Shown in pieces: positions 1 to 64,000 of a stretch of DNA of 64,000 nucleotides. The DNA comes from Leucoraja erinacea (taxonomy: Eukaryota). The DNA lies in NCBI RefSeq assembly GCF_028641065.1, contig NC_073386.1:16926001-16990000 (forward strand). Direction: 5' to 3'. Under the pieces are notes generated by a model. It had not been told where the DNA came from. It did not search any database and saw nothing but the letters and a program-made list of their open reading frames with translations. Position 1 is the stretch's first letter. Each line of letters begins with the position of its first letter. Both the position numbers and the translations under genes were made by a program.

Positions 1-237
1 TCGCAATCACACCAATTAAGTGAAAGTTTAGGTTTATTTTTTCACCTGCACCAGCTGTGGCTGAAAGTGCAGTTTAAATCATTTTACCAGCTTTGTATAT
101 AAAACACAAAAACCCTGCCATTGATAGATAACTTTTTTGGGACATAACATTTTCTCTGAGGAAGGAATCTGACAATTGTCTACAATGCTGAAGTTTTAAA
201 TTTAGAGTAAGATTTGCTTTAATTATTTTTCTTGTAC

Positions 238-355
238 CTTCTGGAGATTGATTCTCATCGTATAACATGGACTGGATGCAGGCAACTTCTGGGTGCTCCA
301 TTGGATCAAGGTCTTCTGGTGCCTTTTTCATGAACATTGGAATTTTATCAAACTC
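238..355 (-). CDS. TTC4: TTC4 coding exon 2, EFDKIPMFMKKAPEDLDPMEHPEVACIQSMLYDENQSPE; gene continues beyond the window start
   Basis: Pyrimidine tract plus AG acceptor, GTACAAG donor, 118 nt. Matches human EFEKVPLFMSRAPSEIDP..PDLACLQSIIFDEERSPE. Confidence 0.92.
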
Positions 356-764
356 CTTGACAGGAAAAACAAAAAGACACATTGTTAGCTTTAAAAAAAA
401 TCCCTTTCTGCCTTTAATTTCATCCTTCTGATATTCTTCTCTAGCTCCTGGTCGCTACTCAACAAGAAAGGAGTAAATGGCTCTAATTGATCACAATTTG
501 CAAATAATCTACAAATTTAGCTCTATTCACAAGCCAAGAGGAAACCCTTTTTGAACTAAAAGTTTCATATTTTATCGGACGTGACATAATGGTGGGTGTT
601 TTACCACATGTGAAGGAAGCTGCCTTATCTTTTGTTAAAGGATTAACATGAAGACCAATTCTCTGGCAAATGGTGCTGTGTTTGGCTTTGTAAAAGCGTT
701 TTATCTGGATGCACAAAGAATGTCATGGAGATATGCAGCATGGAAACAAACTCTTATATTCACC

Positions 765-920
765 AAGATAAACACAAAATGCTGGAGTAACCCAGTGGGC
801 CAGGCAGCATCTCTGGAGAGATCCCATTCCTTCTCTCCAGAGATGCTGCCCGACCCGCTGAGTTACTCCAGCATTTTGTGTCTACCTTCGATTTAAACCA
901 ACATCTGTAGTTCTTTCCTA
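765..920. repeat. Fold-back dimer of the Penelope-end repeat (others at ~7800-8010, 40865-41165 and 53620-54080)
   Basis: ACACAAAATGCTGGAGTAAC..GGCAGCATCTCTGGAGAG followed by its reverse complement. Confidence 0.75.
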
Positions 921-2495
921 CTTATATTCACCAATTCTCTACCCGTTACACGAATCCCACATTAATCCACATTTTAAAATTCTCTCTACATTCCTTCTGA
1001 ACCTTCTGAATTTTGTAGTCGGCAGGGCAGTACTCTGCATATCGCCAACTTGGACAATTTACATTTTTATCAAGCCAATTAACCTACAAACCTGTACGTC
1101 TTTGGAGTGTGGGAGGAAAACGACGATCTCGGAGCAAACCCACGCAGATCACGGGGAGAACGTACAAACTCCATACAGATAGTACCCATAGTCGGGATCG
1201 AACCCAGCTGCATTTTGCTGTAAGGCAGCAACTCTACCGCTGTGACATTCTCATCAACTTCCTCCGCCAGACATACGAAGGCCAATTAACCTACCAACCC
1301 GCACACCTTTGAAATACGGAAGAAAATCAGAGCACCCAGGGCAAACGCCACATGGTGAGGACCCGAGGTCAGGGTTGGACCAGGTTCTCTAGCATTTGAG
1401 GCAGTGGTTTCTCCTGCTGTGTCAGATAATATTTTGCAAGACAAACAAAGTTGTGGCACAAACAAGGATAAGTGGGATTAATTTAAAAAATACTGGCCTG
1501 GATTATACAGAGTTGCTGCTGGCAGTTGTTTAGTGATGAGTGAGGGCACTTCTGATTTCTACACTTGGACATTACAATGATTAAGGAACACTATAGATTA
1601 AACGTCTTTGATTGATTGAAAGATACGGAATGGAAACGCACTCCTCGGTCCACTGAGACATGCCTGCAATCAATCACCAGTTTATACTAGTTATGCTGGT
1701 TTATACCTAAGATAGACACTGGTGTACTCCAGCACTCTGTGTCTATCTCTGTTATTATAGGTGGCAATATGCGGTGCAAAGATACTAGAGGAGCGCTCCT
1801 CTAGTATATTTGATGCAGAGTACTGTCCTGCCGACTACAAATTCAGAAGGGTCAGGTATCTTTACATCTTAACTTTTCAGGAAGGCTCAGACTTCGGCAA
1901 CATTTCGTCACAATATACCGCCCGATACAACATATCTGACAATTGAAAAATCACAAGCTGCCTGCATTTGCAAATCATGCAGTCGTAAACTGTTAAGAGG
2001 GTAAGTTCTGCTCATGACTCTGAGGTACCTAGTTTTAGTTGGGTAATCTACTAAAATACTAACAAAGTTACAAACCATCACTGTTATATTCCAAAGACTT
2101 TTGTACCAGTATTGAACCTAGTGCGCCATTTAGTAGACACAAAATGATGGACAGGCAGCGTCTCTGGAGCGAAGGAATGTGTAACGTTTCGGGTCGAGGT
2201 CCTTCTTCGGACCGAGAGGCAGGAGAGGGAGTCCAGCATGTTGTCACTGTCTCCAGAGTCCAGAGATATGGAAAGGGTGAGGTATAAAAACGACAGATCA
2301 AAGCAGATAAGGTAATGTTGAATAGTTCTTTGTTAACTATGGGGAAGGTGACAAGGAGCCATACAATCAGTAAGATTAATCAGGACGGTGAAACTAGTCG
2401 AAGAACAAGGGCTGAGGAGAGAGGGAAAGCAAGGGTTACTTGATGTTAGAGATGCAAAACGCTTTTCGTCACTAATTTCGGGTCACAAATCCCAC

Positions 2496-2603
2496 CTTCT
2501 CCCAGTTGTCCTCAGTGAAGCCATCTTTGTACATCTTCCCCTTGAACTTTTCGAGGAACTCGTCCATGCCGTCCTCCTCCTCGGGGTCAGTGCTGGAAGC
2601 CAT
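2496..2603 (-). CDS. TTC4: TTC4 (TPR co-chaperone) coding exon 1, MASSTDPEEEDGMDEFLEKFKGKMYKDGFTEDNWEK
   Basis: ATG at 2603, donor GTGGG after 2496, 108 nt, phase 0. Matches the human TTC4 N-terminus (MDSFLEKF..Y.GGF.ED.WEK); CpG-rich context. Confidence 0.92.
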
Positions 2604-2619
2604 TGTATCTTTGATTGTA

Positions 2620-2970
2620 TCCACTGGTCCGAGCGCGCCGCCGGTCTGCACAACCTCCAAAGTGATACACTCGGCGGCTCGCTACATTCCAGAACACGTG
2701 CTTCCGGTTCCTGCCCAAAGATCCTCCCACACCAAAGATACCAGAGGCAAAGATCTTATAGCAGAGGATCTTTGACCAGAGGAGCTCCTCTAGTATCTTT
2801 GCCCCACACAACACAAGTGCTGAGCAAATGTAGCTGGGTAAGTACACTGTGGTCTGAGGAGTGTGACTCAATATAATGTAATGTGCAAAGCGCAGTAGCA
2901 TTTCAGCATCAATAACATGTACTGGAAGTGACGTTTGTACCCCAGTTAAATTTTGCGGTCACGTGGGTGA
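2620..2970 (-). promoter_or_regulatory. TTC4 CpG-rich promoter/5'UTR region
   Basis: CpG-rich; ETS core CCGGAAG (2701-2707), GGAAGTGACGT ETS/CRE-like composite (2924-2934), E-box GTCACGTG (2958-2965). Confidence 0.55.
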
Positions 2971-3984
2971 GGATCTATGATCCAGTGACCTTTCGTGAAA
3001 TCATCGCCCTATACACACGCATATATACACGTACAAGATCAGACTTTTATTAAGTATATATATATATGATATATAAAACATATATTTACATTTTGTATAC
3101 ACGTGTGTGTAAATATAGATTTACAATACATACATTTGTGTGTATATATTTTCAATATATTAACCATGTACAAGTATGTATATATGTACATACACACAAA
3201 TACATACACACATATATATGTGTATATACATGATTGTATGTGTGTAAATAATTATTGTTTCTCCTTGAACCACTGCAATCCTGGAGATCTTAAAACCGAT
3301 ACAGTAGCACCCTCTTATGCATCAGTGTGATAATTCCATTTTGCACAAGCATGTGAAATATCACTTTGATGCATTAGAGGGTGCTACTGCATCAGTTTTG
3401 AGATATCTCCAGATATGCAGCAGTTCAAGAGGGCAGGGCAAATAGGAATGGGGAACTGAGTGTTCACAGCCTGCAAAGCTCACATCCCTTAAATGAATAA
3501 AAAACCCTCAGAATGTTTTCCAATAATTTCTTACTGCTGACATGAGGCTCACAGCCCTGCAGTTTCCCAGCTTATCACAACAGTCCCTTCTGAGTATGGT
3601 AACACTACTTAGCTACCCTCTGGTCTTCCAGTATGTCACCTGTGGCTGAGGTGATGCAAAAAATCTTTATAAGAACCCTTGCAATCTCCTTCCTTGCGCC
3701 CCTTAACATCCTGCGCTAATTTTCCTGACAGCCCTTTGGATGATGTGGCCTCTGGGTTATCTATGAATTCTTTGAAAGCAGTTATCTCCTTACTCCTTTT
3801 ATTTGGTAAGATGATACAGACCTGGTCACAGAGTTGGAGACATGATGAGTAAATTACATTTTCAGTTGACAACTCGCCTGTCACTGCAGTTGGTGTGTAT
3901 CTGACCCCAAGACCAGAACAACACATCCCTGCACAATGGGCATGTTAGAAACATAGAAAATAAGTGCAGGAGGAGGCCATTCGG

Positions 3985-4330
3985 CCCTTATCACAGGGCA
4001 CCCTACATCACCCAGACATTAAGGTAGTGTACATGCCAGCTCATTGCTGCTTCAATGAATTGAGACATTATTACAACCTTCAAGGTGCACTGCAGCAGAG
4101 GTTTGTTCAAGTTGTCCAGATAATGGGAGGACTTGTAAGGAATTTTGGAAGAAATGCATCAAGCACATTGTGGCTTCCAGGGCAGAGGTCAAGTCAGCTG
4201 AATATGAATGAATTTGGAATGAGCGTGACTACTGGTCAATAAAGTTGTCAAGATGGTTTATTAACTCACAAACATGTAGCGGAGGTCAACCATGTCAAAA
4301 TGCCACAAAAAATTAGTACTTTTTAAGCTG
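3985..4330 (+). mobile_element. Possible old Tigger/pogo transposase remnant
   Basis: HPDIKVVYMP...ITTFK resembles the pogo DDE motif IKVVFLPPNTT...IATFK; heavily decayed. Confidence 0.35.
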
Positions 4331-4946
4331 CCCTTGTGATAAAGTACATGGAATACGAGATGGACGTGAAGTGAACAATCAATAGGAAAGAGGTCCCGCA
4401 TTTAGCTTTTAGTTAGTCATTCACTTTTTTTCATTCACTTAACTTACCACAAAGGAAACACGGTCTTCTTTTGCTGGACGAAACAATGGTGCAGCAATTT
4501 GTGCCACTACCAACAGCTTCAGTGACCTAGGTTCAATCCCAAATTCAGGTTCTGTCTATTTGGATTTTCAACATTTTTGTAATTGCCTTACTTTCTTCAC
4601 GTTGTCTGCCATTTTCCCACAAAGCAAAGAATTGCTGCTAGTTGATTTATTTGCAACTGTAAATTTCCCCTTTCAGTAGGCAAAATAATCAAAGAAGAGT
4701 TGATGGGTATAAGACTTTGGAGATACAGCGCAGAAACAGGCCCTTCGGCCCACCAAGTCCACACCAGCCAGTGATCACCCCGCACACAAGCATTATCCTA
4801 CACACTAGGGACAATATTACGAAAGCCAATTAACCTACAAACCTGTACATATTTGGAGTGTAGGAGGAAACCAGTGTACCCGGAGAAAACCCACACTGTC
4901 ACAGGAAGAACGTACAAACATCGTAGACAACACACATAGTCAGGAA

Positions 4947-5291
4947 CATTAGAAACATAGAAAATAGGTGCAGGAATAGGCCATTCGGCCCTTTGAGCCT
5001 GCACAGCCATTCAATATGATCATGGCTGATCATCCAACTCAGTATCCTGTACCTGCCTTCTCTCCATACCCCCTGATCCCTTTAGCCACAAGGGCCACAT
5101 CTAACTCCCTCTTAAATATAGCCAATGAACTGGCCTCAACTACCTTCTGTGGCAGAGAATTCCAGAGATTCACCACTCTCTGTGTGAAAAATGTTTTCCT
5201 CATCTCGGTCCTAAAATATTTCCCCCTTATCCTTAAACTGTGACCCCTTGTTCTGGACTTCCCCAACATCGGGAACAATCTTCCTGCATTG
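4947..5291 (-). mobile_element. CR1 3' end inserted into a SINE (similar short CR1 ends at 10291-10598 -, 13050-13427 +, 35803-36213 +, 38335-38680 -, 60305-60905 +)
   Basis: Shared KSRTRGHSL..LWNSLPQ..GEKAG sequence and 3'UTR. Confidence 0.88.
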
Positions 5292-5559
5292 AACCAGAGT
5301 CCCAGCGCCGTGAAACAGCAACTCTACCGCTGCACCACTGTGCTATCTGGCACATGGGAATGCTCCTACACATGGGAGAGAATACACTGCAAGACTACAG
5401 AGAAATAAGAGGGGTGACAAGAATGGTGTAGAAACAAGAAACTGCAGACGCTGGTTTACACAAAATATAAAGTGCTGGAGTAACTCAAGCGGGTCAAGCA
5501 GCATCTCTAGAGAACATGAATGGCGACATTTTGGATCGGTACTTTTCTTCAGACGTGAA

Positions 5560-6870
5560 TAATTGAATTGATTTTTGTCAACCAAATATGTATACATACA
5601 AGGAATTTGCCTTTGTGCTTTGCTCACAAGTAACAACATGATATACAGTAGACAATTAAAAATAAAGCATTATAACTTAAACATGTGAAGAATGAAATAA
5701 AATACCAGAGCAAAAGGAGGCTAGACTTTTGGTTAGTGAGTAGATATCCTGATGGATATCTACACCTCCCGCTGCCTTAGCAGGGCAAAGAATATCATCA
5801 AAGACAGCTCCCATCCTGCGTTTGGACTGTTCGACCTGCTGCCCTCTGGAAGGCGCTATAGGTGCATCAAATCTAGGACAAATAGACTCAGGAATAGTTG
5901 CTTTCCGAAAATTATAACTACTCTTAATTCAAATTCACACATGCACTGACTTCACAGCCCAACACCCGGACTTCCATCTGTATATATGTAAATAGCGCCG
6001 CAGCAATTGTGCACCTATCCCCCCCCCCCCCCCCCCCCCCCCCCCCCTTCTCCCTTCTGTTTTTGTTTTTCTGTGTCTTGTTTTTTGTACTAAATTATAT
6101 GTATGCACTGAGTACGAGCAGCTTTTAATTTCATTGTACATGTATAGTGACAAATCATCAAATAATGGCATATCATATCAAAGCTACTGCTCGTGAAAAA
6201 AAACTGTTTTTAATGTCTGGCTGTGGCGGCTTTGACAGTCCGGAGTTGCCTTCCAGAGGGAAGTGCTTCAAAGAGTTTGTGACCAGGGTGAGAGGTCAGA
6301 GATGATCTTACCCGCTCGCTTCCTGGCCCTTGCAGTGTACAGTTCGTCGATTGAGGAGGTGGGGGGGGGTTAGGTTGCAGCCAACAACCTTCTCAGCTGC
6401 AGCCTCCGGATGTCATGCTTGGTGGCTGAGCCAAACCAGACCATTATGGAGAAGGTGAGTACAGACTCCATGATGGCAGTATAAAACTGGACCATCATTG
6501 CCTGTGGCTGATTGTGTTTTTTGAGCTGCCGCAGGAAGTACATCCTCTGTTGTGCCTTTTTGGCTGTGGAGTCGATGGTGACCTCCCATTTAAGATCCCT
6601 GGAGATGATGGTTCCAAGGAACTTAAATGACTCCACAGATGTGATTGTGGTGTTGTTGATGGTGAATAGGGGGAATGGAGGGGGAGCTCTCCTAAATTCT
6701 ACAATCAATTCCACTGTATTAAGAGTATTGAGCTCCAGGATGTTGCGATGGCACCAGGACGCCAGCTGTGTCACTTCCTGCCTGTAGGCAGATTCCTGTC
6801 CATCCTGGATCAGTCCAATCAGGATTGTGTCATCCGCAAACTTGAGAAGCTTGACAGGAGTCTTTGGAGG
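5560..6870 (-). mobile_element. Rex1/Babar-like LINE 3' fragment with an opposite-strand Rex1-like fragment nested at ~5745-6180
   Basis: FADD and SFKFLGTIISRDLKW..KKAQQRMYFLRQL on minus; nested piece SHPAFGLFDLLPSGRRYR on plus. Confidence 0.8.
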
Positions 6871-8473
6871 TAGAGTCGTTGGTTTTGGATGAGGACCCTT
6901 CTTCAGACTGCTATGAATGATGCGACTGCTCTTCTGGGAGTCAGCACAGTTCCAAACAAATTAATTAAATGAGCCAGTATGAACTTGATCACAGATTTGC
7001 AGAATTTGTCAGTTAATAACTACCTTCAGTTGACAAATAAAGAGCTGCTATGCGGGTGGGTGGAGGTATAAATTCCGCACATAAATGATTGGCACAGGAG
7101 TTGCTCAACACTAGTAATTGCTTCAAACAAAGACAATTGTACTCTACAATTTGAACGAAAATCCGAAAGCTTTTTCTCACCTCAAAATGAATGCAGACAG
7201 CCTTCACCATGCCATGATACCCGGCAGCATCTAATAAACTGCACAGGTCATATATAGAGTGTGAGGTGACCATACAATATAAATTACCTAGATTGTTTTC
7301 ACCTCACCTTAAATATCTACATCTTAAATATATTTCATGATCTGACCTCCACCACCGTCAGTGACAGAGAACACTAGAGGTTGTCTCTATCCGAGAAAAA
7401 CATTTTCAATGCATCTATGTTTTCAATGCCCCATGTTTAGCAGCTCTGTCATCTTGTTTGTCACTCTTCCTCCAATGGAAATATTTCAAAATCTACTGTG
7501 TCAAGACCTCTTTGGGTGTTATATTTTTGAATAAGGTCACGCCTCATTTGTGAAAGACAACACCTTAAATTCCCATCACCATACTATTCCTGCAAGCTCC
7601 CTGGATCTACTCCCTGGTCATTTATGATGTTTGCAGGATTGTAGTTGATCTCACAGCAACTGCAATTGATCAAACATTTGTATTGACAAGTGAGCAATAA
7701 GATAACAGACAAACACTAGGGCGAATCTTTCATCGTCCATTCTCATCCAAATTTGGAGCAGACCTATTGGTTGTTGAAAACTCCATTCTGTAAAGTGGTG
7801 TAAGAAAGAAATGAAGATACTGGTTTACACCAAAGATGGACACAAAATGCTGGAGTAACTCAGCGCGTCAGGCAGCATCTCGAGATAAGGAATGAAGATT
7901 ATTCCTTTTCTCCAGAGGAGTCTGAAGTAGGGTCTCAACTTGAAATGTCACCTATTCCTTTTCTGCAGAGATGCTGCCAGACCCGCTAAGTTACTCCAAC
8001 ATTTTGTGTCAATCTGTAAAGTAGCATGTGTTTCATCATTGAGAAAACAGTTGCATTAGCCATGTGTTGTCTGACTGAATGAGGATTGTGAAATTTGTAG
8101 TTCCTTCCTTGCTAGTGTAGACATATGAAGTGTACGCAATACAATGTGTGAGTGTGTTTTATTGTGTTGACAAATACAAGGTTTGGGTTGATTTTTTTCA
8201 GTTCATTGTCCAAAATGCTACATTATCAAGTTTCAACGGGTGTACTGGAATGCCCAACAATACATTGATTCTCAGTGAGAAGGATGTAATCAAATCAAAC
8301 ACTTTTTTTTTACACTGTTCACCACATCATGGCAATCTAAATCTAATTCTGGTATATTGTCTGCATGATTTATTTTATGCATAATTCAAAAACACCTAGT
8401 TGCAAGGATTCATTGCAGAAAAAAAAAATCAGGATACTTTCATCTGGATATTTGATTAGGTGAATTTCATGCA

Positions 8474-9887
8474 TTAAACCACCTGAATATTTTTCAGAAA
8501 ATCCAAGATACCTTCTTGAGTGAGAAACATTGTCCTTCCATTATTCTGGCATTTAATTTCAAAAATAGGTGGATCTTCCAAAATCCTCTTCCCTGCAATG
8601 ATGATGTATGGATATCCCAGACAGCTGGCATCTTTCAGTCTTCTGCCAATGGTCAGATGACTGCGGTCATCAAACAGTACCTCTCCATGAAGTTGGGGGA
8701 CAGTGTCCATCAAGTTGTCATAGAATTCTGGCTGGTTAATATTCAGTTCTTCTTTACTGCCTTTCTTAGGTGAAATGACACACACCTGATAAGGGGCCAG
8801 GAGACTTGGCCACCGAATGTTGTTTTCAGTCGACAAAACCTCTATTGCTGCAGCTAGTATGCGTGTGACCCCAAGTCCAAAGCAACCCATCTCCGACAGG
8901 ATGGGCTTGTTCTCGGTGTTAGAATACGAGGCACCAAAAATCTGCGAATACTTGGTCCCAAGGTAAAAGGTGTGTCCCACCTCAATGCCCCTGCTTTCTC
9001 TCAGTTTTCCATCACATTGTGGACAGTTTGTTGTTTCAACTGCATTCATTGTTTCCACATTGGCTGCAAAATGGCAGTCTGAACACATTAAAAGATGATC
9101 CTCCCCAATCTCTGCTGGCAGCTGAAACTCATGCGACAGCTTCCCACCAATACTGCCTGGGTCGGCTTGCACCTTTACAAACTGCAATCCCAACTGGTCA
9201 AATACACAAGTGTAAGCATCAGAAACAAGTTTGTAGGTCACCTTGGCAGCTTCTTCTGAGACATCAAAGGTGTACATGTCTTTCATGTAGAACTCCCGTC
9301 CACGGAGCAAACCATAGCGTGGCTTAGGCTCATCTCTGAACTTCCTTGTCACTTGGTATAGCAACAGTGGTAGCTGTTTGTATGACAGATTTCCCTGCAT
9401 GGCCACAAGCTCAGTCACAGCTTCCTCATGTGTCGGACTTAAACAGTAGTCCATGCTGTGTCTGTCCTTTAGTCTGAATAGTTCCTTCCCCAGGAGGTCC
9501 CATCGTTCACTGGCCTTCCACAAGTTCGCAGAGGTGAGGCTGGGCATATTCACCTTCTGTCCTCCAATGGATTGCATTTCCTTATCAATAAGGCGGATAA
9601 GTTTCTCCATGGCACGGACTGTAAATGGCAGATAGTGAAAGCAGCCTGTGTTGGCTGGCTGAATTAGGCCTGCCTGAAGCATCAACCTCTGGCTTTTGCA
9701 AGTGAGCTCACTTTGACCGACCAGCTCCAACCATTCTGTCCTCTTGGAGGTTCGAGGGCTGAAAGAGGCGAGATAGCAATAGTGGTTTTGTCCGTCCATG
9801 ATGAAAATGGCTCCTGTGCAAATACAGGAAACCACAGGCGAGGTTCTTGAATAATCCTCCTGAATAAGAATGGATTGCCAATTCCAT
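8474..9887 (-). CDS. PARS2: Mitochondrial prolyl-tRNA synthetase, single coding exon; frameshift at ~9715-9722 in this sequence
   Basis: Class II ProRS motifs (PTHEE, KFRDEPKPRYGLLRGREFYMKDMY, GIEVGHTFYLG, MGCFGLGVTR) in the 8474-9835 ORF. The conserved N-terminal segment LLLSRLFQPSNLQEDR is in another frame starting at ATG 9887. Acceptor AG just upstream of 9907. Confidence 0.95.
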
Positions 9888-9964
9888 TAAAAATATGACG
9901 GATAATTCTAGAATGAAAAGCAAAATTAATGGCAGCCGTGTAAATTCAACATGCTTTCAAAATC

Positions 9965-10290
9965 TGTACAATGACTATAATATATGACACATAAATGACC
10001 ATATACAAACTTTACAATCCCACATATATGACCATAATATATATGACCACATATACAATCTTTACAATGCCATGTATATGACCATAATATGTGACCACAT
10101 ATATGACCATAATATATACGACCACATATATGACCTTTACAATCCCACATATATGACCATAATATACATTGCCATATACATGATCTTTATGATGCCATGT
10201 ATATGACCGTAATATATGTGACCACATATATGACCATAATATATATGATCACATATCCGATCTTTATGATCCCACATATATGACCACATA
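9965..10290. repeat. AT-rich minisatellite built from ATATATGACCA units in the PARS2 intron
   Basis: Repeated ATATATGACCATAAT and CTTTACAATCCCAC units. Confidence 0.85.
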
Positions 10291-10815
10291 TACATAGAAA
10301 ATAGGTGCAGGAGTAGGCCATTCGGCCATTCGGCCATTCGAGCCTGCACCGCCATTCAATATGATCATGGCTGATCATCCAACTCAGTATCCCGTACCTG
10401 CCTTCTCTCCATACACCCTGATCCCTTTAGCCACAAAGGCCACATCTAACTCCCTCTCAAATATAGCCAATGAACTGGCCTCAACTACCTTCTGTGGCAG
10501 AGAGTTCCAGAAATTCACCACTCTCTGTGTAAAAAATGTTTTTCTCATCTCGGTCCTTAAACTGTGACCCCTTGTTCTGGACTTCCCCAACATCAGGAAC
10601 TTTACAACCCCACATATATGAAAACAGGTGCATAATATATAACCACATATATGACCGCTCCCACATTTACAACCCCACATATATGCTAGAAACATGGCCT
10701 TTAGAAAACTTTATCCTCCCACATGTGACCTTTAGGACGGATGGCCATTCATGTATGATCCCTTCATGAGCCGTAGCACCGCCATTCATATGTGATCATG
10801 GATCTTTATCCTCAT

Positions 10816-11420
10816 CTTTATCCTCCCACATGTATGACCTTTATCCTCCCACATGTATGACCTTTATGCTCCCACATGTATGATCTTTATCCTCCCACAT
10901 GTATGATCTTTATCCTCCCACATGTATGACCTTTATCCTCCCACATGTATGGCCTTTATGCTCCCACATGTATGACCTTTATCCTCCCACACGTATGGCC
11001 TTTATGCTCCCACATGTATGATCTTTATCCTCCCACATGTATGACCTTTATCCTCCCACACGTATGGCCTTTATGCTCCCACATGTATGATCTTTATCCT
11101 CCCACATGTATGACCTTTATCCTCCCACATGTATGACCTTTATGCTCCCACATGTATGATCTTTATCCTCCCACACGTATGATCTTTATGCTCCCACATC
11201 GTATGATGACCTTTATGCTCCCACATGTATGACCTTTATTCACGCTCCCACATGTATGATCTTTATCCCCCCATATGTTCCCACATGTATGATCTTTATC
11301 CCCCCACATGTATGACCACACTCCCACACGTATGATCTTTATCCTCCCACATGTATGGCCTTTATCTCCCACATGTATGACCACACTCCCACACGTATGA
11401 CCACGCTCCCACATGTATGA
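10816..11420. repeat. 23-bp tandem repeat CTTTATCCTCCCACATGTATGAC in the PARS2 intron
   Basis: Period 23 (e.g. 10816, 10839), about 25 adjoining copies with no spacers. Confidence 0.95.
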
Positions 11421-11436
11421 CAAGAAACAAACGCAC

Positions 11437-11600
11437 CTCTCTCGCCGCCCTCGCTGTCCCGCGCATGCTCAGCTCCTGCCACCGGTCGGCACTCGGATCA
11501 TAAAGCACAAGATCGCGGATCTCGACACCGAAGATCTTGTAGCAGATCTGCTCTCCCCCAGCCCGCGCCGCAGCCAACCCCTGCGAAACTCTCCACGGTT
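11437..11600 (-). promoter_or_regulatory. PARS2: Probable PARS2 promoter and non-coding exon 1
   Basis: CpG-rich island, NRF1-like GCGCATGCTC (11461-11470), donor GAG|GTGCGT at 11437. Human PARS2 also has a 5' non-coding exon plus one coding exon. Confidence 0.6.
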
Positions 11601-14538
11601 TATAATTTGCAATTAACTTCACGAGTGGCAGTTTTGATTACGATATTGCAAGCAGCGGAAAAGCGATGACTTACTGTTTATGAAAGCAGATGCCTTTAAA
11701 ATGTTTTTTTTTAATAATCTTTATTCAGAAAAAATGTGTGTATAAATTAAAAATTGTGTAAAATCACTCCATTAATTCTCTATACTTTCAATAGTGTCAT
11801 ACTTAGTAGTATTTGCACATTCCTTTAAACAATAATCCCTTACCACTCATGAAGCCTCTTGGTGTGAAATCCCTTCCCTCATTTGATCAATCCCCAACGG
11901 CCAGCAGCGGACTGTGGTGCTATCCCTCCACCTCTGAAACATGGTGTGGGAATGCAGACGTTCATGTGAAGTCGTACCTTCCACATCTCTTTCAGAACCT
12001 GCTAAGCACTTCTCCTCCAGTGAAATGACACTAAAATGCACTCGCTGTCAAGATGAAGGGAAGATAGACACAAAACTCGCTGAGTTACTCCAGGATTTTG
12101 TATCTTTCTTCCCTTCATCTTGACAGCGAGTGCATTTTAGTGTCTTCGGTGTAAACCAGCAACTGCAGTTTCTTCCTACATAAGATGAAGAAAATCATGC
12201 TTCTCGCAGAATATTTTACCAATTCATGGAATGTAGGCAATGCAGGCAAATGTACCATTTATTGTTCATATTTAATAGTCCAGTCCAAAGGGGCCAGTTA
12301 AGGCTAGATGCTGAGAAACAATGAAGATAATTAGTCCTCAGTCATCACCCATGAACTGTTGAACATCTGCAAAGCTTGCATTCTTCTCAGGCACACTAAC
12401 TATGATTTCAACTTAATTTAAGGTTCTGGTTCAATTATCTGTGGATTGATCTGCAGGGCACAGCAAGCATGTTTTCTTCCACAGACGATTTGGCCAATAC
12501 TGTGGAACAATTACAGTAATCAAATGTCGACATCACATCTCTGTTTTTCAATATCATTATTGATTATGTTGGAAAATGGAGAGGAATAAAATTGAGGTAG
12601 GAAGGTGGAGACAGTAGTTGGGAGATGGAAGGGGGAATGAGGTGCAGTGTGGAACACCTGGGAAGGTTGGAGTTCAGAGGTTCTGGGGATGTTTAGTTTA
12701 GTTTAAAGATTCAGCACGGAAACAGGCCCACTGGCCCACCAGTACACTAGTACTATCCTGCACACCAGGGACAATTTACAGAAGTCCATGAATATATAAT
12801 CCTACACGTCTTTGGAGTGTGGGAGGAAATCGGGGCACACGGAGAAAAACCCATGCGGTCACAGGTAGAATGTACAAACTCCATACAGACATCACCCATA
12901 GTCACGATAAAACCCAGGTCTCTGGCCCTGCAGGGCAGCAACTCTACCGTTATGCCACCTTGTGAGAACATTTAACTTTAGTCCCCTGGGGCATGAATAT
13001 GCCCCTCACCATTCAATGACCAAATATGCATACACATTTTCGGTGATGTCTAGATTATTGAAACATATAAAATTATTAAGGGTGTGGACACGCTAGGGGC
13101 AGGAAACCTATTCCCGATGTTGGGGTAGTCCAGAACCAAGGCCCACAGTTTAAGAATAAGGGGTAAGCCATTTGGAACGGAGATGAGGAAACACTTTTTC
13201 ACACAGAGAGTTGTGAGTATTGTGGAATTCTCTGCCTCAGAGGGTGGTGGAAGCGATTCTCTGGATACTTTCAAGAGAGAGCTAGATAGGGCTCTTAAAG
13301 ATAGTGGGGAGAAGGATGTGGGGAGAAGGAAGGAACGGGGTACTGATTGGGGATGATCAGCCATGATCACATTGACTGGCGGTGCTGGCTCGAAGGGCCG
13401 AATGGCCTACTCCTGCACCTATTGTCCATTAATCCTAGTATTCACCAATGATAACTTGCACTGCTGAGTTCCACATGGAATTCAGCTGCCCTTTGGATAA
13501 CCTTGGTCTGTCTATGCTGGGAGCACTTGTAAGCACTAACCATAATCATATCCATAGGACAACCTGAACTTCAAAACCAGATTGTGTATTTAATTTCTAA
13601 ATCAAATAGAAGTTAAATACTGGAGGTCAGATCAAAAACTACCACCGAGCGTTTGGCAAATCTGCTCCATAAAAGAAATCTATAACTTTCAACTCAAATT
13701 GATTGTGAACAGTGTAGTCGGCATTCAACTGCATTCATTTTGCCTGGTTGCTGCTTTCGTTGCAACACATTCTTTGAACATATTTCATAACATTATATTT
13801 CTTACCACATACCCATTTTCCAAACATGTATTATGTAAATATTTAACATGCGAGATAAATATCCCTTAAAACAACTTTTATTTTTGCCTCAGTGAAACCA
13901 AATATACAAAGTGAGTGTTCCTTCCAGGCTTACGTCTGTTTTGGCTTGAATAAATAACAAATCAAACCCATGTCGGAGAGGAATTGACATCTGCACTAAG
14001 GCAATCGAGCTGGTAAGACGTTTTACTGTTCAGTTATTCTTTTTTTTAAATTCAATGTCATTTACTTTTAAAAAAACGTTATGATTACCTCTCCGCATTC
14101 CTATTCCTGTATTTGGAAAAATGTTACAATTGATTAAAAAGAAACAAAGAGAGAAATTGGACGGAAAGAGAAATCTTTCTGAACATGGAAAATAAATAAA
14201 ACATCTGCAGAAGCTGGAATTGAAAACCTTCATAGATAGGCCTCAGGGAATTTATCTACATTCATGTGGTTTCAAATCGCCAGGACGTGCTCTTTAGAAT
14301 GTGGATATTGAAGTGCAAACCGAAATAGTTGGGGACACTCGGCTGTTCAGCATCTGTGGCAAGGGCAATGGGATTAACGTTTCAGGTCTGCAGAAGACCT
14401 TGGCAGAGTGAGGAAATGGTGGGGGGGCGGTAGGGCAGAGATAAAATTGAACACAGGGAGCAGTCAGAGATTGGGTATACTTGTACGAATAAAGGAACGT
14501 GAAGAGATATCGCTTTAGCAAAACTGGGAGAATTCATA

Positions 14539-15634
14539 TCTACTCAAATGTAAGTGTCCTTAGTGTTTCTAAAACACTTGCAGAATGTGTCTTTTTTGGT
14601 TCTAAAATGCTTGGCCCCTGTTTTTTAGGTTCTCCTCCCCTTCCCCCCCCCCCCCCCCCCCCCCCCCCTCCCCCCCCCCCCCCCCCCCCTTCCTCTCCCT
14701 CCCTGCCCACCTCTTCTTGCCCCCCTCTTCTTCCCCCCCCCTGCCACCTTCTTCCCCCTCTCCTTTTCTTCCCCCGGGGAGAGGGAGTGTGTGGCCCGGG
14801 GCCGGGAGAGGGAGTGTTTTCTCTTCAGTCCGAGGGAGTTCCCCCCTGTCCCCTCCTGAAATTTCATTTCCCCTCCCCTCTCCTTGCTTCCCCCCTCTCC
14901 TCTGCCCCCCCCCCTCTCCTCTGATTTTACAAAATTCCCCATTCCTCTCCCCCCTCCTCTGGTCCTACCCCCCCCCCCTCCTCTCCCCCCCCCTCCTCTC
15001 CCCCCCTCTCCTCTCCCCCCCTCTCCCCCCCCCTCCTCTCCCCCCCCCTCCTCTCCTCCCCCCCTCCCTCCCTCCCTCCCTCCCTCCTCTCCCCCTCCCC
15101 TCTCCTCCCCCTTTCTCTCCACCCCCCCTCCTCCCCCCCTCCACCCCCCTCTCCTCCTCCCCCTCCCTCCCTCTCCCTCCTCCCTCAGCCCCCCTCTCTC
15201 CCCCCCTCCACCCCCCTCCTCTCCCCCCTCTCTCCTCCCTCTCCCCCCCTCCCCCCCCCTCCCCTCCTCCCCTCACCCCGTCCCCTAAACCCTCTCCCCC
15301 CTCTCCTCTCCTTCTCCCCCCCTCCCTCTCTCTCCCCTCTTTTTCTCTCCCCCCCCTCTCCCCCCATCCCCTCCCCCACCTCCTCCCTCTCTACCCCTCC
15401 CCCCTTTTTCTCACCCCCCCTCCCCTCCATTCCCTCACCCACCATTCCCTCCCCTAATCCTCTCCCTCTCCCCTCCACACCACCCCTACCCTACCCCCCT
15501 TTCCCTCCACCCTCCCTCCCCCTCCCTTCTCACTCCCACCCTCTCTCTCTCCTCCCCCCACCTTCCCCCCCCCTCTCCCCCCCCCCCCTCTCTCCCCCTC
15601 CCCCCCTCCCCCTCCCTCTCCCCCTCCCCCCCCG

Positions 15635-15667
<33 letters not shown>

Positions 15668-15885
15668 TAGATTGGGGGCTATGCGTCAGTAGATAGGGTG
15701 GTTATGGGGTAAAAGGAGCAAATTAATAATATTAATATAATATCAAGGGGGTAATTAGCGTGAGTGCGGGGGGAGGGGGGGATAGTCAGTGTGTGTGACA
15801 CTGCGTGCCGCCTACCCCCCCCCCCCCCTCCCCCCCACAACCTCACGTTGGGGGAACAGACCCAACGGGTCTGCACTTGGTCTAG
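14539..15885 (+). mobile_element. Non-autonomous Helitron-like element carrying ~1 kb of C-rich low-complexity sequence
   Basis: 5' TC after A; 3' hairpin CAGACCC-AAC-GGGTCTG then CTAG followed by T. Confidence 0.65.
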
Positions 15886-15949
15886 TATGATTATATACAT
15901 TTATATCACATTCATGTATGTGTGTGTTTATAAACGTTTTATTATTTAA

Positions 15950-16376
15950 CAAGAATTAACAGAATTATGAACTAACAGAATTATGAATCTAACCCTATAT
16001 CACACACAAAAACTTCCCCCGCAATGTCAATTACCCTGCGAGTCGGGTCGGTTCCGGTTACTACAAAATCAACTCAAACACTGCTTGTGAGCCATTTAAA
16101 AAGAAATGATTTAAAAAACATTAAAAAAGACAATTACCAGAATCAAATTTTATTCTTGACAAGAAGTATGAACTGACAGAATGATGAATCTAACCCTATA
16201 TCACACACACAAACTGTTGCCCTGCAACATTGATTACACTGCGAGTCGGGTCGGGTCGGGTCAGGTCAGGTTGGCTCCGGTAACTAAAATGGGCGGGATC
16301 CCCTCCGTAGCGTACTACACGTCAGCCCATTGTATTTCGCAGGAGTAACCCATCTTGCTCTGCTCTAAGATCTTTG
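15950..16376 (-). repeat. Unclassified interspersed element ending in CAAAGATCTTA with (GTCGG)n, partly duplicated internally
   Basis: Two copies of ATGAATCTAACCCTATATCACACACA...CTGCGAGTCGGGTCGG; terminal TAAGATCTTTG. Confidence 0.5.
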
Positions 16377-16409
16377 GTCTGAAGAAGGGTTTCGGCCCGA
16401 AACGTCGCC
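16376..16409 (+). ncRNA. Putative minimal hammerhead ribozyme (best copy) in a Penelope-end repeat (16376-16472)
   Basis: GGT-CTGAAGA-A-GGGT(TTCG)GCCC-GAAA-CGTC-GCC: stem I GGT/GCC, UUCG-capped stem II, GUC cleavage triplet. Confidence 0.65.
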
Positions 16410-16889
16410 TATTTCCTTCGCTCCATAGATGCTGCTGCACCCGCTGAGTTTCTCCAGCATTTTTGTGTACCTAAGGAACGTAAAGAGGTGAGAGACAACG
16501 GGGGGAATGCGCGTTTTTTTTTCCTGTAACTTAATTTAAACTCCTCTTACCTAGTTCTGAACAAGTATTCCATCTTTGACTATAACTCCGATGCTGTCTC
16601 TTGATCTTTGCTTGTAACTCGCCAACTAGTGGTTATCAACTTTTGTTTCTCTCATTTTGTTATACGTGTGCGGGTAGTTTGGTGACTGCAAGAGCAAGTT
16701 ACAGTGAGTTGTGAAATAGGTAATGGTTCTTTGGGAACGGGACCTGGCGTGTGGTCAATGTGGGAGTTGGGAGCGGGGTGTGCGGATTACAGAACAGCAA
16801 CTGAGATGATGCAGCATAATTCTTAATTTTTTTTGTGTTCGTGGTCCCTGTCCATGTCTTGTGGCTTTCTTTTAAAACAGTCCCCAATC

Positions 16890-18930
16890 AGTCCGTCCTC
16901 CTATCTTTAAACATGTAAATGCATTCTCTTTCCGATCTCCCTTTCTGAATCGGGAAGATCAAGAAGGGGACATGAAATGAGTTACTCATGTAGTTTTGGC
17001 AGTTAAGGTAAAGGAGAATCCTGAGAGATTCTATGAACATATTAAGGGCAACATGGTAACCAGGGAGATAATAAGGTCCCTTTAGGGTCAGTCCATATGT
17101 GGATGTACAGGAGATGGGCGAGGTCTTAAATAAATATTTCTCATCTGTATTTACCATAGAGAAGGACATGTAAATTAGGGAATTGAGGGAAGAGAATAAT
17201 GATGTCTTGTGACATATCCATATTCAAAAGTGGAAGTGCTGGTGGGATTTTTTTTGAGTTAATTAAATCACATAAAGAGGCCTATCTATGAAGGTGGATA
17301 CATCCCCGGGACGTAATTTATCCTCGGACATTGTGAGAACAAAGGGAAGAAATTGCGGGGATCCTGGTAGAGATATTTATATAATAGTTAGTCACGCATG
17401 AGGTACTGGTAGACTGGATTAATGTTGTGCCATTATTTAAAAAGGCCTGTAAGGACAAGTCACAGGAGCTATAAGATAGACGCAAAATGTTGGAGTAATT
17501 CAGCAAGGCAGACAGCATCTCTGGAGAAAAGGAATAGGTGATGTTTTGGGTCAGAACCCTTCTTCAGTCTCTTTTTAGAGTAGGTAAAGGGAGTTGAAAA
17601 GTTAAGACAGTTGGTGTCTCGCCGGCAAATAAAAAATGAAAAGGTCTTGAGAGGATAGAAGGCCGTCTGGGAGACTCTAAGAGGAGGAGGACTGTTGGAG
17701 ACGGGAAAAGGGGCCATCACTGAGTGGTGAGGACTCCTTCCCATAGAAAAAGGCACGGAGGCAGATCCAACGGAAATTATAGGAACTATAGGCGGGTGAG
17801 CCCAACTTGAGCAGGGCGAAAGTTACTTGAGGGTATTCTGAGACAAAAGATCTTGCACATGTGGAAAAGGCAAGGTCTAAAGGGATATTCAGCATGTCTT
17901 CATGCATGGGAAATCATGTCTCATCAATTCAATTATGTTTTTTGAAAATATGAGGAAGAGGATTTGGAATATTGTGAGCAAATTTGGGTCCCATATCCCA
18001 GGAACAATGTGCCGGCTCTGGAGAGGGTCCAGAGGAGGTTTACAAAAATGATTCCGGGAATTAGTGGGTTTCCATATGATGAGCATTTTACAGTACTGGG
18101 CCTCTACTGAGTTAAGTTTAGGTTGAGAGGAGACCTCATTGAAACTTACAGAATATTGAAAACCATTGATAGAGAGGATGTGGAAAGTGGATGTGGATGT
18201 GGGAGTCCTAGCCTCAGAATTAAAGGACACTCCTTTAGAAAGGAGGTGAGGAGGAAGTTCTTTTGTCAGAGCAGAGTAGTTAATCTGTGGAACTCATTGC
18301 CACAGAGGGCTTTGGAGGCCATGTCAGTGGATATTTTTAGGCAGAGATAGACAAATTCTTGATTAGAACGGGTGTCAAGGGTTATGGGGAGAAGGTAGGA
18401 AAATGGGATTAGGAGGCAGAGATCAGCCATGGTTGAATGGCGGAGTAGACTCGATGGGCCGAATGGCCTAATTCTACTATAACGTGAATTTGTGAAGAAT
18501 GATTAGTCCAGATTATGTACTTGGACTTTAGCATGGCCTTTGACAAAGTCCCAATTAGTAAATGGGCTCAGAGGTTAGATCACATAGGATCCAAGGTGTG
18601 CTAACCAACTGGAGGCAAAATTGGTTTGGGTGAAAAAGCCAGAGGGTGGTAGTGGATATTTTATTTCCAAAGGGAGGCCTGTGAACAGCAGTGTGCAAAA
18701 TATATGGGGGCTGAGTTCACTGTTGGTCTTTATCTTTATTAAACCTTTGGATGAGAATGTAGTGGTCATGATTAGTAAGTTGCCGATGAGACTAAAATTG
18801 GTGCTGTAGTGGACAATGAAGAAGGTTATCTAAGATCACCACAGGAGTTGGATCAACTGGGAATATGAGCCAGGGATTGGCAGATGGAATTAGGTCAGAC
18901 AAGTGCAATGTGTTGTATTTTTGGTACAGG
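16890..18930 (+). mobile_element. Old, decayed CR1 with nested younger insertions
   Basis: Degenerate LNKYFSSVFT, NYR, HGKSCL and DF..AFDKV remnants; younger CR1 piece at ~17970-18495. Confidence 0.7.
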
Positions 18931-19737
18931 TAGTTCTGCTACTAACACAATAGTTAATCTTGTGATTTAGAAAATTGTGTTATAAAGACGATGGAGTTAG
19001 GGGCTAGAATGTTTCAGACTCGCAAAGTCTTTTCAATAGCAATAAGTTTATTTTTGTTATTGCAAGCTAAAAATACTAAAGTCTGTATGTTACATTATTT
19101 AATGGATTATCAAGTGTCAAAGAAGCATTTGCTTGTCAATTTCAATAGCCACGCAGGGTTAAAGTAACAGTTGTGTTCTTAAAAGACAATAATGCCTAAT
19201 TACTGCTAGAAAGTTACATGGAAACAGTATTTTCCCCCTATACTGTTAAAATCCAATACAACAATTTTCTGCTTGTCAATTTCCAAAGTAACTTCTAAGT
19301 AATCTAGTTCCTGATGGAAAGTCAGTTTTGTGTCTACATTATCTCTTATGCCCTGCCTTTTTTTTAACCTTTTTTTAAAACAAAGTTACCTATTTTTATG
19401 ATGTCTCCTTTTTCTATATGGTTAAAAATAAAACAGATGTTATGCTGTATTTGGGTAATTTAATTCTGACCAACATTCAAGTTCCAAAAGGCTTCCAATT
19501 TAGTTAAATAAACTTTAATGTTATTTACTGCTGTTCATTGTCAGATATCTTGCTCAGTAAACAAAATATTGTTTTGTCAAAGTACACTTGAGATAATGTT
19601 ATTGGCTTGTTTAGACACTTGGAACAGTTGCTAGGATCTACTGTCTAATTCAATTTTCTGATGAATCCCAGCAGCTGCATCACTTTGGCTACAGCAGGAA
19701 TTGCATTGAATAGAACTACCCCACTAAATGTTGAAAT

Positions 19738-20209
19738 ATGTCATCAAAAGCAGTGGAAAACATCGCAAACTTCAGGCAACTCTGCTTGGGCACAGCCAAG
19801 ATCTACCGCTGTTCCTTCCCAGAAAGGGCGACAGAGAAAGATGTGAAATACCTGAAGGAAACTCTGGGAATCAAACTGATCATTGACTTTCGTGAACCCA
19901 ATGAAGAGGGTGACGCACCATGTCTTAGAGACACCTACAAAAGAGTTGTTGTCCGCGAAGTGGAACTTGAAAACATGAAAGCAAATGGCACCACAGGGCA
20001 GTTTCTGATAAAGGACATGCCTCATGTGCACTTAGCCCTTGGTTTTGTTTCCAAGAAGTATTTTCGTCTTTTGACAGATGATCATAAGAAAGACCTGGTA
20101 GAGAGTTGTTCTCAGACCCCGAAGAATATCATGCAAAATATAGCGAAACGGGGTTTAAAGCAGATGTACAAGGATTTCATTGACACCTCACAGACCTTCA
20201 TCTATACAA
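19738..20209 (+). CDS. PtpB/LipA-like (Y_phosphatase3) tyrosine/lipid phosphatase, coding exon 1
   Basis: NFRQL, IYRCS and LGIKLIIDFR match the family motifs NFRDLG, LYRS and LGIKTVIDLR. Donor A|GTAAGA, phase 1. Confidence 0.88.
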
Positions 20210-20285
20210 GTAAGAGTCAGGCACAAATGTAAAAATAAGACCAGGAGTACTCCATTTAGTCCTTTGAACCTGCTTTTATTCAATA

Positions 20286-21325
20286 CTAGACCAAGGGGGA
20301 ACCATTGGGTCCCGTCCCCTAAACCCTAAACGCGCGGTNNNNNNNNNNNNNNNNNNNNNNNNNNNNNNNNNNNNNNNNNNNNNNNNNNNNNNNNNNNNNN
20401 NNNNNNNNNNNNNNNNNNNNNNNNNNNNNNNNNNNNNNNNNNNNNNNNNNNNNNNNNNNNNNNNNNNNNNNNNNNNNNNNNNNNNNNNNNNNNNNNNNNN
20501 NNNNNNNATATTATTCATTCCCTCCTTTTACCCCATCCCCGCCTTATCCACTCACACATAGCTCCCAACTCACAGGTGCATTTATAGAGGTAGAGAGAGA
20601 GGACAGAGAAAGAGGGGGCAGAGAGAGAGAGAGGGGGCAGAGACAGAGAGAGAGAGAGAGGGGGACAGAGAGAGAGATAGANNNNNNNNNNNNNNNNNNN
20701 NNNNNNNNNNNNNNNNNNNNNNNNNNNNNNNNNNNNNNNNNNNNNNNNNNNNNNNNNNNNNNNNNNNNNNNNNNNNNNNNNNNNNNNNNNNNNNNNNNNN
20801 NNNNNNNNNNNNNNNNNNNNNNNNNNNNNNNNNNNNNNNNNNNNNNNNNNNNNNNNNNNNNNNNNNNNNNNNNNNNNNNNNNNNNNNNNNNNNNNNNNNN
20901 NNNNNNNNNNNNNNNNNAGAGGAGGGAGGGGGGAGAGGGGGGGGTGGAAGAGAGAGAGGGGGGGGGGGGGGGTGGGAGAGAGGCTGGGGGGAGAGAGAGC
21001 CCGGGGGGGAGAGAGAGGATGTGACCTAGGAGCCGAGAAAAAGCGAATCCTGCACGTCTTTTGAATAATGTGGCGAGAGGAGAGGGGGCGGGGGGGTGAC
21101 ATCACTCACAGCGGGACCAAGACGGTAGCAAGCAGATCCATTGTGACCTCATCAGTGAAAGAGCCGGTTTATTTTCAAAGTTATTTCAGATTTGTGAACA
21201 TTTTCATAAATAACTCGAGAAATAAGGCTCGAAATTTTCAGGTAAGACGATTTCAGACTCCAAGGGATAAATCTCTATCGGAATATGCGGAGATTTTACT
21301 GTTAGCGCGTTGTTTTTTCTAAGTT
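20286..21325 (-). mobile_element. Helitron-like element in phosphatase intron 1 (spans two N gaps)
   Basis: Minus-strand 3' end GGGACCCAATGGTTCCC-CCTTGGT-CTAG-T; GA-rich interior. 5' end uncertain. Confidence 0.55.
20339..20917. other. Assembly gaps 20339-20507 and 20682-20917 (a third at 59042-59210)
   Basis: Runs of N. Confidence 1.
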
Positions 21326-22060
21326 TGCAGCTGACACAAAGCTGGGTGGCAGTGTGAGCTGTGAGGAGGATGCAATGAGGCTTCAGGGTGAATGAATGAA
21401 TGAATTAATGAATAAGTTTATTGGCCAAGTAACATACAAGGAATTTGCCTTGGTGCTCCACCCGCAGGCGACAACGACATACAGTGACAGTTAGGAATGA
21501 CACATAAAATATTAAACATTAAAAATAAAACATTATTGATTAAACATGTGATTTAAGTAAAATACCAGAGCAAAAGTAGGATACAGATTTTTGGTTATTG
21601 AGTAGAGTTACCACTCATGGTAAAAAGCGTTTTTTATGTCTGGCTGCAGCATCTTTCACAGTCCTCATTGACTTAAATAGTGACAACATTTATTTTGCAG
21701 TACCACGTAATCTAAAAGAAAAGGTAATTGATTCCACAGTGTGAGACAAAAATGTTTATTCGTTCCCGGCCATCAGTCATGCTTAATGCTCACATGGACC
21801 TCCTCCCATTTTACTACATCCACTTTAAGAACATAAGGACATTTGAGCAGGACTAGGCCACTCAGCCCTCCAAGTCTGCCCCACCATTCAGTATAATTTT
21901 CCTCTTTCAGTACCATTTATTTACCTCGTACTTTACAAATTTCCTTTCAGTACTTTTAATATTTCATTGGTATTATAGACAGATAAATTGTTTATTAATG
22001 AAAGTAGAATAAAGTTAATAAATGTCCTTACTTTGAAAAAAAAAATGTTATTGCTTCAAG

Positions 22061-22209
22061 TGCTGAAGTTGCTGAGTGATCCGAACAATGTCCCTGCTCT
22101 GATCCATTGCACGGCTGGGAAAGATCGGACTGGGATCGCCTCTGCCCTGATTCAGTCCTGCATGGGCTTTTCAAAGGAGTGTGTTATCGATGACTATGAA
22201 GCCACCACA
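22061..22209 (+). CDS. PtpB/LipA-like phosphatase coding exon 2 (catalytic P-loop HCTAGKDRTG)
   Basis: Acceptor CAAG|TG completes codon ATG in phase 1. Encodes PALIHCTAGKDRTGIASALIQSCMGFSKECVIDDYEATT. Donor GTAAGC, phase 0. Confidence 0.92.
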
Positions 22210-23016
22210 GTAAGCAGCATTGCCATCTCTGGGCGGGGTTCATTAGCTAAGTTGTTCCTTTCTCCCGTTGGCACTTTCATTGGAAGATACAACTTTCCTT
22301 TTAAACAATTTGCACTTTAGTTTTGTTTAGAGGTACAACGTGGTAACGGGCCCTGCGGCCCACTGACTCCACACTGACCTTCGATAACTCGTTCACACTA
22401 GTTCCATGTTATCCCACTTTCCCATTCACTCCCTACACGGTAGGAGCAATTAAAAAAAAAAATCAAATTAACCTATAAACCTGCACCTCTTTGGAATGTG
22501 GGTGGAAACCAGAGCAGCTGATGGAAACCCACTTGGTCACAGGGAGAACGTGCAAACTCCACACAGACAGCACCCTAGGTCAGGATCGTATAGGGGTCTC
22601 TCAGGATCATATACGGGTCTCTGGTGCTGTGAGGCAGCAGCTTTACCAGCTGCCCCACTGTGTCACCCTATATAGCCACCATGCCTGCCACTTATAGCTT
22701 CAATATAGCTGTTTCACAGGGTTGTATGAAAGCAGAATTCGATGCTGAGTTAAGGGGATATTTGGATGACCAAAAACTTGATCAATGCTTCTTGAAGAAG
22801 GAAATGGAAAATCAGAGGCTTGGGAAAGGAATTTTAGAGCTTAGAATTGAAGAGAGGCTCACCAGAGTCCATGCCATTAACACTAAATCCTACATGAATC
22901 CTATTCTTATTCGCCCAAATTCTCAAAAATGTATCTGTACAATGTGGATGGCTTGATTGCAATCATGTATAGTCTTTCCGCTGACTGGTTAGCATGCCAC
23001 AAAAGCCCATCACTGT

Positions 23017-24130
23017 TCACTGCAGAGAATTCCACAGATTCACAACTCTCTGGGCGAAGAAGTTTTTCCTCGTCTCAGTCCTAAATGGCCTACCCCTTAT
23101 ACTTAAACTGTGACCCCTGGTTCTGGACTCCCCCAACATTGGGAACATTTTTCCTGCATCAAGCCTGTCCAATCCTTTAAGAATTTCTATAAGATCCCCT
23201 CTCACCCTTCTAAATTCCAGTGAATACAAGCCCAGTCGACCCATTCTTTCATCATTATGTCAGTCCCGCCATCCTGGGAATTAACCTTGTGAACCTGCGC
23301 AGCACTCCCTTAATAGAAATATGTCCTTCCTCAAATTATGAGACCAAAATTGCACACAATACTCCAGGTGCGGTCTCACCAGGGCCCTGTACAACTGCAG
23401 TAGGACCTCCATGCTCCTAAACTCAAATCCTCTCGCAATGAAGGGCTAACATGCCATTAGCTTTCTTCGCTGCCTGCTGTACCTGAATGCTTATTTTCAG
23501 TGATTGATATACAAGCACACCCAGGTCTCATTGCACCTCCCCTTTTCCTAATCTGACACCACTCAGATAATAATCTGCCTTCCTGTTCTTGCCACCAAAG
23601 TGAAAAACCTCACATTTATCCACATTATACTACATCTGCCATGCATCTGCCCACTCACGCAACCTATCCAAGTTACCTTGCAGCCTCATAGCATCCTCCT
23701 TGCAGCTCACACTGCTACCCAGCTTCATGTCATCCGCAAACTTGGAGATGTCATATTTAATTCCCTCGTCTAAATCATTAATATATATTGTAAATAACTG
23801 GGGTCCCAGCACTGAGCCTTGCGGCACCCCACTAGTCACTGCCTGCCATTCTGAAAAGGACCGTTAATTTATACTCTTTGTTTCCTATCTGCCAACCAGT
23901 TCTCCATCCATGTCAATACCCTACACCCCAATACCATGTGCTCTAATTTTGCACACTAATCTCTGGTGTGGGACCTTATCATAGGCTTTTTTGAAAGTCC
24001 AGATACACCGCATCCACTGGCTCTTCCTTATCCATTCTACTTGTTACATCCTCAAAAATTTCCAGAAGATTAGTCAAGCATGATTTCCCCGTCATAAATC
24101 CATGCTGACTTTGACTGACCCTGTCCCTGC
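23017..24130 (-). mobile_element. CR1 fragment in phosphatase intron 2
   Basis: [20 protein letters not shown] and FADD fragments on the minus strand. Confidence 0.9.
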
Positions 24131-24775
24131 TTTCCACTAATGCTGCCCGACCGCCATCTATTTTCATATGAGATTTTCAATATTAAGGTGCTGTTGCACT
24201 GAGAACTGCCAGCAAGCTGAGGGTGATGGCTGATTGAAACTTCTTGTAACTTAGAGAACATGGAGCAGAATTCTTTCCCAAGAAAGCACCTTGCCTTTGA
24301 ATGCCATATGCTTTTCAGAAGCTTTTGTTCTGCAATTGTCCTTAGGACACTAAGAAGCAAACATTTCTCCTTTAAAATAACTCCTCGTCTTCATACTATA
24401 AACCTGCTACAAATGACTTTCAAGTTTGATTTTGTGAGTTTACTTCCAATAGGTTTTTGAGGGTCTATTATTGTAAGTGATATATAACTCCAAACTTCCG
24501 CCCACTAAAATTCTCATAGTTGATCTCCTCAAAGACTTCCAAGGAATGCTGTTGCCTCTTTTGTCCTTTCTGACCATGCCGGGAAAACTTAAGTCCATAA
24601 ACTGTAAACAGAGCGAGCCATCACTCTGAGTTTTGCATGCAGGCATTAAAATGGAAATGGTGGAAACACGCTGCAGATCAAGCAGCATCTGTGGAGACAG
24701 AGTTAACTTTTCATTTGGAAGACCAAGGTGAACAAATTGTTGAATGAACATTTTTTATTTTCATTTTCTCTCCAG

Positions 24776-24900
24776 GAAGGCATAAAGCCCATTTATGATG
24801 AAATCCGCAAACATTACAATGGAGTACAGGGAATGGCTGAAGAGTTTTTGACCAGTGAACGAGAAACAATGGCATCAACTCTGGCCTACATTGATGAAAT
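24776..24900 (+). CDS. PtpB/LipA-like phosphatase coding exon 3
   Basis: Strong acceptor TTTTCTCTCCAG, open EGIKPIYDEIRKHYNGVQGMAEEFLTSERETMASTLAYIDE, donor GTAAGT, phase 2. Confidence 0.85.
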
Positions 24901-26438
24901 GTAAGTGGGAAATGTAAGGGATATGCTTTTTGTTTGGAAAATATGGGGAATATTTGGTGTATAAAATACAAAAAATATGTAATTTTTTAAATTTCCACAG
25001 AATCCAACATTTCATTAACATTGAACTAGCGAGATCTCTAATGTTCTATATTCTATAATCCTACTAATTGTTCAAAGCTATTTCACCTGGTTGTGGTATT
25101 ACCAGAACAGTAGTTAGGGGCAGTGGTAACATATTCATTCACTGTCATTTTATTATTCACGACTCCCGTGAATTGTGTTGGCAAACATGATTTATTATTC
25201 ACCACCTATTTCCAGAACAATATCTGAAATGGAGCAGGGTCTATGACTGATGTTCCACATAGGGAAATGTGCTATTTTTATGAAAATAGAAATGATTACA
25301 AAATGATTATGATGAGTGAAAATACTGTGAAAACTCAGCAGCTGGTGCCTGTATTTAGAGTCCTGGAAATAATATTTAATTCTAACAAAAGTTCATTGAC
25401 CTGAAACATAATATGCTAAATTTTCTGCATTTCTTTAAGTTAAAAAAAAAATTCAGTAACTGTTTTTGAAGACTTGTTCCCAAATAGAATCAGACTTTTC
25501 TATACTCACCATATCAGCAGACATTAGGGGTACTGGGATTTCTGCTAAAAGCCCATGGTCTTGCGTGAGTTATCTCATAAGCTCTATCTCGGATAAGTTC
25601 TGGGAGTGTTTCTGCCTTTTTTAGGTTGCCTGCCTAAAGCTATAGGGCCATTGAGCTGGTACATGTGCAGCATTACGGTCCAATGGGAGCAAATACAATA
25701 CAGTACTGGACATCATCAATACATTACATTGTATTGCACGTGACAAGCATAAAGAGCAAGCAATGTGAAGTATGCCGAGTGACATATTGATATCCACCTC
25801 AAAAACAAACACATTTGTTTCATCTAGCAGCTTTATTTGTTCTTTATTATTTCTAGCTTAAATTCCTGGCTGAAGGAAATTTCAGAAATTGCTTCCAATC
25901 TGTTTTTCTGACCATGCCCACACCTGATAGATTCCCAATCTAGAAATACAGCCCAGGCTACTTTGAACTTTGCAGCTAAAGATAAACAGCACACCCTTCG
26001 ATGACTTATATGATGAAATCAAAGCACGCATAGTAGAAGTAAAGCTATGAGTTCTCAGAATATATCGGAAACACTCGTCAGGTCCGGCCGCATCTGTGGG
26101 AACAGAAGCACAGTTTTCTCGCCTCTAGTTTATTCCACCCCATCACCCCCTCTCCCACCTCTTTTACTTTCAGCCTGAAGAAGGGTTCCTACCCGTAACG
26201 TCACCTATTCATCAACAGAGTTCATGTTTCGGGTGCTTTCGCACAAATGCAGCCTGACATGCTGAGTATTTCCTGCATATTCTATCCCTATTTATATGAC
26301 CGTTACACACCCCCGACCGACCCTTGACTTGACTATTTTAGATGTCCTGCATCTGTTCTGTTTTTTGATTTTCAATGTCAGTTATCAGATTGGATCCCTG
26401 TTTTGTGATAATTAAATTAACTTGACTCATCTTTTTAG

Positions 26439-26568
26439 GCATGGATCTGTGCAAGAATATTTGATCAAATGTGGATTCAATAGCCAGGAGCAAGAGAAGC
26501 TGAAGAGAAATATAATAATCACAAATCCTCAGCAGCAGCAGCAGCAGGAGCAGCAGCAGTGTATGTAG
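26439..26568 (+). CDS. PtpB/LipA-like phosphatase last coding exon, (M)HGSVQEYLIKCGFNSQEQEKLKRNIIITNPQQQQQQEQQQCM*
   Basis: Acceptor CTTTTTAG, phase matches exon 3. Resembles the family C-terminal YGS..YL..G....LR helix. TAG at 26566-26568; AATAAA near 27122 and 27337. Confidence 0.85.
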
Positions 26569-28974
26569 GATCAATCAGCTCAAGGAATGATTTGCAAGCC
26601 ACAATGTTGTTATGGTTGATTCAGATAAGGCTTTAACTTTGACCACAAGTTTGTGACTAAGTGGCATTGGTTATTTTCTCTGCATCATATCCATCCTTTA
26701 TTTGACTACTATAAACTCTGTTAGTGTGATGCCTTTTACTGCATAGATTTGATCCACCAGTTTGGGATAGCTGCCATTACAAAAAATATATATTGTTTTC
26801 TGCAGCATGATGACACTAAACTCTGTAGTTTGTAATCCAAAAAAAACTCAGGGCGAATAGTAAAGTCTAGATTAAACATCCTTCATGTCAATGCACATTG
26901 TGATTTAACATGCAAAATCCCTTCTTAAAATCATTTGGGAGATTAACTAACAAGTGTTCAGGAGCGACTTGTGTGAAACTTGTTGCTTGTCTCATTTTCT
27001 GTGTAGCTTTAGTCATTCCCATAAATCATTAATAAGAAGTTTACAATCTACGCAATTAATTTGCCTTTTTTATTTTATCAAGGACTGTTTGCAGAGCTTA
27101 TTATAAACACATTCATGCTGAAATAAACTTTGGTTTTTCAACCTGTCTGAGAACTGTTTTCATTCAATATTTTTAAGATGACATGATGTGTAGTGAGAGA
27201 ATACAATGATAGTGGGCCTACATTTCAGCTTTATGTTGCAATTTGCTGGATAAAAAATCCATACAGATTTCTTGCTGAGATAAGAGTGAAATTAAGGTTC
27301 AAAGATAATGGGCAGAAAAAATAGTTCACAAGTTTAAATAAAAAATATATTTTAATGCTCTTGTGATTTTCATCCCATGTTTCTTGCAGAAATGTCCTGG
27401 AAATATATCCTTTCTGGCAATAAACTACAGATCAATTCTGAGGTTTTGAGATGTCTTTTTGCAGCTTTTACCCTTTGGAAGTGTTGGTTTAATGTTAACA
27501 CTTAAAGGCAAAGAATGGTTCTTTCAATGAGGTACAATATGTTTGCTGACACTGTCTTTGAGAGGAAAGAAACAGTGATAAAGATGGTAAAATATGAATG
27601 ACAAAATCAGGTCACAATATTAATGATTAATGACACCCCCCTCTTATCCATGGACCATGACCCCACAGACGAGCACCAGGCCTTTATCTCTAGCACTATC
27701 AATTACTTCATCACTTTTGGCTCCCCACCCTCCCAAGCCTCCAACCTCATCGTTCCCCAGCCCCGCATGGCCCGATTTTACCTTCTCCCCAAAATCCACA
27801 AACCTGACTGTCCTGGCAGACCCATTGTTTCTGCCCGTTCGTGTCCTACCGAACTTATTTCCACATACCTCGACTCCATCCAATCCCTTGTGGTTAAATC
27901 CCTCCCTACCTATGTTCAAGACTACTCACACGCTCTTCGTCTACTCCATGACTTCCGTTTTCTAGGCCCAGGTCTTCATCTTCACCATGGATGTCCAGCC
28001 ACTCTACACCTCCATCCCCCACCAGCGTAGGTAGCGGGGTCTTAAAGCCCTGGCTGCCTTTTTTCAGCGACCGCAGTAAACATTGCATAAAACAATCCCC
28101 GGATTCTATGTGGTGGGGATGAAGGGGGAAACTCAGTCCCCTACCCGCCTAGCGGAGCTGGGGCCCGTCCGACCATAACAACGGTTTTCGCTTTGACCCC
28201 GGCCTCTCTACCCATTGCGAGGCCTCCAAATCCACACGCCCGCAGTAGCTATGGGAAGTCGCGCATCCGGGCCCGCAGCTATGCCCCTGCCTGGTTTTGT
28301 ACTGCGGTGCCGTCGACTCCCAACGTCTTTATGGGAATTATACCAGGTGCCCTATCACCAAACTCTACCTCCGCTACATCGATGACTGCATTGGTGCTAC
28401 CTCCTGCACCCACACACAACTCACTGACTTCATCCATTTCACCACTAACTGCCATCCAGCATTCAAATACACCTGGACCATTTCCCAACCATTTCTTGAC
28501 CTTACTATCTCCATCGCAGGTGATAGACTACTGACCGACATCCACTATAAACCGACTGACTCCCATGGCTATCTGGACTACACTTCTTTACCCCCTGCTT
28601 CCTGTAAGGACTCCATCTCCTACTCCCAATTCCTCCGTCTATGCCGCATCTGCACCCAGGATGATGCGTTCCACACCAGAGATGTCCTCATTCTTCAGTG
28701 AACGGGGGTTCCCCTCTTCTACTATAGATGAGGCTCTCACCAGGGTCTCTTCTATACCCCGTAAGTCTGCTATCACTTCCCATCCCCCCACTCGTAACTA
28801 GGGCAGATTCCCCTTGTCCTCACCTTCCACCCTACCAGCCGTCACATACAACAAATAATCCTCCAACATTTTCGCCACCTCCAATGGGATCCAATCACCG
28901 CCCACATCTTACCATCTCCTCCCATGTCTGCTTTCCGCAGAGACCCCTCCCTCCATAACTCCCTGGTCAATTCA

Positions 28975-30120
28975 TTGCTTAAAGCACACGGTATTGGGGG
29001 TTCAGTATTGATGTGGATAGAGAACTGGCTGGCAGACAGGAAGCAAAGAGTACGAGTAAACGGGTCCTTTGCAGAATGGCAGGCAGTGACTAGTGGGGTA
29101 CCGCAAGGCTCAGTGCTGGAACCCCAGCTATTTACAATATATATTAATGATTTGGACGAGGGAATTGAATGCAACATCTCCAAGTTTGCGGATGACACGA
29201 AGCTGGGGGGCAGTGTCATAGCTGTGAGGAGGATGCTAGGAGGCTGCAAGGTGACTTGGATAGGCTGGGTGAGTGGGCAAATGCATGGCAGATGCAGTAT
29301 AATGTGGATAAATGTGAGGTTATCCACTTTGGTGGCAAAAACAGGAAATAGACTATTATCTGAATGGTGGCCGATTAGGAAAAGGGGAGATGCAACGAGA
29401 CCTGGGTGTCATGGTACACCTGTCATTGAAAGTAGGTGTGCAGGTGCAGCAGGCAGTGAAGAAAGCGAATGGTATGTTAGCATTCATAGCAAAAGGATTT
29501 GAGTATAGGAGCAGGGAGGTTCTACTGCAGTTGTACAGGGTCTTGGTGAGACCACACCTGGAGTATTGCATACAGTTTTGGTCTCCTAATCTGAGGAAAG
29601 ACATTCTTGCCGTAGAGGGAGTACAGAGACGGTTCACCAGACTGATTCCTGGGATGTCAGGACTTTCATATGAAGAATGACTGGATAGACTCGGCTTGTA
29701 CTCGCTAGAATTTAGAAGATTGTGGAGGGATCTTATAGAAACTTACAATATTCTTAAGGGGTTGGACAGGCTAGATGCAGGAAGATTGTTCCCGATGTTG
29801 GGGATGTCCAGAACAAGGGGTCACAGTTTAAGGATAAGGGGGAAATCATTTAGGACCGAGATGAGAAAAACATTTTTCACACAGCGAGTGGTGAATATGT
29901 GGAATTCTCTGCTACAGAAGTAGTTGAGGCCAGTTCATTGGCTATATTTAAGAGGGAGTTAGATGTGGCCCTTGTGGCTAAAGGGATCAGGGGGTATGGA
30001 GAGAAGGCAGGTACAGGATACTGAGTTGGATGATCAGCCATGATCATATTGAATGGCGGTGCAGGCTTGAAGGGCCAAATGGCCTACTCTTGCACCTATT
30101 TTCTATCTCTATGTTTCTAC
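28975..30120 (+). mobile_element. CR1-clade LINE 3' fragment nested in the Penelope element
   Basis: [16 protein letters not shown] and RTRGHSL motifs with the TTTCTATG tail. Confidence 0.9.
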
Positions 30121-30651
30121 GTTTCCCACCCAAACACCCCCTCTCCTGGCACTTTCCCTTGCAACCGCAGGAAATGCTACACTTGCTGCTTTACCTCCCC
30201 CCTTGACACCATTCAAGGACCCAAGCAGTCTTTCCAGGTGCGGCAGAGGTTCACCCGCACCTCCTCCAACCTCATCTATTGCATCCGCTGCTCTAGGTGT
30301 CAGCTGCTCTACATCGGTGAGACCAAGCGTAGGCTTGGCGATCGCTTCGCCCAACACCTCCGCTCTGTTCGCATTAACCAACCTGATCTCCCGGTTGCAC
30401 AGCACTTCAACTCCCCCTCCCATTCTGAATCTGACCTTTCTGTCCTGGGCCTCCTCCATGGCCAGAGTGAGGACCACCGTAAATTGGAGGAGCAGCCCCT
30501 CATATTTCGCAGTTTACACCCCAGCGGTATGAAGATTGACTTCTCTAATTCCAGGTAATCCCTGCTTTCTCCTCCCCTTCTCAGCTCTCCCTCAGCCCCC
30601 TTATCCCCGCCCCTTCCTTTCTTCTTCCGCCCCCCCCCCCCCCTTCACATC

Positions 30652-30686
30652 AGTCTGAAGAAGGGTCGCGACCCGAAACGTTGCCT
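30652..30686 (+). ncRNA. Putative minimal hammerhead ribozyme in the Penelope 3' terminal repeat
   Basis: CTGAAGA-A-GGGTC(GC)GACCC-GAAA-CGTT: hammerhead core, stem II hairpin and palindromic ACGT in place of stem III. Confidence 0.65.
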
Positions 30687-32449
30687 ATTTCCTTCGCTCC
30701 ATAAATGCTCCCTCACCCGCTGAGTTTCTCCAGCATTTTTGTCTACCTTCGATTTTCCAGCATCTGCAGTTCCTTCTTAAACATATTAATGACAAAATCA
30801 GTTCACCTATTTCTCTATGTTTGCCCATGATGGAAAAGTTGTTTTCGCCAAGAGGGATCACTTTTATTGCTAATCACTTCTGTCACTTTGAATTAGTTTA
30901 GTTTAGTTTTGTTTTGAGATACACCACGAAAACAAGTTCTTCAGCCCACCGGGTCCATGCCGACTATTGATCCCTATTCACACTAGTTCAATGTTATCCC
31001 ATTTTCTCGTACACTGCCTATTCACAAAGGGCAATTACAGAGGCCAATTGCCCCGAAACTCGCATGTCTTTGAGATATGGGAGGAAATCAAATCAAATCA
31101 AATCAAATCAACCTTTATTGTCATCTTGCAAAGCAACAGTTGCACAGTGCAAAATGAGAAGACGTTTCCCAGGGAATACCGGAGCTTCGGACATGAAACT
31201 TAAAACATTTCACACATAATAACAATAAAAAACAATCCAGTCCCTGATGAAACAGCATAAATAGTTAAAAGCAGGTAAAACAGCAACATTAAAATACAGT
31301 AAAACCAATCATTAAAATGTCCAGGGCAGCTGATTTGAGTGGCCAGTGTCAGAGTTATTAAAATGTCAATGCAAAGCCGCAGAATCAGATGACTGTGAGT
31401 ACAGATTGACTGTTTAGCAGCCTCAGCCTGTGGCAGGAAGCTGTTTAGCAGTCTTATAGTCTGGGCTTTGATGCTACGGTATCTCTTGCCTGAAACTGGA
31501 GCACCTGGAGGAAATCTACATGGTCACAGGGAAATCATGCAAACTCCACACAGATTATATAGATAGAAGAGCATCAAATTTAATTTATTGATGCTTAACC
31601 AGGGGCTGGTTATAAGGGCAGTCAGCAACCATTTTATGGGAAAACGCAGTAAATTTTAGTTCTGCCATGTCTATTCCTTACATTGGCATGGGAACATCAT
31701 TAACATAGTATAATTTGGATGTAGGACATTTGAGGAATATACCATAAAAAGTTCTGTATAAAATATCGGTACCCTGTTCTTCTTGGGATTGTACTTCAAT
31801 TTTTAATCCCTGACTGTTCAAAAGTTTAAAACGTTTGCGATGAAAGTGCACAGATATCATAGACTACAGCAAAAAAAAAATTGCTGAAGAAGGTTCACAA
31901 CCCAAAACATCGTCCATCCATTTCCTTCCGCAGATGCTGCCTGACCCATTGAGTTCCTCCAGATTATTGCATTGGTGTCATTATAGGCCATGAATATGTA
32001 AAGACCTGTTTCCTGCCTCATTTCAAATCCATGCTCTACATTAAATATGAATAACATAACTTGGTCACTGCTGCATCAGTTTTATCAAACACCAATTAAT
32101 TCTGTTGGAAATTGGCTGTCAATTTTTATTTTTATTTTCTATCTATTCAGAACTCTGTGTTGACTGAGTCTGTCTGTGACAAAGAGTCTTGAGATAGGTT
32201 GAACTTGTACCCACAGTCATAAAAATGGGTACTTTGAAAGTACTACTTTCATACCAATCTCGTTTTCCCTGCTCAGTCACCAGAGAGGTAAAATGGTTGT
32301 GGAAAGATGTTTATAATTTGCTTGCAGACTATCCAAAGTTTGTTTCATCTGAAGATACAGCAAAAAACGGCAATTGGCAAGGACAATTGGCAAAGTGCCC
32401 ATTGGGTTTAAATACTGCAGAGGAAGTCTTCCTGGAATTCATTGCTTGT

Positions 32450-32962
32450 TCAAGTTTTTGGTGGCTCAGATGTGTCGGGGCTCATTATTTCCAACAATAA
32501 GTTTACCAGTTGCAACTTCCCAGCCTTGATCATAGCCCTGGAGAGTTGCAAAATCTTTGGCATATGATTTAGACAAATATTACGCAATTCTTGTTTGATT
32601 CTCTCGAGTTGATACTTTGTCACAGCCTTTTCTATCCACTCTTCCACTTCGAGGATAATCGTCTCCTCGCTGGATTTTCCCTGGATGAACAGTGACAGCA
32701 GCGACTCCATGAGGCGGTGGAAGCTCTCGGAGTACTGTGACCCCACATCGTCCAGCTCGATGGCCTGCTTGAAGCATTCGGCAGCATTGCGTTCCTCACC
32801 TTTGACCTGCAAGCATTTCCCTCGCAGGACCTGGATCTCAGGCAGAGTGTCTCCGGGATCATATTCCATGGCTTTAGCAAAAAAAACCAAGGCACTGTTT
32901 AGAGCATTTTCATCCACAGGTTGAAGTTCCTGCACAGCATCAACACCCATGTAGTAACAGAC
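32450..32962 (-). CDS. TTC22: TTC22 last coding exon (VCYYMGVDAVQELQPVDE...stop)
   Basis: Acceptor CAG, stop at 32450. The seven exons sum to 1689 nt (562 aa). Confidence 0.94.
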   Translation of the reverse strand, partial: VCYYMGVDAVQELQPVDENALNSALVFFAKAMEYDPGDTLPEIQVLRGKCLQVKGEERNAAECFKQAIELDDVGSQYSESFHRLMESLLSLFIQGKSSEETIILEVEEWIEKAVTKYQLERIKQELRNICLNHMPKILQLSRAMIKAGKLQLVNLLLEIMSPDTSEPPKT

Positions 32963-33139
32963 CTGTCAACGATACAGAATTAGGTTAGTCCCCCTCTATA
33001 GACCATAAGATCATAAGACATTGGAGCAGAATTAGGCCATTTGGCCCATCAAGTCTGGTTCGCCATTTGATCATGATCCATCTTGCCATTTCAACACCAT
33101 GCTCCTGCCTTCTATCCATAACCATTGACATCCTTACTA

Positions 33140-33750
33140 TAACCATATAACCATATAACAATTACAGCACGGAAACAAGCCATCTCGGCCCTACAAGTCC
33201 GTGCCGAACAACCTTTTTTTCCCCTTAGCCCCACCTGCCTGCACTCATACCATAACCCTCCATTCCCTTCTCAACCATATGCCTATCCAATTTATTTTTA
33301 AATGATACCAATGAACCTGCCTCCACCACTTCCACTGGAAGCTCATTCCACACCGCTACCACTCTCTGAGTAAAGAAGTTCCCCCTCATATTACCCCTAA
33401 ACCTCTGTCCCTTAATTCTGAAGTCATGTCCTCTTGTTTGAATCTTCCCTATCTCAAAGGGAAAAGCTTGTCCACATCAACTCTGTCTATCCCTCTCATC
33501 ATTTTAAAGACCTCTATCAAGTCCCCCCTTAACCTTCTGCGCTCCAGAGAATAAAGACCTAACTTATTCAACCTATCTCTGTAACTTAGTTGTTGAAACC
33601 CAGGCAACATTCTAGTAAATCTCCTCTGTACTCTCTCTATTTTGTTGACATCCTTCCTATAATTGGGCGACCAAAATTGTACACCATACTCCAGATTTGG
33701 TCTCACCGATGCCTTGTACAATTTTAACATTACATCCCAGCTTCTATACT
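33140..33750 (-). mobile_element. CR1-clade LINE 3' fragment (different subfamily)
   Basis: LYKASVRPNLEYGVQFWSP..LERRRLRGDLIEVFK. Confidence 0.85.
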
Positions 33751-35084
33751 CATGCATTCTATACTCATGCACTCAAACCATGCATTACTAATCAACAACC
33801 ACAATTCAACGATTCAATGATACTTTATTATCACATGTGAGTAGGTAGAATAAAATGTTTGGCTTTGCATATAACCCAGAAAAATCATATAGCAGACCAC
33901 ACCTAGGCAGTACACAAGTGTCGCCACAGTGTGGCGCTGACAAAGTTACAAAAGTTCACTGAACAGTGCTGTCTACTGTCTGCCACCACATCTGGCAGCA
34001 GGCCCCCCTCCCCTCTCCCCTCCCCCCCCCCCCACACTGCCTATCAATCTCCGCTTTATAAATACCCAACGGCAGCTTCCACATCCATATGTGACAATGA
34101 ACTCCACAGATTCACCACCTTCGGGCTAAAGAAAATCCTCCTCATCTCCATTTAAATGGTACAGGTATGTCCTTTTATTCTGAGGCTGTGCAATTTGGCA
34201 CTACACTCTCCCGCTTATCCTCTCCACAACCACTCTATCTAGGCTTTTAACTAGTTAGTTTAGTTTAGTTTTGGTTTATAGACATAACATGGAAATGAGG
34301 TCCATGCTGACCAACCATCCATCACCCGTCCACGAGTTCTCTCCGACATAACCAGCGACAATTCACTGAAGCCAATTGACCAGCAAACCTGCACGCATTT
34401 GGAATGTGCGAGGAAACCAGAGCACCAGGAGAAAACCCATGCAGTCACGGGGAGAATGCGCAAACGTGACAATAAGCTAATCTAAACTAAAAAAAAAACG
34501 AAACACCATGCAAACAACAATTGTAATCAGAATCAAACCCAGATATCTCTATCATTGTGAAGTTTCAACTCTACCACTGCACCACCATGCAATCCTATTC
34601 GGATGGTTGCAATGAGATTACTATTCCACCAGGGATAATGAATATCTTGCGGCACATTTATGAAAGTAGATGAAACGCCACAAGAGCAGTATTTTAATAC
34701 TTTACTCTGCATTATTTCAGTACAGTGAGTTGCAGGATATCCTGACTATCATTCATTAATCATAACATACTCAGCCATCAGCAGTGGCCAGCTTTAAATT
34801 ATTATCTGTCATTGATTTTTAATTTCTCAGGATTGAATCTTTAAACACTGAGATTACATAATCTGACCAGTGTTGCAGGGTAGATTCATGTCTTTTCACA
34901 ATCCACCTGATTTTACACACCATTGACTTGATTTACACACGCTGAATGGATTAGATTAAGAACAACTCTCAGGAGCTGAAGTGAGTTAATGTAAATATAT
35001 CCTGTCAGCTCTGATGTTGGAGCAGTTCTCCCACGACTGTAATAAATGTAAATGTCCCAATTCTCATTCACAGTCAATGCTCAC

Positions 35085-35237
35085 CTGCCCCATATCCAGG
35101 TATGTTTTCAGGCAGGGCCACGCAAGCAATATTAAATCCAAGTCAGCCTTTGCTTCAGTTAGCAACCGCCTGTCAGGCACCCCACCCTGACTTCTCTTGA
35201 CACGCTCAAGGTCTTGCATATACTGCTTTACATAAAC
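35085..35237 (-). CDS. TTC22: TTC22 exon 6 (VYVKQYMQDLERVKRSQGGVPDRRLLTEAKADL...YLDMGQ)
   Basis: AG/GT bounded, 153 nt. Confidence 0.93.
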
Positions 35238-37557
35238 CTGGAAAAACAAATATAAGCAAAAATATTAACTACTTGGCGCAAGAGCTTTCTCCTCTGAGAT
35301 CAGAATTAAATCTTCCTCACTTTATAAACTCATCCTATCCTGTTTGTTCATCTGTGAGGGTTTTTTTGTTAATTTTATTTAAACAGGGACAGTGCATATT
35401 AATAAACATTAATAAACATTAATGAAAATGTACATGTAAATATGCAAGATTATAGCCAGTAGCTAATTTCCATCTTTAGTCCCATTAGCTAAATGTTACT
35501 TTCCTGTTCCCCAGTGCCCCTCATTTAAAATCCTTGCTTTGTCTCAGGTCCTCGCTTCTTATCACTCTTTTGATCGAGACTTATAAACCCATTTCCAATC
35601 CATCCGAACCAATTTTGCCAAAATTCTATTTCTGACCTGTGTTTACATTCCTCCAAGTCCATGACCATTTGGCATCAGCTGCCTGTTACCTCACACTGTC
35701 CCACATTAACCCCAGTTACCAAGTTAATTAAATCCAATTGCAGATGCTTACAGTACTGCAGAAGATGTCCGAAACAGTTTAGTTTAGTTTATTAGTCGTA
35801 TAAAATTTAGAAGATTGAGGGGGGATCTTATAGAAACTTACAAAATTCTTAAGGGGTTGGACAGGCTAGATGCAGGAAGATTGTTCCCGATGCTGGGGAA
35901 GTCCAGAACAAGGGGTCACAGTTTAAGGATAAAGGGGAAATCTTTTAGGGCTGAGATGAGAAAAACATTTTTTACACAGACAGTGGTGAATCTGTGGAAT
36001 TCTCTGCCACAGAATGTCGTTGAGGCCAGCTCATTGGCTATATTTAAGAGGGGGTTAGATGTGGCCCTTGTGGCTAAAGGGATCAGGGGGTATGAAGAGA
36101 AGGCAGGTACAGGATACTGAGTTGGATGATCAGCCATGATCATATTGAATGGCGGTGCAGGCTCGAAGGGCCGAATGGCCTACTCTTGCACCTATTTTTT
36201 ATGTTTCTATGTGTCTATTATTGTCACATAAGATTTATCTTAATTTTCTTGTCTAATTCTCTGCCTATATTTATGATGCCATGTGACTTTCTTTTAAGAC
36301 AGTCAAATCAGTTTGCCCTACTACCTTTAAAGATTAGTGGGACAATCTCTTTCAGGTCTCTCCCTTTCTGACTTGGTTTGTAATCATACCCTTTAATTAA
36401 CATTTCCTCTTAGTCTTCCTGACAAATATATACATTTTCAGTACCTGTATGGGCAGGGAGAGGAGAATAATTTAGTTTAGAATTGTGTATTTTTGTCACG
36501 TACCGAGGTACAGTGAAAGGCTTTGTTGTTGCATGCTAACCAGTCAGGGAAAAGACTATACATTATTACAATCCACAGTGTACAAACACAGGATAAAGGG
36601 GATAACATTTAGTCACAAAGTTCGGTGAAGTCCGATTATAGACAGTCTGAAGGTCTCCCCTGAGGTAGATGGTAGGTCGGGATCACTCTCTAGTTGGTGA
36701 AAGGATGGTTCAGTTGCCTGAATGCAGCAGGGAAGAAACTGTCTCTGAATCAGGGAGGTTTGCATTTTCAAACGTCTGTCCCTTGCCTGATGGAGGTGGG
36801 GAGAAGGGGAAGCGATTGGGGTGAGATTTCGCCCTTGATTCTGCTGGTGGCCTTGCTGAGGTGGCGTGAAGTGTAGATGGAGTCAAGGGAAGGGAGGTTG
36901 GTTTGCACAAAAACTGTGGGTAAACAGTGAAGAAAAAGGCAGATGGAGGCAGATTGATGAAAAGATTCAAGAGCAAAAGAAAAGCCCGAAGAAAGGTATC
37001 GACCCAAAACATCAACTGTCCATGTTCTCCAGGGATGCTGCCTGACCCGCTGAGGTACTCCAGCACTCTGTAACTTTTTTTTAATGACCTCTGAGGTTGT
37101 GCAGTTCCCCTGTCAAAATCCTCTCGAGAGCTCTGGAAAAGATCATGTTATTGATCACTCACTTCTGGGTGAAATTAGACCAAATGTTTTCAGATTTCTA
37201 TAGCGTTTTTCTCGCTTCTAGTATTGCTTTTCTCCTGTCCCTGCTTGCTAGGCTTACCATGTCTACACATACCTATCTGTCACACACCCGCCAACATTGA
37301 TAATAGTGGAAGGTGATGGTGGGTAGCGCAGTGGCACAGATGATAATGCTGCTACCTCACAACACTTGAGTTCCTGATCTCAGGTGCTGCCTGTATAAAG
37401 TTTGCACATTCTCCCTATGTTGGTTTCCTCCGGGTGCTCCGATTTCCTTCCACATCCCAAAGATTAATTTATTTCCATAACTTGCCCTTACAGTGTAGGG
37501 AGTGATTGCAAAAGAGAGATAACATAAAACTAGTGTGAATAGGTGATTTATGCTTTA

Positions 37558-37755
<198 letters not shown>

Positions 37756-40566
37756 TCACAAAAGAGAAGCAAATTAGATACATATATATATAATGTGCCA
37801 TTAAAATATCATCTTCAACCCGTTTTAAAGTTAGAGGTTTTTGGCAAAACAGATAGGTTTCCAGGAATGACTGTATAGCAGCATTTCATTTTACATACGT
37901 ATCTGTAACAAACACAACCAAAGTTGGTGTTCATTGATCAAATTTCATGGCAGTAATGGGACATTCTGTTGCGGTGCCTCCTAGAGGGTAATTAATGCTG
38001 AAGTAAGGAGTTTTAACTTTCAATGTATCTGTAACAAACACAACACTCAAGATTCCAGCATCTGCAGTCCCTTTGTACCACCTCTCTCTTGTTGTTCATT
38101 TCACTGATGAGAAGGTTCAGCTTTCTATCGCTAAGTTTAATAGCTTTTCTCCACTCACCTGCAGCCTCGCTCGCCTCCACCAGTGTGTATTGCTACTGCC
38201 TGGCTTATATTAATATAGTTTACCCCCACCCCTCCTTGCACTTCACCCCATCCCACCAAATCGCTGTTAGTACTACCACAAACTGGTCGCACTTGATAGA
38301 TCTGGTTGTTATATTAGATTGCTGTATGTTCTATAAGACCATAAGAATAGGAGTTGAATTACACCATTCAGCCCATCGAGTCTACTCCACCATTCAATCA
38401 TGGCTGATCTATTTTCCCTCTCAACCTCATTTCCTGCCTTCTCCCTGGAACCTTTGATGCCCTTCCTAATCAAGAACCAATCAATTGTTGCTTTAAAAAT
38501 ACCTAATGTCTTGCCTTCCACCACCCTCTGTGGCAACAAATTCCCATCCTCTGGCTAAAGAAATTCATTCTGATCTCCATTCTAAAGGTACGTCCTTTTA
38601 TTCTGAGGCTGTGCCCTCTGGTCCTAAATTTTCCCATTCCTGGAAACATCCTTTCCACATCCACTCCATGTAGGTCTTTCAAGTTCAAGTTCAAGTTCAA
38701 GTGAGTTTATTGTCATGTGTTCCTGTGTAGGACAATGAAAGTCTTGCTTTGCTTCAGCACACAGAACATAGTAGGCATTTACTACAAAAACAGATAAGTG
38801 TGTCCATATACCATGATATAAATACACACATGAATAAATAAACTGATAAAGTGCAAATAACAGAAAAATGGGTTATTAATAATCAGAGTTTTGTCCGAGC
38901 CAGGTTTAATAGCCTGATGGCTGTGGGGAATTATCCGGTAGGTTTCAATGAGAATCCCCTTCATCCTTCAAAATTCCAGTGAGTACAGGCCTTGAGGTCA
39001 GTTGAATTTAGAGCAGGAATAGGGCACTCAGCCCCTCTGCCATTAAATAAAATCATAGCTGATCTAATTACAGCTGCAAATCCACATTATGATTAACCCA
39101 CAGTTCATCTGCTTGCTTCTCAAGAGTGTTTCTGTGCCCGTATTAAAAAATTCAAAGGACGTGTCACCATTGCTGTTTGAGCAAGAGAGTTTCAAAGGCT
39201 CTTGGCTCTCTTTGAGAAACAATTTAAACTCATCTCTTGCATAAACTGGTGATGGTTTATTTTCGAGCAGTTTTAGGTTCTACCACTAGAGGAACCATAA
39301 TCAGCAAATTTAGCAATTTGCTTCTTCTCCTATCTCTGCCTCTTCATCCACATCATATTGTTAACAAACCGTTAACAATTGAAACCCAAATAACAATTCC
39401 TTAGCACACCACTCATTGCAACATGTTAACTGAGAAAGGCCACTTATTTTCTCTTTGTTTCGTCCCTTTGTTTCCTTATAGCCCACTCATTTTCCATCCC
39501 TGCCGTCATATTTCTCCCAATGCCCTGTTTATTTTCTGAAAGCCACTGTCATTCACCTTAATTTGTATTTAAACCCTTAATACAAATCTTCTCTTGAACT
39601 TTTCTGTTCCCCAACAACACTATATTAAATTTCCTTAGCACCCTTTCTAAGGTATTAGCATATTTCCTGGTGTGCGGTAGCTCGATCTGCCCACATCATT
39701 TCAATAAAGCTTGTACAATGCTTCCAATAACACAGCACTAAAGGAGTGATTGGAACGTTTGCCTTTTTTAATGGCCTTCTCAACTTGATCTGTCATGACA
39801 TACTTCCAAGTCAATATGCTGTGCAACCTGCAAGTGAATCTACGACTGGTGGTGTTCCTCTACACATTTCAGCCTTGTCCTTCTTCAGGGAAGAGGCTGT
39901 GGGCTTACGTGGTGTTGTTGAAACAATCTATCAGAGTATCTCCCGTGCACCACACGGCAATGCACTAGTGGCAAAGGTTAAAACAAAACTTTTCTCAAAC
40001 AAAATCCAGTGTCGATGCTCACGTAATTAATTAAACAAATTAATATCTTTAATTTAAAAAATAATGAAATCACTGAAACAGGTCTAAAATTATAAACACC
40101 ATACAGTACTTAGATTTAAATATCAAAGAATCTTTGAATTAAAAATGGATATTAGCCCGAGATGGGGTGTTCATAACAGGAGCTTGATTTTGTGTATGGA
40201 TGTCCATTGATATAAGATGGTTTTTTCTAAGGCAGTGTAGTTCAGAGCTAAATTACTCTGCAATTACTCACAATTACTCTGCAATTACTTACAACTACAA
40301 AGCATCTCGAAGTTGCCAAATCTAATTTAAAATAGCCTACAAAATTTCCAATTTCCCCCTTTCAATTAACATCCTGTTATGATCCAGGACCACTATGGTC
40401 TCATCTAGGACCATAATCTATATTAAGTTCCGATATTTGTTTTATTCACAGGGAACCATGAAAATGAAGCTCTTCCTTTTCTGACAGATAAGGCATATCA
40501 GACACACAGATATTCCCCTTTATGGTCGGAGCTGAGTTCCCAACTGTTGGTCATTGAAATGCTTCA

Positions 40567-40761
<195 letters not shown>

Positions 40762-41916
40762 TTATCAATAACTTCTAGCCTTAGTTTTTAATTAATAAAA
40801 TTAAATTTTAATACTGTATATGTCAATGACTTTATAGGGCAAACTGTTTGCTTTTTTGGCTAAAACAAACAGCAGCATCTGTGGAGGAAATGAACAGATG
40901 AGGTTTTGAAGTCTGAAGAAGGGTCTCGACCAGAAACGTCTCGACCATGAATTACTCCAGCATTTTGTGTCTATCTTCGATTTAAACCAGCATCTGCAGT
41001 TCTTTCCTACAGATTAAGTTTTGAGTTGGGACCTTTCTACAGGTTGAAGGGCGATCCAAAATTGAAATTTCATCTGTCCGTTCTCTCCACAGATGCTGCC
41101 TGACCTGCTGAGTTCCTCTGGCAGTTTGATTTTTGCTCAAGATTCCAGCATCTGCAGTTTCTTGTGCTGTTACTTTTTTAGCTCCCCTGTCATTACTATG
41201 TCCTAGTTCACTCTGGATCACTCCACCTTTACTACCACCTCAAGCCACCATTCCACCCCACCAACAATATCTCCAATATCGAGGGACCCTGCTATTTCCA
41301 CCGTTCAATTAATCTTCATTCTCCTCATCTCAACAGATATGAATCTGACAAATAACAGGATAATACCTAACACAGAAAAATGCAAAATATGTACAAGTTC
41401 AAAGCAAACTATCAGTAATAATTAAAGAGCATAATATTAGTGTATTATATATTAATATTATATATATATATTTTATGTTATATATTGTATTTATATATTA
41501 TATTAATCATGACATTAGTATATTATACGCAATGGGTTATATTATATATTCATGATATTAGTCTGAAGAAGGATCTTGACCCAAAACATCACCTATTCAT
41601 GTTCTCCAGAGATGCTGCCTGACCTGCTGAGTTACTCCAGCACCTGGTGTCTTTCTTTGGTAAACCAACATCTGTGATTCCTTCTTATTTCATGATATTA
41701 GTGCTTTGTGTTGTTTTCTTTCATTAGAAGCAGTAACAATGCAAGCAGGTAGATGGGACTAGTCTAGATGGGACATGTTGGCCGGTGTGGGATAGTGGGC
41801 AAGACTCAATGACTCCTTAACTAACATAGCTAATGAAAGTATTTTCATGGTACGGTATGAGTTAATCTGATATTCCACTTTATTTTCTTTCGAGGGCACA
41901 CAACCTCTTACACTAC

Positions 41917-42032
41917 CTTGGTATTCAGCACTGTCAGACTTCAGCACCTCCCGCAGTAATGCTAGAGCTCTATTGAAAGACAGCAGGCGCTTCTGATCAG
42001 GGCCTCTCGTGTTCATTAACATTCCATCCAGT
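41917..42032 (-). CDS. TTC22: TTC22 exon 3 (LDGMLMNTRGPDQKRLLSFNRALALLREVLKSDSAEYQ)
   Basis: AG/GT bounded, 116 nt, phase consistent. Confidence 0.93.
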
Positions 42033-42427
42033 CTACCAGAGAAGAAGAGAAAGCTAAACAAAAAATCTGAGGAATGTAGAAACAAAGTAAAAAAAATTCT
42101 GTCTTGGATTAAATAAGATTGGCGTCTCAGATGGTCAAGGAGCAGTCACACCCCGGCCACTCCCTCTTCTCCCCTCTCCCCTCAGGGAAGAGGTGTAGAA
42201 GTGTGAAAAAGCACACCTTCAGATTCAGGGACAGTTTCTTCCCAGCTGTTATCTGGCAACTGAACCATCCAACCAATAACCTGATCGACTATCTACCTCA
42301 TAGGAGACTATCTTTGATCCGACTTTTCCAAACTTGCACTTAATGTTATTCACATTATTCCATTTATCATGTATCTCTACATTGTGAATGGCTGGATTGT
42401 AATCATGTATTGTCTTTCCACTGACTA

Positions 42428-42801
42428 AAGGGCCTGTCCCACTTTCACGAGTTATTCACAAATTCTCCCGAGTTTTCCCCTTGATTCAAACTCGCAGAAT
42501 GTTCGTAACGAGTCTGTAGGAGGAGGCCGTAGGAGTCCCTAGATATATCGTAGCGGCTCGTTATGCCAGCCGTAGGTACTCGGGGCTATTCTTTTACTCG
42601 TGGACATTTTTTATCAGGCTGGTAAAAACGTCCCGACTTACCTGATGCCCCGAGTACCAACGGCTGGAATAACGAGCTGCTACGATATATCTACGGACTC
42701 GTACGGCCTCCTACGGACTCGTTACGAACATTCTGCGAGTTTGAATCAAGGGGAAAACTCAGGAGAATTCGTGAATAATTGGGAAAGTGGGACAGGCCCT
42801 T
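42428..42801. mobile_element. Palindromic MITE (PIF/Harbinger-like TIRs) inside a Rex1-like fragment; related element at ~50141-50340
   Basis: TIRs AAGGGCCTGTCCCACTTT / AAAGTGGGACAGGCCCTT with long internal inverted symmetry. Confidence 0.75.
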
Positions 42802-42975
42802 CATTAGCACGCAACAAAGGTTTTTCACTGTACCTTGGTATAATAATATAAAGAGGACTAAATGAGACTAAACTAAACTAAATAGTTTAGATTCCATGGA
42901 GTATGGGGATCAGTGGAACTAGAGGGATAGAAAAATGCTAATATTTCAGCTGGTGATATTATTAATTTCTCCTAC

Positions 42976-43031
42976 CTGATATACATGGTGGCCATTGTAA
43001 AATACCAACTCCTTTTTTCTTCTGAGGGTAT
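42976..43031 (-). CDS. TTC22: TTC22 exon 2 (IPSEEKRSWYFTMATMYIR)
   Basis: AG/GT bounded, 56 nt; matches human IPMEEKRGWYFTMATLYIR. Confidence 0.93.
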
Positions 43032-43159
43032 CTGTAACAAAGAAATAAAGCTATAACATAATTACAGTATCTATGTTGGCCTTTCATTAGCGATGTTACA
43101 AAACCTACCTTCAGCGGGGCTGCAGATCTGTCACTGGCTGTGTGTGCGACTGGGGGTAG

Positions 43160-44252
43160 GGTGTTGACATGGATAGAAAATTGGTCGGCAGACAGGAAGC
43201 AAAGAGTAGGAGCAAACGGGTCCTATTCAGAATGGCAGATAGTGGCGAATGGAGTGCCGCAAGGCTCGGTGTTGGGGCCGCAACTGTTTACCATATATTA
43301 ATGATTTGGAAGAGGGAATTAGGAGCAACACTAGCAAGTTTGCGGTTGACACAAAGTTGGGTGGCAGTGTGAACTGTGATGTTAGGAGGTTGCAGGGAGA
43401 CCTGGACAGGTTGAGTGAGTGGGCAGGTGCAGTATAATGTAGATAAATGTGAGGTTATCCGCTTTGGTGGCAAAAATAAGGGGGCAGATTATTATCTCAA
43501 TGGGGTTAGGTTAGGCAAGGGGGAGGTGTAGCGAGACCTAGGCGTCCTTGTACACCAGTCACTGAAAGTTGGCGTGCTGGTACAGTAGGCAGTGAAGACA
43601 GCTAATGGAATGTTGGCCTTCATGACAAGAGGATTTCAGTATAGGAGTAGAGGTTCTTTTGCAGTTGTATAGGGCTCGGGTGAGACCACATCTGGAGTAT
43701 TATGTACAGTTTTGGTCTCAGAACTTCAGGAAGGACATCCTTGTGATTGAGGCTGTGCAGCGTAGGCTCACGAGATTGATCCCTGGGATGGCGGGACTCT
43801 CATATGAGGAAAGATTGAAAAGACTAGGCTTATATTCACTGGAGTTTAGAAGGATGAGGGGGATCTTATAGAAACATATAAAATTATTAAAGGACTGGAT
43901 AAACTAGATGCAGGAAAAATGTTCTCAATGTTGGGTGAGTCCAGAACCAGGGGCCACAGTCATAGAATAAAGGGGGAGCCATTTAAGACTGAGGTGAGAA
44001 AAAACTTTTTCACCCAGAGAGTTGTGAATTTGTGGAATTTCCTGCCACAGAGGGCCGTGGAGGCCAAGTCACTGGATGGATTTAAGAGAGAGTTAGATAG
44101 AGCTCTAGCGGCTAGTGGAATCAAGGGATATGGGGAGAAGGCAGGCATGGGGTTACTGATTTTGGATGATCAGCCATGATCACATTGAATGGCGGTGCTG
44201 GCTCGAAGGGCCGAATGGCCTCCTCCTGCACCTATTTTTTATGTTTCTATGA
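43160..44252 (+). mobile_element. CR1 3' fragment
   Basis: RT C-terminal motifs and the TTTCTATG tail. Confidence 0.9.
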
Positions 44253-45460
44253 CTCTGGAGCCTTTGGGGGAGGGGGAATTAAAATGCAGGTTTGTATCGT
44301 TTGTCGGAGAGGGATTTCCTCGGGCTGCTGGTCGATGAAGAAAAATCAATCAGACTTCAATCGGAAAAAAAATAAAAATAAAATAAATCGCTGGACAATT
44401 TAATCGTTAGATTAAAGTAAAAGCCGACTTCTAACGCCTTCAACGTCTTCAACGTGATGGATCGCAATATCAGGACAAAACAAAGGGCAAGTCGTATATT
44501 TCACATATAATCTTGCTACTTGGGGTTGTTTTAGTTTAATTTTACGATGCGAAAATGTTAATTAACCCCCAAACAATTCGACCGTGTCTTGCCTGCCGAT
44601 ATGGGCTTAAAATGTATGTCAACGGTAACGTTCCAATTGATCACATTCCAGAAACACCCACTTGCAAGATGATTAAAATTCTCTTTTGTTTTGGACAATC
44701 ATGTCATAACAGCATCTAAATCGTCTATATTTTGTGTAATAGCCTATCCATAATCAATATTTTTATACTAAATATCCACAACCGTTTTAGTCACATGTAT
44801 TGTGCAAAAAATAGTAATTTTGATTATATTGAGAATGGATGTTTCTAGATTAATTTATGGGAATTAAACATTAAATTCCTTCCATTTGGCATATAAGTTC
44901 ATGACAGTGAGATTTAAAAATCATGTTATATTGTGAATTTGTGTGTGAATGGGATTAGTTTGTTATTTGGATACTTAGGCTATTTAAAAAATTTAGCCTT
45001 TTCTTAAGAAATGGATAGATGTTTAGATCTAGAATTGATTTGATGAAACTGATGAATATGATTTTTTTTGGGGGTATTTACTATTTGTTTTAGCATTTAA
45101 CTTTATCATTTCTAGCTTTTTTTCTAAAACTGCAAATAATAACTTGTTTCTATTAATACTGTTCAGTGTATTTTTTCCTTTACATTTAAACAGATGTCTC
45201 CGAAGAAGAAATGGAAATTTGTCAATCCAAATGCCCAGACCGATTTAGACAGCATTCGCAGAGATTATCCGAATTTGGACTACTCCAAATGTGATGATCT
45301 ACAGGACATTCTTAATGGGAAAGTAGTGGGTAGAAAGGCATGTCATGCATGGTTTGAAGAGCAAAAACTTGTAGTTTACAAAATTGAAAAGTTGAGGAAA
45401 AACAAGGTGTAAGAAGTTGCTTATTGGTTACAATCTGAGGAGTATGATGATGCTACTGAT

Positions 45461-46710
45461 TTTTTATTTTTTTTTAAATTTTATTTATTAGAAGCAAGTG
45501 TACAAAAATATAACCAGCGGCATATGATATAATACAGTTATTGTACAGCTTCAATTTTGATTTTATCTATAGTTGAGAGAAAAGAAGAAAGAAAAAGCAA
45601 GAGAGGAAAAGTGGCATGTGCAAGGATAGAACCCCTAGACTACCAAAGTGGTGTAGCCAAAGAGTGAGTAAGTAAAATAAATAAGGAAGACGTAGAGAAA
45701 TAAAAAGACAAAAACAGAAAGAAAAACAAAAGGTGATGATATACCTGCCTCGCATCCCTCCCCACCCATCACCCAACCCGTAATTAGATTTAACTCCAAA
45801 ATTGTGTTGCACCATACTATCCTTGTAATAAATCAATGAATGGCATCCATGTCTTCGAAAAATGCCCTGGTTTTTCTGCTAAGACAAGTCTAATATTTTC
45901 AAGATGTAGTGTCTCAGACATGTTTGTAATCCATATTTTAAGAGTAGGGACAGATGTATGTTTCCAAAATTTTAGTATTAGTTTTTTTGCCGTTATCAGG
46001 CCATAATTAAAGAAACATCTTTGAAATGGCGATAGCTCAGAGCAGGCTTCTGTCGTTCCTAGAATAATCAATTCTGTGTGGGGGTCCAATTTTGTTTTTA
46101 GTGTTTTTGAGAGAATTTCAAAAATTCCTCTCCAAAAATTATGTAATTTTATGCAAGAGGCGAAGGAATGTGTTATAGTTGCTTCTTGAAGGAGACATAT
46201 CACAAATAGGAGATACATTTGGAAAGATCTTATTCAGTTTAGACTTTGAATAGTAGAGTAAATGCAGTATTTTAAATTGAATTAATGTATGTCTAACGTT
46301 AATCGAACAATTGTGTGTATATAAAAGGTTTTCTTCCCATCTGTCTTTTGGAATTTCTAGGCTTAGTTCTTCTTCCCAGTCTCTTCTAATTGCTTCCGAC
46401 GATGGGATTTCTATATTTAGAAGGGTGTTATACAAATATGATGTTAAGTTGTTTGACTCTGAATTTCTATTCATACTTTCGTCTAGTATATCTGGTAGCA
46501 AAGTTTGGTAGTCCTGGGTATATGTTTTCAGATAGTCTTGAATTTGAAGATATCTGAAATATTGATTACCTTTCATGTGATATTTCGACTGTAATTCTTG
46601 AAATGAGAGAAGAGTTCCCATCGTAAAGATCTCCAAGTTTTTTGATTCCCAGTCTTTACCAATATGTAAACGCTTTATATATAATAGATGGCTTGAACAA
46701 AGGGTTACTG
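45461..46710 (-). mobile_element. L1/Tx1-clade LINE 3' fragment with polyA; partial inverted copy at ~47510-48180
   Basis: FRYLQI, LIQFKILH and FW..I..LS..GLITAKKLIL..WK (L1 ORF2 C-terminus). GCTACTGAT on both flanks (~45452, ~46711) looks like a TSD. Confidence 0.82.
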
Positions 46711-46727
46711 GCTACTGATTATGATAT

Positions 46728-47375
46728 AGGAAAAGGATTTATAGCAAAAGGATTTGAGTATAGGATCAGGGAGGTTCTACTGCAGTTGTACAGGGTACTG
46801 GTGAGACCACACCTGGAGTATTGTGTACAGTTTTGGTCTCCAAATCTGAGGAAAGACATTCTTGCCTTAGAGGGGTACACAGAAGATTCACCAGACTGAT
46901 TCCTGGGATGTCAGGACTTTCATATGAAGAAAGACTGGATAGACTCGGCTTGTACTCGCTAGAATTTAGAAGATTGAGGGGGGATCTTATAAAAACTTAC
47001 AAAATTCTTAGGGGGTTGGACAGACTAGATGAAGGAAGATTGTTCCAGATGTTGGTGAAGTCCAGGACAAGGAGTCACAGTTTAAGGATAAAGGGGAAAT
47101 CGTTTAGGACCGAGATGAGAAAAACATTTTTCACGCAGAGAGTGCTGAGTCTCTGGAACTCTCTGCCACAGAAGGTAGTTGAGGCCAGTTCATTGGCTAT
47201 ATTTAAGAGGGAGTTAGATGTGGCCCTTGTGGCTAAATGGATCAAGGGGTATGCAGAGAAGGCAGGTACAGGATATTGAGTTGGATGATCAGCTATGATC
47301 ATATTGACTGGCGGTGCAGGCTTGAAGGGCCGAATGGCCTATTCCTGCACCTAATTTCTATGTTTCTATGTTTTC
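46728..47375 (+). mobile_element. CR1 3' fragment
   Basis: [20 protein letters not shown] motifs plus tail. Confidence 0.9.
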
Positions 47376-49129
47376 TATATGCCAATGTACCAGCTAGCAA
47401 CTGATCTTCTCCATAAAGACTTGGTCTATTGCTACAAATTGTAATTTATTTACCTATCTGTTATGGACTTATAGTATATAATACAATAATATTAAAGTTC
47501 TGATCTTGAGAATTTTCAAGGCATAGAACAAATTCTCTCAAAAAACCCCAAAAAACAAAATTGGACCCCGACACGGAATTGATTATTCTAGGAACGTCAG
47601 AAGCCAGCTCTGAGCTATCAATATTTCAAAGACGTTTCCTCAATTATGGCCTGATAACGGCGAAAAACGTATACTGACATTTTGGAAACATACGTCTGTC
47701 CCTACTTTTAAAATGTGGATTACAAACATGTCTGAGACGCTACATCTTGAAAATATTAGACTTGTCTTAGCAGAAAAACCAGAGCATTTTTCGAAGACAT
47801 GGATGCCATTCATTGATTTATTACAAGGATAGTATGGTGCAACACAATTTTGGAATTAAATCTAATTACGGGTTGGGTGATGGGTGGGGAGGAATGCGAG
47901 GCAGGTATATCACCACCTTTTGTTTTTCTTTCTGTTTTTGTCTTTATTTCTCTATGTCTTCCTTATTTATTTTACTTACTCACTCTTTGGCTACACCACT
48001 TTGGTAGTCTAGGGGTTCTATCCTTGCACATACCACTTTTCCTCTCTTGCTTTTTCTTTCTTCTTTTCTCTCAACAATAGTTAAAATCAAAATTGAAGCT
48101 GTACAATAACTGTATTATATCATATGCCGCTGGTTATATTTTAGTACACTTGATTCTAATAAATAAATAAATAAAAAAATCAGTAGCATCATCATACTCC
48201 TCAGATTGTAACTAATAAGCAACTCTGTACACCTTGTTTTTCCTCAACTTTTCAATTTTGTAAACTACAAGTTTTTGCTCTTCAAACCACGCATGACATG
48301 CCTTTCTACCCACTACTTTCCCATTAAGAATGTCCTGTAGATCATCACATTTGGAGTAGTCCAAATTCGGATAATCTCTGTGAATGCTGTCTAAATCGGT
48401 CTCTTTTGCTGGGCATTTGGATTGACAATTTTGCATTTCTTCTTCGGAGACGTCTGTTTAAAATGTAAAGGAAAAATAACACTAAACAGCATTAACAGAA
48501 ACAAGTTATTATTTGCAGTTTTAGAAAACAAAAGGTAGAAATGATAAAGCTAAACGCTAAAACAAATAGTAAACACCCAACAAAAAAATTCATATTCATC
48601 AGTTTCATCAAGTCAATTACTAGATCTAAACATCTATCCATTTCTTAAGAAAAGGCTATTTTTTTTAAATAGCCTAGGTATCCAAATAACAAACTAATCC
48701 CATTCACACAAGAATTCACAATATAACATGATTTTTAAATCTCACTGTCTCAACCTGTCCAGGTCACCCTGCAACCTCCTAACATCCTCTTCACAGTTCA
48801 CACTGCCACCCAGCTTTGTGTCATCCGCAAACTTGCGAGTGTTGCTCCTAATTCCCTCTTCCAAATCATTAATATATATGGTAAATAGTTGCAGCCCCAA
48901 CACCGAACCTTGCCGGCACTCCACTCGCCACTACCTGCCATTCTGAAATGGACCAGTTCACTCCTACTATTTGCTGTCTGTCTTCCAACCAATTTTCTAT
49001 CCATTATTTGTTGCATTGAAAATAGTGTTTATTACTATTTCGGTCACAACGGTTAATTTTGTAATTAGCTACAATTAGGCAACTAACTAATTACCTCGGG
49101 AAACGCCGCGGCGGCTACCTCCCGCTCAC

Positions 49130-49699
49130 CTGGTTCCTGCCATACAGCAGAGCTTTGTCATAGAGCCCTATGGCTGAGCGCAGTTTGCTGGCGTGGTCTT
49201 CCTCGCTCTGCAAGCCGACGTCGTGAGCGCTGGCGAGGGCGTGTTCAGCCAGACACCTGGCGGCGCGGAGCGGCAGCAGAGACCCAGCGTCCCCTGTCTC
49301 GCCTCCGTCCCGTTTCAACCCCATCAGCCGCGACAGGCGCTCCACGCAATCGGCCGCCGGCCCTTCCCTTTCCATCCGGTCGTACACGTAGCCCAGGTTA
49401 GCCCAGGCGTTGAGGTTGCCCGGCTCCTCCCGGCACACGCCGGAGAAGAGCTCTTCGGCCACTTGGTACTCGTCCAGGTGGAAAGCCAGGACGCCCAGCA
49501 GGTTGCGGAGGGCGAGGCGCTGCGCTGGGTGCGGGACCTCCAGCTGCAGGCTCTGCCGTTTCAGCTTATAGTCCCTGCCCCGCAGCCGCTCCGGCATCTG
49601 CGGCTCGAAGTTCAAATTCAACTGCAGGTGGAAATGGCCCGGGATGTAATCCATCTCCTGAATGAGGATCTCGATGTCCCGATCCTGCTCTTCCACCAT
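49130..49699 (-). CDS. TTC22: TTC22 coding exon 1
   Basis: MDYIPGHFHLQLNLNFEP, PGNLNAWANLG and LYDKAL match human TTC22. ATG 49699, donor GTGAG, 570 nt, CpG island. Confidence 0.95.
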
Positions 49700-49735
49700 C
49701 TCCGGCTCACATAGAGAGCTCCCGATGAACAAGCC

Positions 49736-49867
49736 CTCTGTCTCTGCCTCTGCCTCTGCCTCTGTCTCTGCGCCTGTCTCTGCCTCTGTCTCTGCGCCTG
49801 TCTCTGCCTCTGCCTCTGCCTCTGCCTCTGCCTCTGTCTCTGTCTCTGTCTCTGCCTCTGTCTCTGT
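49736..49867 (-). repeat. (GCAGAG/ACAGAG)n hexamer repeat upstream of the TTC22 ATG
   Basis: About 22 hexamers directly visible. Confidence 0.95.
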
Positions 49868-51323
49868 GACCAGCCTTCCTGCGTTCCTGACCAGGGTGTG
49901 CGCGGCAATGCGATCGCAGTCAGATTGTTCCCATATTTGCTGGCTGTCACGTTTACAGCTTTAAATCTGGGTGGCGGGTTCACTGTTTAGTTTCAACACC
50001 CACGCCTGTATGCTGGGTGGCACAAGGAACTGCAGATGCGGATTTACAACAAAACAAATGACACAACGTCCTGGAGTAACTCAACATCAGCCGTGGACGT
50101 GGTCAGGCGACGTTTCGTGTCGGGACCCCCCCCCCCCCCCGGTCCCACTTAACAGAAACCTCTGGAGACTTTGCGCTCCACCCAAGGTTTCCGTGCGGTT
50201 CCCGGAGGTTTTTGTCAGTCTCCCTACCTGCTTCCACTACCTGCAACCTCCGGCTACCACCTGCAACCTCCGGAAACCGCACGGAAACCTCGGGTGGGGC
50301 GCAAAGTCTCCAGAGGTTTTCGTTCAGTGGGACAGGGGTTAGAGAGAGTCATAGAATCATACAGCGTGGAAACAGGCCTTTCGGCCCGACGCCCGCGCGG
50401 CCGCACCTACCAACATGCCCCATCTGCACTTGTCCCACCTGCCTGCATTTGGCCCATATCCCTCTAAATCTATCCTATCCATGTACCTGTCCAAATGTTG
50501 TTTAAAACGTCGTGATGGTACCTGCCTCCGCTACCCCTCCGCCAGCTCGTTCCATACACCCACCACCGTTTCTGTAAAAAAAGTTGTCCCTCAGGTTCCT
50601 ATTAAATATTTCCCTGATAAGTTAAAATTATCAGCACATTAAAAATAAGGCCTACATCACCAAACAGATGACATGGGTTATAAGGAGAAGGCAGGAGAAT
50701 GGGGTTGAGAGGGAAAGATAGATCAACCATTATTGAATGGTGGAGTAGAATTGATGGGCCGAATGGCCTAATTCTGCTCCTATAACTTGTGAACACAGTG
50801 TTCTGCAGTCATTTCCCCTTCCCTTGAAAAACCTGTTCAATATTCAGTATTATGAGTTGTGTATCAATCAAGTCCAAAAAAGATTGATGCGATGTGAGGT
50901 GTGTTTGGAGCAATCAATAAAATGCTGCTTTACATTCCTTTGTGACTGAACGTTACCTGAAAGAATGTGAGAGATCGAGTCTTTCCTGTCTATTAACAAT
51001 CAGCATTCCATCCTGACCGTAAATAATTTCACCTGTCAGAAATCTGTTATTTACACAATGAATTGTAATTTATTCCGTCAATGTCAGAAACCAGAATACA
51101 TACAATTAAATATACGTTTGATTAAATGGAAAATAATACCAAATTGGGTTAGCCAGTATTTAAGCATGATATGAATCAATACTGGATACAAAGAGGGATT
51201 TTCAAAGGACTTGTGCAAACAAATATATTGCATGAAAGTAAATAAAGGTGGAAAGAATTGGAAACAGCCCATGGGACAAAGTTACATGCCAAATAATTGA
51301 TACCGGAATCATTATCTAAAAAA

Positions 51324-51588
51324 GGTGGCACAGTGGCACATCAGTAGAGTTGCTACCCTACAGCACCAGAGACCCGAGTTTGATCCTGACTACGGATGAT
51401 GGCTGTATGGAATTTGTGCATTCTGCCTGCGATCACATGGGTTTTCCTTGAAAGCTCCGGTTTCCTCCCATATTCCAAAGATGTGCAGGTTTGTATTAGC
51501 TACTGTGAATTGTTCCTAGTGTGCAGGGGTCGGTGCAGACTCGACGGACAGAAGGGTCTGTTTCCATGCCATATCTCTAAACTACTCT
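51324..51588 (+). mobile_element. tRNA-derived SINE, HE1/V-SINE-like (other copies ~1075-1245 -, 4720-5345 -, 12700-12960 -, 22320-22665 -, 34255-34590 -, 37320-37550 +, 55280-55600 +, 63953-64000 +)
   Basis: A/B-box-like head (GGCACAGTGG...GTTTGATCC), core TGTATGGAGTTTG..TTCTCCC..TGGGTTTTCTCC..TCCCACA..CCAAAGA, (CTAAA)n tail. Confidence 0.8.
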
Positions 51589-53329
51589 AAAAAACATGGG
51601 AATTAAGATAACTGCTACAAATAGGAGATGCTAATTGGCAAAAAAGTTCCATCAGGAATTTTGGATAGCTGCGTTTCCACGCTGTAAGATTCTATAACTC
51701 CAACTGGGAATGAGTAATATGACAAGTTAATAAATTATTCAAATTACATTTTATTTATAGATGGAATTTCATTTGCAAATACTTTATTGACTGTCCAGTT
51801 TTTGAGTGAGATTCTGACAGTTTAACTGCCAGAGTCTAAGTTGTTGGCCATATTTATCCTCTCAGAACCATCAACAATGATAATTACGGTATTTTTCAAT
51901 GCAAAATATTACCATTATTGACCTGCAAATGGAGCATTTCGAATGGCAATACTAAATTAGAAAGACATCAAAAATGCCCAATGTATTTCAGGTGAATCCA
52001 AATGAACATATGGGAGAGAAAACAATAGAATGTTATGCTAACATGGCTGCATTCAAAAGGTAGTGAACAGGCTTGTGTGCAGCATATATACGATATGGTT
52101 CAATTGGGTTGAAAAATTGTCTTTTGCGCTACGCATTCCAATTATTTCTATAGAAAGTATTTGTGAACATTTTTATTGTGGAAACTACTGCTTTTTGTTA
52201 AGAACACTTCGGAATAAATTTCAAATGCGAGTATAGTTGGATGATTTGGAACCTCATCTTTCAATGTGTTCATTAAGTTTAGACCGACGTGGAATATCAC
52301 CTGGACCCACTGCCCTAAATGATTCTCCTTTCTCCTCCCCTGTCCAGCAAACTCAGTGCTGAACTGAGGGTATGCCAGACTTTGCCAAGAGCCATCTTTT
52401 GAATGAGACATTGACAAATAACCATCTCCCTATTCAGGCAATTGCTCACAAAAAAAACTGCTCCTCTGATGATCCGTCCATTTGTTCTTTGAGTACAAGT
52501 TAAATGTAAATGTGTCTGCATTGCAACCTCCAAGAGAATGCATTGGCTAGTACATTTAATTTCACACTTCATCTTTAGGAAATGTTTCAAAACGATAACT
52601 AAGTGCAGTATATATCTTATTTTTGAAAATGCAGAGTGTAGTTAAGTTAGTAGAGAAACACTTTGGGGCAGAAAGCAAAAGAAGGCGGGGTAAAATGGAT
52701 AACAACAGAATATGATGGCGACTCAGCGAATCCGGCAACAGAGCACAAAGAGGACCCGTTAATATCTCAGGTCTGGGACCTTCATCCCAGGAAAGAGAGA
52801 ACACGTTAATTTCCAGTAGCAAACAACGCGGGTGGAATGAGAACAAAAGGAATATCACTGGCAGAGGGAGATCAAACAGGTAAATGTAACAACAAAAGAA
52901 CTGCAGATGCCGGTTTATACCAAAGTTTTACACAAAGTGCTGGAGTAACTCAGCGGGTAACTTAGGCAGCGTCTTTGGAGGAAAAGGGAAGGTGACATTT
53001 CGGGTCCAGACCCTTCTTCAGGCTGAGGAAGACTAGACAGTCTGTTTATCGTCTGCACTTTTTCTCTGTTCTCTGTAATGGATGTTCTGTGCAATGGATG
53101 TACTCGTTGAAATACGTACATAGAGGAAAAATGCGATTAGTATTCTAATTTTTGTTTCACAAGCAGAACACCAGCTGTTTCAATTTACAATGGTGTGTAT
53201 GTGTGGCTTCGCTCTGTAAAGTGAGCAGCTCGAAAACTGATCACAGCGTCCACAAGAAGATGCCTTGTAGATTATTAAGCGGTTACCATATCTCATCCAC
53301 CTTGGATAAGATGCGAGCTTAGAGCATTA

Positions 53330-53523
53330 GAAGCGACCCGCTACGGTTGGTTATTATTTTATAACTTGCCTTCTTATGATTGTGCGCGCTGATAATGCGC
53401 GTTCCTGTTGCTAGGAGCCGTCGCGCTGGGGCTGTGGGAGTGCAACCCTGAAATTAATCAGCCGCTCAAAGAAATTCAATCGCGCCTAGAAACTGCCGGC
53501 ACCTGAAGCGCGCTGAACACACA
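53330..53523 (+). promoter_or_regulatory. LEXM/CIMAP2 promoter with a possible RFX X-box
   Basis: CpG-rich stretch before ATG 53524; GTTGCTAGGAGC (53407-53418) resembles an X-box, which fits a ciliary gene. Confidence 0.45.
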
Positions 53524-53573
53524 ATGGAAGATAAACAATTTGAAGGAGCTCCGTTTGGAACTCAGAAAGCCAG
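53524..53573 (+). CDS. CIMAP2: LEXM/CIMAP2 (C1orf177) coding exon 1 (MEDKQFEGAPFGTQKAR)
   Basis: F.GAPFG.Q..RFD motif continues into the next exon; donor AG|GTGAGT; same position relative to TTC22 as in human. Confidence 0.85.
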
Positions 53574-56468
53574 GTGAGTCTAAGGTAAACTGAAAGTATA
53601 TAATCTCTTAGAGTTTAGTGTTGGAGGAATTTAGCGGGCCAGGCAGCATCTGGGGAAGGACAAATGGACAGCCGGCGTTTCCAAAGCACGTTTTTATTTG
53701 GAAATGGATCCTTCTTCACCCTGACCCGAAACGTCACCCATCCTTTGTCTCCAGAGATGCTGCCTGACCCGTCGAGTTACCTCGGCACTTTGTGTCTATC
53801 TAAGGAACTGCAGAGGCTGATTTACAAACAGAAAATACACAAAGGGTTGGAGTAACTCAGCTGGTCAGGCAGCATCCCCGGAGAACATGGATTGGTGTGA
53901 AGAGTCACCTATTCATGTTCTCCAGGGATGCTGCCTGACCAGCTGAGTTACTCTAGTACTTTGTGTCATCCCTTTCCAAAACGTAGCCCGTCCACTCCTT
54001 CCCTCTGATGCTGCCTCGCCCGCTGAATTCCTCCAGCACTTTGTGTTTTGCCCTAGATTCCAGCATCTGCAGTTCATGTGGCTACAAACGCACGATCTTC
54101 TGGTTCCCTTATTCATTCTCGTTGATCCGAATCACCACACTCACTACAAAACCACTGAGCACTCTCAACCCATTAAAGAACGCCACGCCGGCTAACAATG
54201 CATGTGGTTTCCTGGCCTCTGGTGCTGTTCTCAGTTTTTTTTTTAAATCTACCATTAACACCTAATTTCCCCCCAAAATCCTGTTCTTAATTCCCCTATC
54301 CCCACAAATAGCAATTCTACCTTCAGTTCCATTCAGCTCCATTTTCTCCGTGAAAATCCTTCATGATCTGTTCCAAATTTCCGCTCTGCCTTCCCACAAT
54401 TTCACGAGTGAACCCTTTCATGTTCCTGCGCCAACAAGACACTCCAAGTAGCACCGATAAGAGTCGAGACCATTCTTCAGACCCGAAACGTCACCCATTC
54501 CTTCTCTCCAGAGATGCCGCCTTGTTCGCTGTTACTCCAGCATGCTGTGTCAGTCTTCGGTGTAAACCAGCATCTGTAGTGCCGTCCTACACACTTGTTA
54601 AAAATTGAGGGCCAATTATATCATTGCAGACGGAAGTATGCGGTGCCGGAATACTGGAACTCCAGGAAACAGACAAGTGTGCTAATGTGAATTGTACACA
54701 CACGTGCCTGACCTAATTTTATGGTTTATGTCATTTCACCCAGCAATGACCACTTGTGTGCGTGGACCACTTTGGATTTTGTATGGTTTAGCCATTAATA
54801 AAAATAGTTACAATGCAACTCTATGTTTGGGCATGAGTTTAGTTTAGTTTAGTTTAGTTTATTGTCACTTGTACCAGGGCACAGTGAAAAGCTTTTGTTG
54901 TTGCATGCTATCCAATCAGGGGAAAGATTGTACATGATTACAATCAAGCCATCCATAGTGTACAGATACAGGATAAAGGGAATAATATTTAGTTTCCAGT
55001 CTTCAGCAAATTTGGGCTGCAACTTAATTCAAAAAGATCAGAAAGGATCTGAGTTTACTCCATAATCTATACTGTGTTAGCTGATCGCAATCAGGTCAGT
55101 AGAGTTTAAATTAATCTGCTCTAATCAGGGAAGAGTTCCTACTTGGGACTGCCATCCATTTCCTACATTTGAACCCAGAAATGAACAAGGATAGAAGGCT
55201 TAAAGCTGACCCTCGTTCATTATCACTCTTTGGCCAAAGGTCTTGCTGTTGGAACTCACACCTGAATATGGGGGCAGCATACTAGTGCATCTCCTGGAAT
55301 TGCTCCCAGACAGTGTTAGCAACCTGCGTTCAATCCAGAACTCCAAATGGCATCTGTGTGGAGTTTGTATGCTCTCTCTATAATGCATGTGCTTCCCCTG
55401 GGAGCTCCAGTTTCTTCCCATGTCCTAAAGTGGTGCAGATTAAGTTAATTAAGTTAATTGACCTCTGTACAGTGTAAGTGAGTAGAATCTGGGAGTGTTG
55501 GTGGGAATGTGGGGAGAATGAAGTAGGATTAGTGTAAAAAGGCACTTGACGGTTGATGTGGCTTGGTGGGCCAACAGTCCTGTTTACATGCTCTTTAAAT
55601 TTGTGACTCTAGATTAGAAACTTGCCAACCATACCGGAAGGTGAATAGCCTCCTTGTAATTACCTCCTTGCAAAGTAAGCAATACTTTTAAGACAAAATG
55701 GGTTGATGTTTTATAGGAAGTACAAATGTACATGGAGAACTATAAATATAGACCAGCTTGATTCTGTCAAGTGTTATAACTAGATGCTTCCAATCACCAT
55801 TATGTATCACTCGTGTGATTCTCAGGAAGAATTAAAGCTCAGTAATAAAACTTCGAGAAATTTCTCCCTGATTCGCTCAATCAAAAATCATTAATGAAAA
55901 CAAATATGTAAAAATGGTGCTGATTTTTAATTCATTGCATTTTGACAATATTTGCTTAAGCGCTATTAAGTCCTATTTTCTCTAATACCTTAATCCAGAG
56001 TTAGACTATGTTCTTCATTTCAATGCACATTCATTGAAGAGGGAAGTCTTTTCAAAGCCTAATTTTCAGAAGTGAAGAAATGACTTTCACTTGATATGTT
56101 GCACTATACACACACATATTGGACCGGTGATAGACACAACATGCTGGGGTAACTCAGCAGGTATTGGGCTCATATTGGACAGCAGCCTGAGACTGGATTA
56201 TTTATTAGACTAGGTTTACCATGACGTATGCTGTTAGAATGACAATACATTTTGTTCTTAGACTGCAGAAACTATGATGAAACTTAATTCAACCCCCTTA
56301 TAGATCTTCACATTTTAGTATAATAAGTTAAACCAAGATGGACTTTAAGGCATAGATCTAATTGGTCCTGAATATTCTAATGGATTGATTAACGATGGAA
56401 ATAAATCGTTATCTTCTGCATATCTAATAAAATAAGACTGTTTTTTTTGTGTACTATTTCTATTGCAG

Positions 56469-56556
56469 GTTTGATGTGTATGGTGTTCACCCAGACAATA
56501 AGTTGCAAGGCAGTTACACTGAAATACCATATGATAAGAGGGCCATCAGCGGACCG
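56469..56556 (+). CDS. CIMAP2: LEXM/CIMAP2 exon 2 (FDVYGVHPDNKLQGSYTEIPYDKRAISGP)
   Basis: AG/GTAAGT bounded, 88 nt; resembles human [21 protein letters not shown]. Confidence 0.85.
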
Positions 56557-56925
56557 GTAAGTCAAAGTGAATATAGAAATCGGGTTGTTTGTCAGAAGAT
56601 ACAGTAGGCAGAACCGCACGCCATTGGATATTCAATGAGCAAAGCCATCATCCTGATGGAAGTTACACCATGCATTTCAGCAGGTGGTAACTTTTGTATC
56701 TTAGCTATGTTTTGTGAGGAGAGAGCAGAGGTAAAAGGCCAGAGGGGAACATCAGAGTTTTGTTCAAATATACCCTGATGACTTGCTGCACAATGACAAA
56801 CATTGTCAGGATTGGTCAGTTTATCCAGTGAGGCAAAATAAATGTTACCAACGAAATTAGGAAAAATGAATTAGAAATATATATTTTTCTGTGTATCAAT
56901 AGCTAATGATTGAATTGTCTTTCAG

Positions 56926-57096
56926 GAAGCAAGGCTAGGGCCTGCATATTACGATGTGGACACAGGGGATTTCAGTGCTAGGATTGTTGCCGAGAAAGCA
57001 TCAGGGCCGGGTTGGGCAAGGGAAAAGGAAATGGAACGCTTTGCTCAAACACCACAGTTATTCTATAAAGAACAAAAGCAAAAACAGAAGTTCTTG
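56926..57096 (+). CDS. CIMAP2: LEXM/CIMAP2 exon 3 (EARLGPAYYDVDTG...GPGWAREKEMERFAQTPQLFYKEQKQKQKFL)
   Basis: TTTCAG acceptor, GTAAGT donor, 171 nt; resembles human GPGTY...GWAKAQEATRLTQLPHFQY. Confidence 0.85.
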
Positions 57097-57107
57097 GTAA
57101 GTAATTA

Positions 57108-58933
57108 TGCGAAAAGAAAGAGATTAGTTAAAACAAATGTAGGTCTCTTGCAGTCAGAAACAGGTGCGTTGATCATAGGGAACAAGGATATGGCGGACCA
57201 AATGAATAACTACTTTGGTTCCGTCTTCACTAAGGAAGACATAAATAATCTGCCGGAAATAGCAGGGGGCCGCGGGTCAAAGGAGTAGGAGGAATTGAGT
57301 GAAATCCAGGTTAGTCGGGAAGTGGTGTTGGGGAAATTGAATGGATCAAAGGCCGATAAATCCCCAGGGCCAGATAAGCTGCATCCCAGAGTACTTAAGG
57401 AAGTAGCTCCAAAAATAGTGGATGCATTAGTAATAATCTTTCAAAACTCTTTAGATTCTGGAGTAGTTCCTGAGGTTTGGCGGGTAGCAAACGTAACCCC
57501 ACTTTTTAAGAAGGGAGGGAGAGAGAAAACGGGGAATTACAGACCAGTTAGTCTAACACCGGTAGTGGGGAAACTGCTAGAGTCAGTTATTAAAGATGGG
57601 ATAGCAGCACATTTGGAAAGTGGTGAAATCATTGGACAAAGTCAGCATGGATTTACAAAAGGTAAATCATGTCTGACGAACCTTATAGAATTTTTCGAGG
57701 ATGTAACTAGTAGCGTGGGTAGGGGAGAACCAGTGGATGTGGTGTATCTAGACTTCCAGAAGGCTTTCGACAAGGTCCCACATAAGAGATTAGTATACAA
57801 ACTTAAAGCACACAGCATTGGGGATTCAGTATTGATGTGGATAGAGAACTGGTTGGCAAACAGGAAGCAAAGAGTAGGAGTAAACGGGTCCTTTTCACAA
57901 TGGCGGGCAGTGACTAGTGGGGTACCACAAGGCTCAGTGCTGGGACCCCAGCTATTTACAATATATATTAATGATCTGGATGAGGGAATTGAAGGCAATA
58001 TCTCCATGTTTGCGGATGACACGAAGCTGGGGGGCAGTGTTAGCTGTGAGGAGGATGCTAGGAGACTGCAAGGTGACTTGGATAAGCTGGGTGAGTGGGC
58101 AAATGTTTGGCAGATGCAGTATAATGTGGATAAATGTGAGGTTATCCATTTTGGTGGCAAAAACAGGAAAGCAGACTATTATCTAAATGGTAGCCGATTA
58201 GGAAAGGGGGAGATGCAGCGAGACCTGGGTGGCATGGTACACCAGTCATTGAAAGTAGGCATGCAGGTGCAGCAGGCAGTGAAGAAAGCGAATGGTATGT
58301 TAGCTTTCATAGCAAAAGGATTTGAGTATAGGATCAGGGAGGTTCTACTGCAGTTGTACATGGTCTTGGTGAGACACACCTGGAGTATTGCGTACAGTTT
58401 TGGTCTCCTAATCTGAGGAATGACATTCTTGCCATAGAGGGAGTGCAGAGACGGTTCACCAGACTGATTCCTGGGATGTCAGGACTTTCATATGAAGAAA
58501 GACTGGATAGACTCGGCTTGTACTCACTAGAATTTAGAAGATATAGGAGGGATCTTATAGAAACTTACAAGATTCTTAAGGGGTTGGACAGGCTAGATGC
58601 AGGAAGATTGTTCCCAATGTTGGGGAAGTCCAGGACAAGGGGTCACAGCTTAAGGATAAGGGGGAAATACTTTAAAACCGAGATGAGAAGACCTTTTTTC
58701 ACACAGAGAGTGTGAATCTCTGGAACTCTCTGCCACAGAGGGTAGTTGAGGCCAGTTCATTGGCTATCTTTAAGAGGGAGATGTGGCCCTTGTGGCTAAG
58801 GGGATCAGAGGGTATGGAGAGAAGGCAGGTACGGGATACTGAGTTGGATGATCAGCCATGATAATATTGAATGGCGGTGCAGGGTCGAAGGGCTGAATGG
58901 CCTACTCCTGCACCTAATTTCTATGTTTCTATG
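57108..58933 (+). mobile_element. CR1-clade LINE (longest copy, RT region) in LEXM intron 3
   Basis: 373-aa ORF with [35 protein letters not shown] and FADD; (TTTCTATG)n tail. Confidence 0.95.
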
Positions 58934-59210
58934 TTAATCTTTTCACAGATTTATGTAACTGACTTTTAGTTATTTTGTTTAGAAATCAAAAGCAGTGTAA
59001 GCATTAAACAAAATCTGGTGTAAGCATGAAACAAATTCCAANNNNNNNNNNNNNNNNNNNNNNNNNNNNNNNNNNNNNNNNNNNNNNNNNNNNNNNNNNN
59101 NNNNNNNNNNNNNNNNNNNNNNNNNNNNNNNNNNNNNNNNNNNNNNNNNNNNNNNNNNNNNNNNNNNNNNNNNNNNNNNNNNNNNNNNNNNNNNNNNNNN
59201 NNNNNNNNNN

Positions 59211-60009
59211 AACTCTCATCTTGTATATATATTTGTTTGTATGTTTGTAGCCAAAACGGTTCAAGATAGTGCAACAATTTTAGGCCCACCTTACTCACCA
59301 TTCGCCTGAGGTGTGCAGTTGCAAGTTTCATTCAATTTAACAAAGTAATTCCCTTTATAAACTTTAATTAACTTTCAACCCCCCGGGCTCGCTGCGCTCC
59401 ACTTGCCTGTCCCGTCAGCCGCGAGTGCGCAGTTAGGGTAGGGATGCTGGGCCCGCCGCCATTTTCAGTTCACACCATTTTGACTGGTGTCACAATGGGG
59501 ATCTCTGGCGTCACAATAGGGACTCAACGGGTCCATGGGTCGTCTAGTATAAAAACTAAAAGTCTCATCTTGTATGTATGTATGTTCTCGAAACACAGCC
59601 AAAATGGTACACGATAGTGCAACAGTTTTAGGGCTTTAGACACCATTTGCCTGTATCAAGTTTCATTATATTTTAAAAGTAAATCACTTTATAAACTTTA
59701 ATGAACTTTAGACTGTGAATGGGACAAGTTTCAATGTGGCAGTCGCGCCGGCGCAGTGCGCTCCCACATGCCGGGCCCGCCAGTTGAACCTGCGCAGTTG
59801 GGGGAGGGTTGCTGGGCCCGGTATCTGCCCGTACGCAGTTGGGGGAGGGTTTCTGGGCCCGGTATCTGCCCGTACGCAGTTGGGGGAGGGTTGCCGGGCC
59901 CGGCAGCGGCACGCCCAGAAGGAATGAAGAGACAGAATTTGAAATAACTGAACGGCTTGTGGATCTCTGGCAATACAACGGGGACCCAATGGGTCCACGG
60001 GTCGTCTGG
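59211..60009 (+). mobile_element. Two head-to-tail Helitron-like units
   Basis: Similar starts (59211, ~59549), each ending in a GGAC(T/C)CAA.GGGTCC hairpin plus CTAG (59544-59547) or CTGG (60006-60009); internal ~40-bp tandem at 59793-59905. Confidence 0.6.
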
Positions 60010-62881
60010 CACATATTAAAGTTGCCATGCCATGTCAAAGGAAGATCCAGTTATAGAGTTATAGAATCATAAAGCCTAGAAACAGGCTCTTCGGCCTAAC
60101 TTGCCCACACTGACCATCAGGCCCCATCTATACTAGTCCCACCTGCTTGCGTTTGGCCCATATCCCTCTAAAACTATCCTATCCATGTACTTGTCCAAAT
60201 CTGTTTTAAACGTTGTGATAGCACATGCCTCAACTACCTCCTCCAGCGGCTCATTCCATATCCTTGCCACCCTTTGTGTAAACAATTAGCCCTCGGGTTT
60301 CTTTAGGCTCTATAGGGCGCTGGTCAGGCGGCATTTGGAATATAGTGAGCAGTTTTTGGTACCATATCTGAGGAAGAATGTGCTGGCTCTGGAGAGAGTC
60401 CAGAGGAGGTTTACAAGAATGATCCCAGGAATGAGTAGGTTAACACATGATGAGCGTTTGACGCCAATGGGCCTGTACTCACTGGAGTTTAGAAGAATGA
60501 GGGCGGACCTCATTGAAATGTACAGAATAGTGAAAGATTTAGATAAAGTAGATGTAGAAAGGATGTTTCCACTGGTTGGAGAGTCTACGACTAGAGGTCA
60601 TAGCCTCAGAATTAAAGGACGTTCTTTTAGGAAGGAGATGAGGAGGAATATCTTTAGTCAGAGGGTGGTGAATCTGTGGAATTCTTTGCCACAGAAGGTT
60701 GTGGAGGCCGTCAGTGGATAAACTGTATTTAAGGCAGAGATAGATAGATTCTTGATTAGTACAGGTACCAGAGGTTATGAGGAGAAGGCAGGAGAATGGG
60801 GTTAGGAGGGAGAGATAGATTAGCCATGATTGAATGGCGGAGTAGACTTGATGGGGCCTAATGGACTAGTTCTGCTCCTATCACTTATCATCTTATGATA
60901 TTATGATCTATTAAATCTATCCCCCCTCATATGAACCGTGTCCTCTGGTTCTTGATTCTGAACTGCCAGAGAATAATTGTACTGAGATGTTACTGAAATG
61001 CTGGTTCCTACAGCACACTGATTTTGCCAGATAACAAAGCTTTCATGGTAACCTGCATTGAAGAGGCATGCCACATCACTAGAGCATGGGTTTTTAAGAG
61101 CAGATCAATGAACGGTAGTATGGAGACCCAGGGATGACGGTAGCTGGCAAAGCTGTGGCACTGGTGCAATATGAAACACTGTCCTTACAACATGTTCCCA
61201 GTTGAATATCTATTGGTATTGGTCTTTGTTTATTATTATCACGTGCACAGTGGTACAATATGTTTGTATGCTATCCAATTAAATCAGATCGCACTATACA
61301 TGAATGAAATCAATCCATATACAATCACAACATGTAAAGCAAAGAGACAAATAACTGAGTGCAGAATATAGTTTTTCAGCATTGTAGCATTACAGTTCCA
61401 GAGAAAAAGTGCAATGTCCACTGTGAGGTAGGTTGGAAGATTTGGATTACACCCTAGTTTATGGGACAGACAGGGAAAGGGTACAGGTAGCATTGTTGTT
61501 AAGTTGCTGGAACAGCATCTAGCCTGGACTGTTGTTCCTGGTGCTAGAGTTCTACCCACCAGAGTAGTAGGACCGTTTAAATAAAAATAAATAGAGAGGT
61601 ATCAGTAAGGCAACCATGAAACTGGGCTGATGCAAAACCCCATTAGGTTTACATCTGCTCTGATGGATATGTGACTTAAGGCCCATCAATGTGATTGTCC
61701 CTTAACTACTCCCTTAACTCAGGGAAAATTAGGAATGGAGAATAGGTGCTGACAATACCAGTGACATTCCTGCTTTAGCATTGTGGTTTTTTAAAGGCAG
61801 CAAATTTCTACTTTATCTCCTTCCCCTCCCAAAGTGGAAGTGTCTGCATGGTACAGAAAAATGAGAATTGCTACTCTGCTGAAATTAGTCTGGTCTGATC
61901 CTTTAATAACTCGGGAGCGGTTGCCTAAAGATAATGCCTGACCCGATGAGTTACTCTTGCACTTGGAAGATTTGTCAATCTTGGAAGATTTGTTCCTTTC
62001 ACTAGCACAACTGCTGATAATATCCTAGTTAATAATGGAATATTTTATGTATTTTATTAATTTGGGTTTTGGGTTCTGAGTAAATGAAAGCTTTGAAAAT
62101 TGGGTTCTGTAGAAGGGCTGGGTAATCAGGAAATTGGAGGCCAGCATTCAAACTGCATCCAAGCTGCTTCCTGTTGTGCCCAAGCAAAAGATATGGACCA
62201 TGGTGAGAGGGGATGTACTTCTTGAGAAGGTTCTGGCTTCTGTTTACAGAAGCCGTAAGAGAGGATAAGCTTTCTGAAACGTTGGAAGTTTTTGCATATG
62301 TAAATTTCTGTGGGCAATTGATAAGGATCCTTACCTTGTTTAAGAAGGTACTGCAGATGATGGACCTTTGACTAACTTCCTGTTATTTGTGGGTTTCGTA
62401 ACAAAAGTTTGTGATCAATATAACCACAGCATGAGAAGTATTGTATCAGTGGCAAGCATGCTTTGAATGGGTAGAGCTGTGATTGATATGTTAGACCTCA
62501 ATGCTGCAATTCTGTATGAACATGTGACTATGTTTCCAAAACAGTATAAAAGATGCTGTATGTCTTCATTCATTAGAGTGATGGCCTGGGAGGAGTTAAG
62601 TATCTGCTGTATGCTTGACTTTGTATCTCCTAGCACTCTCTAGTTAAATGATCATTAAAGCTTGTATTGGTTTTACCTAACTTATTGTAAGTTGTCTGTT
62701 TTAAGAAAAATGAACCTTAACACTTCACCTTACTACTTATAATTAACTTGGAGATGGGAACGTGCCGTTTATAAGTTAATCTGACTAAGGGCAGTAAAAT
62801 TATGTTGTTTGTGAATAGAAATCTGAAAAACCTTATCCATGAGATGGGGATAGAATTATTGTTGAACTTTTTTCATTACAG

Positions 62882-63004
62882 GAAATTAATCGTGGTCCAG
62901 GTAAATACGAGGTCCCACATTTTCTTGACTTACTGGCAAAGAAGAATATTGGAAAGAGAGGTATTTTTGGCACTAGAGAAGAACGATTTAAAAAGCAACA
63001 AAGT
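62882..63004 (+). CDS. CIMAP2: LEXM/CIMAP2 exon 4 (EINRGPGKYEVPHFLDLLAKKNIGKRGIFGTREERFKKQQS)
   Basis: AG/GTAAG bounded, 123 nt; GPG.Y (PG-rich/SHIPPO-like) repeat. Confidence 0.85.
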
Positions 63005-63581
63005 GTAAGGGTTCATGGGTTTGTATTTTTGCACAATCGTGATTTCACAATTTCAAATTATTGAGTTAATTCGAGGGAACTGCATGATAGGATTCCAATG
63101 TTGACTGCGTAGCGGTGGAGACATACATAAAGTAAGGTGTTCAAGATCAGTCTATGGGTTCCTGGGACAACTTGCAGGAGATTTTGTCCCATGGGTTTGC
63201 ATTGTAGGCTAACTCTTATTGTCTGACTTTTCATATCAATGCCATGAACCACCATTCATAATGTCATTCATAATGTCATTTTTTTTTTCTCCTTGAATGG
63301 GCTTTGGACAGACTGGCTAAGACTTTGTATTTGTCCAAAATGTAACCACAAGGATTACAAAAAACTACAAAAAAGTTGAACTTCAATATCGGCAAAGAAT
63401 ATTCTTAATAATATTTCAGACCATTTATTTTAATTGTCTTTGTTTGCAAAAGTGTTATTCCTTTGGGAAAATAAATGTCACTGTTAATTTATTTTAAACT
63501 CGAACGATTTGAACAGATGAATTCTTATCAAAGCAGAGCATTGAGAGAGACGATGTTATTCCGACTGCTTTATTTTTCCAG

Positions 63582-63719
63582 ATTATTAGCCCGGGCCCTG
63601 GTTCATATGGAAAAGGAGGGATTCCAATGGCTGTGCTGGAGGAAAAAGCGAATAAATCCGCAGGACTACGGGGAATGATGGATTCAAACAGTACAAAGAG
63701 CCGATCCCTTGAAGCAATG
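63582..63719 (+). CDS. CIMAP2: LEXM/CIMAP2 exon 5 (IISPGPGSYGKGGIPMAVLEEKANKSAGLRGMMDS...); gene continues beyond the window
   Basis: AG/GT bounded, 138 nt; matches human PGPGNYGEKGNPY..LEE. Confidence 0.87.
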
Positions 63720-64000
63720 GTAAATGTGCCATTCTGTTGTACTCTTATAACTGACAATTTATTAATATTGCACCAGCCAAATTAGTTGGGAGTGGTTAGG
63801 ATGTCTGATTCATAGCAAACAGCCAATAATGTGAATTTATTCATAAAATGTTGCCCAATGAGTGGAGGATACACAAACTACAATGAAAGCAAGCTAATTC
63901 CTACAGGAAAAAACTATCAGTGGAAGATAAAGTGTACACTTTAAGTTAATGGGTGGCATAGTGGCAAAGCCGTAGGCAAAACTGCTGCCTCAATGCCATA

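Follow-up and report, generated by a model that had tools for sequence, protein, structure and literature searches.

The 64,000-nt stretch of the Leucoraja erinacea genome analysed here ("the window"; contig NC_073386.1, positions 16,926,001 to 16,990,000) was described in a sequence-only reading as carrying a spliced gene for a "microbial-type" PtpB/LipA-family phosphatase. This raises the question of how a skate came to possess such a gene. We conclude with good confidence that it is an intact, spliced, single-copy phosphatase gene of the PtpB/ALP type, most likely passed down vertically from the animal ancestor and probably lost in bony vertebrates, with phosphoinositide monophosphates and pTyr as predicted substrates.

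Gene structure and family assignment

Upon recomputation, the proposed exons (19738-20209, 22061-22209, 24776-24900, and 26439-26568, with GT/AG ends) were matched exactly. The phases 1/0/2 and the 876-nt coding sequence (291 aa) were reproduced with zero internal stops, and the P-loop HCTAGKDRTG was found at its proposed position. The features are:

8474..9886, minus strand: left neighbour, proline-tRNA ligase ORF (PARS2-like)
19672..19737, plus strand: untranslated 5' portion of coding exon 1, preceded by a tandem AG acceptor (19670-19674)
19738..20209, plus strand: coding exon 1 (residues 1-157 and one further nt), with NFRQL, YRxS, and GIxxIIDFR motifs
20210..22060, plus strand: intron 1, phase 1, in residue Cys-16
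22061..22209, plus strand: coding exon 2, catalytic core (PF13350 E 5.3e-16, and contigs)
22105..22134, plus strand: P-loop HCTAGKDRTG with Cys174 (codon 22108-22110), Lys178, Asp179, and Arg180
22210..24775, plus strand: intron 2, phase 0, after Cys+33
24776..24900, plus strand: coding exon 3, which encodes the helices following the P-loop; contig-joined to exon 2
24901..26438, plus strand: intron 3, phase 2, in residue Cys+75
26439..26568, plus strand: coding part of exon 4, with the GSVxxYL..GF motif, a poly-Gln tail of variable length, and the stop
26569..27127, plus strand: 3' UTR, reaching at least 27102 by contig, with AATAAA at 27122-27127
32450..49960, minus strand: right neighbour, TPR-protein exons (TTC22-like)

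Contamination was ruled out: the contig has a length of 61.9 Mb, there are TTC4-, PARS2-, and TTC22-like neighbours, and orthologs occur in other species. Exon-joined contigs and relatives in skates support a real host gene, and the encoded protein is 95.9% identical to the Amblyraja RefSeq model, as expected for a cartilaginous-fish host. A protein search of the genome returned the same four exons and no second site, indicating a single-copy gene. C-terminal prenylation was ruled out, the Cys being the penultimate residue and not part of a CaaX motif.

The exon junctions were found in assembled contigs from runs X4 and X1; for the raw RNA runs X19 and X23, no junction of this gene was among the joints listed, and the exon-1 positions listed were covered by just 0-2 reads. 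X4 contig 10 (1627 nt, from a run classed "probably DNA" by the tool) links 19670-20209, 22061-22208, and 26439-27102, the latter two matches being separated by an exon-3-sized gap, and X1 contig 4 links 22061-22209 with 24776-24900. The contigs extend 131 nt (X4) and 47 nt (X1) ahead of their matches, which start at 19670 and 19673, respectively; there is at least one non-coding exon upstream of coding exon 1. An AG/GTGAGA donor near 16491 is a candidate for an upstream 5' exon. Within the skate cluster, each of the 14 Logan members that were listed carries the whole protein (287-294 aa) on a contig of 1.1-1.7 kb, compared to a gene span of 6.8 kb. No RNA run holding the skate gene was among those listed by a sequencing-run search.

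Profile and fold matches agree on the proposed PtpB/ALP-like membership in PF13350 (curated cut-off 22.2 bits). Exon 1 alone (E 3.6e-9) and exon 2 alone (E 5.3e-16) both score above the cut-off, and the match of the Amblyraja protein (P0004) spans residues 19-274 with 156 bits (E 1.9e-45); a chance resemblance is thereby excluded. For both predicted models, the second having a pLDDT of 89.6, PtpB tops the Foldseek list (E ~1e-10, TMq 0.57-0.61). The P-loop pattern HCxxGKDR[TA]G with Lys5 and Asp6 fits all 22 chondrichthyan proteins checked. The skate-type protein has a single domain and is devoid of a WPD loop, a KNRY motif, and lipid-binding modules; a 14-residue gap of the shark profile in the PtpB lid region shows that most of the mycobacterial lid insertion is absent. 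Assignment to PF03162 (PFA-DSP/Siw14/OCA) is disfavoured by 37 versus 156 bits and TMq 0.3-0.39 versus 0.59, and the protein is not a classical vertebrate PTP, DUSP, or myotubularin (no WPD; PF00102 and PF06602 below cut-off). NCBIfam gave no family match for P0004 or P0020, and no viral relative was confirmed among 600 pattern matches in viral contigs.

Relatives and origin of the gene

Orthologs were found in five sharks and in Callorhinchus. The next relatives come from amphioxus, a hemichordate, sea urchin, molluscs, an annelid, a nemertean, and Trichoplax, followed by unicellular holozoans (Callorhinchus, Trichoplax, and further molluscs stem from a name-bearing, word-limited search). Nine of the 10 best non-shark HMMER matches are named invertebrate animals. 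Further homologs were recovered from sea urchin, Pigoraptor, and Creolimax, along with a "Clim" model, presumably from Corallochytrium. The designation "microbial-type" thus did not hold: the nearest relatives are animals and share introns with the skate gene, so that it reflects a sampling artefact. The nearest ESM Atlas clusters are fungal and bacterial PF13350 proteins; because that search covers clusters of at least 50 members only, it is mute on origin.

The identity of the skate protein to shark proteins is 45-53%, and that between invertebrate PF13350 proteins (Ptychodera XP_070572569.1 "PtpB-like", Branchiostoma floridae XP_035669454.1, Strongylocentrotus purpuratus XP_001184116.1) and the shark protein is 31-34%, with motifs and intron positions in common. 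These are likely orthologs of the chondrichthyan gene. In invertebrate members, there is a hydrophobic segment rich in aromatic residues, and the position ahead of the catalytic Cys is mostly N, C, or S, whereas elasmobranch members have a shorter polar segment (encoded by exon 1 in the skate), a His at that position, and a long branch. The chimaera retains the hydrophobic segment, as do invertebrates, while sharks and skates do not.

Of the two origins initially proposed, an ancestral animal gene is supported, because invertebrates are nearest, the animal rows group together, and intron columns are shared; horizontal acquisition with intron gain is not. In the careful tree (27 rows), all 18 animal-type rows form one group (97/95) with unicellular holozoans outside, and FastTree places the chondrichthyans with animals (0.94). 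In all 21 animal-type gene models with a truncated C-terminus, the break falls at one of the three intron columns of the skate (11, 7, and 3), mostly with the residue expected when reading into GT; these rows represent far fewer independent lineages (7 come from one sea-urchin cluster). One Octopus model, outside the 21, breaks 3 residues past intron 3. The position of intron 1 is common to sea urchin, mollusc, and amphioxus homologs, that of intron 2 to seven ORFs (one of which, placed in the tree, groups with Trichoplax), and that of intron 3 to Branchiostoma models, as judged from protein break points rather than invertebrate DNA. The marks of a horizontally acquired vertebrate gene (non-animal kin, absence from invertebrates, lineage-specific introns) were not found. 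We thus have little doubt that the skate gene is of vertical origin.

An old bacterial transfer into the chondrichthyan ancestor, with introns gained later, is extremely improbable. It was suggested by a first word-limited search, in which the matches listed after the chondrichthyans were exclusively bacterial, fungal, or unnamed (21-41% identity) and all invertebrates were missed; in the exhaustive HMMER search, invertebrate animals come next. The solved relatives are bacterial, and HCTAG is the P-loop form common among bacteria, many invertebrates having NCAHG, but a His before the Cys also occurs in Trichoplax and Pigoraptor. In a quick 52-row tree, the five bacterial rows are outside the eukaryote-type group (97%), and the recurrence of the three intron positions in invertebrate homologs largely refutes a bacterial source.

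A transfer from a unicellular eukaryote (e.g., one of the ichthyosporeans, some of which parasitise fish), or an ancient paralog apart from the invertebrate gene, is slightly less remote and still very unlikely. In the quick tree, the chondrichthyans share an open fork with Pigoraptor, Creolimax, and others and stay out of a 98% invertebrate group; nor are they neighbours of amphioxus (AU p 0.056) or of the deuterostomes (p 0.15) in the protein tree. AU tests of their union with non-animals were borderline, with rejection only at p 0.045 and 0.048 and no rejection for fungal/other outgroups (p 0.075). The chondrichthyan stem is long (0.81), and we attribute the pull toward the root to this long branch. 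Against this alternative stand the grouping with animals in the careful tree and in FastTree, the animal origin of the best HMMER matches, and three introns at animal positions.

Loss and selection

On indirect evidence, the loss that had been postulated for mammals looks wider in scope, extending to bony vertebrates generally and to some shark orders. Loss across bony vertebrates, not mammals alone, is probable because no named bony-vertebrate member was found among the named matches of a word-limited search, which failed to recover 4 of the rows used as queries and in which many matches are unnamed. No separate close cluster scoring 545-190 bits exists among 1.84 billion representatives, and several orders of sharks and rays yielded no ortholog. 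Across 37 chordate proteomes, the one PF13350 orthogroup seen (OG0014375) comprises 4 proteins in 3 taxa (PMC8455134, supplement 5).

Compared to run X4, exon 1 has a dN/dS of 0.42 (p 0.03), and weighting of transitions gives 0.52-0.61 (p 0.07-0.14); by these values, constraint looks weak. These values would fit relaxed selection, with the gene drifting to loss as in other vertebrate lineages. So would the change of Asp50 and Arg52 in X4 (both also missing from two lamniform sharks), Cys25 at a nearly invariant Ser in the window's species, the low skate-shark identity, and the shark and ray orders devoid of a detected ortholog. However, the point estimates are below 1, and all 22 chondrichthyan proteins checked, spanning chimaera to skates, have kept an intact ORF and P-loop CxxGKDRTG. 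We therefore regard such decay as unlikely and favour a gene that was vertically inherited and kept intact.

Predicted function and comparison with known systems

Residue roles were transferred from the biochemistry of PtpB and Listeria/Leishmania ALPs (PMC3091653). The skate enzyme is likely catalytically active. By analogy, Cys174 would attack the phosphate, Arg180 would hold it, and Lys178 would aid binding of the inositol head group; because the WPD loop is missing, the P-loop Asp179 is taken as the putative general acid. Thr175 in place of a basic residue would direct the enzyme to PI3P, PI4P, or PI5P, perhaps PI(3,5)P2, and not to PIP3; pTyr is a further predicted substrate. Judged from hydropathy, the ancestral animal enzyme may have docked to membranes via the hydrophobic segment ahead of the core. 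Given its polar replacement, the shark/skate enzyme is likely more soluble and cytosolic.

Chances are about even that phosphoinositide monophosphates are among the real substrates. Every ALP tested acts on them without a lipid-binding module (PMC3091653), and Lys178 and Asp179 are retained. A gene of the same origin acting instead on soluble substrates (pTyr proteins, inositol phosphates, other phosphoesters) is a weaker yet serious contender: elasmobranchs lost the hydrophobic segment, Lmo1935 favours peptides 7-fold over lipids (PMC3091653), the ALP Pho16B hydrolyses InsP6 (PMC6409689), and the next structural family, Siw14/PFA-DSP, comprises inositol pyrophosphate phosphatases.

The enzyme chemistry and automatic models of the gene are already known. 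The latter are Amblyraja XP_032884667.1, Rhinoraja LOC144598340, Callorhinchus LOC103182731, and Carcharodon LOC121289159; the Amblyraja label "DSP2-like" suggests a PFA-DSP, which the scores given above contradict. A 2017 phosphatome paper (Chen, Dixon and Manning) may already include a sea-urchin or sponge member. Judged by search summaries, the papers listed in literature searches include none that describes an ALP/PF13350 clade in animals. The family-defining 2010 paper reported no plant or animal homologues, a single C. elegans motif match excepted, and no relation to animal lipid phosphatases (PMC3091653). The locus contradicts this statement, as the animal branch spans Trichoplax to cartilaginous fishes. 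Vertebrates thus began with a PtpB-like enzyme class which bony vertebrates probably lost; the absence of a human homolog as an argument for drug selectivity is unaffected. Skate, amphioxus, and sea urchin are tractable hosts for studying the native function of an animal PtpB-like enzyme, and "microbial-looking" vertebrate genes may reflect patchy retention rather than transfer. More speculatively, and rather doubtfully, the gene may represent an overlooked class of animal membrane-docked phosphoinositide phosphatases that shares its descent with PtpB, a pathogen effector, dates back to the holozoan ancestor, and escaped notice owing to its loss in human, mouse, and zebrafish. Its shark and skate members would then have shed the anchor, evolved fast, and become soluble with a new job. 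If so, that job would plausibly be in host-pathogen lipid or pTyr signalling.

Among known systems, the ALP family (MptpB, Listeria Lmo1800 and Lmo1935, Leishmania LM1) shares with the skate protein the P-loop HCxxGKDR[TA]G, the absence of WPD and KNRY, the single phosphatase domain, and the fold. The skate gene differs in being animal and intron-bearing and in having no N-terminal leader ahead of the first conserved motif; the skate-type protein is ~20% identical to PtpB and retains little of the lid insertion seen in mycobacteria. PFA-DSP/Siw14/OCA (PF03162), also reported as a eumetazoan loss (PMC13573052), is the next-best profile and fold match, but a far weaker one (TMq ~0.3-0.39) with a smaller domain. 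Myotubularins and PTEN, the vertebrate phosphoinositide 3-phosphatases, have the CX5R chemistry in common with the skate protein, and in myotubularins the acid is a P-loop Asp (PMC3091653). They match only marginally (PF06602 E ~0.009; Foldseek E 0.04 or worse), and their PH-GRAM, C2, and FYVE modules are absent from the skate protein.

Gene structure, neighbours and exon-joining contigs

An intact, spliced gene of four exons had been claimed from the sequence alone, and this is borne out: all four are bounded by GT/AG sites, with phases 1/0/2, and together encode 291 aa in 876 nt with 0 internal stops. The assignment to the PtpB/LipA-type family also held, the PF13350 cut-off being passed by exon 1 and by exon 2 separately in a profile search. 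By PF13350 search and by protein search (8/8 candidates scored in each), the locus is the sole such place in the 2.19-Gb genome. The window covers positions 16926001-16990000 of its contig. Flanking the phosphatase are an ORF for proline-tRNA ligase and exons of TPR proteins; we take these to be PARS2, TTC22, and TTC4.

74-454 (window) and L003 6190-9975, - strand: TPR-protein exons, TTC4-like
6370-6960, - strand: broken reverse-transcriptase (LINE-like) fragment
8474-9886, - strand: PARS2-like ORF
11440-11650: CpG-enriched stretch (o/e 0.7-0.9), probably with the 5' exon of PARS2 inside
16000-16720: CpG-enriched stretch (o/e 0.7-0.9), which may hold a further phosphatase exon, upstream of the coding four
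19738-20209, 22061-22209, 24776-24900, 26439-26568, + strand: phosphatase exons
26527-26559: CAG-rich poly-Gln tail, of differing length among skate sequences (proteins of 287-294 aa)
28798-29680 and 56914-58715, + strand: further broken LINE-like fragments
49115-49960, - strand: first exon of the TTC22-like gene, with an in-frame AE/TE repeat upstream of the likely start

The TTC4-like exons lie on the same strand as the PARS2-like ORF. Human TTC4 and PARS2 converge, so a local inversion is possible. The introns are full of many shorter repeat pieces.

Amblyraja radiata XP_032884667.1 matches the protein at 95.9% identity, and 14 proteins from assembled contigs (Logan) do so at 96.9-98.6%, which makes the host a skate. 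Each of the 14 is complete on a contig of 1.1-1.7 kb, compared with a genomic span of 6.8 kb. Among the contigs of two sequencing runs, one of 1627 nt (X4) links exon 1 to exon 2 and, across a gap as long as exon 3, to exon 4, all at the predicted edges; one from X1, whose organism code is that of the best-matching runs, joins exon 2 to exon 3. Depth is ~0 in unique intron bins versus 28 in exons for these runs, which were labelled RNA by guess, X4 being flagged 'probably DNA'. Two raw RNA runs from another species have 0-2 reads at the exon-1 positions listed.

Cys25 (19810-19812) is Ser in other skates and nearly all homologs (YRSS motif); it is probably no assembly error, because X1 agrees with the window there (no difference, depth ~3). 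The conserved Asp50/Arg52 (19885-19893) are Gly/Cys in the organism of X4 and Ser/Cys in two lamniform sharks, an apparently convergent change. Exon-1 dN/dS against X4, a check proposed in the sequence-only reading, is below 1, at 0.42-0.61 (11 synonymous and 17 non-synonymous changes, covering 28/30 differences in the exon-1 piece), so that constraint on this exon is present but loose.

Relatives and origin

A word-limited search gave 57 matches (two skate clusters, five sharks, then bacterial, fungal, and other proteins). From this search alone, with bacterial and fungal proteins following directly upon the chondrichthyans, horizontal transfer looked like the explanation. An exhaustive HMMER search with a chondrichthyan profile against 1.84 billion representatives returned a single shark cluster at 545 bits, followed by a group scoring 190-170 bits, in which 9 of the 10 best were named: Owenia, Ptychodera, Biomphalaria, two Branchiostoma paralogs, Octopus, Tubulanus, Haliotis, and Aplysia. 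The amphioxus paralogs (P0077 and P0078) are divergent. A broader profile, which left 4 of its query rows unrecovered, extended the set by Callorhinchus milii (52% to Heptranchias), Trichoplax, and many molluscs, all among the best 120 of 646 matches. Four of ten further proteins were named: sea urchin, Pigoraptor, Creolimax, and a 'Clim' model, read as Corallochytrium.

FastTree, run on 186 rows after 20 short or motif-less ones were excluded, placed elasmobranchs with the invertebrate group (support 0.94). Quick IQ-TREE runs with 65 and 52 chosen rows both left elasmobranchs in an open fork; with 52 rows, invertebrates group without elasmobranchs at 98%, and five bacterial rows are excluded at 97%. 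In a careful tree of 27 chosen rows without bacteria, fungi and other rows are followed by unicellular holozoans and then by all 18 animal-type rows (97/95), with Callorhinchus sister to elasmobranchs (stem 0.81). The AU tests are not decisive (union with Creolimax, p 0.045; all unicellular holozoans, 0.048; B. floridae, 0.056; outgroup, 0.075; deuterostomes, 0.15). Taken by itself, the protein tree points to an animal origin without proving it.

Intron positions were also compared, indirectly, through protein break points in gene models that read into introns or skip exons. Among all stored proteins, 21 exceeded 90 bits on the animal profile and ended >25 columns early, and 21/21 break at one of the three skate intron columns. 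Eleven break at intron 1 (seven sea-urchin rows from one cluster, a Haliotis-cluster row, a B. floridae model, and two others), with Gly at the break in 10, as G|GT in phase 1 predicts. All seven intron-2 rows have Val, as GT in phase 0 predicts; the one included in the tree groups with Trichoplax. The three intron-3 rows are all Branchiostoma models. An exon-skipped Biomphalaria form rejoins at intron 1, and one Octopus model, outside the 21, breaks 3 residues beyond intron 3. Three shared positions are expected under vertical descent and not under intron gain after transfer. Of the two origins envisaged earlier, the ancestral gene is upheld by the animal relatives and shared intron positions, and transfer with later introns is not. 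The skate phosphatase is a real, spliced gene, most likely inherited vertically.

Probable loss in bony vertebrates

No bony fish, tetrapod, cyclostome, arthropod, or nematode is among the named matches of the profile searches. Unless it shares ≥50% identity with the shark representative, a bony-vertebrate ortholog would be expected as a separate cluster, scoring below the shark one and above the invertebrates; the exhaustive search contains no such cluster. In the available portion of the whale-shark genome paper (PMC8455134; 37 chordate proteomes) there is at least one PF13350 orthogroup, OG0014375, with four proteins in three taxa. Two amphioxus paralogs together with one protein each from Callorhinchus and Carcharodon would give this size; if that membership is true, lamprey, Ciona, all sampled bony vertebrates, and three sharks are without the gene. 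Loss in bony vertebrates is probable.

Predicted activity and family membership

By every feature testable here, the protein fits the ALP/PF13350 family. Classical PTP, DUSP, myotubularin, and PFA-DSP were rejected as its identity, and the earlier proviso of a best match to a known vertebrate PTP or DUSP did not materialize. PtpB is the best match of both predicted models (TMq 0.59); the P-loops align, and the mycobacterial lid insertion is mostly absent from the skate protein.

According to the available part of PMC3091653, catalysis relies on the Cys as nucleophile and requires the P-loop Asp, and binding of the lipid head group falls to the Lys; enzymes whose position 2 is not basic accept monophosphorylated phosphoinositides and pTyr as substrates, not PIP3. 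Because skate has Thr at position 2, we predict the same substrate profile for its enzyme. A hydrophobic stretch precedes the core in 15/15 named invertebrate proteins (best 19-residue hydropathy 0.89-2.12, 10-19 aromatic residues) and scores 1.72 in Callorhinchus; in elasmobranchs it is shorter, and 6/7 score ≤0.69. We infer that the ancestral animal enzyme would have had a membrane-docking segment, lost after elasmobranchs split from chimaeras.

RefSeq has automatic models, one labelled 'PtpB-like'. Among the papers listed by literature searches, none describes an animal ALP clade, nor are there animal members in the available portions of PMC13275282, PMC13573052, PMC13216928, and PMC13342648. 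The ALP family is described as without animal homologues, bar one C. elegans motif match (PMC3091653, in part), and is still called microbial in the accessible text of PMC6409689. The skate phosphatase is a new animal member of this known enzyme family, most likely not acquired by horizontal transfer, and corrects the published statement of the family's range.
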